Below are positions 1 to 64,000 of a DNA stretch of 64,000 nucleotides, piece by piece (the stretch's first letter is position 1; the number at the start of each line of letters is the position of its first letter). Under the pieces are notes generated by a model. It was not told the DNA's origin, did no database searches, and saw only the letters and a program-made list of their open reading frames with translations. Origin of the DNA: Haplodiscus bocki. Lineage: Eukaryota. A program made the translations under genes and the position numbers. Location of the stretch: assembly GCA_965655095.1 (NCBI GenBank), contig OZ296651.1, positions 66,402,001-66,466,000 on the forward strand. Reading direction: 5' to 3'.

Positions 1-1411
1 AAACGTGATAGAAAATGCTGCTTTGGCTCATGGAGATATGCGAAATGGCAATGCAGTTGTTTCCATATAAAATAATATACTAAATAGTGATTTAGTTTTG
101 TAATTTATTTTCAATTCGTGTACCTTTTGTACATTATAGATTGCTGTTTTGTTTTGCTATCCATCGGCCTATGGAAAAAAACACAATTTAATCAAAATGC
201 GAAAACCAACATGTTTCATGAATGAAGGATTACTTTCTCTTCTTCGCTTGAATCTAAATTTGTTTGCTCATCTTCCCATAACTTTAATAATTCCCCGCCG
301 GCCTTGGAAAAAAGATGTTTAGTATATATTATGCATCAAATTGAAAAACCCGTTATTTTCTGCACTTTGACCTGGTGTAAATTTTACCTATAATTGCCTA
401 TTTCTCGCTCCTAGACCATGAGAGACTTAATTTCCACAATTTCATGCTTCATCTTGTCATGGCATTCTAAAATGAAGAAAAACATGAAAAAGGATGTCTA
501 TGTATTTAATGAAAAGTACTATGAAAGTTTTGGATGGTTTTAATTGCTCGAATTTTTTTGGAGCTTCAGCGAACATCTTGAGTCTTGTCCATGGCTTCAG
601 AAAAAAGGGTGGAATAATGATTATCATCATTGAAATGCAAATGTCGACAAAAGCAATTTTATTGGTTACCGATTGAAACTTCCTTACATGCAACCAACCC
701 TATACCCCAAATGATAACCCCCATTAGCATAATTTGGAGAAGAATGTTATTCTAATAGCCTGTCCCATTCAAGCTCCCAATAATTTCTGTGATACTACAT
801 TTTTGCATAATTTATGCTTTTTGGAAATTACCACGCAGCGAAATATACTTCTCATTCATGGTATCATTTCCTCGTTTTGCAAACTTTAGTGAACGAGACC
901 GTCCTCATTGCATGACTTGCAAAACCAACAAGCAATGGTTCGTCCAGGGCAGGATCGATAGGATTTGAAGCAATGTTATCACCTATAATATACTTGAGAT
1001 CTACTATAGTCTTCTTAATATAATGTGAGCAAAAATTGATGATTCGGACTTCTATTAGGGCATGATAGATTCCTGTTTTCGACAAAAATACTGAATGAGT
1101 TTCTGAAAAGAATTAGTTGAGAACCAATATGTTATTGATGCTTTAGATTCTTCGCAAAAATAGCCAAGTTGGAGGCTGTCGAGTGTCTGAATTTGCTTGT
1201 TTAGATAATGTATGAGTGAACATTAATTTAATGAAAAGGCTGATAGAAGGTTCATGCGAAGACTATTCAAACGGCTACCCCGACCGTGAAAACCCAAAAA
1301 TTGAAAAAAAAGCCCAGCTTCGCCTCTGTGTTCAGTAGAATTCTGTTGGCGCAAGTGTTGCAAAGCACAGCTTCGCCTCTGTGTATAATATACCTTCCAA
1401 AAGTTTTCATG

Positions 1412-2764
1412 GGTTACATGACATTTCACCGCAAGACATTTCACCCCGGTACATTTCATCCCGGTACATTTCACACCGGTACATTTCATCCTACGTACAT
1501 TTCACCCCACGTACATTTCACCCCACGTACGTTTCACCCCAAGGACATGTCACTCCGAATTAAATAATTAGCGTGGCCTAACATTCTGTATAAACCAGTG
1601 GCAATCATTAAAATAATTACGCCCATCGATTAAAGGTAATTAGCGTTCTTAATGAAGACATTAATATTTCCGCGTCGGTAGATGCAATATAAATAAGTAG
1701 ACGCAATTCAAAAAAGCGACTTTTCATTTTTGCTGCCTAAAAACAAGTGTGAAACCACGAGGTGAAAAGGTATCTCAAACTCATTCACTAAACAACCGCA
1801 CTCAAAAACAACACGACAATGAGTAGCATTGAATTTGCAATCTAGCAAATCGAAAAAATTCTGGTAGTCGGCGGCTACGAATAGTACAAGAAGAGAATAA
1901 GTTAACCACAGCTTGGAATTGTGCCCAATATCAGACACTCAGCTGCTGAACCTCTGCAAATACAAGTGGGGCGTAGGTGATTTCGATTCGAGGGAACCAC
2001 AACGACGATATTTGCTTGGGAAAAGTTGGAGCGAGAAAAGTCTAAGAAGATCAAAGAATTCAATGAAGTTTCAACCCCGCAGTTTCAGTTGCATCAGCAT
2101 TGCTGGAAGTCTTGGACGAATACGCAACGCAATTGACATTGCCCTCTAAAACCAGTCTCTTCGAAGTTTCTTCGACGTAAAAAAATCAAATTTCTCGAAA
2201 ACTACAAGGCTTTTCCCAGCGAAAATTTAACACAGTAATTGGGACGATATCAGGGTTTTTCCTTTTCCCCCTGACCCCATCGCGATCCTCCAAGTCCCGG
2301 AAACAGAGAATCTGGGAAAATCGGGATTCAGGAAGTCTTGAATATTTTAGAAAATTTGGGGGGCTAAACTAGAAACGAACTCATGTACATCAGCCCACTG
2401 GCAACTGCTTTACCACTTAGCTACTTATGCTACATTACGTTGAGAAAAATTCGTTCAGCAATTGAAATGTGTGTAGGTATATCAAAAGAATTTTGCGTTG
2501 ATGACGTAATGCACTTGTTCATCGTTGTAAAGGGCGGCTTTTAGGTCAAGGCCTTTGATCGAATTTGTTCTATTATTTACACATCAATTACGCTATAGCT
2601 GTTCTTTCTTTTTATTCCGCTTGACTCTTTGTATTCGTTTTTCAAAAAGGTGGTTGAAATGTCTGAGGGGTGAAATGTTTTCAGGGTGAATATTTTTGGG
2701 GTGAAATGTACCAGGGTGAAATGTCCTGGGGTGAAATGTCTTCGGGGTGAAATGTCCTGACACC
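1412..2764. mobile_element. Non-autonomous foldback-type DNA transposon (Mutator/Phantom-like MITE)
   Basis: Ends GGTTACATGACATTTC and (rc) GGTGTCAGGACATTTC. The TIRs are built of ~15-bp tandem ACATTTCACCCC units (1419-1555 and inverted 2655-2764). Flanked by a 9-bp TSD GTTTTCATG (1403-1411) / GTTTTCACG (2765-2773). Confidence 0.8.
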
Positions 2765-5700
2765 GTTTTCACGATACCTGTTTTACCAAAACCAAAAATT
2801 CCGAAAGGCAGATAACAATTTCAACGTTGCTTCCCAAGTAGCGTATAAGGTTCCGAAAACCCCTTCTGCAAAAATAGTTTGCACCGAAAACTTCGGACGA
2901 TGAAACTTGATGCTGCACTTGACATTTTTCCTCAAAAATGCAAAAGATCAAAATCTCGTTTTATGAAGTAATTATTGAGGTATACGGGTACCGCCGAAAC
3001 AGGCGGTTTATGTATGCTTGAAGGCATCTGGTAAAAGTGGACGACTTTGAGTTTGCGATATTTTCACTACCAAGTTATAGAACATTTGCTGCAGAATGTG
3101 GATTAAATGGTGATGTTTATTGAACGACCATTCGACTGAAATTCAAGATTTTCTGGAAAAAAACGATCGTTCAAAATTGGGAGGACTAAAAGTTGCTGTA
3201 AAATGCATATGACAAAGAATTTTGTCATACAAGACCGGAGCTCTCCTCAAGGCTTGAAATATATAAGGAGAGGGGGTAGAAACACAATCATTTCACCGAA
3301 AAAGATGCACTTGCTAAGTACCAAACTCACATGCATGACTCAAAAGATTCACTGGACTTTTGATTGACTTTCTCATTCACTAGACTCCCGTGGCGCTTCA
3401 TGCAGTTTTTAAATCTTCCAGCAGTGATAACAAACGAGTCGGATTTTTTTTTAAAAAAATGTGCCGACTAAGGTATTTTTTTCTAAAACGGCCTCTCAAA
3501 TGGAAAGCAGAAAATATTCCTGTGGTAGCCGAGTGTCGTGTTTCTGTCTTCCGCTGTTTGTCAAACGGAAAATTTCTCTTTCGAAGTATTAAAGCACCTC
3601 AGTCGAGCTCCCAAGCGTTATACTCAGTGGAATGACGAGATGAAGCAAAAAACAGTTCGCCAATTTTTTCAGAACTGTTGCAGTGTCATTAAATGATTGT
3701 CGACAGTTTCCAAGTCAAACATACGTCACAGTAGAATAACCTCGAATTCAGAAATTTGGTTTAAAGTGTCCTACGCAATGTTTCACAGCGTATTGTTTAG
3801 CTTTTGTTGTTCGAAAGAGCTGACAACTCTGATGATTGACAGACGCGATAGGACGAGTTGAAAGAAGTTCCACCGTCTTATTTACTAACAACAGCTATTC
3901 AGATATTCAGATTCTGAAAACGTGAATCAGTTTTTTAATCAAGTACTAAAGTTCATTTTGACGAGTGATAGCTGAATTCCAAAACACTGAATTGGTTTCG
4001 CTGACCAATGTTTACCGACACCGATTCCTGATGGAGACTCACCGACTCGGGGCTCATGACTTTGACAACATTGATGCACTAACAGATTACTGCACCAACG
4101 TCCAGATTAAGGCAGTAGTATACCTTTTAGAGCATTGTTTTAGTGTCTCATTCAGCTCAAAAATGGCCCTGTCAAAAAAGTGTAGATCATTGTTGTTTTC
4201 AAAACTTCATCGGAATATTTCGCTTTGCCGTTCCGTCCGCGATTGATTTGAACGTGGCTGAAACAAAGCTCCTAACAGGGCCAATTCACATATTCATCAC
4301 AAAAAGGTATCTGAAGAAAATAGTGAACGAGTACTTTTGCCTATCTTGGAGATTTTGCCGCACAAAAACGTTGAGAGAATGATGAAGTTTCGGACGGCAA
4401 CCAAATCTTAGCATTCGATGTTTTGCAAATCTTGTCTTAATGTCCAGCTCAGAGAATTTTTTGTGATTTTTGAATGTGAAACGATGGCTGCTTCTCGTCA
4501 ACAAAAAATATGTAATCCAGCAAAAAGTTTTTTCCAAAACTCGGCCAGCAAATTAACCCGTCCTGAACTCTCGCTTTGCTAGCTAGCTCAGTAGTTTTTG
4601 AGAAAAACGGCAATTTAGAGTTGTTTTATTTTCAAAATTATCTTCCCAGACATTTTGTACTTTTTTGCGAAAAAATTAAGTTGGTGTTCAAGTTCTTATT
4701 TAACTGAATTTAATCTGATTTCAGTGAAGAATTCTTTGAACAGAAGCAAATGTCAATATGTTCCAGAGTTGTGTAATGAGATTCTTTTTCTTAATTTTTG
4801 CCCAAATACAGTAGCATGACTTTTATTACGGATAGTCCGTGTCAAACGTTCTAGGAAACAAAACTTTGAAAATCATAGTATTGTTGCAATTGTCAGCAGA
4901 GACAAATTCTCAATGAATAGAATTTCTGTAGATCCATTGTGAAGTGTGTGAAAATTATGAAATTATGTGTTCTCTTTGGGATAGCAGTGGAAATTCTCAA
5001 AAACCACTCTATTCCAAGCTAGAAAACTATCCCGAAACTCAACACAAGTCTCTTAATTCAATTTTGCGACTGTTGCCTTCCTACACTTCAACAAAGGTGG
5101 TCTCAGGCGTGAGTTCGAAAGGAAGGGCTTTCTCTATCTGATGAATGTTGTGAAAAAACCTTGTTATTATTAATAGATAAATTAGTTTTAGAAATAGTAT
5201 CAACTGGTGACTTACAATTATCAATAAAATCAGCAAGACAAAAATATTAGTGATATTAATAGTATGGAAATATCTAAACAAATGAAATCAATTAAGGTAT
5301 AAATCATAAAGGTAAAATATAAAAAAAAGGAAAAAGGTTATGAATATTATGAACATGAGCAGATTTATATAAATATCATCATCAGAAAAATGAATCATAA
5401 AATAATCTTAAGGGTTTTGTCACTTATCAGAGTTTTATTCAAGTTAGCATTAAATTTTAGAAAGTGTCCGCCAATTAGCTAGGACTAACTCAGTTGAGGA
5501 CTGATTGACTCTCTCAGTTGAGAAGAGTATTTTAGATAATTTTCCACATTAAGACCTGCAAGATTGCCAAGGTCTGATTGTCCGCATTTGGGCTAGGATT
5601 AATCTCACTGGGAGAATCGTGGTTGTGATTCTTGGCTTAGTTCAAGATAAAGAGAAGTTTAGGTTGAATTGAACTTAGTTAATTTACAATTTTTTTAAGA

Positions 5701-5959
5701 GTTAGAATTTTCAGCGTGGTTACTGAAAAATTTAGTTTACATCAGAAGAAAAGTTAAAGTTAGATGATAAAGAAAATATCACCAAAAGAAAAAGTTAGAA
5801 ATAGAAGCAAAAGTGAAAACATTATTGGACTCACGATTACTCCTCAAAGAGTACTGCACTGGATTCGATCTGCTGTTGTTGGAAAATGGATGAATGACTT
5901 CACGGATCGTTGGACATCTGGTCTGAGCTGAAAAGGCGCCTCTCTGAAGGGCGATTTTC

Positions 5960-6285
5960 GTCCGCTATATATACTAAAAATTGTGCTCTCGGGAGTCAAC
6001 GAAAATAAGAGTAGCACTGGATTGGCTCCGAGAAAGACGTAAATCACGTGACCTAGTCACGTGACTAGGGAGTCGTCACTATTCACAATATTAATACACA
6101 CATGACGTCAGATGACGTCAGATGACGTTATTGTCTCGGGAGTTGAGTCTTTTAATTTTTTTGCGTGACGCCGATGTTCATATAAGGTAGGTGAAATTGT
6201 CATGGCGGCGTTAGTTTTGAAGTGAATGTAAACAAACCGGGGACGCGTTCAAACTTGCGCATCGGCAGTCAAAATGGCGGATTTA
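5960..6285. promoter_or_regulatory. Pol II promoter-like motif cluster (TATA, CCAAT, 2 E-boxes, 3 CRE, YY1)
   Basis: TATATATA 5966-5973; ATTGG 6021-6025; TCACGTGA 6044-6051; GTCACGTGAC 6056-6065; TGACGTCA 6103 and 6113, TGACGTTA 6123; CAAAATGGCGG ~6270. Confidence 0.5.
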
Positions 6286-6399
6286 AATTATTACAATTTT
6301 AAGTTTTAGTTTTTCAAAGTTTTCTCTTTTTCTTTTTTACTGCCGTATGTCGAACACGACACCGTTTGGTGGGAAAACTTTTGGTGACGTTTGCCTGAG

Positions 6400-8300
6400 A
6401 GCTATTACTGCATTTTATAAGATAGCTCACGAGCGTAACTGTTATTCAACAATCTCTTCGTAGGTAGCTGCAAAGCTGACCCGTGTTGGCTCACAGAAAA
6501 TTTCATTGAACAGTTCACTCGCAACGGCAAATGGGAAATTCGTAGCACGCGACACGCCATCAGAGGATTTTTATGCTGCTGATAGTTTTGTTGCACACAA
6601 CATGTGAAACCACAATTAAAATGGCGTAAACAGCAAGTTTCATTAGAGAACAGTTTCGGAGTTGACTTTCGATTTTCGCACACCACCGTTGCTTGAAGTT
6701 TTCGGACAACTGATGTTTTTCAATTTTTCTCTTCAATTAGCATGCGCTGGCGTCAATATAATTATCGGGGCCCAAGCTGTTCCTTTTATTGTTTCGAGTA
6801 TTTTTTGTCGAATGAGGTTGTTGTCATCATTTCTGATTGCTTCAAAGATTTTTCTAAGTTTTGGGAGCTTCCTTTTCCACATCCAATGGGCATGCCGAGA
6901 AGCCAAGAAATTTCTGATGGACCACTGCCATATAAGCCAAATGTATTGCTCTGAAAAATATCACTGTTTGGTTAATCTAGATTTGCTCTCAAATGTACTC
7001 AACGGAGCAAGAACACNNNNNNNNNNNNNNNNNNNNNNNNNNNNNNNNNNNNNNNNNNNNNNNNNNNNNNNNNNNNNNNNNNNNNNNNNNNNNNNNNNNN
7101 NNNNNNNNNNNNNNNNNNNNNNNNNNNNNNNNNNNNNNNNNNNNNNNNNNNNNNNNNNNNNNNNNNNNNNNNNNNNNGCTCTAGTGCTTCCGATGGGCTG
7201 AAATGTATCTCCAGGGTTTGCAATTGAGACAAGTTTCAACCTCAGTGAAGAATGTCTAAAAAGTTTCGTCTCTCAAGGTTTTGGAACCAAAAACTGCATA
7301 GAAGCTGTCGTCGAAAGATCAAATAACGCCATCTGAGCCGCCACCAAATTGTGAAGCATTCGCAGGATTGGAATCTCAAAAAATAACTTTCATTGGAAAA
7401 ATATCTGAGCTCTGTAGATTGGGTTGCAATGTTTGTAGGTCTCTAATCAGCTGGGGAGTTAGTTCCAACAGATTTTTTGGCTGTCAGGAAATACGCTTGG
7501 AGAGAGCTTCTGCGGGACATGGAACGCTTCGACGAGTTGATAACAAAGAAAGTGTTTCAAAACAATCCAACGTAAAAAAAATGCGACAGCGGAACATGTT
7601 ATGAGAAGTCCAAAACGTCGTTTTTTACGATTGTCGCCATTTGGTTTTCCTGAGTGAAATGGGAGAGTAAATATCTTGATTCGACGGCATGTGCAGTTGT
7701 AATATTAGCCGCGATTTGCTATTTTCTCCGTTTTCTCAAGAACGATGTGAAGGGAATCTCAGCCTCGAAGTATTTTTGTCTAGTTTGAGAAGTGTTCAAA
7801 GGCAAAATTTCCGATAGTTTTTTCCCTTGGACGGTGGTAGACTTTTGCTTCAAACAAACATGTAGCGCACAGTTGTTGTCGTGAAGAGAAACTGATGTGT
7901 ATATTCTTATTTTGTCTACATATGGGGAAGTTGGCTAAAACAATTGAGTCTCTCGAAGCAGCGACTGTCCGTGCCCATATCAGACTAACGATTATCACGA
8001 GCACGATAGTCTTTCGAACAGAGCAATCCAAGACCATGTCACCATTGCGAGAGTGGTGCCTTAATAAAGTCCCAGCAAGGCGAAGTGCCACAAAAAAATG
8101 CTGCCATCATTTCAGATCTGTTGATGAACTACAGAGCAATGCTACTGTCAGTCCAAAAATGAACCGCAGAAACATTTAGACGTGGTTTTTTGAATGATTT
8201 TAGCTAGACTTACCCGCGATACGCTTGCTTGAAGGTCGATTTTAGTGATTAATTGGAGCAGCTCTTACTTTACCCAGCAGAACAATAAATCAATTTTATC
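6400..8300 (-). pseudogene. Possible highly decayed LTR-retrotransposon pol remnant
   Basis: Only faint motifs, e.g. minus-strand 'YIDAS' (RNase H-like) near 6750; many stops; interrupted by the assembly gap. Confidence 0.2.
7017..7177. other. Assembly gap (N run)
   Basis: 161 N bases. Confidence 1.
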
Positions 8301-9459
8301 ATGCGTGTGAAGTTTCTGGAAATTTGGCGCTTCACCAAACTGTGTAGCGACAATTCATATGGCTTGAATCTGAAGTAGATACTTCATTTTTTAACGCTGA
8401 AATTTGGTACAAGTTGTCCTTGTAGAGGTTTTTTGTGACCATCGTCTAAACCACAACCAATTCAAAACTATGGTCAGCGGCAGATTGACGTATTGGGTGA
8501 TTGGAGCGTGTAATGGAGTTTGCACAAAAAATTTTCCGGGTGTGTTCTTAAAAACCACCTTCTCCGTGTTTTACATTTTTTAAAACCGCACTTCCACCTT
8601 AATATATAATCCAACAAAACAGACTTTAAACGGAAACTCTTGTCTAAGAAGTCGCATTACGACACGAACGAAGGCTGTCAAAAAACTTGATCCAAATAAA
8701 AGCTCATCATTCAAGCAAAAACCTTGATAGTTTGCAACAGCGCCTGACACGGCATAAAGTACTGTTTTTTCGTGTTCGTTACTCGTTTCTATGCCCAGGT
8801 TGAAACTAGCCCGTTTTTGAAATGTAGTCTTGTTACTTCACGTCGAATGATTTACGATAGAGAAAAAACTTGCACAGTAGAATGATTTTTTCCACCGGAC
8901 TTTTCCACTTTATAATGAACTTGTTCACGTTTTTCAAAATCCAAAATGTTCCTGTGGACACATAGGTAGAATCCAGTTTTGGCAACCCTACCTAAACTTT
9001 TTCTCTGAAAGTCCGGAAAAAACATACGTATAATTTTGTTCAATAAATTTTTCCACCAAAATGTTTCTCTGGACATTATGCAGTTTTGACAACCCTGTTG
9101 AAAAAACTGTCTCTCAAAATCCATTTTTTGAAAGCGCGGTCCGGTATTTTTTGTTGGTTTTCTTCAAGAAAGAAACTTGCAAACGAGCTATCTTTGAGAT
9201 ATTTCACCAAAGGTGTCATGTCAGAGGTCATATACTTGCACATGTAGGACTCCAAACGGCAGGAATTTAGAACAAACTAATTGAAGACACTCTGTTGGAT
9301 CATGCACGTTTTATCAGTTTTGATCCGATGTGACCGATGTGATCCGATGTGATTGACTTTGATGGCTTCTCTAAGGAAGATTCTTGAAAAATCAGCTTTT
9401 TTTGCCAACTTGGACAAGATAATTATCCCGCGAAAAGCGGGATATTGCAATCACTTTCG

Positions 9460-9513
9460 TGTGTTTGTTTGTTTGTTTGTCTGTTTGTTTGTTTGTTTGT
9501 TTGTTTGTTTGTT
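9460..9513 (+). repeat. (GTTT)n microsatellite within the HINE
   Basis: About 13 GTTT/GTCT units. Confidence 0.95.
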
Positions 9514-9609
9514 AGCAGGGTTTCTCATAAACTACTGGTCGGATTTTGATGAAATTTGGTGAGTAGGGAGGTAATGATCAGAGGAAGACCGAGTTCAAAG
9601 TTGGGCATG

Positions 9610-10410
9610 AGTAGTAGAAGTCGGAGCTGAGCTGACGGGGGGGGGGGGTTGAAGACCCTATGTATTAAGATAGGCTATAGCAGCCGAGAGCCGAGAACGG
9701 TCTTCCTCCCATGTATTAAGATAGGGTATAGTTTGGCAATGTACTAAGATATGCAGCCGACTCAATGTAATAAGATAGGCAAAGTATTAAGATATGGAGC
9801 CGACTCAATGTATTAAGATAGGGTATAGTTGGGCAATGCATTAAGATATGGAGCCGACTCAATGTATTAAGATAGGCAAAGTATTAAGATATGGAGCCGA
9901 CTCAATGTATTAAGATAGGCAAGGTATTAAGATATGGAGCTGACTCAATGTATTAAGATCGGCAATGTATTAAGATATGGAGCCGACTCAATGTATTAGG
10001 ATAGGCGGCAATGTATTAAGATATGGAGCCGAGAACCGAAAGCCGACTCAATGTATTAAGATAGGCGATGCATGTACTAAGATAGGGAGTCGGTTCAATG
10101 TATTAAGATATGGAGCCGAGTCAATGTATAAAGTTATGGAATGACTCATTTTCGGCACAATTTTTGGCACTGTGAGATTTTTTCGAAAAAAAAAATTTCA
10201 AAAATTTTTGGGTGCCCACCGCCCGCGCGTATAATTATTACGGCTGCGGATAATTAATACGATTGCGGATACAGTTTCGACTTAATGCTATTTAAAAAGA
10301 TTGTGTAATAGTTTGAAAAAGTTAATTAGAATGTATAAAAATGGACAAAAACATGATATAAACTGCACATTTACATACAAAGATTACATCTAACTACTTA
10401 TAAAAGAGAG
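9610..10410 (+). repeat. Polinton left TIR (~800 bp) with internal CAATGTATTAAGATATGGAGCCGACT tandem array
   Basis: Reverse complement aligns by eye with 25072-25861; array at ~9660-10140; GC box GGGTGCCCACCGCCCGCGCG at ~10210. Confidence 0.92.
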
Positions 10411-10440
10411 CAAAAAAAATACATTTCATAATAAAATGGT

Positions 10441-12908
10441 TTAAAAGTTCAGAGGACGAGTGTGAATACCATCAGAGTCTACAAATCTCTTTGTATAAAG
10501 GTAAGAGAGCCCCTTTTTAGTCTGTTCTAAGTAGCCACACTGTGATGAACAGTTCGGAAACCTCTTTTAGTTGAGGTTACATTAATGAATTCATCCAAAA
10601 CTTTCCCATACTTTGCCAGAGGGCCATCACCACAGTCTTCTAACGTTCTTTTGTTCAAACTTTTGCTGCTGAATTTGTATTTGTTGGAATTGGAGTCATA
10701 ACAACAATAGGTTTTACTGCATAAACACAACATTTCCGTACAACAAAACTCCTCTTTGAAAAGACCAGGCTCTCGTTTATCGTGTTATTTATGTTTTGCG
10801 CAGCAGGTTCTAGGAAAGAAGTTGGTTGTTACATTAGCTATGAAGTCATCTTTGCAATCTTCCGTTCTCAACAAGCCCCATTCAGCTTTAGATTCTTCTC
10901 GAATGCAATCGTACAACTCTTTTTCAGACAGAGCCAAATACATAGAATCAGTGTCCATTTCTAACTCCTCAAATTTGTTGACGTCACAGAATCTGTCAAA
11001 AAAGTTGTAGTAAAGCTCCAACATTCTAAGTTTAGCGTATTGGAGTATGAAAAACCCAACAATGGTTGGTTCTCTGTGCTCAATCTCTGCCTTCGCCAAT
11101 TCTACTTCATACAATTGATCATTGATGTAATCCGAACGCTTGAAAAATTTTGTGTTGATAGCTCCATGTGTTTTCTCATCACTCAAATATTTTGTGACAG
11201 TGTGGCGTTTACGATCCATAATTTGATAGCCGTAGGAGCTGTTGGCAAGCAATTTCATTGTTTTTGCGACAACACTAGAGTTTGGATTCTCGTCTCCTTC
11301 TCGACGGGCATCGACAGCAGATTGCCCAAGTTTATTGAAACATTTAACTGGAGTGTATTCAACGAAGCGATAAATCTTTTTGCATACTAGTCCCAAGTCT
11401 AAATAAAATAGGAGCAGAGGAGTAATAAAAGTTCCGTTTTCAAGGAAATAGCTTGAAATCAACATTTTCCCGTGTTGAGATGGAAGTCCTTCTTTTTCAG
11501 CATAGTCTTTCATCAGTGATCCAATATCATGTCGACCTACGTTTGTATTTTTGGAAATGGGTGGAAAATTAGCAAATTTCTCCTTGAGCTCTTCAGGCAC
11601 TTCAATGTCACATTGTACATAACCAAACAATTTACCGCTTCTTATTTGTTCCAACAGGCTCTTTTCCCTCAGTGGACGTTTGTAAGGAAAAGATTCTCTC
11701 AAATGTTCTTTAACACACGTTGTCGTTTTATACAGATTCCACCACTCACATTCCCACATTTCAACAACATTATATCCTTTTTCTTTGATGTACTGCTTTC
11801 TCATCTGGTCCATTTCTCGCTTTTTGTTGCCGCGTTTGATATCTTCTTCAGTTAGCAAAGGTCGTGCTTCCTGACATGGACAGTAATGATAGAAGCAGCC
11901 CATGGCCTCAAACACAGTATTACAATGTGCGCAAAAACCATCTACCTTGAAAGAGTCAATCTTTTTCTGAGTTCTTGTAGTGTAGAAACTCTCAATTTTA
12001 CACTCAGGTCTTTGTCTTTGGAAATATGACATAACCATGTTCTCAAAGTTTCTGGATTTGTTCTGTTGAGGTTTAAACCTATTAGATTCTGTGTCATGTT
12101 CCCATCGCGTGTATAGTCCTGTTGGCATGGGCTCGCACATAGGATAAGGATACAGCTGACTTGCGTCAATGCCAACAATAGATTTACAAATATTTTCTGA
12201 TTTCCGGATAAAAGTTTCGTCGACTACAGCTTTACGTGTGAAGACGATAGAAGGTCCACCAACCATATCTTCTCGAATCTTTTGCAACAAGTCTTTATCG
12301 GTTTCAATAAATGGATGGAAATTGGCACTGGTAGATTTGTGGAGACAAATATTCGCCAACTTCGGAAGGGTACACCCAAGCTTCAAGATGTCAATTCTTT
12401 TTTTGTGATAAAAGGCAAGCATTTTTTGCATTGCTTCGCAATTTGTCTTCGATAACTTGAGCTGTGAGGTTGTTGACAGCAAAATTGAACACACTATGTC
12501 TTCATTTTCTATTTCAGAATCGACCCAGAAATGTCTAAACGACTGTAACTCTTCTCTCAAACTTTGACCGTCAACATCTCCCACTATGTCATCCACATCA
12601 ATATTGTTCGCTCCAAACCCATTTTGTTTTCCATGTTGAGTGTTTTTGTATTGACGTAAAGCATAAAAGCCAGGAAATTCTGCGTGACACAAATTACACT
12701 TGTATGTTTTTGAAGGTCCTGCTACACTGTGTGGTTTGACAATATGATAATTTAAATCATCTCTCAATTTAGTGGAGAAATTGGGACATTGAGTGCAATA
12801 CAATGTACCAGCAGAACAACTCTTTTTATGACGAGCAAGGTTAAGCTTCGTAATTTGCACACCACAATTTTCACAAGTACTTTTTTCGTTTCGATTGAGG
12901 GAAGGCAT
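10441..12908 (-). pseudogene. polB: Protein-primed family B DNA polymerase (pPolB) with N-terminal zinc fingers and inserted VSR-like nuclease domain; internally deleted
   Basis: Motifs DASQLYP, KLLANSSYG, MDTDS, SKTY; insert KVDGF...GCFYH...EMWECEW; N-terminal CxxC...H fingers. In-frame stops at ~10785 and ~10527; the frame continues to ...HTRPLNF* at 10441. Abrupt junction near 12440-12500 where the exonuclease region is missing. Confidence 0.95.
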
Positions 12909-13020
12909 TTCAATAATAGTAGTTCAACAGAATAATCTGAAAATTAACGTAACAATTTTAGCAACTTGATTGTGACGATGCAAAAAAATAATGGCTAAAA
13001 GTTTGTAGCAAGTGTTTTTA

Positions 13021-13060
13021 TTTTATATTCTCCAATTACGAGAAAATTCTAGAAAATTCC
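13021..13060 (-). promoter_or_regulatory. pPolB promoter: TATAAAA plus perfect 4-unit heat-shock element
   Basis: Plus-strand TTTTATA 13021-13027 (TATAAAA on minus); aGAAa-aTTCt-aGAAa-aTTCc at 13041-13060. Confidence 0.6.
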
Positions 13061-13375
13061 ATAAAAGGAAAGACTAACCATAAAAAGCAAGACTTACTTT
13101 AAAAGAAAATGCCGCATGAGCTGTCAATCCTTCCTTTCATGTTTAGACGAAACATCTGTTAACGTAATTAATTACCCCTTAATCCCCCGACAAGGCGACA
13201 GTTTGTCTGAGAAAATCACTCAAGTGGAACAATTTCCCCTGATAAGTAGACACTCAGTCTGCAAAAAGTAATCAAGTGGAACAAAAGGATCTTATTCTTA
13301 AGTGTCAATCATACCCGTAATAGGAAAATTCTTTTGTTTACTATACAATCAGCCTTCTGGTTAGAAGCTTTTATC

Positions 13376-13403
13376 ATTGGATTGTTCTAGAAAGTTCTAG
13401 AAA
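13376..13403 (+). promoter_or_regulatory. Second perfect 4-unit heat-shock element with adjacent CCAAT box, upstream of the rightward accessory genes
   Basis: ATTGG 13376-13380; gTTCt-aGAAa-gTTCt-aGAAa at 13384-13403. Confidence 0.6.
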
Positions 13404-13573
13404 ACTCACCAGCAAAAAGATTTTAACCACTACTGCCTCACAATTTATTAAACAAAATTGCAATACAGAAGTCTGATTGGACAAAACTGTTGTCCAAAGC
13501 ATTGGAAACCCTTGACAAATCAGCATTTGTTTTACTTTTCATTTTACAATCTGTTCTCTTTCATAATCAGTTA

Positions 13574-14205
13574 ATGTCTACCAAAAAGCAAATTTCTAGC
13601 TTGTGCAATTTTTATTCAGTATACGAAGAAATACCAGAAGAATTTTTGGACGAAACACACGTAGATAGTTACTTTTTTCACAACATTTTGGATATTTCAC
13701 AGTCCCACAACCGAATAGTTCGAGTTAGCAAATGATCCAACAAAAAGTCCTTTGCATTCAAAGTCTTTCATTTTTGCGATTCAAAGTTGCAGCAACGATT
13801 CATTCTCAAGGAAGAAGTCAGCATTTCCAAAAACGAAATTAAGTCTCTACTCGACAGTTTGGGTGAAATTCTCAAAGCTTTGATCAAGCCAGCAAAGTAT
13901 CGCAGATTCCATTACCCAAATCAAAATTTGAGATTGGATTTACAAAAGCAAAAGACGAACTGTTCAGTCATTGTTACAAGGATATGGTTGAGCATTTAAA
14001 CAGACAAATTCGAATGTCGTTTCGGTTTGAAAAGAAGAAGACTTGTGTCTTTTCCATCAAAAACTTTGAACATTACGGTGATCAATTCATTCTTACAGAA
14101 GTTGTCAACCTGGGTTACCGCGAAATCGAACATCTCTACAAGAATCGATTTTTTGTTGCCTACAGGTGTAACATTTTTCAGAGCAACTACAATGTGTACC
14201 ACTGA
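13574..14205 (+). pseudogene. Polinton accessory protein, possibly two PC4-like ssDNA-binding repeats (stop and frameshift)
   Basis: MSTKKQ... reads through a stop at 13733-13735 into FAFKVFHF...EEVSISKNEIKSL; second repeat RQIRMSFRF...VFSIKNFE...EVVNLGYREIEHL. The strand-strand-strand-helix pattern resembles PC4. Confidence 0.4.
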
Positions 14206-14692
14206 TTTTGCGTATGACAATAGTGTCATTATTATCCTTGGGGACTTGTATTGTCCAAATACAAAGTGTTTAGGTAAACTTTGCCTCCACAAAAAGACTT
14301 TTCATTCTCTCGGCAGAAGTGATTATCAATGTCCGCAAAATGGGTCTGTTTGTCAGGTACGCAATATTCCCTTTGAAGATCAAACAAATTCCTTTTTCTT
14401 GTCGTTTGGTGCAGGGGTTTACAATTTTGAAGAGAGTGCGAAAACATTTCAGGATGTTATTGGAGATGTGTATTGTCCTGGCAAGTATTGTCTCAACAGA
14501 GAGAAATGCGAATTTAATGGTGGTTATGTAACAACTCCAAGATCCATTTATGGTTGTGCAAAGCGTGGAGCCTGGTTGTTTGTTCACAAAGTTCCTTTCA
14601 CGTTACAGGAGCACGTTAAGACAACAAAAACAGACAAAACACGCTTTTTCTTTGCTAAAAAAGATGTTACCCGACAAACAAATGTTCATTAA
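14192..14692 (+). CDS. Cysteine-rich Polinton accessory protein with two GD(L/V)YCP modules
   Basis: ILGDLYCPNTKC and VIGDVYCPGKYC; intact ORF. Confidence 0.6.
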   Translation: MCTTDFAYDNSVIIILGDLYCPNTKCLGKLCLHKKTFHSLGRSDYQCPQNGSVCQVRNIPFEDQTNSFFLSFGAGVYNFEESAKTFQDVIGDVYCPGKYCLNREKCEFNGGYVTTPRSIYGCAKRGAWLFVHKVPFTLQEHVKTTKTDKTRFFFAKKDVTRQTNVH

Positions 14693-14867
14693 TGTCCCAT
14701 TTCAATCAACCAAATATGGAAAGAAAGAAATGTGCGTGGACATCATCAAGACTATTGGAGATGTGTATTGTCCAACATGTAGAATTGAAAAGTGTGTTTA
14801 CATTTCAACCAATAAAATGAATAGTTTTACGACTGTAAAAAGTGCAAAGTCTGCTGTCTCGTTTTGA
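14682..14867 (+). CDS. Small Cys-rich protein with a third GDVYCP module
   Basis: MFINVPF...TIGDVYCPTCRIEKC; start overlaps the previous stop. Confidence 0.5.
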   Translation: MFINVPFQSTKYGKKEMCVDIIKTIGDVYCPTCRIEKCVYISTNKMNSFTTVKSAKSAVSF

Positions 14868-15315
14868 ATATTCCTTTTCGGGACCAAAAACCGACAATTA
14901 TTTTGTTTGGTGGTGACGGTACACATTCTTTCGCAAGAAAGACGAGTCGGGATTACGAGAAGCCTTCTCCATTTTTGAAGAATTTTCTCCACCAATCACA
15001 ACCAAGCACATCCGAACCTGAACCAAAAAAAGGTTAAAACGAGTCCAAATATGGAATAAACGTAACCGTTTCCTATTGGTTGATGATTTGAGCAACATAT
15101 TCATTTTTCAAATCATTTTATTCAATTTCAATCTACAATCAACCGCTCAAATTTAGTCTGTCAACTTACACAAAATCATCTTGATCTTCTCAGTCTCCAG
15201 CGACGGAATCCAGTGGACTCTCGATTTTGGACTCGACTCTGTTACTATTGCAGTAAATGATCTCGACCAAAATATAACAATCAGTTCACAAGAAATACCC
15301 CTAGCAGCGTGGTAA

Positions 15316-15759
15316 TTGTTGTTGTCTCAAAGACAAGATTTATTGGATAATCATCTGCCACGAGTGCCAGTCACTGAGAACCAAGAGGGAACAATTGAGA
15401 TCAGAGACGAAGTACTCTCCAGTGTGGGGGCTCACGACTTGGACACTAGCAGCTATCAAGTGTCCGATCTCGAAGATATGGAGTTCAACTGGGAAAATTC
15501 ACAATTGGACATGGACGCAGTTTTCAGACCAAGCATAGACACCCCTTTTTCTCCAACAGTTTTTGACGAATTATTGATGGGCGATGGATCAGTTGAAAAC
15601 CCCATTGTTTTGGATGAAGAGCGAGACAAGGAGAATGCTCCGCCAACAACACCCGTGTCTGAGCGTCCAACCGAACCTCCCAGATTACTGAGAAGTCGTG
15701 CTTTTGGAGCAAGATTAGAAAGTGTACCCGAATATGTTTATAGAAATTTGTTTCAATAA
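15316..15759 (+). CDS. Acidic, probably disordered Polinton accessory protein
   Basis: 147-aa D/E/P-rich ORF with DKEN motif; true start uncertain. Confidence 0.5.
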   Translation: MLLSQRQDLLDNHLPRVPVTENQEGTIEIRDEVLSSVGAHDLDTSSYQVSDLEDMEFNWENSQLDMDAVFRPSIDTPFSPTVFDELLMGDGSVENPIVLDEERDKENAPPTTPVSERPTEPPRLLRSRAFGARLESVPEYVYRNLFQ

Positions 15760-15846
15760 GTATTACTGTGTTGTTGTTTTGATATAATTTTTACTTAACG
15801 TGTTTTATAGCCTTTTAATCATAGCCTTTTTCAAAACTAGTCAGAA

Positions 15847-16107
15847 ATGTGTGAGATAAAAGCTGTATCAATTGTTGCAGTTTTACTATTAGCCGCAGGT
15901 GGTTTTTACACATATCAAATAAATTCAAAGACAAAAGTGGAACAACATAGCGAAATCAAACGTGAAAGTCCTGGCGAAAACGAGTACAAAAAGTATTCTA
16001 TGAACGGAGGCGAATGCTATTATCTAGCTGACGAAGATATTGTAGGCTGTAACTGTACATGGTTATATGGATGAAAACGATGTGAAAAGTACATGTGGTG
16101 GACTTAG
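15847..16107 (+). pseudogene. Secreted/anchored EGF-like growth factor
   Basis: N-terminal hydrophobic segment VSIVAVLLLAAGGFYTY, then SP[G]ENEYKKY[S]MNGGECYYLADEDIVGCNCTWLYG*KRCEKYMWWT*. Restoring GGC>TGC, TCT>TGT and TGA>GGA gives C-x7-C-x5-C-x10-C-x-C-x8-C with the NGG-C and YxGxRC EGF signatures. Confidence 0.8.
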
Positions 16108-16119
16108 GTAAATTGTTTA

Positions 16120-16590
16120 AAATCTGACGCGTTGTAGAAAAAACTTTTTATTCAAAATCTGACAACACGAAAAAAATTTATTCAAAATCACGCCTTTTAC
16201 AAAAATCTTTTTCATTCAAAAACGTGCTTTTTAGAAAAAAATTTTTTCTTTGAAATCGTGCTTTTCAAATTTAATATTCTCTTCAAAATCGTGCTTTTAA
16301 AATATGCACGTAAAACTCAAAATTTTCGCATTTTACGGGGTAAAATGAGACAAAACGTGACTTTTTGTGTGCAATTTCTTTTTCAAAATCGTGCTTTTTA
16401 AAAATAATTTTTTCTTCAAAATCATTTGTTCTAAAAAAATATTTTTCTTCGAAATCATGCTTTTTAAAAGCTCCTTCTTCTTCAAAATCTGACGCCTTGT
16501 AAAAATTTTAATTCAAAATCTGACGCGGCGCAAAATTTTTAATTCAAAATCTGACGCGTCGTAAAATTTTTAATTCAAAGTCTGCTTTTT
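16120..16590. repeat. Internal degenerate tandem array (TTCAAAATCTGACGCG / TTCAAAATCGTGCTTTT units, ~30 bp)
   Basis: About a dozen recognisable units in the non-coding centre of the Polinton. Confidence 0.8.
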
Positions 16591-16645
16591 AAATTGTGTT
16601 TTCAGATTTTGGCTGAATTATAATCAAAGGACAACTTGTTGGATA

Positions 16646-16831
16646 ATGACAACGGCTGGGTGTAAAAAGATTTTTTACGACTGTGTGATATGTGTGTGCC
16701 TCACGTTTGCTACAATCTTTTTCTTTATTGCGTTCCTTATGGCGCTTGGGTTCTTGATGGGTGTGTTGACTATATCATTTGCACTACCAATTGACTCTTA
16801 CAAATCTCTTTGGATTTCAAAAAATGGTTAG
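16646..16831 (+). CDS. Small hydrophobic membrane protein
   Basis: 61 aa with a ~35-residue hydrophobic stretch. Confidence 0.4.
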   Translation: MTTAGCKKIFYDCVICVCLTFATIFFFIAFLMALGFLMGVLTISFALPIDSYKSLWISKNG

Positions 16832-17419
16832 TTTATAAAGATTTTTTTTTACTAAAATACTATCATAATTACCGTGCCCATCTGAAAAACAATCTACAAT
16901 TTTGATTAAACCCAACTCAAATTTAGTCTTTTTAACTTTTTCAATTTTTTCTACAAACACTGATCCACCAGTTTGCGTCGATTTAGTCTTTTGAAAGGAG
17001 CTGAACAAATGCTTTTTGTACTTTTTCCTCAAGAGTCTCTTTTTTGCAATGCTCGGCATTCTGTCCACTCCCTTGTTTCTTTGATTAAATTCAACTGCTC
17101 GTTGCACGTTATCAAACACTTGTCCACGCTTTGCAATAAATTTTCCACTAAATCGATACTTGAATAGTGAATACAGACAGTCCACGTGTTGATAGGTGAA
17201 GCAAAATGTATCCAACTTCTTCAGAAGCTCTTCAACGTTTCCAGGTAGTAATATATGATAATTACAAGAGGGTAAAAAACACGTCTTTTCGTCGTGATGG
17301 GCGATGCAGTAGTCTTTACAAACAATGTATTTTTCATATGTGTTCGCTGAAATAAAAAGTGTTTTTTCTGAGAGTTTTGCGTAAAAGCTGGGTATTGTCT
17401 GTAACATAATGGCTGCCAT
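16817..17419 (-). CDS. Polinton accessory protein (Cys/His N-terminal motif, basic C-terminal half)
   Basis: 200-aa ORF from MAAIM; CKDYCIAHH...CFLPSCNYH; KKRLLRKKYKK NLS-like. Confidence 0.6.
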   Translation of the reverse strand: MAAIMLQTIPSFYAKLSEKTLFISANTYEKYIVCKDYCIAHHDEKTCFLPSCNYHILLPGNVEELLKKLDTFCFTYQHVDCLYSLFKYRFSGKFIAKRGQVFDNVQRAVEFNQRNKGVDRMPSIAKKRLLRKKYKKHLFSSFQKTKSTQTGGSVFVEKIEKVKKTKFELGLIKIVDCFSDGHGNYDSILVKKNLYKLTIF

Positions 17420-17490
17420 CTGAATTTTGCGTCGTAATTTTAACAAATGAATCTGAAAAGACAAGCTTTAATATTAGTTGTACAATCCTA

Positions 17491-17597
17491 CCAAAAAAGG
17501 AAAGAGGTTCCATATATGGAAATGACACGTGACAATGACCAAAAAAGGAAAGAGGTTCCATATAAGGAAATGTCACGTGAGACTGACGCGTACAAAA
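17491..17597. promoter_or_regulatory. Duplicated 48-bp module with 4 CArG boxes and 2 E-boxes in a divergent intergenic region
   Basis: CCAAAAAAGG 17491 and 17539; CCATATATGG 17510; CCATATAAGG 17558; CACGTG 17526 and 17574; TACAAAA (TATA-like) 17591. Confidence 0.6.
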
Positions 17598-17691
17598 GCA
17601 GTAACTTTCATTTCTCAAAATCATTGTTCAACTTTCATTCTCAAAAATCAACTCGCTTCTTTCAACTACCAGCATTCTATCTCGTTCACCC

Positions 17692-18272
17692 ATGGCCTAC
17701 AATACTACAGAAACCTTGGAAAAACAGGCTCGCACCGACTATGTGTACTTTGCCAAGAGTCAAGACAGATTTGGACGCCTTTCTTGGTCCAACAATGACT
17801 CCAAATATTTGGATATTAAACTAAAAGTGTTCAAGAGAGAAAACAAAAATGCAGAATTTCGACTGAGACAAAACCTTTTAATGGGAGAAGCTGATTTCAA
17901 CCAGTTTATTCGACAAAGAAATCAACTAGTTGTTGCAGGAGATATTTTTCTCAGAGAAGAAAATTTGTCTCCAGTTCTTCAATCTACACTGTGCAAAAAC
18001 ATGGAGGAGCAATTGAAGCTTGTTCAAAATGTGATTGACGTTGTAGATCGCCCAAACAGAAAAGTTTGTGTGACAATACTGCGATACAAGGCGGACAACC
18101 CAGACTCCTCCTATGCTCAAGTTCGTCTATTCGGCGGAAGATGGAGGAAGAAAAATTTCAACAAATTGTGTATGTCAACTATAGACTTGACGACTTTATA
18201 TATCTTCTTGACGTCATGAATTCAGTGTATGATAAAGTAATTGCTAATCAACCCATTTGTAATATTTTGTAA
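17692..18272 (+). pseudogene. Tandem PC4-like ssDNA-binding protein (frameshift near 18135)
   Basis: YLDIKLKVFKR...QNLLMGEADFNQF and KVCVTILRY...YAQVRLF...VYVNYRLDDFIYL repeats. Confidence 0.55.
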
Positions 18273-18318
18273 TTGCAACTATTTACTCTAATCATTTATT
18301 CTTTTTGTTCGAGTCAGA

Positions 18319-18735
18319 ATGAGTTGGAACATTGGAGATAATAGAAACCTCTTTCTCAAGCTAAAAACAAAATTGGGACTGTATCCTGTTGAACTTAAAA
18401 GTAAAGACTCTCCCGAAAAAATTACGCTGACTCTGGTAAAATCTCAGCAATTACCAGATTTTGAAGAGGCTGATTCAAAAGATCAAATTTCTTGTTTAAA
18501 ATGGACAATTTACAATGGTACGAGAAAAGTATGCATCAACTTTCAAACTGATACAGACAAGGTGAGAATTGTCGTGTACCGCTATCGAAACAACACGTAT
18601 CTCAAGGATACTGAAATGGATTTGAAGTTGACTGAATACAAAAAACTTCTTGTTAAGCGCGTTTACCTCTTGAGCTACATTGACATTTTCTACAAGCGAT
18701 GTATTGTATTGGATGAAACAACTGTTCATAACTAA
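18319..18735 (+). CDS. Polinton accessory protein, C-terminal PC4-like pattern
   Basis: Intact 138 aa; RKVCINF...VRIVVYRY...EMDLKLTEYKKL. Confidence 0.5.
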   Translation: MSWNIGDNRNLFLKLKTKLGLYPVELKSKDSPEKITLTLVKSQQLPDFEEADSKDQISCLKWTIYNGTRKVCINFQTDTDKVRIVVYRYRNNTYLKDTEMDLKLTEYKKLLVKRVYLLSYIDIFYKRCIVLDETTVHN

Positions 18736-18803
18736 AGCAAACTCTGACAATGATGAATGTTCTCTTTCTAATTAGTGTTTTCCGATTGTACCCGGGATTT
18801 AAA

Positions 18804-19157
18804 ATGTCATTTGAACACAATAGTGTTCTCAAAAATCTATTTTTAAGCGCAGGTTTCTGTTGGAACTCTCGTCTTTCTTTACGTGAGATGGACCAAAAAT
18901 TTCCATTTGGTGGACTCATTGGTTATGGAAACTCCTATTTGGACTCTGTATTTCGTTACTCCAAAGTATTCAGACTGCAAGCAATATTACACGATGCTGC
19001 TGGGGCAGTGCGAGCACATAGTGGCGAAGGACCTGGCTACTGCTACATGATCGGTGGAGGACCTAATTCTTGCTTGCTTGGTCACGTGACTGGACTATTA
19101 TTTTGTCTTTACGTAAAAATCTTTCTACCCTCCATTTTGAACTCCATTGACTTTCGA
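18804..19157 (+). CDS. Phospholipase A2-like protein (parvoviral VP1u/adintovirus-type)
   Basis: GLIGYGNSYLD...QAILHD resembles the xGxGNxxLD...AxxHD PLA2 motif; hydrophobic C-terminus. Confidence 0.5.
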
Positions 19158-19163
19158 AGCAGT

Positions 19164-19619
19164 AGGTCTCGCATTGTACTAGATATAGAGCTAACTGACA
19201 AAATTGTAATTAAAGAACTGGGACTTTTCATTGATGGATATGTACAAGGCTTTTCATTTTGTCCACCAAAGACTTTTAAACCTAATAAACAGACGACATG
19301 GAACACGAGACATCTACATGGAATTGCGTGGAGTAGTGGAAAGCTGGAATAAGAGAAGCTGTTTGCTTTCTTTTACGACATAAAAGTAATGAATGCAGAA
19401 GTGGTTGCTGAAGGACTCGAAAAGTGTAGACTGTTGACCAATCTTCTTGGACAAAATGTAGAAAACTTGGATGACTATGGTTGCCCAAAAATTCAAGATC
19501 TTGTCAAAACGGACAATTTGTGGATCTGCTCTAGTTACCCTTTCCGACACAAAACAAGGCTTCACTGTGCCGAGAGGAAAGCAAAGGTGTACGGAGAATG
19601 GGCTATGCAACATTTGTAA
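19164..19619 (+). pseudogene. DEDD/Maelstrom-like 3'-5' exonuclease-fold protein common in Polintons
   Basis: IVLDIE...IKEL...WNTRHLHGIAWSSG...GLEKC...NLDDYGCP...C...H...HCA; in-frame stop at 19350-19352. Confidence 0.65.
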
Positions 19620-19720
19620 TATTTGTACGTGTTTATTGTGTTTGTGTTTACTATTAATTCAATTCTTTCAACTCGACATGATTTCTTCATCCATTTTGAG
19701 AAATTGAGCTTAGAAAACAG

Positions 19721-19981
19721 ATGACTGATCAAGAAGATAACATTAATCTAGGTAAAATTGTCTTTGACGACAACAATCATGAGAGAAAGTCTTGGGCTTG
19801 TTTGGGACAAACCTGTTCCAGATCGATGATTGTGTCTCTATCCCAACTTTTTGTTATTTTGTTGATCATCTTGGGATGCTTTTTGAGAATTCACCTCTCG
19901 AAAACTTGTGACGAATCAACTGTTTGGGTTGGAATTTTCTGCAGTGCGGCAGGATACATTTTACCCTCACCAAGATTATGA
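19721..19981 (+). CDS. Small two-TM membrane protein
   Basis: SQLFVILLIILGCF and VWVGIFCSAAGYILPSP; stop overlaps the ATPase start. Confidence 0.65.
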   Translation: MTDQEDNINLGKIVFDDNNHERKSWACLGQTCSRSMIVSLSQLFVILLIILGCFLRIHLSKTCDESTVWVGIFCSAAGYILPSPRL

Positions 19982-20570
19982 ACAAGTTAATTTCTACAAC
20001 GAATCGAGTCTTAATTTCATTGGTTGGTCCTTCCGAAACTGGAAAATCGCAACTTATTTAGAATTGGCTAAAAATTGGAACATTTCAACCAAAGTTTGAC
20101 AAGGTATACTTTTTCTATCAACATTCCCAACCTCTTTACGATGTTATGCAAAAGGAAATTGAAAAACTCGAGTTTGTGCAAGGAGTAAACTTTGAATTTA
20201 TTGATTCGTTAAAAAAACAACGGTACAAAGTACTTGTTAATTTTTGATGATTCTTGTGGAGAGATTTGCAACTCAAAGGCCTTTGTTGACATTGCCACCG
20301 CTGGGAGAGATCGGGGTCTGAGAACAATCTATCTTAAACACAACCTTTTTCACCATAGCAAACTAGGAAGAGACGTTGAGTTACAAAACACTCTTATTGT
20401 TCTCTTCAAGTCCCCTCGTGATGTAATGCAAATAACTACCCTCAGCACACAGTTGGGTCTTGGTTCAGAGCTGGTTGGGTGGTATCGAGATGCAACGTCT
20501 GTTCCCTTTGGTCATTTGTTGATTGATTTGTCACCGTGGACAGACGACAGATTATGTTATTGCACAAACA
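19978..20570 (+). pseudogene. A32/FtsK-like DNA packaging ATPase
   Basis: Walker A GPSETGKS, Walker B LLIFDD, AGRDRG, HNLF, LFKSPRD, FGHLLIDL; one stop and one frameshift. Confidence 0.92.
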
Positions 20571-20599
20571 GAGAAATTGCTCTACTCTCCAAGTGTTCC

Positions 20600-20865
20600 A
20601 ATCGGTTTCCCGCAATTGCAAAAGCCACTTTCTTCAGTCTTACCCAAAAGAATTTATCCGGTTTCTATGCGAATGCATAGTAAATCTGCTCAAAGGAAAC
20701 TTGCAAGCCATAAAAAGAAATCACGTGGTAAAGTTTCAAGACGAAGTTTGGTTACTATCGCTAAAAAGAAAAACTTGGAAGCAAAGAAAAAACGTTCTGT
20801 CGTCAGAAAAGTGATTGGAACTAATAACAGTCATTACACCTCCCGTCATTAATCATTTGTCTTGA
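20600..20865 (+). pseudogene. Conserved small basic Polinton protein (putative core protein)
   Basis: FIRFLCECIVNLLKGNL...KRKTWKQRKNVL pattern typical of Polinton ORFs next to the ATPase. Confidence 0.6.
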
Positions 20866-20866
20866 T

Positions 20867-21265
20867 ATGGAACAGTTTGTTCTTGTCCCAGCTTCTGTGT
20901 ATAACAAGAGTGAACACTCTGTTACAAAGCAGGAACTTGCAAAGTACAAAGCTGAGCAACCCCCCACGTAGCAGATTGATTCTCTAAACCTTAACAAGAA
21001 ACTGTTTGACAAAGCAGACCCCCTAGTAGACAAGATTTTATACTGTTCTCGCATCAAGCTTTCAAATTCGCAAAGAATAATTTTGGACGGTGTTGATACA
21101 AGAGTGGTAATCTCGGACTTTACTCTACATTTGCGTCGAAAAAACGCAGACGTTCCAGACATTTACTTTACTTTACTCGACGCTGCTGGAATATCACCCT
21201 CTCTAGTTTTTAACCAGAATGCCAAAGCTAAAGATAGAGGAAGCTGGGTCCCTTTCAAAGTATGA
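20867..21265 (+). pseudogene. Conserved Polinton protein upstream of integrase
   Basis: MEQFVLVP...LDAAGISPSLVFN...W; one in-frame stop near 20970. Confidence 0.55.
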
Positions 21266-22157
21266 ACTTCAGAAACTGCAGAGACTGTATACGCAAGGTG
21301 CTGCTGCTTACGGTTCTGTACGCAACCTGGCAAAAGCTAGCCGATTACCAGAGTCAAAGGTTAGACAGTTTTTACATTCAAAGGATTCTTATACAAAATT
21401 TACTTTGGCAGCACGAAATTTCAAGAGAATGAGGGCTTTTGCTAGATTCAGAAACGAAATTAGGTGCATGGATCTTGCTTACGTTGATAAATTGGCAAAA
21501 GAGACTAACGGAGTAAAGTATTTACTAGTTCGTCAAGACTTGTTTGATAGAACTGTAAATGCTAAAGGAATGAAAACAAAAGACTCAGAAGAAACTGTGA
21601 AAGCCTTTTCATCCATGATTACAAAAACGAATCGACCAAAAAAGAATTGGGTTGACAAATGAACCGAATTTGCTGGAGCGTTTAAAAAATTTTGTGCTGC
21701 TGAGGGGATACAAGTTTACTCTACAATGAGTGAGACTAAGGGTGCTTTTGCTGAACGTACAATACGATCATTGAAATATATTCTTTACCGACACATGGAA
21801 GATTATGCGTGTAAGTATATACACAAACTACCTCAATTTAGCACCACCTTAAACTCTAGAAGAAACAATTCGATAGATATGAGACCCAATACCGTAAAGA
21901 ATTGCGACTTTATGTCTACTCTTTACAGTAAACACTTACGAGAATTCAAGAAACCTATATTTAAAATTGGTGACAGAGTGCGAATCTCAAAGTATGACTT
22001 GCCTTTTCGCAAAGGGTACAAACCGCAGTTTACACGAAAATTTTTTGAAATTGTAGCAAGTGCAACAAGAAAACCGCCAACATACACAATCAAGGATGAG
22101 CAAGGCGAGGTTATTCAAGGCAAATTTTATCAAAAAGAGCTCATTAAAGTCATTTAG
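21219..22157 (+). pseudogene. int: Retroviral-like DDE integrase of Polinton
   Basis: MDLAYV, QDLFDR, WVDK*TEF, FAERTIRSLK, FKIGDRVRISK, FRKGY; one in-frame stop at 21660-21662. Confidence 0.95.
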
Positions 22158-22159
22158 CA

Positions 22160-22962
22160 ATGGATTCATTTACAATAGAGTTGGTTTCTAACGCTTCTGG
22201 AGAATTGTTTCCAGACAATACACTGAGCTCTTTTACAAACTTTTTACCAGAACAAGTAAATTTGGACGGGCAATGGGAGGTTGCAATTTCAGAAGTATCC
22301 TACCCATCAATGTACCAAAACATAACGGAGGGATATTTCAAGTTATTTGACCAGAAACTTTCAAAATCTACGTCAACCTACAATCTAGAACCCGGGCTAT
22401 ACACTTCCATCACAGACATTGTGGAAGCCATGAATACGCTTGTTCAAGAGAGGAACAACCACAACGAAACTTGCATAACAGTCAAGGCTTCTCGTAGATC
22501 ACAAAAAGTTGTAATTATGCTTGAAAACGATACCTCTGGTCTTGCATTCTGTAACACCGACTTGGGTCACATTTTTGGTAACAATGTGGGAAACCCATTT
22601 GGGGTACTGATGAAAGGAAAAGGCACCATGAACCACAATTTGCTTATGGCATTGTTCGTATCCATTCGCTGATGATTTACAGCGATGTAGTAGAGTACAG
22701 CATTGTTGGAGATACAAAGGCTCCCTTGCTACGATGCTTTCCCTTTATCTCAAAGCTGAAGGGAGCAGACATTAAAACAACTGGACAGTACATGAACTAT
22801 CAGACATTCAGTAACCTACAGTTTAGACCACTGCTCAAAAATTCTTTTCATAGTATACACATTGATCTTAGAGACACATCTGGTGAAAAAACACCCTTTG
22901 TGTCTGTCGGTATCACTCGGCTTGTTTTGATGTTTAGAAAGGTGTCCAGCATTCATTTTTAA
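22160..22962 (+). pseudogene. Minor capsid protein (penton)
   Basis: FTIELVSNAS...FPDNTLSSFTNFLP...GQWEVAISEVSYP; IYSDVVEYSIVGDTKAPLLR; frameshift near 22625. Confidence 0.9.
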
Positions 22963-22980
22963 CACATACGATACGACAAG

Positions 22981-23346
22981 ATGGTTGCTTCAAGACAGGT
23001 AGAAATTCCATACTATAGAGCGGTTGGAAGACAGAGGGGAAGGGGATTTGGGGCTCTTGCACAATTTATTGGGAGAACTGCAATTCCATTTTTGCGTAAA
23101 TATGTCGTCCCAGCTGCAAAACGCGTAGGTGCTGACTTGTTGGAATTTGCTGTGCCAGAAATTGCAGAGGTTGTTAGTGGTAGAAAGAATTTCAAGACGG
23201 CTGCAAAGAGTGTGGGAAAGCAAACTCTGAAAAAACAATTGGGTGAAGGAAGCAGGAAAAGGACTGGAAACAGAATCATTCCAACAAAATCTACTAAACA
23301 ATCCAGTCGGTCGCGAAGAGACATTTTTGCAAACATTTCTCGTTGA
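22981..23346 (+). CDS. pVII-like basic core protein
   Basis: RQRGRGFG...GRTAIPFL; K/R-rich; lies between penton and MCP. Confidence 0.8.
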   Translation: MVASRQVEIPYYRAVGRQRGRGFGALAQFIGRTAIPFLRKYVVPAAKRVGADLLEFAVPEIAEVVSGRKNFKTAAKSVGKQTLKKQLGEGSRKRTGNRIIPTKSTKQSSRSRRDIFANISR

Positions 23347-23348
23347 TC

Positions 23349-24703
23349 ATGTCAAACAAAATTTTTCGGTACCAAACTTTTGTGGCAGTGTCTGGAAATC
23401 TTGGAGGGAAAATCCCAATTGTTGACGATGCCCTGTCCTCGCTTGAACAAGAAATTTATCCAACTACCTCACTTGATGAAAACTGCATAGAGTTTGAATT
23501 TCAAACAGATCGGAACTTTTATGTTGATTTGAGACAGTCTTTTCTGGCATTGAAGCTCAAATTTGTCAAAGGACGTGGTTACGATACCTACGAGAGTAAG
23601 GAAAAGAAAAAGGAGCACAAAGACGAATCTGTTGTTTTCACTGAAAGAGGAACAGACGACGACGAAGAGGAAGAAGAAGTAGCTCGAGTTACCTATGTAA
23701 ACAACATTATGCATTCAATATTTTCAAATGTTGAAGTGTACATTAACAATCAGCAGATTTACAATTCCAATGGAATATATGCACACAAATCTTTAACGTC
23801 AAACAATTTTAAAGCAGCAATCTCTGAATACAAGGGAGTTTTGCATTGTGAAGGCTATGACTATGAGCAGGATCCTGAAGATATTGCTAAACCCCTACCT
23901 GATCCCTTTTTTACAAGGAGAATGAAACTGCTGAGTAGACCTGACGGTTTCATGTTGTATGGCAAAATGGGGATTGACTTTTTCTCAACTTTTGAACTGT
24001 TCTATCCAAACATGAAAATTAGACTGCGTCTAATTAGAGCAAGACCCAATTTTTACATGATAAGCGACAACCCCAATGTCAGTCTTGGAATTGTGGATTG
24101 TTCACTTTACACTCGTTGTAATGCTCTCAAGGATGATTATCATAAAAAGAGAATGGACATGCTCGCTTATGCTCCTGTAGAATACAACTACTTGGAGACA
24201 TTGGCAAAGACATTCATCATACCTGCGAGACAAAATCAATTCATTCAAGAAAAAATTTTCAACAATGCTCCCATTCGTCGGATTGCTATTGCAATGAACA
24301 CAAACTCTGCCTTTACTGGTTCTTTTACAGAAAACCCATTCTGGTATCAACAATTTGATCTCAAACAAATTAGAATACTCAGAGGAGGTCAGCCAATTGT
24401 AGATTTTGATACTGCTGACAATTGTCGTCTATATGTGACTACCATGAAAGCAATGAACTTTCAGGATGATATTCCCTCAATCCCATTGATGATTTCAAAG
24501 ATCACTATGTGCTGGTGTTTGACTTGACTTCAATGCAAGACGCTACTGAAAACTGCCATTATCCTGAACTTGTTGGAGAACCAGTGAGACTGGAGCTAAA
24601 TTTTACCAATCCTCTTGAAAACGTTACTGAACTCATTGTATTGGGTGAACGAATGTCGTCAGTTGCAGTTGACAAGTTTGGTGTTGTTGGAAAGAATGTG
24701 TAA
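23349..24703 (+). pseudogene. Double jelly-roll major capsid protein
   Basis: IEFEF...YVDLRQSFL; VNNIMHSIFSNVEVYIN; NPFWYQQFDL; FDLT...RLELNF; frameshift near 24490. Confidence 0.92.
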
Positions 24704-24705
24704 AA

Positions 24706-25098
24706 ATGGATAATTTTGCTCTGCAACAAATTATCAGTCGTATCCCTCTGCTCAAATTTCGATACCTTGGTTCGTTTCCCTCAGACTATGTTCCAACTCT
24801 TGATAAAGGCACTTTTGCGATTATCAACACGCAACCCAGCAATATGCAGGGTGAACATTGGATCATGATTGCAAATTTCCGACACGAATTGTATTTTGCA
24901 GACTCTCTTGGATGTAAAGGGTACAGTTTTCTCAAGCAGCACTACAGGCAAATGATGCCAGCACCCCTACAGTCTCTCCCAAGTGTATGCGGCTTTTATA
25001 CAAAATATGCTGCTTTTCATCTCTTCAAGTTTCGACAGGAAGAAATTACAGCAGTTCACGATGTTAATGTACTCTCTTTTATAAGTAATTTCAGGTAA
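24706..25098 (+). CDS. Adenain-family cysteine maturation protease
   Basis: INTQPSNMQGEHW, FADSLG, LQS...VCGFY (His/Asp/Gln/Cys catalytic set). Confidence 0.93.
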   Translation: MDNFALQQIISRIPLLKFRYLGSFPSDYVPTLDKGTFAIINTQPSNMQGEHWIMIANFRHELYFADSLGCKGYSFLKQHYRQMMPAPLQSLPSVCGFYTKYAAFHLFKFRQEEITAVHDVNVLSFISNFR

Positions 25099-25861
25099 TC
25101 TTTCGATGTAAAGGTGCAGTTTATATCTTGTTCTTGTCCATTTTTATACAATCTATTTAGGTTTTTCCGACTATCACAAAATCTTTTTACATAGCATTAA
25201 GTCAAAACAGTATCCGCAAGCGTAATAAAAAATCCGCTGGCGTAATAAATATCCGCAGGCGTAAAAATTATCCGCAGGCGTAATAATTATACGCGCGGGC
25301 GGTGGGCACCCAAGAATTTTTGAAATGTTTTTTCGAAAAAATCTCACAGTGCCAAAAATTGTGAAGAAAATGAGTCATTCCATATCTTTATGCATTGAGA
25401 CGAACTGCTATCCTAATACATTGACTCGGCTCCATCTCTTAATACATTCAATCGACTGCCTATCTTATTACATGCATCGCCTATCTTAATACATTGAGTC
25501 GGCTTTCTGCTCTCGGCTCCATATCTTTATACATTGCCGCCTATCCTAATACATTGAGTCGGCTCCATATCTTAATACATTGCCTATCTTAACACATTGA
25601 GTCGGTTCCGTATCTTAATACATTGAATCGGCTTCCTATGTTAATACATTGAGTCGACTCCATATCTTAATACATTGAGTCGGCTCCATATCTTAAAACA
25701 TTGAGTCGGCTCCATATCTTAATACATTGCCAAACTATACCCTATCTTAATACATGGGAGGAAAACCTTTCTCGGCTCTCGGCTGCTATAGCCTATCTTA
25801 ATACATAGGGCCTTCAACCCCCCCCCCCCCCCCCGTCAGCTCAGCTCTGACTTCTACTACT
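25072..25861 (-). repeat. Polinton right TIR
   Basis: Inverted copy of 9610-10410; overlaps the last codons of the protease. Confidence 0.92.
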
Positions 25862-28835
25862 GGCGTGATCCGGATTGAAATCCGGATTAATGTTTCTCAT
25901 AAACTACAGGTCGGATTTTGAAAATTTTAGATCCGGATCAATGTTTCTCATAAAGTACTTGTCGGATTTTGATGAAATTTGGTGAGTAGGGAGGCAATGA
26001 CCATAGCAACAACGAGTTCAAAGTTGGGCGTGATCCGGATTGAAATCTTGATCTGAGATCCGGATTAATGTCAGGGGTTAAACATAACACAGCTGTAAAA
26101 ACTTCCATTTACGGCTAATTTAAAAGATCACGAGAGAAAATGCTCCTCCTTAACTTAACGGGTAATCAATGTCAAAAGTGTGAAACTGCATCAATGTAGT
26201 TTTCGGGAGGTGATTGCCTTTGGTGATCCAGAAGGGAGCTTTTTCCTTTGTTCAGAGATCTAGACTAATCCGATATGAAATTTCCGTGGAAATGACCACT
26301 TTGGCGGGAGTGCTTTCATATATTGCATTATGTATTTAATTAATTATGAAAGCCTGCAAGCATGATTACAAAATCCGGATACATGACATCCGTCACAAGT
26401 CAGCCATTGTACACAAATGTTATAAAGATCATTAGCACATTATTTACGTTCCTGACAATTTCGGACCTGTTTCCATCACCTAAGGACTAAAACTGCAAAC
26501 GTTTTTCATGGACTAACATATCCTGACACCACAAAACAAATTACATCCTATTATACATCCAGGTACTGGCATTTTACTAGTTTTTTGAAGCCGCACTAAA
26601 ATTGCTGACTAAGTTGTTTGATGGCTCAGGTATAATTTTTTCCGACATCACAAAAAATGCAAACATCCTGATTACTGATTTTGACGTGTCATGAAATTTC
26701 AGGTTGCAAGTATGAACTGCTGATGTCAGCAAAAACCCGCTGACTATACAATACTGTAGCAATGGAAATGTTCATCGTGTTTAATATTCCCCCTATTTGT
26801 TCCGTAGACAGTTTTGCTAGTCCTTTATTTCGCGTTTTTGTTCATTCGAACACAATCAAGAAACAAGGGCTTTCGCGCGATCTGCGCTCTCCGAGTGCCA
26901 TTCTTTGCCTTTCTGTCATCTTTTCAGTTCTGTGTTGCCCTATGTGAGGCATCAAATTGCCTGAAGTTTGCATAGTCCTAACACAAGGACCTTGTATTCG
27001 CACACATTAGGTTTCTGTTGCAATCTCACTAATTCTTGACAGTTTCATTGCGAAAAACAATTTGAAAAAAAATCGCCTTTTCCAATTGCTTTGACGATAA
27101 ATGTCAAATCAAAAGATTTTGAATTCAATATGTACGACTTCATATTGCCTCATTTTCAAACAAACTTTACGATAATAATCTTTGGTATCACACACTAAAC
27201 AGTAATTGCCGTGGCCCAATGTTTTTATTTATTTTTCTCTGAAAGAATCTTGAAAAACGACAACTTTTTGTCATTTTCAGTCAAATTTTGTTCCCTTTTT
27301 AGTGAGAATGGGCCCGAAACAATCCTGCTTATCATGGCATAAACAAAATTTAAAAATTATTGTTTTGTTATGTTTCCGCTGTTTTGAGAGAACGTTTCGT
27401 TGAGATTTCATGACGAAGTTTGTTGAAAATCTAGTTTTTTTGGTGTTCTGAGAACGTTTGTCGATTTGAAATCTTTGTCTGGCACCCGGTTCCTCCACTC
27501 ACTTGATTTTTCTATAGAGTGACCCATGTTTGGGACAGTAGCTTCATGGTTGGGTGCCAATGTTCCTGGATAGGTTTTTTGTGCGAAAAATTTTAGAAAC
27601 TGGATTTTTTCCAAATCCTTTTTTGTCAATTGGAACTCATTTAAGCTGAAACCAATTCCAAGAAGAATCCAAAATTTGCACAGAAAAATCATAAACAGTT
27701 TAGTCGAATTTCTTCCACCGTTTGGCTGGGTTCAAGAAATACAGCATTTTTCCATGAGTTTCTTTTAGCGAAAGCAGTTTTAAAAGCGGGTTGTTTGCAA
27801 CAACTTTGATGTTTTATCATCATTTTCGGTACAGTGACTCGCAAGATAGGACTGACAATGGCCCAAATTCTTCTTTTGGCTGAAAAAGGTTACTTAGGTC
27901 TTTTATCTTTCAGCTCGTGTTTGACGTCAGGTATCTTTCCGATGAATTTAAGGGCTAGAACGTAATAATCGAGGTGTTTTAATCATTTTGAAATTTTTGT
28001 CAAACTTACTTTATCTTGAGGCGTTCGCCTCAGAAAACCACAAAAAGTACAGATTTTGTGTCCAGAAGCCTCTGTTTTCTTACGGAATACATTTGGGTCA
28101 AATAGTTCTTGGAAACATTTTAAAGGAGATCAGGAGATATTGGCTATTGAAAGTTCTGTGAAAACTCAGTTGTATATCCTGGAATCAAGGACGAAAAGAG
28201 CTGATTTGACAGTGCAAAATGAACCAGTGACAGTTCAGTTCTAATGCAATTTAAGTTTTAGTTGGAATCGGACATTTTTTTCTGTAGGTTTTATCCGGCA
28301 ATTTCAAAATCGAGCAGTTTTTGGATACATCCTAAAAGCTCAGCTTTTTGTCAAATCTGTGAATCACCAAAATTTTACTGTTAAAATGACACTATACCTT
28401 TGCGTCTTGGTCGAGCCTAGCAATGAGCCCTTTTTGCATAGGTTTTTCTGCTTCCGATTCGCGACCGGCCGGAAATGCCAAAAATAATACGTAGAAGTAT
28501 CTTTACGTTTTGCAAATCTTTTTTCTCCACAACTATCAGCCTGAATTTTTTTCTAAAAGACTCATGCAACCAATAATTCTCTACTTGGAGAGGATTGTGC
28601 ATTAGAAAAGTGATAAATTTTTATTTTTGCGTTGTAATTTTTATTGTCGAAAAATGCCAAATGTATAATTTTTCTCTTTTCCAAGTTGGCATTTCTCCAT
28701 AGCTTTTGGCTTCTTTCCTTCCATCAATGTAAAATATGACAGTTTTATTATGTTGAAGTATGACTTCGACTTGAATTCACACGGTTTTTGCACGATGAAT
28801 AGATTTTTCATGGTAGGCCGAAAACGCCGACAAGC

Positions 28836-28907
28836 CCCCCATTTTCCCAATACGTCTTCGCTGTATGGGGGAGAGCTCCACCACCGATGGGGCTACGAAA
28901 AGGGAAA
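28836..28907 (+). ncRNA. HDV-like self-cleaving ribozyme at the element 5' end
   Basis: P1 CCCCCAU/AUGGGGG; P2 UUUCCC/GGGAAA; P3 ACG/UGU; L3 UCUUCGC; P1.1 CU/AG; P4 AGCUCCA/UGGGGCU; J4/2 ACGAA with catalytic C at 28896. P1 begins exactly at the TSD boundary. Confidence 0.85.
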
Positions 28908-31900
28908 TACATCGCCAACAAAATGCTCCACGCTCGACAAAGGACGGCCGGGTTTTTGGGAGACCGAGAGTCTGAGGCCCGTCACTCTCGGCTACTGTTC
29001 CTAAGGGCCGGCGATATCGAAGAAAATCCTGGACCGAACCACTGTGGATGGTGCAAGGACCTATTCAAGGAGGCCAACTATCTCTCCTGCAAGAACTGCG
29101 AGACAAAATTCCACATGAAGCGGTTCTGCAGCGGACTCTCAAGAAACTACGCAAGGATAACAGCGAGAGACAACACCCTGCTCTGTTTCATGTGCGCCCG
29201 GAGGGAGTGGCTGGAATGCGCCTTTTGTAGCAGCAAGTTCCACAGCTCGCAGAAGGGAAATAAATGTTGCGACTGCGGTAACAGCTACCACTACAAGTGC
29301 GCCAAGGTCCTCAGATCACAACAAGGCTCAAAAGACTGGAAATGCCCCCCCTGCAAAGGAGAGCACCTCAGCCAACCCCAGCAATCCAGCAACCTGGAGC
29401 GGGCAACATGTGCCACCTGCGCAGGGCTCATCAAGAGGGGTCACAACAGGAACAAATGCGCAGCCTGCAGCAACGAAGGACACATCAAGTGCAGCGGTGG
29501 AAGGAGACAAGACTGGCTCTGCCGAATGTGCGACACGAGCCAACCACAGCAACCACCTAGCCTACGGCAGAACCAAGACACACTCCCCACAAGCAAATGT
29601 AAGGAATGTGCAGGCAGAATCATCAAGGGAGCGCCGAGGGCAACGTGTCGACAGTGCACCAAACATTTCCACTACAAGTGCACAAGCAGCACACGAAGCG
29701 GCCAAGAGCATGCGCACAAGGAAGACTGGAACTGAGATGCCTGCAAGGCTGCCAAGAAGCCCACCACAATACCGGACATCGAAGGAGAGACCACCAAGAC
29801 GCATAAGGCACAGAATCAGCTGAAGATACTGCAGTGGAACTGCAACGGCCTCCATGGTAAGGCCAGCGAACTCGAACACTTCATGCTGAAGAACAAAATC
29901 GACATCGCGTGCCTCCAGGAAACCAAACTGACCCCATCTGACAAACCCATCACCTTTGCTGGATTCACAGCGGTCAGCAAACCGAGAACCAGAGAAGGAG
30001 TGTCTAGAGGGGAGGAGTGATGACACTGATCAGAGAAGGCATCCACTTCCAAGACGCCCCATGCGCGCACCCCGACCGACACAGCGGAATGGAGGGGGTC
30101 TCGATCAAAGTGTCAACAGCCGAAAACCCACTGACAATCAGCAACCTCTACTACCCTCCAGCCTCATCATCTTCGGTCAGTTCATACTCGTCTGCTAATG
30201 CGCTAAGCATTGTACCCAACGAGATTGAGCTCGTGGTAGGAGATCTGAACGCGCACCACGAACTGTGGGACAGTCGACTAACAGACGACCGAGGGAACAG
30301 CCGGGCGGATTCCATATTGGTCAACAGCGCCGCAGTGCTAAATAACGGTGATGCCACAAGGCGCAGCCCTGCCACAGGGACTGAGACAAGCCCCGATGTG
30401 ACAATCTGTCACAGGTCGCTCGCTGACAAGGCAACCTGGGAGGTCATCGAAGAGCTGAACTCAGACCACCACCCAATCATCACCACCGTCTACAGCACGG
30501 TTGAATGTAGGGAGAAAGGCTCAAAGAGAGCGGTGTGGGATCAGAAGAGAGGAGACTGGGACGCATTCCGGAGAGCAGTTGAAGAAGCCATCCCGAACCT
30601 CCCCCGAGACAACCCACTACGCATGGAGAAAGCTCTAAGAACCTGCATCTGCAAAGCGGCATATGAACACATCGGCCTCAAGAAGGTCAGCAACAAGACC
30701 CCGATGTGGATGACCACAGAAATCGAGGAAGCTATTAAACAACGAGATGAAGCAAAGCAGAACAACGATGAACCACGATACAAGGAGGCAGACGGGAAGG
30801 TCAAACTGATCACTGAGAAAAAGAAGGAAATCTGGAAACGGAAAATACTGGACAACCATGGAGCAGGAAACGTCTGGCAAATGGTCAGGAATCTCAAGGA
30901 TGGCCCCAGAGAATGTAAAAACAAAGCCATCATACATAATAACAAGACCCGTGTCACAGACCGCCAGAAGGCCCGGGCATTCATGAACCATTATAAGAAG
31001 TCGAGCAACATCACGCTCAAGAAGGAAGACAGATGGGCAAAGAAAGCGGTGAACGAACACCTGCGGAAACCAACATGCGACACAGAGCATGAGAGAGAGA
31101 GTTCACCCCCAAGGAACTCAAATCAGCCCTCTCGAGTGTCGACGGAAGGAAGGCAGCAGGACCAGATAAGATCCACCCCAGGATGCTTAAGAAGCTTGGT
31201 CCCTCTGCTTTGGCATACCTGCTGGATCTGTTCAACAACGTGTGGAAGACCAGCCAGGTCCCACAGATGTGGAGAACAGCCGACATCAGGCCAATCCCGA
31301 AGAAAGGTAAAGACTTCAGAGACGTGGGATCATTCCGGCCAATTAGTCTCACCTCCGTTGTGGGGAAACTAATGGAGAGGATGGTCTGCACCAGACTTCG
31401 ACACTTCCTCGAATCGAATAACCTACTAAACCCCAACTAAGCGGGATTCAGGAGCAAACGCAGCACAGAGGACCAGCTCCTCTGCCTCTCCCAGACGGTG
31501 AGCGACGAGTTCCAGAAGAAACCCATGCACCGAACCGTACTCGCTCTAGTCGACTACAGCAGAGCGTTCGACACAGTATGGCGAGATGCGCTCCTGTGGA
31601 AGATGATCCAGAAAGGGATTGGCACCCGAATAATACGGTGGACCCAAAGCTGGCTAAGCAACCGGCTGGCGTATGTTACGTTCGGAAATGCCAGCAGCCA
31701 GAAGCGAGTAATGAAACAAGGCGTCCCCCAAGGCTCAGTCATCAGTCCACTACTCTTCATAATATATATAGACGATATCACAGATAATATCCCTCCAGAA
31801 GTGATGGTAAGCCTGTTCGCGGACGACGTGGCACTGTACTCCTCGAGCATAGACCTAGCAACAGCGGAAGCCCGGATACAGGAAGCACTTAACGTTGTCG

Positions 31901-33503
31901 CACAGTGGAGCACCAGATGGAAGCTCACCATCTCAGTTGGGAAGTGTGAAGCGAGCTTCTTCAGTACCAACTCACACGACAGTAAATGGAGACCGAAGCT
32001 GACGATAGGAGAAGAGGAGATTCCGTGCTCCAAAAACCCTAAATTCCTCGGAGTTCCTACGATAAGCAGCTAACCTTTACCGAGCACGCCAATAACGTCG
32101 CCAAGAGCGCCAAGAGCAAGTCCCGAGCTCTAGTCCACTTGGCAGGGACTGGCTGGGGCTACGACAAGGCCACCCTCAAATCGACACACCTGGCCATTGG
32201 CAGAACGACTATGGACTATGCAGGTGCGGCCTGGCAGCCCTGGCTCTCCAAGACCAGCTTCGATAAATTTGAAAGCGCCCAGAGGTTCGCCGGTAGGATC
32301 ATCACAGGGCACTTGAAGACTACCCCGAACGAGTGCATCCTGCTCGACACCAACCTGACCTCAATGGTGACCAAGTGCAGACAGAACGCAGTCATCGCGC
32401 TCGAGAAGTCGAAGAGGCTCCCGCCAAACAACCCAAGAAGACAAGTAATAGAAAGACAGGTGAAGCAACGAATTACAAAACCGAGCTCGAGAAATGGGGC
32501 GATCAAGGCATGGGAAGAGATTTTCGAGAACGAAGACCACACAAGCCCTTTCCCGCCAGAGAGGAAACCGTGGACAGATACGACCAAGATCAGTTTCAGA
32601 TACAGCGAGACGAAGAAGTCAGACAGTGAATCAGAACAGCGCAAGGCTGGTGAACAAGCGATACTGGAAACAGGAGATCAAGACATCACATTCTACACGG
32701 ACGGGTTTGCAGCCGGAGGAAACTGTCTCAGCGGAGCAGGGGTAGTGGAATATGAAAATGACAGAGAAACCCATGAGCTCTCCTACCCTGCTGGACGATG
32801 GACCTCTTACCAAGCAGAACTGACGGCAAAAGAACACGCCCTCACGATGGCCACCGATAAGCCTGAGCAGAAGAAGATACGAATAATAACTGATTCAAGA
32901 TCTGCTGTACAAAGACTGGAGTCCCTAATCCATAATAACAAGCCGGACACGCGAACCGAGAACAATATCCAGGGGCTGTTAGAGAAGATGTCACATAACG
33001 ACCAACACCTAACTATGGTGTGGTGCCCGGGACACTGCAATATCGACGGCAATGAGAGGGCCAATAAGTGCGCCAAGGAAGGAAGTAAACTCCCTCAAGA
33101 ATCAGTCAGCCACTCATTCAACACCGCGAAGGCAGTTATCCGAAGACACCTCAAAGACCCCCCAATCGGACACCCACTGGCCAACAAAGTCTAAGCGAAC
33201 GGCCCAGACAGAAGGAAATCGATGGACAAAGAACTAAACCGGGAACAACAAGTAACAATCAGCCGACTCCGTAGTGGACACCACACACAACTGAACTACT
33301 GGAGGAAGAAAACCGATCTGACGAGCGACGACAAATGTAGAATATGCGGAACCGCCCCAGAAACTATGCAACATATAATGGAGGAGTGCCCAGGAATGAA
33401 CGACAGCAGGCCACCTAGCTGGGACGTGGCAGCCCTGGCGAAGTCCCCCCTGGAAGCCCTCCGTTTTTACGAGCGATGGAGCAAACGAGCGGGCGATGCA
33501 TAA
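28887..33503 (+). pseudogene. Ingi polyprotein: 2A peptide, 4 PHD fingers, AP endonuclease, RT, RNase H, CCHC; several stops and frameshifts
   Basis: GDIEENPGP; C4HC3 fingers; LQWNCNG, LQETKL, GDLNAHH, SDHHPI; FRPISLTS, GVPQGSVISP, LFADD; FYTDG, QAEL, ITDS, WCPGH, GNERAN; CRICG...HIMEEC. Confidence 0.93.
28992..29036 (+). other. 2A (StopGo) ribosomal skipping peptide
   Basis: LLFLRAGDIEENPG|P matches the D(V/I)ExNPG|P consensus. Confidence 0.9.
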
Positions 33504-36500
33504 CAACAACAACAACGCCGACAAGCGCAATTGTTACCGCTATTTTGTCGATAATCAAGGTGAAAAGTTCCTAGAGTTTTTCCGCAGTATGAAAGTGCTT
33601 GCTCAAGTGCACTAATTTTTTTATATCTAACTAAATAATATAAAAATATAACAAAAAAGAATGAAACAAGAAAATAATAGTTTAGATTTTTCCGACCAGG
33701 TGGGAGTCTAATACCACTTGTTATAACTTTGATCAATCTTTTCGACAGCCATTTGACGTGAAAAATCGCTGCGCGAGTGTGCTTTTGGTTTGATTTTCTT
33801 TTCATTCACTTTCGAAAGAATGTGTTTTATTCTAGAAAAACGTTATCTAACATGAATCCTTCTTGCATTCGCTTGAGTTTTTGAAAGGCAGCTCCAAAGT
33901 TAAATTTATTTGAATGTGTGGCTTTGTTGTTTTTTTCCCAAGGAGACACTTTCTTCAATTCCAAGTTTTTGTTTTTTTGTTTTTTCAAACTTTTCATTGC
34001 CCGTTGGTCATCAGAAAAAAATCGGTATTGAAGATTTGTTTTCCCAGACCCAGGGAACCACGAGTTTGATACGAATTCGGAAAGTTTTTCATCTTTGGTG
34101 GAACAACAAAACGGAAAGGTTACTTAGAAAAACTGTTGTCTCTATAGCAGATTTGGCCCCGTCTTCCTCCAATTCAATTGACAGTGAACAGCAGTTTAGA
34201 GTTTAGAGGTCCTTCAGTATATCAAAACTGCCAATTTGGATTACCATGTTTTTTATTCTCTGCAACGATGAGAATAGTGCAAAAAATTATCCACGACTAT
34301 CTCTTTTAAAAGATGAATTGCTCCGAGCAATGGACACAGCTTCTTGAGGTTGTTGTTCAATTCAAAATTTTGTTACAACGGAAGGAAAATTAGGATGAAA
34401 CAGAAGAAAAAGATTCCTACCACATGTTCTGCATCGTGAAAATTTTACAAAGTTTTCTAAAAGTGTGTGTTGTCAGGCAATTGAAACAACGTTTTTAATT
34501 TGGTTTTGCCTTTTTTCGTTTCGTGACTGAAAGATTTTTGAAAACGAAATAGTGACCGAGATGGTGATCCTCGTTGACAATTGCGCGATGAGGTTTTTCA
34601 CAACGGTGGTGATAAATCTGCCTTTTTTATGTAAGTGCAGTGCTTTGATCTGATCCCTGCTTTCGAGAAGCCTGTCTGCTGGTTGTCGGCATTTTTTTAC
34701 AAGTGCGAGTGAATTGCGTGATCCATGTGCATTGAAGTTTTGAAGAAATTTGCTGTCATTAAATGAGCGATGTCTCCTTTCTATCCCAAGCAATCATTCG
34801 GCTGGAGTTTGTCTGCAGTAATTTGGGAACACTTAAGCGGGTTCAACTAATGTTGAAAACCCAAACGTTGAAATCATTCTATCGTATTCTTTAATACAAT
34901 CAAAGGTTCCGTGCACGAAGATTCATTTTAACAAGTAAGTGGTCAAGCGCTTCGTAGTTTTACCATGTGAAACAGTTTAAATTCTATGTTGGGTCTACCA
35001 GAACGTAGTTGAAGTGCCTGATTTCCGCTTCCCTCAATTGCATTATTACAAAAGAACTATGTGCCAGTTATGTGTCAAAGTTGCTCAACAAGTAATTGGC
35101 GTGAAAGTTGTACGAAGACCAGTTTTTGCTGAACTTCTTTTTTTACTTCTGAATTGAAGAGTGATAACTTTACTTAAGAGAAGAAAATGTCAAGCAGTTC
35201 CAAAGTTGCATAGTCGTAGAAGTTTTCTGAAACACTGTGCAATTATCATTGAATGACATTTGAAAGATCAACCTGCTTTCTTGAGAATGGGTTCGTTTTA
35301 CCAATCAAATATAATGCACGAAGGTAGAGAGCTTTTTCGCGCAGGCTTTGAAACCACGTTCCAGCCGTTAGTCAGAGTAGGAGAAAACTCATACCTTAGA
35401 AAAAGTCCACGAAACGTATACCGTTTTTTGGACCCTCCTCTGTATACAAATTCAAAAGTTTTTGCCTGGAGGAACATTTTGATTGGAATGCTCCGTCACA
35501 CTCTACTGGACAGACAAACCATTGAAAAAAAACAAAATGCTGTTTAGACACTTTCCTTGTTTTCCCGAAAGTTGAGTGAAACTTTATGCAAGAGTAATTG
35601 ATGTTTTTATTTAATTGAGAGATCATGATAGCATTATGACTCCGTCGTCGTTTTTGTTAAAACTTCTCACATTTTTTTAATTCTAAGGTTCCACCCGCGC
35701 GCTGGAAACGGTTTTCAATGGGAACTGTTCATTGAAGCGCATGCATCTTCATAACTTGGATTGTAGTTCTGACAGCAATCTTTTTTATGGTACCTTTATC
35801 GGGGTGCTACCTATCCTCCTAAATTCTAAGCCATTAGCTGTTGTTGTTACGAGGCGTATTTGATTTTGACACGCTAATCCCTTCTCAGTTTTTCAACCAG
35901 GGTCAAATAGCGTTATAGTGGGCATCCTAGTTATTCATACCAAAGAATCATTGGAGCAATTGCCTGTACGAAACATGAACTGTTTTACTGTAAAAAAAGG
36001 TTTCAGGTGGTGTTAATGTTGTTCTGCAAGCTTTCCACAATCGGAGTCCATTACAATTATGCTAACTTAAACCTAAATAAACCGGTGGGAAGATGCGGAA
36101 TTGCCACCAGGAAAGCATTGGTGATCCAGTTTGATTTCCTCTGTTGCCATAAAATTTGTACATGTTACGGTCAAGTTTTGGTCTGGATTCGCCCATGAAC
36201 TTTTACCTGTTCTTCGAGCCAGAGTCCCAAAGGTTGTGTGTTTTGGATCAAGGAGGTGATTTTTGTAGTCCCTTTTCTGACGTTAACTGCACAAACAAAA
36301 AGAAGCGATAGCTGGTTGCCCAATTGCACTATCAATTAAGGACTGGAGTAAGCATTTTTGACACAAAATGTCATTTTTTTTCTTCCAATTTTGTGGCGGC
36401 AAAACGAGCTTCTGTGCAGATTTAGCTGCGCCTTGGAACCAAAATTGCAGCTACTGCTGTCGGTCTTATCATCTTATATGTTTAGATGTTCAGTTTTATT

Positions 36501-39500
36501 AGGTGCATGGACTTAATTGTCGCCCGTAACATAGCTTTTTTGTCCGTTATGTCCGTTTTTGGCCGACACTAGTCAGAAACCCGCGCTGATTGCACTTTAT
36601 GCAACGTCCACGACTGCAACGACAGTTTTCGAGGTTTTTATCCCCACCTCAAGGAAAGGCTTGCGGTGTTTTCGATTTTAGTTTATGTTTCACTTTCCAT
36701 AAAGCTTCAGTCCAATGGAGCGTCAAGACTTACCAATTGTGATCCAATCCCACCGCTACGCACGTGCGTGCTCTGTGGACCAAGGATTACATACTACAGT
36801 AGTTACCTTTTTGAAACCCTCAATTGTCTGACAATTTTTTTCAACTTTTGTAGTGCAGCTTAATGTCTCAGGGAGTACTGGGCCGAAAACGTAAATAACA
36901 AGCCATCGTGTTTCCAAAATTATAGTATTTTATTACCCCAAACTGAAAATTCAAAATAAATCACCAGTAAGGTTAATTTTGCAAGCTGAAGAGTATTGTT
37001 AGGGGTGGCATGGATTTTTATACTCCTTCACATTTCGGATTTTTTCAATACCGGCGCAGTCCTCTTTGCATTGCTTTTGGTTGTTTCTGCCTTTGAAGAT
37101 TTGCAGCAATGACTTTTGTCAAAATCTTCGTTTTAATTGGTAGTTTTCCAGGAGCTGAGTCAGTTTTCTGAAAAGCGCTCTCGTTTCCGTTGAAATGCCT
37201 TCAAAAGACTCAGTTCCGATGAAGTCTTTCTATTTTCGACACATATGAATACCTCCCATAGCTGAGTAAAATATATTTTCCACCTATCTTTGTTTGCACT
37301 GGCAAGCACCCAGCCTATTACTCTTGACGCGCGTTATTTCTGCTTATGGTTGCATTTCGCTAATGTTCCGAGGTTTTTTTCCGGCCCAATTTCGCTACAT
37401 CGCTTGTTTTAATCGTTTCTGGCGCTGAAAAAAATGCTTTATTTCTTGCATCCAATTGATCCTGTAGGAGGAGAGCAGATTTTCTGAAGTCAGTTTAAAA
37501 GGTGCTTTTTTGTGTTGAAAATCTCAAAAAACTCTCTTCGGTAGAAGGCTCACTTTCAATATCATCGGAAAATTGTAAACTTGTCAATGACAACTATTGT
37601 TTTCGGACAGATTTTTCAAATATTTACGTAGAAGAACGGGGTTCATTTTGCGAAAAAAATCCTTTCATGTAACTTGCAGTTACATCGAGAAGTATTCTGA
37701 AACTTCGTCTTCCGAATTTTTTCTACTTTTTGCATCAGAAGCTCAAATTGTTGTTATTCAACATCTCAAAATCTTTCCTGGAGTTTTTGTTGCTAAATAT
37801 TTTGGAAAGCATTTGGCGAAAGAAGTAAAAAAATGTCTCGTTTCTAGTGTGCAAAAAAAATGTCTCGTTTCTAGTGTGCAGGTTGTACTTTTCGCAGCGT
37901 TCCGGCCTCATTTTGATTCAATAGGTCAAGTTTAGTCAATAAAACAACGAAGTTCACGGCAGCTGGTATTTAGCACTCCTTGTATTTGTTTCAGGAAGTT
38001 TTCGATCAGTTTTTGCCCAGAACTGTACCATTTCTCGCACTTTTCCTTCAAACATTTAAATATGATATTTTCATTTCCTGGATTTTTTAACCAGGAGAGC
38101 CGGAGGTGTCTCTGTCCTGGTACAGCTATGGAAACTTATCGGATTTTTCTGCGTTTTTTCTGCAAAATATTAGGTCAGAAATCGGGAAATTTATTTTTAC
38201 AATATTTTCATCTAATACACCTGCCATCAAACTAGAACAGATTTATTTTGTCAATCATTTCAAAAATATACGGAAGTTTTTTTGAACCAAGAGATCTTCA
38301 ACTGCTCTTTTTGGTTCCGTAAAAATTGTCTGAACTAAACTGCGACACAGCGTGTTAGATTCGGATAGACATTCAATGAGATCTTTCTTGACTTTGCTTT
38401 ATATTGTTGCTGTGAATGCATAATCTGGTTTAGTGTTCTTTAGCTGGTCGTATGTGTTTTGTTGTACTTTTTTGTTTGGCGCTACTTTTCTTAAAGACAT
38501 GATTTCACCCTAATTTGCGGTCGGAATGACTTTTGAAGTTAATATTTTGGCGCTTAAACCTGGAAAAACACAAAAGTTTTGAATTTCCGGTATTTTGTTT
38601 CGGTCTCTTCCTCTAAAACAAAATCCCATCAGATGCTGTTTTTATTCCGCTTTGGTATGTAATATAACCTAAATAATTTTAATAGGTCGGCAATTTTAGA
38701 CTTTGCAGTTTGGACTAGTGATTTGACTGAGAACTTCCAGTCCCACTGTCCCTAAGTGATTTTGCTTTTTTAGGGCTTCCAGCGAAATGAGTATGCCCTA
38801 TTGACGGGGCTGTGTTTCTTTGTTTTTTTTTGAAAATTCTGTTACGTCCTAATAATTCCGACTTGGAGTCCCATGTCTTCGAATAGTTGACAGATATTGG
38901 TTTGGCTTTTTCTGAAAAAGCTCGGCAAGATTCTAATAATATTCTTCTTAGAGAAAAAATGAAAAAATATTCCAAAAAATACTCGCTCCTTGCTTTTTCG
39001 GTGAAATTGTCATGAAAACACGTATATCGAGCTAGCGTCCCAGTAATTTTATCTCCTAAAGTCCTTTTGCTACAGTACTGCTGACGGTGTGCTAGCACCA
39101 GTACATTTGTCGAAGCGACGATTGATTGCCAGATAGCACCACCCATTTTCAGTCCTAAATTTTTCGGCGAAAAGTTATCGTTTTCATCGAAAAAGAACTG
39201 AGTTCTCTTTTAAAACTCTCCATATAATACCTGAAAGAGTTTTCTAGAGGCACTGTTTTACAGTTCGGCCACCAGTTAAAGTTTGCAATGGGCTAGTTTT
39301 TGAGAATTCTGACTGACCAAAGCTCAGGCAATTTTTCGGGGAAACATGTTTTTTTTTCAGATAAAATGACAGAAAACAGTTTGCAGCTTCTTTCCTGATA
39401 ATTTCTTCACCTTTTCAACTTTTCCACAAAGATGTTGTTTATCTATTTTCTTGTCAAGGGTTACCTATTGCGTAGGTTACCTACTACCCCATCAACCGGA

Positions 39501-39849
39501 GCCCATAGGCGACGCTTTTTGCGCCTATAATTAAGCGAGCTAACGAACCTCTTTGCTGCGCCTGAAAGGTTTGTGGAGGAAACTGGTTTACTTTTAGGGC
39601 TACAAGCGATAGTGAGAATGCGCTATTGCTCCGCGACTAGTAGGAGAAAAATGTTTCCTCGCATGACATTTCAAATTAGGATGCCTATATCCGTCTATTG
39701 AAGCTCTCGATCTAATTGGTTTTTGGTTTCTCTCTAAGAATCGTCGAAAGGCTTCTTGATGACGAAAACTTTTTCCCACCGGAGTTATTCGCCAAAACGG
39801 AAGCTGTCACTGAGGAGTCCGAATGAAGGAACCTTTAAAATAATTGTTT

Positions 39850-41900
39850 GTGCCTCTTTCGCGTTTTTGTTCAATTTGTTTTCATACTCCTTATTTCGAT
39901 AAACTGAAATTGCAAAAAGTTCATAGCAAAAACCAACCTGGTGGCGCAAATCAACGAAAGTGAAGTTTCGAGGAACATTTCGGTGAAAAATTGTTTGTTC
40001 TCTGGAGTGCCGCTTCTAGCTCCATCTTGCTGCATTGACAGCACCTCAATACGTTTGTTTGTTCGGAACTGAACAGTTTCCCATTTGCTAACCAATTTTG
40101 TTGAACATCCTTCGCGTGTATGCTTTTAGGCGAGCACCGCGAAGACGGTTAGCAGAAAATTACGTTTAAACACTCTCGGTTTTCTTGCGCGTCCATTGCA
40201 ATCCTGTGCGTTTCTTCTCTGAATAAAAATAATGACGCAAATTGCTCGGATTTCTTGATTTTTTGGATACACTCCACGATGGCTTGACGATCTTTTTTTT
40301 CCTGTATATATGGCTGGCGAATTGTTTGGCGTCATTTTAGATATCGATATAAACAGCTTTTGAGTTTTTCACAAGCCAGTCACTCTTTTTCATCTCTTGT
40401 CTTGAGTCTCAAGGAATCTTGCTGAACGTAATGTTTCGCACCAGTCGGTGGCAAACTCTTCGATGTAGCAATGCCTTTTCACACTTTTTGTTAACTTGTT
40501 CCCTGGCATATTTTTGCCAAAAACGGAGAAAATTCGAGGACATTTTGATTTTTTGGTCATTTGTGATTTTTTTTCGAGTCTCCTTTTTCGTTACCATTGA
40601 CTGTTGGTGCAGTCAATTGCACCCGTAGCATTTATTTGTAAAACTATTTCACAAGAAGTAGCTTGTTACCAATATCTAAAGTTTAAGTTTGAGAAGCATA
40701 GTGGCGCGTTGCTGGTGAGAAAATGTCCTTTCAAGGGAGATATCTGAGGTTGAAAATCAATTTTTTTTGCTTCATGAATTCTGGGTTGGCTTTGATTAAC
40801 TTGAAATCGACAATATTTGTCTTTACATTGCTTTTTGGTGCAAAATTTCTGCAGATTGTGTTTCTATGTCTCACCAGAGCAACAGTTGTTCAAAAGTTCA
40901 ACTTTTAGATTCCTTAAATAAATATGCATGATCGGTGGTGGTCCAATAAAGTTCAGAGTGACGCATTACCCTACATAGTAATGAATAATAATGTTCTTTG
41001 AGCGCAATCCGCTGTTTAGCCGTAACCAATCAACTTATTGCTCTCAAAAAGTTTCCACAGAGTTTTGAAAAAATTCCTGAAGAAGTTGGAAAAACTTATG
41101 CTTTTTGGCAATTGTTTCAGCGTTTGGCCCTCGAACTGTGTTGATTAACGTATGGGTCTTATTGAATGAGCGCAGCAACGCTAGAGTACATGGGTGGAAT
41201 CGTCAATGAATTTTTCATAGAATTTAAGGTTGATTTCCTGGCAGGAAAAAAAAAGAAAAAACCTTCTTGTAAAAAATTTGTTTCTTTTGAAATTTGAAAG
41301 GCATCTGACCAGTAAAACCAGAGCTGGTTCTTTCTCCTTTTTAACATGGGTTAAGTTAGACGCTGTGGTTGCAACCAAATGAATTGTTGTTATTCCGAGC
41401 TGAGTTTTAGGATGTAGGTAGTTTATAGTCAAGAATCAAATTCTTTTTCATTTTGAGCCTGAAATGTCCGTTTAAAGCATTGGCTTCACGTCACAGAGTG
41501 ATCTCACGCATTTTTCCGTACTTTTTTTGGAGCCGTTTGCATTGTTTGACTGTCTGCTGCTGTCCGCAAGTTTTCGGCTGAGCACTTTGGTAACTGATGC
41601 GAAGTCAATCTTGAATCGTAAGAACCTCAGAGGGTTTTTAATGTTTTTCACAAGAAGTGGACCGAAAAACGGTGTCGTCTGTGAATTTCGTCAGTGTCAC
41701 GGCCATCAAAAATTTCGCCTGCTCTGATTGCATCAATATCGTATTGACAGCATCTTGGTTCCGGTTGTGGATGGTTTGATAAAGTATTTGCAACTTTTGA
41801 CAATTTTTTGGCCTAAAAATCAGATAAATGAATTTTCTCCAAAATTCGAAGTTTTTCGGAACGAAATATATCGTTTTTAATAAGAAAGTTTTTAGTGGAC
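39850..41900 (-). pseudogene. Second ancient Ty3/gypsy pol relic
   Basis: Faint minus-strand motifs: FYWSDAFQ (RT/RH connection, ~41300), IEEFATDW (INT core, ~40445-40465), TPNNSPAIYTGKKR (~40290-40330). Confidence 0.3.
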
Positions 41901-43964
41901 GCTATAGAAATCGGAGGTTCAAAAAAGGAGGTCTGCAAAAGAAAGAAAATTAGCTTTTTTCTCCTGCTATACAGAAAATATTGTATCTAGTTTTCAATTC
42001 GACTTTCATCAAATCTTTCTCTTTGTTTGGAATCATCTTTCGTCAGAACACCAGCTATGAGATCGGTTGGTTCAATGCAAGGTTTATGTAACTTTTGGGT
42101 ATGGAAAAATTTTGCAAGACTCCAAACGACACTTAGGAATGAAACTTTAAGTAAGATGACGAATTTGGAAGGTGGTTGTCCTTTTTGAGAGTTTTCGATT
42201 ACATCTAGAAAGCCCTAGTAATTGCGGATTTAGTTACAACTTCCAGAAATTTTTTTGTGGAGTGGAGAAAATTTTGAGCTTACGACAAAAATTGCGCTAG
42301 TTGATTTTTGGTTTAAGTCCAAAAGACTACGCAACGTCTTCCTCCAATAAACTTAAACAGTGGGAAATTTTTCGCCTCCCCGGTCTTTTAACGCTTAAAA
42401 ACGTGAGGAATGGAAAATTTTACAATCTAAATTCTACTTTCTTCATTCTAGTACGTCAAAAACAACCTCTCAGTTCTGAAAACAAGTTTATTGGGTACCG
42501 GTTTTATTGTTGGTAATATTTACATTCGCAAGGATTTTTTTCAGTTGAAAACGTGCGAAAAAAAGTCTTTGTTAGGCAGCAATTAATTTTTTTGAGCTAA
42601 AATTTCTGTGTAGTCCACAATCTTTCAAATACACCGTACGAGACCTCTTTTCACAGCTCTCATTGGGAGGGGGAGGCTTCAACCTCGATGAAAAAACTCA
42701 TAACTCATTGAAATAGGCTAAAAAATTAAGGTAGAGCAGCTCAGAGGAAGATGATTTTGATGGCTTTGATGAAAAAAAGATTTGAAATGAAACTGTTTGT
42801 TGTTTTGATTAATATTTTTTCTTTTTTCGACAAATTTTTTTGTTTCCTATGTCGTATTTTTTAATAGGTTTGCGCATGAAAAAAAATCCATAGAATTCAC
42901 CAATGGATCTTTTCATCTTCGAAAAGTCATATTGTAATTCTGTGTAAGTAGGTCGTAAACGGCAAAAACAGGAAATATTCTAGTTTTCAATTTTTTTCGT
43001 CGAAAAATTTTTCGAAAGAAAACATTCAATTCATTAATTTGTGTTTCTTTCGGTTTCCTCATTTTATTAATGACACGCAGAATCGTCTGCAGAATCATTG
43101 AGCGCTTGCGCAATGCAAATGTGAGTCGGCACTGCGGTTACGTGGTTGACAGGTATTGGTGTCAAGTCCAGCTGTTGACCAATTTTTCAACATTTTAATA
43201 GAGTGTCGTTTAATTCTTCTTGTTTTTCTTAATAGCAGGAAACAGGGTTCTGTTGATAAGTTTTATGGTTTTTTTGATAACAGAGTTTTTCCCCGAAACC
43301 ACCTTTTCAATTTTTACTGAAATTTTTCTATGGTGCCCACCGCCGGGCGGATAACTATTAAGGCGCGGACTAATTATGACGCCTGCGGTTAATTAAAACG
43401 CCTGCGGATACTGTTTTGACTTAACGCTATGTGGAAAGATACTTCGGTAATGTATTAAGATAGGGTATAGTTCGGCAATGTATTAAGATAGGGTATATTT
43501 CGGTAATGTTTTATGATACGGTAAACTTCGGCAATGTATTAAGATAAGGTGTAGTACGGTAATGTCTTAAGATAGGGTATAATTCGGTAGTGTACTAAAT
43601 TTGGGTATAGTTCGGTAATGTTTTAAGGTATGATAGTATAAGAGAAAAGTTGGAATTAAACGTAAGAAATGTAGCAACTTGACTGTTGCAACAGAAATAA
43701 TGACAAAAAATATGTAGCAAGTGTTGCCCATCATAATATACCATACATGGAAAGACCATAAAAAGAAAGCCAGGCCATAAAAGAAAACTCTGACCAAAAA
43801 AACATTTGTCAATCACTTTCATTTACGATACTGTTTTGACTTAATGCTATGTAAAAAGATTGTGTTAATGTTTAAAAAAGTGATTAGAGTAGAAATAATA
43901 GCAAACACATAGTATAACTTGCACGATTACATTGAAAAGAAGGAAATATTACAGATTGTTACCT

Positions 43965-44335
43965 TTTTATCAAAGTACATTAACAGTGTAAACTCCAGTA
44001 ATATCTTCTTGTCGGAACTTGAAGAGATGAAAGGCTGCATATATCGCGTAGAAACCGCAAACGCTGGAATGAAAATGGAGTGGTTCTGGCATCATCTGCT
44101 TGCACTGCTGCTCGAGGAAACAGAGTCGACCGATAAATTCTGCAAAATACAGTTTGTGACGAGAGTTTGCAATCTTTATCGAATGCTCACCCTGCAGATT
44201 ACTGGGTTGCGTATTGATAACGGTAAAAGTGTCATTATCAAGAGTTGGAACATAGCCAGAGGAAAAAGAACAACGGTACCGATACATGATGAGTCGGATT
44301 CGGTTGATTTATTTGCTGGCGAGAAACACTATTTC
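43965..44335 (-). pseudogene. Adenain protease relic
   Basis: YVPTLDNDTFTVINTQPSNLQGEHS...VCGFYAIYAAFHLFKFRQE. Confidence 0.88.
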
Positions 44336-44344
44336 CTTTGGATT

Positions 44345-45630
44345 ATTTTTCCAACAATCTAAAACTTGTCAACTGCAACCGAAGACATTCGTTCCCCCAA
44401 TACGAGGAGTTCAGCATTGTGTTCTAGAGGAAAACTAAAGTTTAGCTCCAGCCTCAGTGGTTGTTCAACTAGTTCTGGGTATTGACAAATTAACGTCTTG
44501 CATTGAGGTCAAACTAAACACTAGTACAAAGTAGTCTTTAGAATTATCAATTTCGAATTAGGAAGATGTCATCTTGAAAATTCATTGCTTTCATTGTCGT
44601 AACGTAGAGACGATAATTAACAGCAGCATCAAAGTCCCCAATTGGTTGACCACCCCCGAGTTTTATAGTTTGTCTGAGACCAAATTGTTGATACCACAAT
44701 GGATTTCCAGTGTATGATCCGGTGAAAGCAGAGTTTGTATTCATTGCAATGGCAATTCGACGAACTGGAGCCTTGTTGAAAATGTTTTGTTGGATCAACT
44801 GGTTTTGTCTAGCGGGATTGATAAAAGTCTTTGTTAGAGTCTCCTCATAGTTGACCTCCACAGGAGCTTTTGCAAGCATGCTCTTTCGTTTGTTGTGATA
44901 ATCATCTTTCAAAGCAATACGACGAGCGTAAAGTGAACAATCAACAATTCCGACACTAACCTTGGAGTTGTCGCTCATCGTGTAAAAATTAGTCCTAATT
45001 TAATTTTCATTTTCGAATAGAGTACTTCAGAAGTGGAGAAAAAATGAACACCCAGTGTACCATACAACATGAAGCCATCGGCTCTACTAAGCATTTTCAT
45101 TCTCCTTGTGATAAAAGGTACAGACAAAAGCGTTTCCATAATTTGATCAAGAAGTTCTTCATAGTCGTACCCATCGCAATGCAAAACTCTCTTGTATGCA
45201 GAGACAGCCCCCTTTAAGTTGTTGAACAATTACAAGTGCGCATACAATCCGTTTGAAGGGTATATTTTTTGATTGTTGATGTTCACTTCAACATTGGAAA
45301 AAATTGATGTTTCCAAAATGTTGTTTAAATGAGTAACGAGAAGAACTGGAACGTCTTGTTCCTCCTCCGTTTCCACATCCGCTTTTGCTTCTTCTTTGTG
45401 CTCTTTTTTTACTTCTTTGGTATTGTAAGTTTCGTAACCACAAACCTTTACAAGATTCAGTTTCAAAGCAAAGTATGTCTGTCTTAAATCAACGCAATAG
45501 CTCCAATCTCTTTGGAATTCAAACGCTATGCAGTTATCATCGAGTCAGGTGGTAGGATAAGTTTTTTTTGTGGGACGACAAGTCATCGTCAACTACTGGG
45601 ACTCTCCCTCCAAAGAGTTTTCCAAAACGT
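44345..45630 (-). pseudogene. Major capsid protein relic
   Basis: Fragments match 23349-24703 (IFSNVEVNINN, GFMLYG, RRIAIAMNTNSAFTGS). Confidence 0.9.
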
Positions 45631-45681
45631 GTCGTTAGAAAACTGTTCAGTAAAGTTTTCATGGGATGTAGTTATTGTAAC

Positions 45682-47150
45682 TGTGAGTTGTCTCGTCTGG
45701 GTCGGAGTCTGTTAGGTTGCTGGCACGACACGCAGAGAACTCCACATCAGGACGGGTATCATTCTGGGAACGATCACAGCTTAGCTGTTGGTCTTCTACA
45801 TCAGCATGCCGGAATGTTACCGGACTTGTTCCGGAAAATGTCCGTTACTGTGGGTTCAAGAGAAGTTCGACCAATTTGGACAGATCACCCAAGATGCAGG
45901 ACTCTGTGTTGCTGAGTTCCTCGGACAGTTTTTTTAGTGACTCTGCCCTCAATCTATTCAAAAACTTGTGCCATAAACTCCTCAGTGAGTCCAGGAGCAG
46001 ATGGTTGTTCCTGGGAAACTCTTGTGTCTCCTTTGCCAAAGCTGCTAATTTCCGCTTATTTCTCAATGTTGCCATCTTTGCGAAAAGGTTAAAAAGTCGT
46101 GAAGACGGAATTAATTGTATTTTGTAAAAGAAATCTTGAGTTCAGCCAGAAAGTAAATTTGTTTTTTGAGGGAATTAAGTTTTTAATCATTGACAATCAA
46201 TTGAGGTAAACAAAACTAGTCAATCAAGCTTGTACAGTGGTATACAATCTTCATAAAAATAATAGTACTTTCATTTGTCTTGTTGTGTTTGTCCCCTAGC
46301 GGGAAACATAATTGTTTACACGCCAAGTCAAAGTACAAGCAGAGAAAAGTACTTCAATCATATTAACTATGAAAACAAAAGATGCCGACCCTGGCGGAAA
46401 AAACACATAACCATCCATTTCTTCCCACATAGGCTGCGTTTTTTCCGTCTTTCGACGGAAAAAGTACGAGCCTAATCCGTCAGCAATGGACAACAAAGTG
46501 CTTATTCCCGCACCGACACAATAAATCTTATTACAAGAATAGGTCAAATGTTTTTCCAAAAGAAGAAAGTACTGATAAATTCATCAGATTAAGTGAGTAA
46601 AACAAAGAAGTCATGGTTTCATGCTTGAATGTACATCTGGTTTTACTGAGCATCCTTTAGAATCCTTTATACTGCTCTGTTCCTCCTTTCTACCAGACTG
46701 TTCCGGAACGGTTCTTTTATCTATTGAACCACTGCTTGCAGCAGCGCTGCTGTCGGAGCTAGAATAATTGAACACGGAGCTATTCTTTAGATGGCTAGAA
46801 AGGGCACAGCAAAAAAGCGCAGAGCGCAGATTGGAACGAAGTTCAAATGAAGTCAACAGATTGGCAACGATGGAACACGTACGGAACAAACAGTCACCTT
46901 TGAAGTCACCCTCTATAACTGCAGTTGTTATGTAAGCAAATTTATTGACGTTGACAATTTCACTCACAATTACTGCACTAATCTTCTGAGAAGGTGGGTT
47001 TCTTATGATAAGTACACATTTTAGTTACAAATATAGCACCTCTCAAAAAGTATAATTAGACACGTAAAACCGAGTGAATGTTCGTTTTTGTTCCGAACCG
47101 GTTCCGTCCCAATCTGGATCAACACAACAGAATCAACCCGTGAGTAGTAC
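45682..47150 (-). repeat. 3' LTR
   Basis: Clearly homologous to, but substantially diverged from, 58511-59990; includes a copy of the gag N-terminus (MATLRNKRKLAA). Confidence 0.75.
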
Positions 47151-48022
47151 GATTCCGGTGATCGGGACTGTAATCTCTATCATACCTAGTCGAATTTGCT
47201 CCTATTAACGTCATTGTTGCTAAGATATCAAACGGATTGGGGTCAAATTCATGTCTTTCTGACTTGGGGGAATTATGGGAGCTTGCTGCTTATAACCCTA
47301 AAGCATGGTTGAGTCATTCGAGTCCTCGCTGATTGTATTGAGTCTGGGTTCCGTGGAAGCCGTTCTCAGAACCGTGATAGCTTCTGTTCGGTGTAGTCCG
47401 GAAAGTTGTGTAGAATTAAGGACTTGTGGTGTTTTGTTACGTGGCGGGCTCGGCTCGTCTGATAATTGCTCAAAACAGACAATGTGGGAGTTTTACGAAA
47501 TAAACGATGTGTTCGGTGTCATCTGTGAAGAAGGAAACAGGAAAAATGTACTGTTAAAGGCAGTGACTCAATTTGAGAAATTGACTTGAATAAGTGAGTG
47601 ACGACGTAGGGGGAAGCGGCAGTAAAAGCTTATCGCCAGGGAAATCTTTTACCCTCCCGCAGTAAGGAATTGGATTGATGAAGTCAAGTAAGTGGTGATA
47701 TGAAGCGAAGTTTTTAATTCGTGCACAAACCGAAAATTGAAAATTGAAAAGTAAGGAACACGAGTATCGTTCCTCAATGCGTCCTTGAAATCTGATGCTG
47801 ACGTCATTACTGGCAGACAAATTAATCAAGCTAAATTTAATAATTAGAGTTTTTATTAAAAATTTTTTTAAACCCACCATGTAATAGCCACGTCATTCAC
47901 TGAAAAATGTCAATTTTTGCCCCTGAAGACGTCTTTTATTCCTTTGCGGAGACTGACTCAAACATTAGGGAGGTTGCATCAAAAATGCACCCCCATAGTA
48001 TTCTAATCCCCGTGCTGAGATT

Positions 48023-51000
48023 GTGGTGGAGGAAAAGGCGGTGAGGAGTATCGTTCTGGATTGTTTGGAGGCGAGAAGCGAGTTGAACGGCGAGGAAGAA
48101 ATGATAGATGTTGTTGGAGGAGGAAAAGCAGGAATGAGAGGCAGCGCTAAATCAGAGGGCTTCACTTTCATGCACCCACTGAGACGCTCGGATACAGTTG
48201 CAGTTTCCGACCCTGAGATAGCTATTCATACTTCCAGGAAGGCCATTTGTAAGTAGCATTTTTTACGATACCCGTTAGTTGTTCTTTATGTAAACACACA
48301 TTAGCCATTATGTGTTTCATGCAACTAGTTTGATGCGCGCATCTATCATCTTGATGAACAATATCTTTTTGTTTTAGTGTATAGTCCTTCCAGCGAACAC
48401 GCAGTGCACTCAGTTGTCGCCAATTTTTCAACTGATGTGTCTGGGTTGGATTTTGAGGTTGGCGAAGTCATTTCAAGTAGAGAACTCCGGTCTTTCGTCT
48501 CAACAAGAGGTCATCTCACGGCTTTATCAGAGGGTTAGCACCTATCTGCATGTTGTGGGCGGTTGTCTCGAATGTTCTGGAAAAATTTGTTATCTTACAC
48601 TCAAGTCCTGTTGGAGATCTACCAGGCCGTTCTGGAACTGGCGCTGTATCCACTGAGGTGGAGACAGATGCACCATTTTCGAAGAGGCGTGCGGTGGTTA
48701 CTCGGCGCTTAACTTCATTTGCTGGCGACGGAGTGAGGCCTGTGTGTTCCAGTGTGCCTGTTATAGAACGTAGTTGCTAGCTGCCTGAGCAAGCATTTGA
48801 TAATGGTGTGGCGGTTTTCACATGTGTTTCCTAGTATTCTTCCTCGTTGACTCCACGTTTGCATGATTCCTTGCTTTAGATCAACTCAGTGCTGATCCTG
48901 CCTGCACTCTCATGCGATCAACTGAACGCCAGATTCTTACGCTTTGCAGGGCTGCGTGTGAAGAAGAAAAAGCGCATGTCTTGGGTCCCCTGATGAAAAT
49001 TGGTGCTTTCATCTCGCTCACCCGCGGGTTGTTCCGTATTAGATTTTCATTGTACCTTTTGTGTTTACAGACCTTGACGAAGTATTGGACAAACTTCAGC
49101 AGGGACATTCCGAGCTTGAGCGCCCTGTCATTGAGACCACAGACAGCAGTGAGGACGTGAGTGATGCTAGCCCCGGAGAAAGGAAGGTCCTGTCGAAGAG
49201 GACATATCGGATGAAGAAGGCTTGGGCTTCCGATGAACTTGCGTGATTGTTTGTGACTGGGTCTAGAGATCCCCCGGGCGAGCCCAATCGTTTTAACTGT
49301 CAACTTTGTCGACGGGATGTGTCGGTGCTGACCCGTGGGTCATTTGAGAATCTGAGGCAATATAAGAATGCAAAACATTTTGTTATGGATCAGCGACTGC
49401 GTTTGGAGACATCTGGCTTGAGGGTTCTCAATTTCAGTGCAAATCCAATTTCTGATGAAGAAGTTGAGCGTCAACGAGCCAAGATCGTGCGGACACCACT
49501 TGTGCGACGGGACAGAGAAAATATTTTTTGTGAGGGTTTAATTTGCAACGAAACTAATGTTTTGGACCCACAGCTTCCCATTCTGGCTAAGGTGTCATCA
49601 CTGCTGGAAGTTTTTCCGTTGGGTGGCAGCTATGAGTTGGTGGAACAGTTGTGGACGCCGTTCTCCTTGACTGCCAGCTGCATAAACTCTGAAATTTGTT
49701 TTCGTGGAACGAAGTACTGGTTGCTATGCGTGTCTGTTCAGTATGAAATACGTATAGGTTCCGGAAAAATACGTATTCGTTCCAAATTTTAACTACTGAT
49801 GCTTTGTTTCCAGTCGATATTGCTGAATAGAATGTTTCTCGAATCTTGTCGCGTGTTGTGGGTTGGATTAAATCGTCTGTTTAGTTCAGTGTGGAGTTTG
49901 GGAAGGCATCAGAAGCCATTCTTGTCTTCGTCCGGACGTGGGACCGGGACACGTTCCGTAGAATGTGTGTTGCTGTATAGAGCAGGTACAGTGGAGAAAC
50001 TAGCCGTGATGCCGTTGTTCGTGGGCAGCTTCTGAGTGTTGTTGGTCTCTCTGTGTTACTTGTTTCCCTTGTTGGTGGATCACACGTGCTTGCGACACAT
50101 ACAATTGAGTTCGCTGGGAGTGGGTAGCGGGGGAACTTGGTCGAGTAACCCATCTTCGACTTGCAGTTGCTAAAAAAATGTCTACAGATGTGTGCATCAG
50201 TCGTCTTTGCCACTTTGGATCCGTTTTCGGTGACGGAGTTCAACGAGGTCGGATTGAAAGGCACTGAGCAGAGAGACTGGATGACATACACACATGCCTT
50301 GAGACTTGCTGTTGTGTGCGGGGACCTCTCAATGCCTTCTGTGGTTGAGATCGTTGAGAACTTTGTCGGTGTCTCCCCTGATTGTGTCCCTCCTAAGGGA
50401 GACCGGACGCAAGACTGAAAGCGACAGTCTCGTGGTATAGTATACTTCATGGATTTGCTTCCGTATTCGGTTCTGTAATTGATGGGAATCTTTTTTTAGA
50501 AGAGAGTAATCGATGGGTATCTCGGCATAGATCTAATGGCAAGGATGAAGTTCCGGTTGTTCCATCTGATACTTGAAATTTGTAAGTACAACAGTGTATT
50601 TCCTTTGTATTTAGCCAGTTGGGTACATATCCGCTCCGGATGCTATCCAAGAAACTTCTTGGATACATGTGGTATCTTTCCTAGTGTGTTCCATTTTTGC
50701 ACCCATGTGTCCGTGGTTTCAATGCCAGGCGTAGGCTACAAGTTTTCAGTGATTCTTTATGTGGTTTTCATATTTGGTGTTTCGTATGCCCACAACCTTA
50801 CTGCCGATCTATCTTTTGTCTGTGACTACGGCAATTGGGCGTACGGTTAACTTGCTTGTTTCACTTACTGTTTGCGGCCGAAAATGAAGGCGCACAGTCA
50901 ATGCCCCTGATTGAGAGGTGGGAGGAATTCATGCTTCTCAAACTTTCGCAGTTTCCTCCTATTGCAGAGCAGGAGTTCCCTCCCGGGAACCAAATTGCTG

Positions 51001-52147
51001 TGGTGCTGGGGAAAGTGGGCAGTTTCTACCTGCTGCACGAAATCCGGAACGAAGCCCGGAAGTTTTCGGGGGAACTAACGAGCACCGTATTGTCCACTGT
51101 TGCAGCTTGATCAAAAGTTGGGCAAGGGCGGACCTGTTTTTGTCCAGAAGCTGTTTTTCGGGCGGAAGACTATGCCTCTTATCTTTTTTTCGGTCAGCTT
51201 TTGGATGGCTTGATGGAGTTGGGTTGGGTTCATGGCTCAACCGTAAAGGCCGGTAAGGCTGAATACCAGTCTTTTATGCAGGATCAGAGAAAGTTGGAGC
51301 GCATTTCCACGAGGAATCACCTGGATGTAGGGAACATTGTCTCTTCTTGGTCCTCACAATCTGGATTTCGAGCTCTTTGTCACTTTACCAGGTAGGTAAA
51401 ATCTAATGCTGATTCCATGATCAATAGTTCGTTTCGATGAATTCCGTCTTTTGTTCAGGGCTTTCAGTTGACAACACTCGTTGTCAAAGATGCAAGTAGC
51501 TATTCTGCATCAATTTGGATGGTGTGGCCCTTAGTTGTGAGACAGTTGAAAGGGTCTTTACCTATGTTCAACATTTTATACGAGATACTATATTTACGCA
51601 GAAAAGTTACTTCTCCGACTGTGGCATGGCGATGGTAAGAGAGGCTGTAGCTGTTGCTGACAGTGTCATTGTGAGTGAGGAGCTCAATCCATGGTCTGTG
51701 TTTGGGGATGTGTGCAACCATCAGGTTGCATCCGATTTGCAATCATGCCTGAAGAAGGTTGTGATCCGGCGGAAAACTTCCCGAGACACGAGTGAGCGTT
51801 GGTTCGGTTCGCAGTGTGCTGGTTCCGCATCAACAAAAGCATCTGTTGGACGTAGTGGCGTCCGAATTTTGAATGTTGTGGAGGAGAGACGGTTGGAGTA
51901 CGTTGTTGTTGCTGAACCCACTGCTGATTTGTCGCACTCTGCAAAGAGTCCTGTAATCGGTAGGAAGAGGAAGGCATCTTTATCGTCTGGACCCAAGTCT
52001 CGTAATTGCTCCGAAGTTGTCAATCCTGTCAGCTATCCCCGTAAGTCCGATGGTGCTGTACTTGATCGTGAGGCTTCTGGGTCTCGTCGTAGGTGTGGAC
52101 GTGATCGTCGAGCAGCCCCGCTTTTTCAGTTTGGGAAGAAGAAATAA
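48023..52147 (+). pseudogene. Antisense, apparently spliced cargo gene(s) with BED-like zinc finger and hAT-transposase-like region
   Basis: FNCQLCRRDVSV...KH zinc finger at ~49290-49380; candidate introns 49720-49813 (GT...TTTCCAG) and 51392-51458 (GTAGGT...TTGTTCAG); GTAAGT donors at 48249 and 50582; basic tail ...FGKKK*. Confidence 0.55.
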
Positions 52148-52429
52148 ACTTGAATTAACTGTGACTTCGCTTCATATGAAGCCGGCCTCTGTTTAGAAAT
52201 AATTTTAGCCTTAAAAGCCGTGTTTTTGAAGTCAGCAGGACTGAGAGTGACGATCATTTTATTAGGTTGTTAAGGATTTTTCAGAATTAATCGCTCTGTA
52301 TCGTTTCGGAAGCACGCTCCTAGGCTTGCCCGGACCGGAACGTGAATGTGTTTCGTAGTGAAAGCTATGATGAATTGGAACATCACTGATACTGTGTTAG
52401 GCGAACAGTATCTGTACTCGTTGTTGCAG

Positions 52430-53950
52430 TTAGGCTTCGAATTTCAACGCAGATCGTATTTTTTTAGCTGCGGTTGTTGGCAGGGATGGGGTTAGGTTCT
52501 TCTAGGCTCTTTTTTGCATTAAATTCTGTGTAGGGATACGTATCCGATCCGTCACCTATCCGTCTGTTGAGGAGAAAAACTCTGGGGAACTTTCTCGTTC
52601 TGCTCCTGGTGTGATACACGTTTTAGCATGGGTATGGTCGGATTCTACTACCACTTTGCGTGGGATAGGTGGGCTTAGTTCGTTTTGATCATCGTCAAAA
52701 ATAGGCTTTTCAGACTCAAACTCCCATGCTCTGGCGTACAAATCATCACGTTTAGTGACGACTTCAGGGTCAGGTTTCCTTTCTTGTGATGTGGTTTGTA
52801 CGTTGGGTGTGGGTTGTCGTGTGAACGATCGATCGTAGTCTAACGCCATGAAGGACTGGCCTTTTATCCCATCCATTTTCGGGTACCAAGTAACTAATGT
52901 GTAGTGGAGGTTTCTCAACAATATAGGGCCCAATCCATCGGTTGTCTGTGATAGAAAATTTATTGCCTTGGTGGTCTGCTTTAGGTTGTAGCACATAGAC
53001 GTAGTTGCGTTGTTTAAGTTTTGAAGCATTTGCTTTTTTCATCTTCGTAAGCTTTGTGTTTGATGTGGGCTTGTATTGCATTTCTGTGTATATCTTGGAG
53101 TATCATTTCCATCTGGTGAAGGACGTCTTGGGCAATTTGGGAATTAGGAGTAGATGGTTTCATTGGACGAAAGCCCATTTTCAAGTTAACAATTTTGTAC
53201 CGATCACGTCCGTGGAACACTCGACTAGGTTCGCACAAATGCTTGGGTGGTAGGACGTGTATTAGTTTAAAACTTCAATGTTGACTTACTTGTGCTACAT
53301 TGATCGTCGTTAGCCAGTTTTCATTTTGAGATTTCTTAGGGAAGCGTGTATCATTTCAAGCATGCTAATTGTCTGTGTTTGTTTGGTTGTGGCATCTTCT
53401 TGGCTGAAGCCTACGTAGTCTGCTGGTTGTTTGATCACTTGGGACACGAATGTTGATCTCTTGTCGGAAATGATCGTCGTCGGCAAGCATGCGTGTTTCA
53501 TCATGTTGTTGATTAAGACTCCGGCAACTGCTTGAGCATCTTGTTTTGTGGTAGGGTAAGCAATCAGATATCTTGAAAACACATCCTCAGCAGTTACGAT
53601 GTTTTGATTGCCGCCAGACGGAGGTAGTTCTGGAACCAGGTCAATTTGCATGGCATCTTCGGGTCCTGTGATGTGTTCACCAAGCTTTGCAGGGTTGGGT
53701 GGGTGAGTTTGTCATAGATTCGTGGTTTTTTGATGCATTGCCCCCATGATTTGACGCACTTCCTGATTAGCTGTGCCATGTTTGGGTAGCAGTCTTCTCC
53801 CTGTAAGCGTTTGCTGTCTTGGTAATCGCACGGTGTTTTCGAAATTCTCCGTGCAAACTTCGGAGTATCTCATCAACTAAGTGCTGTATTATGAGAATTT
53901 GGTTTTATTTGACGTTACCAGTTTTCGCGTAGTTTTTCCGGAACAAAAGG
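52430..53950 (-). pseudogene. Gypsy integrase and C-terminal extension
   Basis: MQIDLVPELPPSGG...DVFSRYLIAYP...IISDKRSTFVS; WIGPYIVEK. Confidence 0.88.
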
Positions 53951-54226
53951 TCATCATTGAGTATTATGCGATCCTCGTTTGTTTTATAGAGCTTGTATTT
54001 TCTGTCTGATGTCAGTAGCACTTCATCATGGGGTTGGCCTAGAAATTTCAGTTCCATGTTCTTCCAGACTAGATCAACATCTTGCTCTACTCGTATTCGC
54101 GCATTTGCTTTGATTGCACGCAGGGAATACGACGTAGTGTTTCCGTCGTTCTTTTTAAATTCTTTCACACCAGTTCGCGATGTGGTTGGTTTCTTGTTCG
54201 TTGTTTGCTACGAACTCCATTGCGTC

Positions 54227-54922
54227 TTACCTAGATTGTTCTTTCCGTTGAATGTTTTGTTCTTCTGACCCAGTCTCATTTTCTGCTCGGGTGAAGAAGA
54301 ACTGTTCTTCATCAGCCACATCCGAAGAGGATGTTGTCACCTCAATGGGTGTTGTCCGAAAGTCTTCCCGGACTTTGAGACGTATCTTCTCCGTAACTTT
54401 TAATTCAAGTCCGGAGAGAACGTCTGCTGCGGTGTTGATTGATCCCACAATGTGAGCTTCTTTGAACTTAAGTTGCAATACGAAGTCACATGCACTCCAC
54501 AGTGCTGGTGGACTTGCATTCGTTCGGAAAAATTGCTCGACTGATTTGTTGTCTGTCAAAATGATTGTCAGTTTTGTTGCTTCCCACAAAATGTCTGCAA
54601 ACTGTAGGAACGCCATGTAGGTTTGCAAAAAACGTTTTGAGTTGATGGACATTTTTAGTTGCGCTGGGGAGGAGATTTTTGATCGGAACGTCACGGGTGC
54701 GTGCGTTTTCCGCTTTGATTGAATTTTTTGATCAGGGTTATCTTCGATCATGAGAGCATAACCAGCGCTTCTGAAGCTTGCGTCAGTCATCACGACAAGT
54801 TGTTTTTCTGGAATGGGTTGTTTCAGTGCTAATTCAGAAACATCACTAGGCACTAATTTGGCTGAAGCAAAGGTTTCCTTCAATTCTAACGTAAGGTTGA
54901 TTGGCACTTCAGCTTGAAGCAA
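54227..54922 (-). pseudogene. Gypsy RNase H
   Basis: VMTDASF, ILTDNKS, NTAADVLS. Confidence 0.88.
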
Positions 54923-54929
54923 TTTTTAG

Positions 54930-55800
54930 AATGGTTTAAGTTTTTCAGCCACTCTGGCAAAAATTTTTTCTGTAATAGTTCACGAATCCCAGGTATCGCT
55001 GTAGGGCCGTTTTTGATTCGTGGAATCTAAGTTTGTCTAAAAAATTGTGGATTTTCCGAGGTTCTGGTGGAGATCTTTCTGGTAAAAACGTTTTTCCTAG
55101 GAATTCAAACTTTCTGACTCCGGAATGGTTTTTTTCGATCGTCAGTTTCAGTCCTGTTTGAAGAAGGCACTTGAGGACTGCCTAAATATTACGGGTAAGG
55201 TCCGTATCATTGTTGCCTGCATTTCCAATGCCGTCCACGTACTGAACACATTGGTCAGCTTTCAAAAATGGGTCCAAATACTCTCGCATGAAACTGGTAA
55301 AGGCAGACAGAGATCTGCTGAGATCATTTGCAAGTGTTTTGTAGGCAAAAATTCTGATAGCAAAATTGAATGCAAGCGTTTCCATTGACCGTTGATCCGC
55401 CATCTGGAAACAGTGATAGGCCTGAGAGCAGTCTAGTTTGCAGAATAGAGAATTCCCTGCCAAGTGTTGTGCTGCGTATGACAAGGTGCTACCTGGATGA
55501 TTGTTGTCGGTACAGTCATCTGCAATCAAACTGTTCATCTAACCGAGATCCACAAGAAGACGTAGGTTTCCGTTAGCTAGCCTCTGTGCCAATATGGGAC
55601 TTCCGTATTTGGAGAGAGGCAGTACCGTGATGATTGCATATTTGTGCATCAGAACAGTTTCATCAATTAGGTCTTCTTTTAAAAGGATTGGGATTGGCTG
55701 AATTTGGCTGTTTACAGCTTTATCGTCTTTCCGAGTTAGTATCACCTTAAATTCTTTGTTCATCCCAATGTCCATCCTGATTCTGGCAACAATGTCATGA
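54930..55800 (-). pseudogene. Gypsy reverse transcriptase
   Basis: GSPILAQ...LRLLVDL; KLDCSQAYH; QYVDG (YVDD). Confidence 0.9.
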
Positions 55801-56012
55801 TAATCGACCAGGACATCCTCAATTGCTTGTTTCTCTGTTTCTGTTAGAAGTTTGTCAGTCCAATAAATTTGTTTGAGGAAATTGTTTCGGGTTTCTGTGC
55901 TCTCTTGTGGATTGAGTTTTCCTTTCCTTTTGAGTTCAAATAGTTCTCTGAGGACTTGTGTCTGTATTGGGTTATGATTCTCGGGTTGTCCAGGATTTTC
56001 AAGTGTCGGGAA

Positions 56013-56790
56013 TCAGAATGTGTTGGTTTGTTGCTCGGGTTTCTTCGTTCTCAGAAGTTCGTTTAGGTAGACAGTCATGTCAGGATCACATTGCGCAATC
56101 ATACGGAGGATTGCCATATCTATTGGATTGATGTACATGGGTTGCTGCGGAGTGACTACGGAGATTTCTGCAATCTGTGAATTCTCTCTGATTAGATATG
56201 GTGATTCGGTTGTGTTGGTTACCCTGACTGCTACTCTCTTGGCAATTATTGTCGACATTGAATGGGAAATCAGCACACTTGCTGTTTCCGTAAACTTCTC
56301 CAGGGGTGTCACAGTCCCTGCTGTGTTCCATTCTGACGGATGGTCAACAAAGGCTTTGATTGTTTCTGTTGTCCTTAGTGATTTTGTCAGGGTGTCGTGA
56401 GCGAGGAGAACCTGAGGTTTTGTACACATTTTTGAGGCATTTTTGACATGCAACATCAAGTGTGGGAAATGTATGAGGCCTTGTCTTGTGTCAATGACTA
56501 CACTGGTATTCCTCATAAAGTGCAAACCTACGATTTACCCTGTCAGTTTCATCGATACAACGAAATGTTCAGCAAAGGTGTTACCTCCAATGTCAAATTC
56601 AAGTGTGACTGTTGCCGACGGTTTTTCTGACTGTCCAGTTGCTACTTGTATTTGAAAATTGGGAGGGTCGTCGATTATGAAGATGTTGCTCGGGGTTTGT
56701 TGTTTTATCGTGTCCAATTCGTTCTCGGCAGTTGCAGTGCCATAAGCTCCTGAATCTACCAAAGCATCTTATGTTAGGTTATTGTCCGAA
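56013..56790 (-). pseudogene. Aspartic protease and following spacer domain
   Basis: ALVDSGA; FQIQVATGQ; GLHFMR; VAVRVTNTT. Confidence 0.85.
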
Positions 56791-57399
56791 TCAGCAAGCA
56801 CGTTTAGTATTTGTTGATTGCGTTTGAAGGCTATTGTAGAAATTAACGGGAGATGCAAATCGATGTTCTGTTCATCTTCCACCAACCTTTCTTCAATGTA
56901 TGCGATTGTTATTTTGAGATGGGGAATACTGCTATCTCCGTCAGGCGTAGTCTTTATAAGCTTTCTTGAGTCCTGGATGTCGGTAGGGCAACTATTCGAA
57001 CTGTTTAGGACCGGTACTTGTTCGTACCCGGATTTCGTTGGAATTGTTAAGCGTCCGTTTCCGAGTTTAGGAGTTGGAAACCCTTCGGTGGCGACGTTTG
57101 ACTCGCTACAACAGTTATTTGTTTATTGTCAAGTTCTTGAGTTGTTCAGTTAATGCTCGTTGCAGAGTTGTTATGACTGTTTTTTAGCTTGTGGTGATTG
57201 ACAGGTGTTTCCGGATGTTGCTGCCAGACAACTTGAGTAATTGGTAACAATCTTGTTGTTTTTGTGGTCTCTGGTCTTTCACAAGCAATTCTGGAGTGAA
57301 AGTTGAAGGCGTGGCGCTATTAGTTTAAGGCTTAGGCCTCAGCCTGGACGCTTTCAATTGTATTGATCTGTGTGCCTTTTAGTTGATTTTGATTTTGTT

Positions 57400-58915
57400 C
57401 CATCGGTTTTATGTTCCAGAGAAGCGGTCTGTTTGCTGCGTTGGCTTCAAATAGCATTTTTCTTTGGAGTGGGTCATTTTACCACATGTCTCAGAGGGTG
57501 GGTGGACAGTTCTTGGTTGGCTGTCATTTCGATTGTTTGCATTTTTGGCAATGCAATTACTGGTGTTTTTGTTGTTGTGGGGGTTTGAGTGTGTTTGACC
57601 ACGGTTATTGAAACTTCTATTTTTGATACCGGCACTATTTTTGTTGGTGTCAGTTTGGTTTTCTCTTTCTTGAGTTGACGACACTGGTTTCGGTAGTAGC
57701 CTGGCTTTCGGCATTGATGACATGTCGGTATGGAATCTCAGAAATTCGTTTGGTGGCCTGTTGCGTCACAGTGTTCATTTGCATTTCGTCTGGAGCTTTC
57801 AGACCGTTTAGCTCTAACTCCCTTTCAAGGTGCGACACACTCTGTTCATAGAAGCCAATCTCCAAATGAATCTGGTTAACCAATTTTTTGACGTGGAAGG
57901 GCTTTTTGGTGAATATGAATTGTTCAACAATCGCCTGGGCAGGAACTGCGAATGCGTCTTCTGCTAGTTTATGAAGTTCGTCCAGAAAAACAATTAACTT
58001 CTGGTTCGCTGGATTGAAAACTGAGATTCGTGTTTCGTCGCAGCCATTGACTGGGGTTTTACGTTTGTTGTACGGAACATATTCAGAAATTCGGCCAACT
58101 TCTCTCTGCTGGGGCTGCTAATTTTTTTGAATGTCCACAGGGCATCACCATGCATGAGAGGGAGAAAATAGTGTCATTTGTCGTCTTCCGTGAGTTGATT
58201 GTGACTTTTCAGACTTGTTTGGAAAAAATCTTCAAACAATTCAAACTTTTTTGATTTCCAATCAATTATTGGCAATGTTGTCTTGAAGGATTTTGGCAAT
58301 TTTGAGATTCTGTTAGTGTTGTTATTGAAACTGGAAGAATTGCTGTGAGTTGCCAATTGTTGAAGAGTCATCAAAAGCTGGTTTGGTTCAATTGTCGCAG
58401 GGATGTTCTCAATGCGACATTGTGGCTGACTTGAGGAGCGCGCCTTCTTTTGATTACCTCAAGAAGTCCCAGGGGAGCAAAAGGAATCTCTTCTTGAACT
58501 CTTGTCGCTATGTGAGAGGTCTCGTTTGCATCTGAGTCAGTTAGGTTGCTGGCACGACAGACAGGCAGCTCCATTTCAGGATGGCGACCTTTCATGGAAC
58601 GATCTCCGCTTGGTTCCTGGTTTTCTACGTCAACCTGCCGGCATGTTCGCGGAGCAGTTCCGGAGAAGTTCCTACTCGTGGGTTCAAGGGAATTTGGTTC
58701 AATTTGGACAGAAAACTCAAGATGCGAGGCTCTGTCTCGCTGAAATCTCGGGACAGTTTTTTAGTCAATCCACCCTCAATCGCTTCAAAAACTTGCTTTA
58801 TATGCTCTTCAGTGATTACAGGAGCAGATGTGTTTTGCGACTGGCTGTTCCTAGGATACTCTTGTGTTTCCTTCCAGACAGCTGCCAAATTTCACCTATT
58901 TCTCAATTTTACCAT
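57400..58915 (-). pseudogene. gag: gag (starts inside the 5' LTR)
   Basis: LPIIDWKSKKFELFEDFFQTSLK capsid-like segment; degenerate knuckle PPSETCGKMTHSKEKC. Confidence 0.75.
58501..58510 (-). promoter_or_regulatory. Putative primer-binding site (degenerate TGGCGAC/TGGTGAC type)
   Basis: Minus strand reads ...CTCACA|TAGCGACAAG exactly where homology to the other LTR ends. Confidence 0.5.
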
Positions 58916-59990
58916 CTTCAAGAAAAGTGTTCAAAGGTGGTAAAGACTGAGGTTTTTGTGTCTTTGACAAAATTTTCGTGTACAACGAAAACATAGTTAA
59001 TCCTTTGACGAGGAAAAATATTCCAATCAATAACATTTACTCGAGTCGAACAAAAATAATTCAATGTAGTTTTTACATAGTTAAACAATTTTATTATTAA
59101 TAATGTTTTCGTTTCCTCAATATATTCCTTTTCCTTGGCGGAAAACAAAATTCTTCACTCGCCAAATCAAGGTGCAAATAGGGAAAAGTACTTTAACCGT
59201 ATCAACTATAAAAACAAAAAGTTCCGACCCCGAAGGAAAAAAATTACAATTTTCCATCCTTTTCTCCACTCACAGGTTGCGCATTTCCCTTTTTCGACGG
59301 AAAATGTAGGAGACTAATCCCTCAGAAATGGACGCCAAAAGGGTTCATTCTCGCACCAACACAATAACTATTAAAACAAAAAAAAGATCAAACGTTTTCC
59401 CAAAATATGAAATAAGTGATAAGTTCATCAGATAAATTGAAAATTGCACGGATTTCATGGTTTCATGTTAAAATGTACATCTGGTATTACTGTGCATCGT
59501 TTAGAGAGATTCATAGTGCTCCGTTCCTCATTCCGACTTGGCCGTTTCGGAACAGTTCTGTAATCTCTTGTAGCACTGCTTGTGCCAGCGCTGCTATTGG
59601 AGTGAGAATGATTGATTACGGAACTTTTTCGTATTTGACTAGAAACGGCACAACGTAAAAGCGCAGATCGGAATGAAGTTCAAATCAAGTCATCAGATTG
59701 GCAACGACGGAGTACGTAAGGAACCAAAAATCAATTTTGAAGTCACCCTCTAAATTTGCCGTTGTTATTCAGGCAAGTTTTTTGAAATTGACATTTTCAC
59801 TCACAATTACTGCACTAATTTCCTGAACAGGTGGGTTTCTTTTGATAAGTACACAAATTAGCTACAAATATAGCACCTCTCAAAAAACATAAATAGATAC
59901 GTAAAGTCAAGCATTTATTCGTTTTCTTCCGTACCGGTTCCGTCCCAATCTGGGTCAGTACACCGGAATCAATACGTAAAGGGTACGTAT
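58511..59990 (-). repeat. 5' LTR
   Basis: Direct repeat of 45682-47150. Confidence 0.75.
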
Positions 59991-60439
59991 TGTTCATATG
60001 TAATTTTTGAGGGCAGTACTACGTAGCTGCTGCATATCAAATTTTTGAAACGCTACAGAGATACTTGGTGAACAGTACGTAATAATTCCATGAGAACATT
60101 TTGAAAGAGTGATACCGGCATATACGTATCATTTAAATAGAAGTAATTTTCAAAAACATTTATGTTTTTTGAGTCTCAATTTACTTTGTAGAAGGATTTG
60201 GGATGTCCGTTTCCACCGGAAGGACTTGCCGGCATGCCTCGATGACATGCTGTGACAGTAACCCTTAGTCCTCCAAGACCATCAGTTAAAATGATTTATA
60301 TACCAGGAACCCCTACGTCTGCCGGACTTTTTTGATTTTCTGCTAATAGTTCGTCAACACCTTCAGTAGATTTTTGCTTCCCAAAAAACTTATCAACAGT
60401 CATCGTTACATTGACAACTGTATGTTAATTTTCCATGCT

Positions 60440-63400
60440 TTGATATCTACACCGACTTCTGTTTGATGTCTGATGAAAAACGTTGACCTCCATTCAATAT
60501 TACATCATTTCCATTTTCCTCTATGAGACTTTTGTTAAAATTTCATGTTACTCAGAAAAATAATGTTTCGACAAAATTTTTGAAATACTAAAATCAAGAC
60601 GATATTTTCCGGAGCGTCTAGAGATATGAAGTGCCAAAAAGCTATATTTAACATATGGTTTTTGAGCAGTTTTGGATACTCGTGTACTAGGGCCTCCCAA
60701 CAACCATTTTTTTAGAGCATGTGGAGAAAAATCTTCACAAAAGCTCTGTTAATGCTTTTTTTCAAAAGTTCAACATGTCTCGAATTTCGGCCTGTTTTTC
60801 TGTCCACCGACTCTGAGATTGATTTTGTTTTGTCTAGGATGAAGTTTTCGTCTATATTCGATGGAGTGAATTCAAATATCTCCGTCCTCAAAAAACAAAA
60901 ATTCCACAAAACAATTAGCAGGTACTTGATCGTGAATACGTTTACGACAAAAGATTATACAAAAACTGAAAACATTTTTTTGTTTGAAAAAGTAATCACT
61001 TTTTGATTTGCGCTCCTCTTTGTCAGTTTCTTCAGCAAAAAATTTGGTTTTGCGCCAGCCGTTTGTTCTGCAGATAAGGGCTGAATTTTTTTTTTCGAAG
61101 TTTCTGCCCAACTCGAGAGAGATTAACGTTAAATTTAGTAACTTGCACAAGACAAAATTCGAATAATTTTCCTAAGTGTTAATCGGAACAGACAGTTTTT
61201 TCTTGCTCAGTTTTTCTTTGACTGATCACATTAGTCGCGGGAACCGAGCCTAGTGCATGAAAACATTTTTCGTCATGGAAGGCAATCCAGTGTGCTCTTT
61301 TAGTTTGATATATATGAGGTATTCTCAACCAAGATGAAATACATGATCGCGGTTGAATCTTTCTGTATTCAGTGCTAGATTACTTAGCACTTTTTGTGTC
61401 TTTGTGTCAGAAGTTGCTTGAGTTTTTAAATTCTGTGTCGGTAAACTGCTTTGATAATTATATCACAATCGCATTACTCATTGAATAGTGTTTTTCACCA
61501 AAGCATTCCCTAGAAAAATCGACTGTATAGCAGATGGACCAGTTGCTGCTTAAGTTATGGGAATCCTCTTTGCTAGGAGACTAGATGAATCAGTAACAGA
61601 TTCTAACATTCGTGAGGGATTTCTGACGCGTTCTGATTTATATCCATTTCAGTTTTGAGAAAAAATTTTCCTCGAGCTTTGGCAAAATGTCCGAGACAAT
61701 CAACTTCCTCTATGTTAAGTGAAACCATCACATTTTTTGTCCATTCAAAATAGCTGCACAATTTCCGGCTTCTTTGACGTGTTTCCTTGTCTTCTGACTC
61801 TAAGAATAGAAATTGTTCATTGGAATGTACTGGATTATAATCTTCACACTAAACTTAGAATAACACCCGATTCAGTTTGTCTATAATTTTTTTCGAGAAA
61901 AGCTGCAATTTCATCTGTTTTCTTACTGCGAGTTTGAAATTAATTTCGAGGGCAAGAAGTTTTTTCACAAGAAATCCAAAAACAATCAGTCGATCAAAGT
62001 ATTTTTTTTTATTGGAAGTTCATCCATTTCTGATTACTTTTCACTGGTTTGTGTTGCCATCACAAAAAAACGGTTAATGATGCACAGAACCTCTTTTTCT
62101 TGAAAAAAAGTAACTAATTTTGCCAAGACGTGTTGTTGAAAAACTCTTCATTACTTTTTTCATGTGCTGTAGTTTTCGTAACCCCCAGACCTCAAAAAAA
62201 AAATCAGATAAAATGCTATACACACCAGAATCAGTTACGTCTGCTAAAATTTTTTGTTTGTATCCCAATACTTCTTCAACACCTTGCGTATATCTTTGAA
62301 TTCCTGAAAACCTATCAACTGTCATCCTTACATTGACGACTTTTGTTACTTTTTCCTTGCTTTGAATATTTTACCGACTTTCGATTGTAAGATCTGATGA
62401 AAAATGTTCACCTTTATGCAATATCACATGATTTCCATTTTCTTCTATGAGATCTTTATCAAAAATTTCAAAGAACTCCGAGAAACAAAAAATTGACAGA
62501 ACTTTTGAATTACTAAAATCCGGACAAAATTTTTCAGAATGGTTACAGATATGAATTGTCAAAAATCTTTATTTAACAATTGTTTTTATTAAAGTTTTGG
62601 ATACTTGTATAATAGGGCCTACTAACAACCATAGTTGTAGAGCATACTGTGGAATATCCTTACAGAAGCTCTCTTTAGGCGTTTTTTAGGAAGTTTAATT
62701 TGTCTTGAATTGCCTGTTTTTCTGTTCACCGACTCTTAGATTGTATTTGCTTTCTCTGAGATGAGGTTTTTGTCTTTTTTCGCTGGAGTGAATTCGAATA
62801 ATTCCGTCTTCACAAAAACAATATTCCACAAAACAAATAGCAGGCACTTGATCAAGATTACGTTTACGACAAATGATCATTCAAAAACTGAACATATGTT
62901 TTTGTTTGGAAAAATATTCAGTTTTTAGTTTGCGCTCTTCTTTGTCAGTTTTTTTGCATCAAAAAAAATCAATTTTCCGGAAGGTATTTGGTCTGTAGAT
63001 TAGGGAGGAAAAACTGTTTTCGAAGTCCTTTCTCAATTGGAGACGCAATAACGGTATAGTCAGTGACTTGCACACGACGACTCAAAATTTTAAACCGGTT
63101 GTCGTTTTTCTTGCTCTTTTTTTCTTTGATTGATCATATCAGTCGCGGGAACAGAGCCGAGTGCATCAAAACAGTTTTTGTCAAAAAAACAACCCAGTGT
63201 GCTCCTTCAGTTTAATACAGATGAGGTATTGTCAACCAGGAGTCGAATTCACGATCGCGGTTATATCTTTGTGTACTCAGTGCTAAATTACATAATACAT
63301 CTTGTGTCTTTATGTCAGACGTTGCTTGGATATTTGATTTGTCTGTCGGGAAAATGATGTGGAGGTTACATAACAATGGCGTTACTCGCTGAATAGTGTT

Positions 63401-63710
63401 TTTTACCAAAGCATTCTCTTCAAAAATTGACTCAATAGCAGAAGGACCAGTTGCTGCTTCAGTTCTGGGAAACCTAGTTGCTAGAAAATTTGGTATATCA
63501 ATTGCAAGTTCTAAGACTGCAGAGGGTTTTTGACAATTTTTGATTAAAATCCCTAATAATTTTCATCAGTAAATTTTCCTGGAGCTTTCAAAAAATGTCC
63601 AAGACCTTCAACTTACTTTGTGTTATGTGAAGCTGTCACGGTTTTCTTTTTCAAGGTTGCCACGCAATCCACAGTTCCTGTTGATGTGATTCCTTGTCTT
63701 TTGATTTTGA
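60440..63710 (-). pseudogene. Tandemly duplicated (~1.9-kb period) relic of a different Polinton-like family (adenain protease, possibly ATPase)
   Basis: Units ~60440-61800 and ~62370-63710 align by eye; minus-strand TEGAHWVVF.DKNCFDALGSVP...SSCASH (63050-63350) and RAHWIAFHDEKCFHALGSVP (61130-61440). Confidence 0.5.
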
Positions 63711-64000
63711 GATACATGTGTTTGTGCACCTGTGGCTCTTCAAGTCTTTTTGCCAATTTTAACAATTAGTTGCGTTTGCTTTTTTGAAAGTTACTCGCCT
63801 AAATGCAGAAATTAATAGTTGAAGAGGAAAGGAAAAATTGAATGAATCTTTGATTAGTTAAAAAAGGAAAGGAAAAAAGGTTGAATTTTCTATTAATGGA
63901 AGACAAAAACCACACTGACCAACTTGCAAGTACAAGCAAGCATTGTTGGTGACAGTTCCCCATCGGTATCAAGTTATTGGCAAGACAGTTCCTTCCGGAG

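Follow-up and report, generated by a model that had tools for sequence, protein, structure and literature searches.

Two four-unit heat-shock element (HSE) arrays lie in the divergent promoter of pPolB, the polymerase gene of a Polinton (Maverick) element, and we read them, with modest confidence, as sites through which heat-shock factor (HSF) would raise transcription of pPolB, ORF-R1 (R1) and a zinc-ribbon-like gene under protein-damaging stress, over a promoter of CArG and CCAAT words. The arrays were found in a 64,000-base stretch of DNA (the window; Table 1), and they suggest that stress could switch this Polinton family on.

Table 1. Features of the Polinton and of its divergent promoter, in window coordinates.
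Feature	Position	Strand	Remarks
Polinton/Maverick	9610-25861	.	16,252 bp; ends complete, interior decayed
Left TIR (terminal inverted repeat)	9610-10410	+	internal 43-bp-type minisatellite; repeat families D3, D6
pPolB gene	10444-12908	-	broken; N-terminal C2H2 fingers
TATA box TATAAAA	13021-13027	-	faces pPolB; inferred start ~30 nt downstream
HSE1	13037-13066	.	four perfect units, one single-mismatch unit per side
CArG box, perfect CC-W6-GG	13059-13068	.	overlaps last HSE1 unit
CCAAT word	13376-13380	-	reads ATTGG on plus; abuts HSE2
HSE2	13380-13409	.	four perfect units, one single-mismatch unit per side
NF-Y-type word, better match	13473-13480	-	CTGATTGG on plus, CCAATCAG on minus
CCAAT word	13501-13505	-	ATTGG on plus
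ORF-R1	13574-14205	+	nearest gene on the right; intact relatives have 208 aa
Cysteine-rich zinc-ribbon-like gene	14192-14692	+	directly after R1
Broken gene read as packaging ATPase	~19978-20680	+	similarity to L005 ORFs
Broken gene read as integrase	21219-22157	+	frame holds stop; similarity to L005 ORFs
Broken gene read as minor capsid protein	22160-22962	+	similarity to L005 ORFs
Major capsid protein, double jelly-roll	23349-24703	+	frameshifted near 24485
Adenovirus-type cysteine protease	24706-25098	+	Pfam Peptidase_C5 E 0.0028, below curated cut-off
Right TIR	25072-25861	-	26-bp-type minisatellite

Two HSE arrays between pPolB and R1

A preliminary description of the window had reported two perfect four-unit HSEs in the divergent promoter of pPolB. 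We found both 20-mers (13041-13060 and 13384-13403), in the 665-bp gap that separates the start codons of pPolB (12908) and R1 (13574). Their cores, GAAAATTCTAGAAAATTC (13042-13059) and TTCTAGAAAGTTCTAGAA (13385-13402), are the only GAA/TTC arrays of four perfect units at 5-bp phase in the whole window, and both sites hold the at least three contiguous alternating nGAAn units that define an HSE. Each array moreover continues to six in-phase units with two mismatches, an extension absent from the preliminary description. Seven of the eight core units have the AGAAN form, with the A in first place, which is the preferred form of the HSE unit (PMC2871787). HSF trimers bind at least three alternating nGAAn units, and longer arrays cooperatively; because three units take one trimer and four or more take two (PMC5059998, PMC2871787), both core forms count as HSEs.

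How often would such arrays arise by chance? Exact Markov calculations (orders 1-5, with the composition of the window, the element or the intergenic sequence) predicted 0.027-0.046 four-unit arrays per 64 kb, and tetramers are not common in the surrounding 64 kb. For a pair within 665 bp the expectation fell to 0.75-2.2e-5. Each core pattern had one match against a mean of 0.02 in dinucleotide-shuffled sequence, a count reached by 2 of 100 shuffles. Three further perfect three-unit arrays occur in the window, all outside the Polinton, and none was found elsewhere inside it. The background for four-unit arrays also took in 33 loci of distant relatives (165,884 bp), which held no four-unit array and four three-unit arrays, all within pPolB coding sequence. 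The HSE pair is far beyond chance, even allowing for the many motifs that a reader might notice. The word TTCTAGAA by itself was not enriched in the window (4 observed, 1.5 expected; 8 of 100 shuffles reached 4).

STAT and BCL6 sites require three letters between TTC and GAA; because the spacing is two letters throughout both arrays, we rejected these factors as candidates. Alternatively, the arrays may bind a protein encoded by the element itself (R1, the zinc-ribbon protein or pPolB through its C2H2 fingers) in a form of self-regulation, their likeness to HSEs being incidental. Relatives of pPolB do bear N-terminal C2H2 fingers and R1 belongs to no known family, which would suit such a role. 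However, the arrays fit the HSF consensus exactly, down to the 5-bp phase and the AGAAN bias, and two loci of distant relatives that retain the N-terminal region of pPolB (L005 and L007) nevertheless have no such array in their available upstream sequence. We regard self-regulation as very improbable.

From left to right, the gap contains TATAAAA (minus strand), CCAAT (13032), HSE1, the CArG box, paired words, ATTGG (13376), HSE2, CTGATTGG and ATTGG (13501). The TATA box next to HSE1 stands on the minus strand, as first described; it lies 14 nt from the HSE1 core, and the classic HSE-TATA spacing of Drosophila heat-shock genes is 14-28 nt. At position 13022 most placed contigs differ from the window, yet a TATA-like word remains. 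No plus-strand TATA word was found in the gap before R1. The CCAAT word said to accompany HSE2 does adjoin it; it lies on the minus strand, and the better NF-Y word is the one at 13473-13480. The proposed symmetry of the arrays holds only roughly, with 133 nt to the ATG on the pPolB side and 171 nt on the R1 side. The canonical position of an HSE is within ~400 bp upstream of where transcription begins. Judged by sequence and position, the arrays sit in the element's own promoter.

The sequence of TATA box, proximal HSE and CCAAT word resembles the hsp70 layout to which it had been compared. Mammalian hsp70 promoters are composed of TATA, HSE and NF-Y words (PMC4336284), and hsp70 promoters share with the Polinton gap a TATA-adjacent proximal HSE, a second HSE within ~400 bp and NF-Y words (PMC2871787, PMC4336284). 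Unlike them, the Polinton promoter serves a viral polymerase and R1 and lacks a TATA word on its rightward side, and its pPolB start is a predicted one.

CArG, E-box and CCAAT words also occur in other gene gaps of the Polinton. Polintons need enzymes of the host to be transcribed (PMC4405056), and host-type words in the gene gaps fit this dependence. All eight perfect CArG boxes of the window (13059, 14544, 14710, 15045, 17491, 17510, 17539 and 17558) lie inside the Polinton, which makes up 25% of the sequence, and their total by itself is ordinary (8 against 4.6 expected). Most are flanked by GGAA: CC-W6-GGAA, a pattern picked post hoc, had 10 matches against 1.1 expected. A second divergent gap (17420-17692) holds four of the boxes, together with CACGTG E-boxes, within a tandem duplication of 48 bp. 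The CArG word at 13059-13068 is of the SRF/MADS type. The paired words of the pPolB-R1 gap are TTAACGTAA (12944 and 13159) and TCAAGTGG (13220 and 13272), both absent elsewhere in the window, and (T/G)GATTGACA (13122 and 13303), which is PBX/PREP-like.

Structure and decay of the element

The Polinton ends in AGTAGT and is flanked by a 6-bp target duplication with one mismatch (GGCATG/GGCGTG); AG..CT termini and a 6-bp target duplication are features of the class. Its inverted repeats (9610-10410 versus 25861-25072) are 77% identical overall by blastn and 95% identical, that is, 5% different, over the outer 168 nt. The length of 16,252 bp and repeats of ~800 bp also fit the class, which comprises elements of 15-20 kb with terminal inverted repeats (PMC4405056), and the gene set is common to two other loci, L004 and L005. 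The insertion target was a short repeated host sequence (9520-9609 and 25862-26060); the copy of the target unit on the right is 90% identical over 91 nt and may point to a target preference.

Polintons encode a protein-primed family B DNA polymerase, a double jelly-roll major capsid protein, an adenovirus-type protease, an RVE integrase and a packaging ATPase. pPolB is 90% identical to intact database relatives of ~1446 aa. Using tblastn with the intact relative P0002, we found that the window gene is frameshifted near 12510 and 10520 and that the part matching residues ~156-781 is gone. Motifs that we take to be those of a family B polymerase are visible in the translation. A homologue, P0015, matched Pfam DNA_pol_B_2 (PF03175) above cut-off; because the close relatives of pPolB gave no Pfam match to PF03175, the link to family B is only transitive, through P0015. 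Members of the pPolB group (P0002, P0009; alignment A1) combine N-terminal C2H2 fingers with a Vsr/DUF559-like nuclease insert, and a distant relative, P0013, has a C-terminal NADAR domain (E 5e-16).

A stop near 13733 interrupts R1, which is also frameshifted near 13870; 547 of 655 candidate relatives matched R1 at E<=0.001. The family had no Pfam match above cut-off and no atlas match, and a fold search gave no support, the predicted model being weak (pLDDT 37). A weak profile link joins R1 to an ORF of L005, which also matches the ORF at 17605-18219. R1 had looked by eye like a PC4-like ssDNA-binding protein, a candidate that we dropped since neither Pfam, the atlas nor the fold search supported it. 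A relative of the next gene, P0235, gave Pfam zinc-ribbon matches below cut-off only.

ORFs in the region of the ATPase, integrase and minor capsid genes are 45-62% identical to ORFs of L005 (46-62% for the integrase and ATPase ORFs). We assigned these three putative labels from motifs and gene order; the pieces tried matched no Pfam family, and the integrase piece matched nothing in the PDB. The major capsid ORF is 37% identical to its relative in L004, whose predicted fold (model pLDDT 49) resembles the capsids of SGIV, PBCV-1, Sputnik and mavirus (best E 2.4e-11).

In the window copy, stops or frameshifts interrupt R1, the ATPase gene and the two capsid genes. This copy is dead and unable to replicate by itself, so that at most its remains are transcribed. 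The prophage-like induction suggested in the preliminary description calls for intact replication, integration and capsid genes, which the window copy has lost through deletion, stops and frameshifts. Intact pPolB genes are present in relatives.

Two smaller observations concern the interior of the element. An ORF at 15841-16110, broken by a stop and without a Pfam match, encodes a hydrophobic N-terminus and, by eye, an EGF-like cysteine pattern. Growth-factor loops are known from poxviruses, and the EGF-like ORF and the CArG boxes hint at such a loop here. Between convergent genes lies an AT-rich tandem array of 31-34-bp units (16116-16600).

Conservation of the arrays among relatives

The family is large: 14,585 contigs of run X1 were placed on 1.1 kb, contig depth not being equal to copy number. 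X1 is not independent, since the window may derive from it. Three of 19 low-share runs entered the comparison. In four runs from four studies the gap was covered in 30, 30, 28 and 30 of 30 bins, and in X5, labelled a coral metagenome, 61 of 747 placed records were at least 99% identical, so that close relatives are present there. No DNA of close relatives was found in viral contigs or in a first metagenome scan.

Among the 40 of 180 substitutions and 12 of 29 indels listed, none fell in HSE1 or in units 1-3 of HSE2, numbers too few for power, and with those 40 substitutions no excess conservation of the HSE core over its neighbours was demonstrated. The dominant X13 contig over HSE1 had six differences and one gap in 117 bases; four of the differences map outside the site. 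HSE2 had an altered fourth unit in ~70-76% of X1 depth and in all placed depth of X5, X12 and X13. At position 13401 in X1, a two-letter deletion accounted for 9,387 of 15,160, plus 1,300 with a substitution.

Peptides allowed a second view of HSE2. Eleven of the 206 database proteins examined start far enough upstream to span it, and a perfect three-unit array is possible in seven of these (6/10 if P0111 and P0304 are one locus, as they may be), compared with three of the 52 windows that served as controls; copies that lost in-frame stops are over-represented in this sample, and wobble hides some positions. One mismatch would be needed in three proteins, and the stretch is absent from one. 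Four perfect units are compatible with none of the 11. Four of ten further proteins were read, none of which extends to HSE2. The single protein spanning HSE1 (P0305) permits units 1-3 and has a broken fourth unit.

The upstream sequences examined in more diverged relatives have no HSE. A fragment of a second Polinton subfamily (43347-45613) lies inverted in the window, with 73% identity across its capsid and protease genes. Its piece at 43634-43830, which resembles 12920-13150, is without the TATA box and HSE1 and keeps CArG-like words, and a similar variant appears at contig ends in X12 and X13. The end-region piece of the subfamily keeps the words CCATAAAA and TGATTGACA; at its flanks are a 25-bp segment of the terminal repeat, duplicated, and a 28-bp array. 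In the 33 loci of distant relatives the best segments are 23-63% identical and the upstream regions do not align with the gap; none of 17 upstream regions (10,622 bp, starts estimated, two shorter than 330 bp) contained a three-unit HSE. L004 and L005 have ~50% pPolB identity and another gene order, with pPolB near the contig start and converging on the protease/capsid block. The gap before their R1-like gene holds three CCAAT words and TCACGTGA, without an HSE, and the matching gap of L005 contains CCAAT and E-box words. Three loci (L001-L003) are contigs with a Polinton-type pPolB that sit in metagenome-assembled genomes of bacteria; they are probably DNA of eukaryotes or viruses that was binned along with the bacterial sequence.

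From the contigs, the peptides and the distant relatives, the three-unit core looks widespread in the close family and perfect fourth units appear confined to a subset, and to judge by these comparisons the HSE is a lineage feature, not a Polinton-wide one. The conservation across copies for which the preliminary description had looked thus extends to a three-unit core in most relatives examined, whereas the perfect tetramers are a trait of this copy or subfamily.

Could the arrays be a neutral by-product? HSE1 and HSE2 are also 10-bp tandem duplications, two of the seven such clusters in the window, and slippage of 10 bp may have doubled TTC..GAA words in a founder copy, from which they then spread with the family, one such word being part of the flank of a CArG box. 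Consistent with this explanation, short duplications and rearrangements abound in the gap, as seen from contig joints, the last HSE1 unit overlaps a TTCC-W6-GGAA word that recurs in the Polinton, and fourth units vary among copies while excess conservation of the core was not demonstrated. However, duplication contributes only ~0.024 expected arrays per window, and two arrays in one promoter, with flanking units in phase and one of them beside a TATA box, would be far rarer. A purely neutral origin seems to us unlikely. Should the sites be inactive, the element would be no more than a common decayed Polinton in which a duplication arose by chance.

Proposed HSF input and known systems

What would HSF do at this promoter? 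Under heat or another protein-damaging stress, HSF bound at HSE1 would drive pPolB from the adjacent TATA box, and HSF at HSE2 together with the CCAAT boxes would drive R1 and the zinc-ribbon gene, while CArG, CCAAT and E-box words may keep activity at a basal level or tie it to growth. A rise in pPolB would, in intact copies, increase replication and reinsertion. A scan of the window found no HSE near the integrase, ATPase or capsid genes of the Polinton. Because of this the heat input would be confined to the replication and regulatory arm, and induction of the whole element in the manner of a prophage, as the preliminary description had suggested, would need a cascade of downstream regulators, for which R1 is a candidate by its position only. 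The HSEs may thus be a lineage-level overlay on the older, host-type promoter of one high-copy lineage, and they probably grew by 10-bp duplication, as in the plant retrotransposon ONSEN.

We favour HSF control on several grounds: (i) the odds of the pair, the six-unit phase and the AGAAN bias; (ii) the TATA box at 14 nt and the host-type words in the gene gaps; (iii) the three-unit cores in the peptides and coverage of the gap in four runs; and (iv) the ONSEN precedent. Against it we count the variation of the fourth units and the subfamily piece and 17 distant regions without HSE. Polintovirus expression in the coral Stylophora pistillata, which grouped by colony and not by heat in an unreplicated comparison not known to include this family (PMC11131425), also counts against it.

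The same coral data are in keeping with a different explanation, in which the HSF sites are real and are used outside heat, in germline or stem cells during development, upon wounding, or under the stress of a co-infecting virus. Such use would place the timing of activity in heritable cells or at co-infection. HSFs have a role in differentiation too, and short HSEs in the lytic-switch promoters of herpesviruses are bound by HSF2 when there is no acute stress (PMC12047821); Hydra Mavericks go up during regeneration (PMC13465017). The three-unit core of most relatives would serve this role, and the CArG boxes suggest growth or wound signalling. However, arrays of four to six units favour cooperative binding of the HSF1 type, and protist relatives woken by giant viruses use a giant virus promoter motif, not host stress (PMC10945749, 10.1101/2025.10.09.676808). 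We hold this use outside heat to be rather improbable, and HSF input under protein-damaging stress remains our preferred reading.

A stronger version of HSF control, which we consider rather improbable, is that in the Polinton lineage of coral-associated samples host HSF would be a latency-exit switch: heat would raise pPolB and early regulators in intact copies and so start a cascade leading to replication, insertions and possibly particles. If true, animal Polintons would have a named trigger, and the switch would be to eukaryotes what SOS induction is to prophages.

Plants and nematodes are known to harbour mobile elements driven by HSEs, so that the principle is not new; the element class is. 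ONSEN/COPIA78, COPIA37 and TERESTRA are plant LTR retrotransposons with demonstrated heat induction that likewise carry three- or four-unit HSF sites in their own promoters, sites gained and lost by lineage; the four-unit element of ONSEN arose by duplication and predicts the heat response (PMC5059998). In contrast, the Polinton is DNA-virus-like and has two putative sites in an internal divergent promoter. Caenorhabditis Helitrons are closer in being animal DNA transposons with HSEs upstream of their own replication gene and induced by HSF-1 (PMC6927752). Helitrons carry dozens of tandem HSEs, which they lend to host genes (PMC6927752), whereas the Polinton has two internal ones, more than 3 kb from the nearest element end. 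KSHV ORF50, EBV BZLF1 and EBNA-1 offer a parallel in latent nuclear DNA viruses with host HSFs at a regulatory promoter; their HSEs have two or three units, binding has been demonstrated, and the viruses are unrelated to Polinton (PMC12047821). Finally, coral polintoviruses (PMC11131425) and protist virophages and polinton-like viruses (PLVs) (PMC10945749, 10.1101/2025.10.09.676808) are similarly integrated and have double jelly-roll capsids, the endogenous protist elements being triggered by giant viruses via viral promoter motifs. The main text of the coral study does not contain the word 'promoter' (PMC11131425).

To our knowledge, the trigger of animal Polintons is still unknown, and in the openly licensed PubMed Central and bioRxiv literature we came across no Polinton described as carrying an HSE. 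According to a review of 2015, experimental identification of polintoviruses was still to come (PMC4405056). With a host-factor site in the polymerase promoter, the question of what activates animal Polintons can be put to a direct test. In one acoel genome, Mavericks account for 4.5% of the sequence (PMC6451197). Since close relatives are present in the coral metagenome X5, working sites would connect heat stress in the sea with the activity of a very abundant virus-like element.

The window also contains a LINE (28887-33194) that encodes a PHD finger, an endonuclease, a reverse transcriptase and an RNase H, an LTR-type RT-RNase H piece (~54200-54800) and a run of N (7017-7177).
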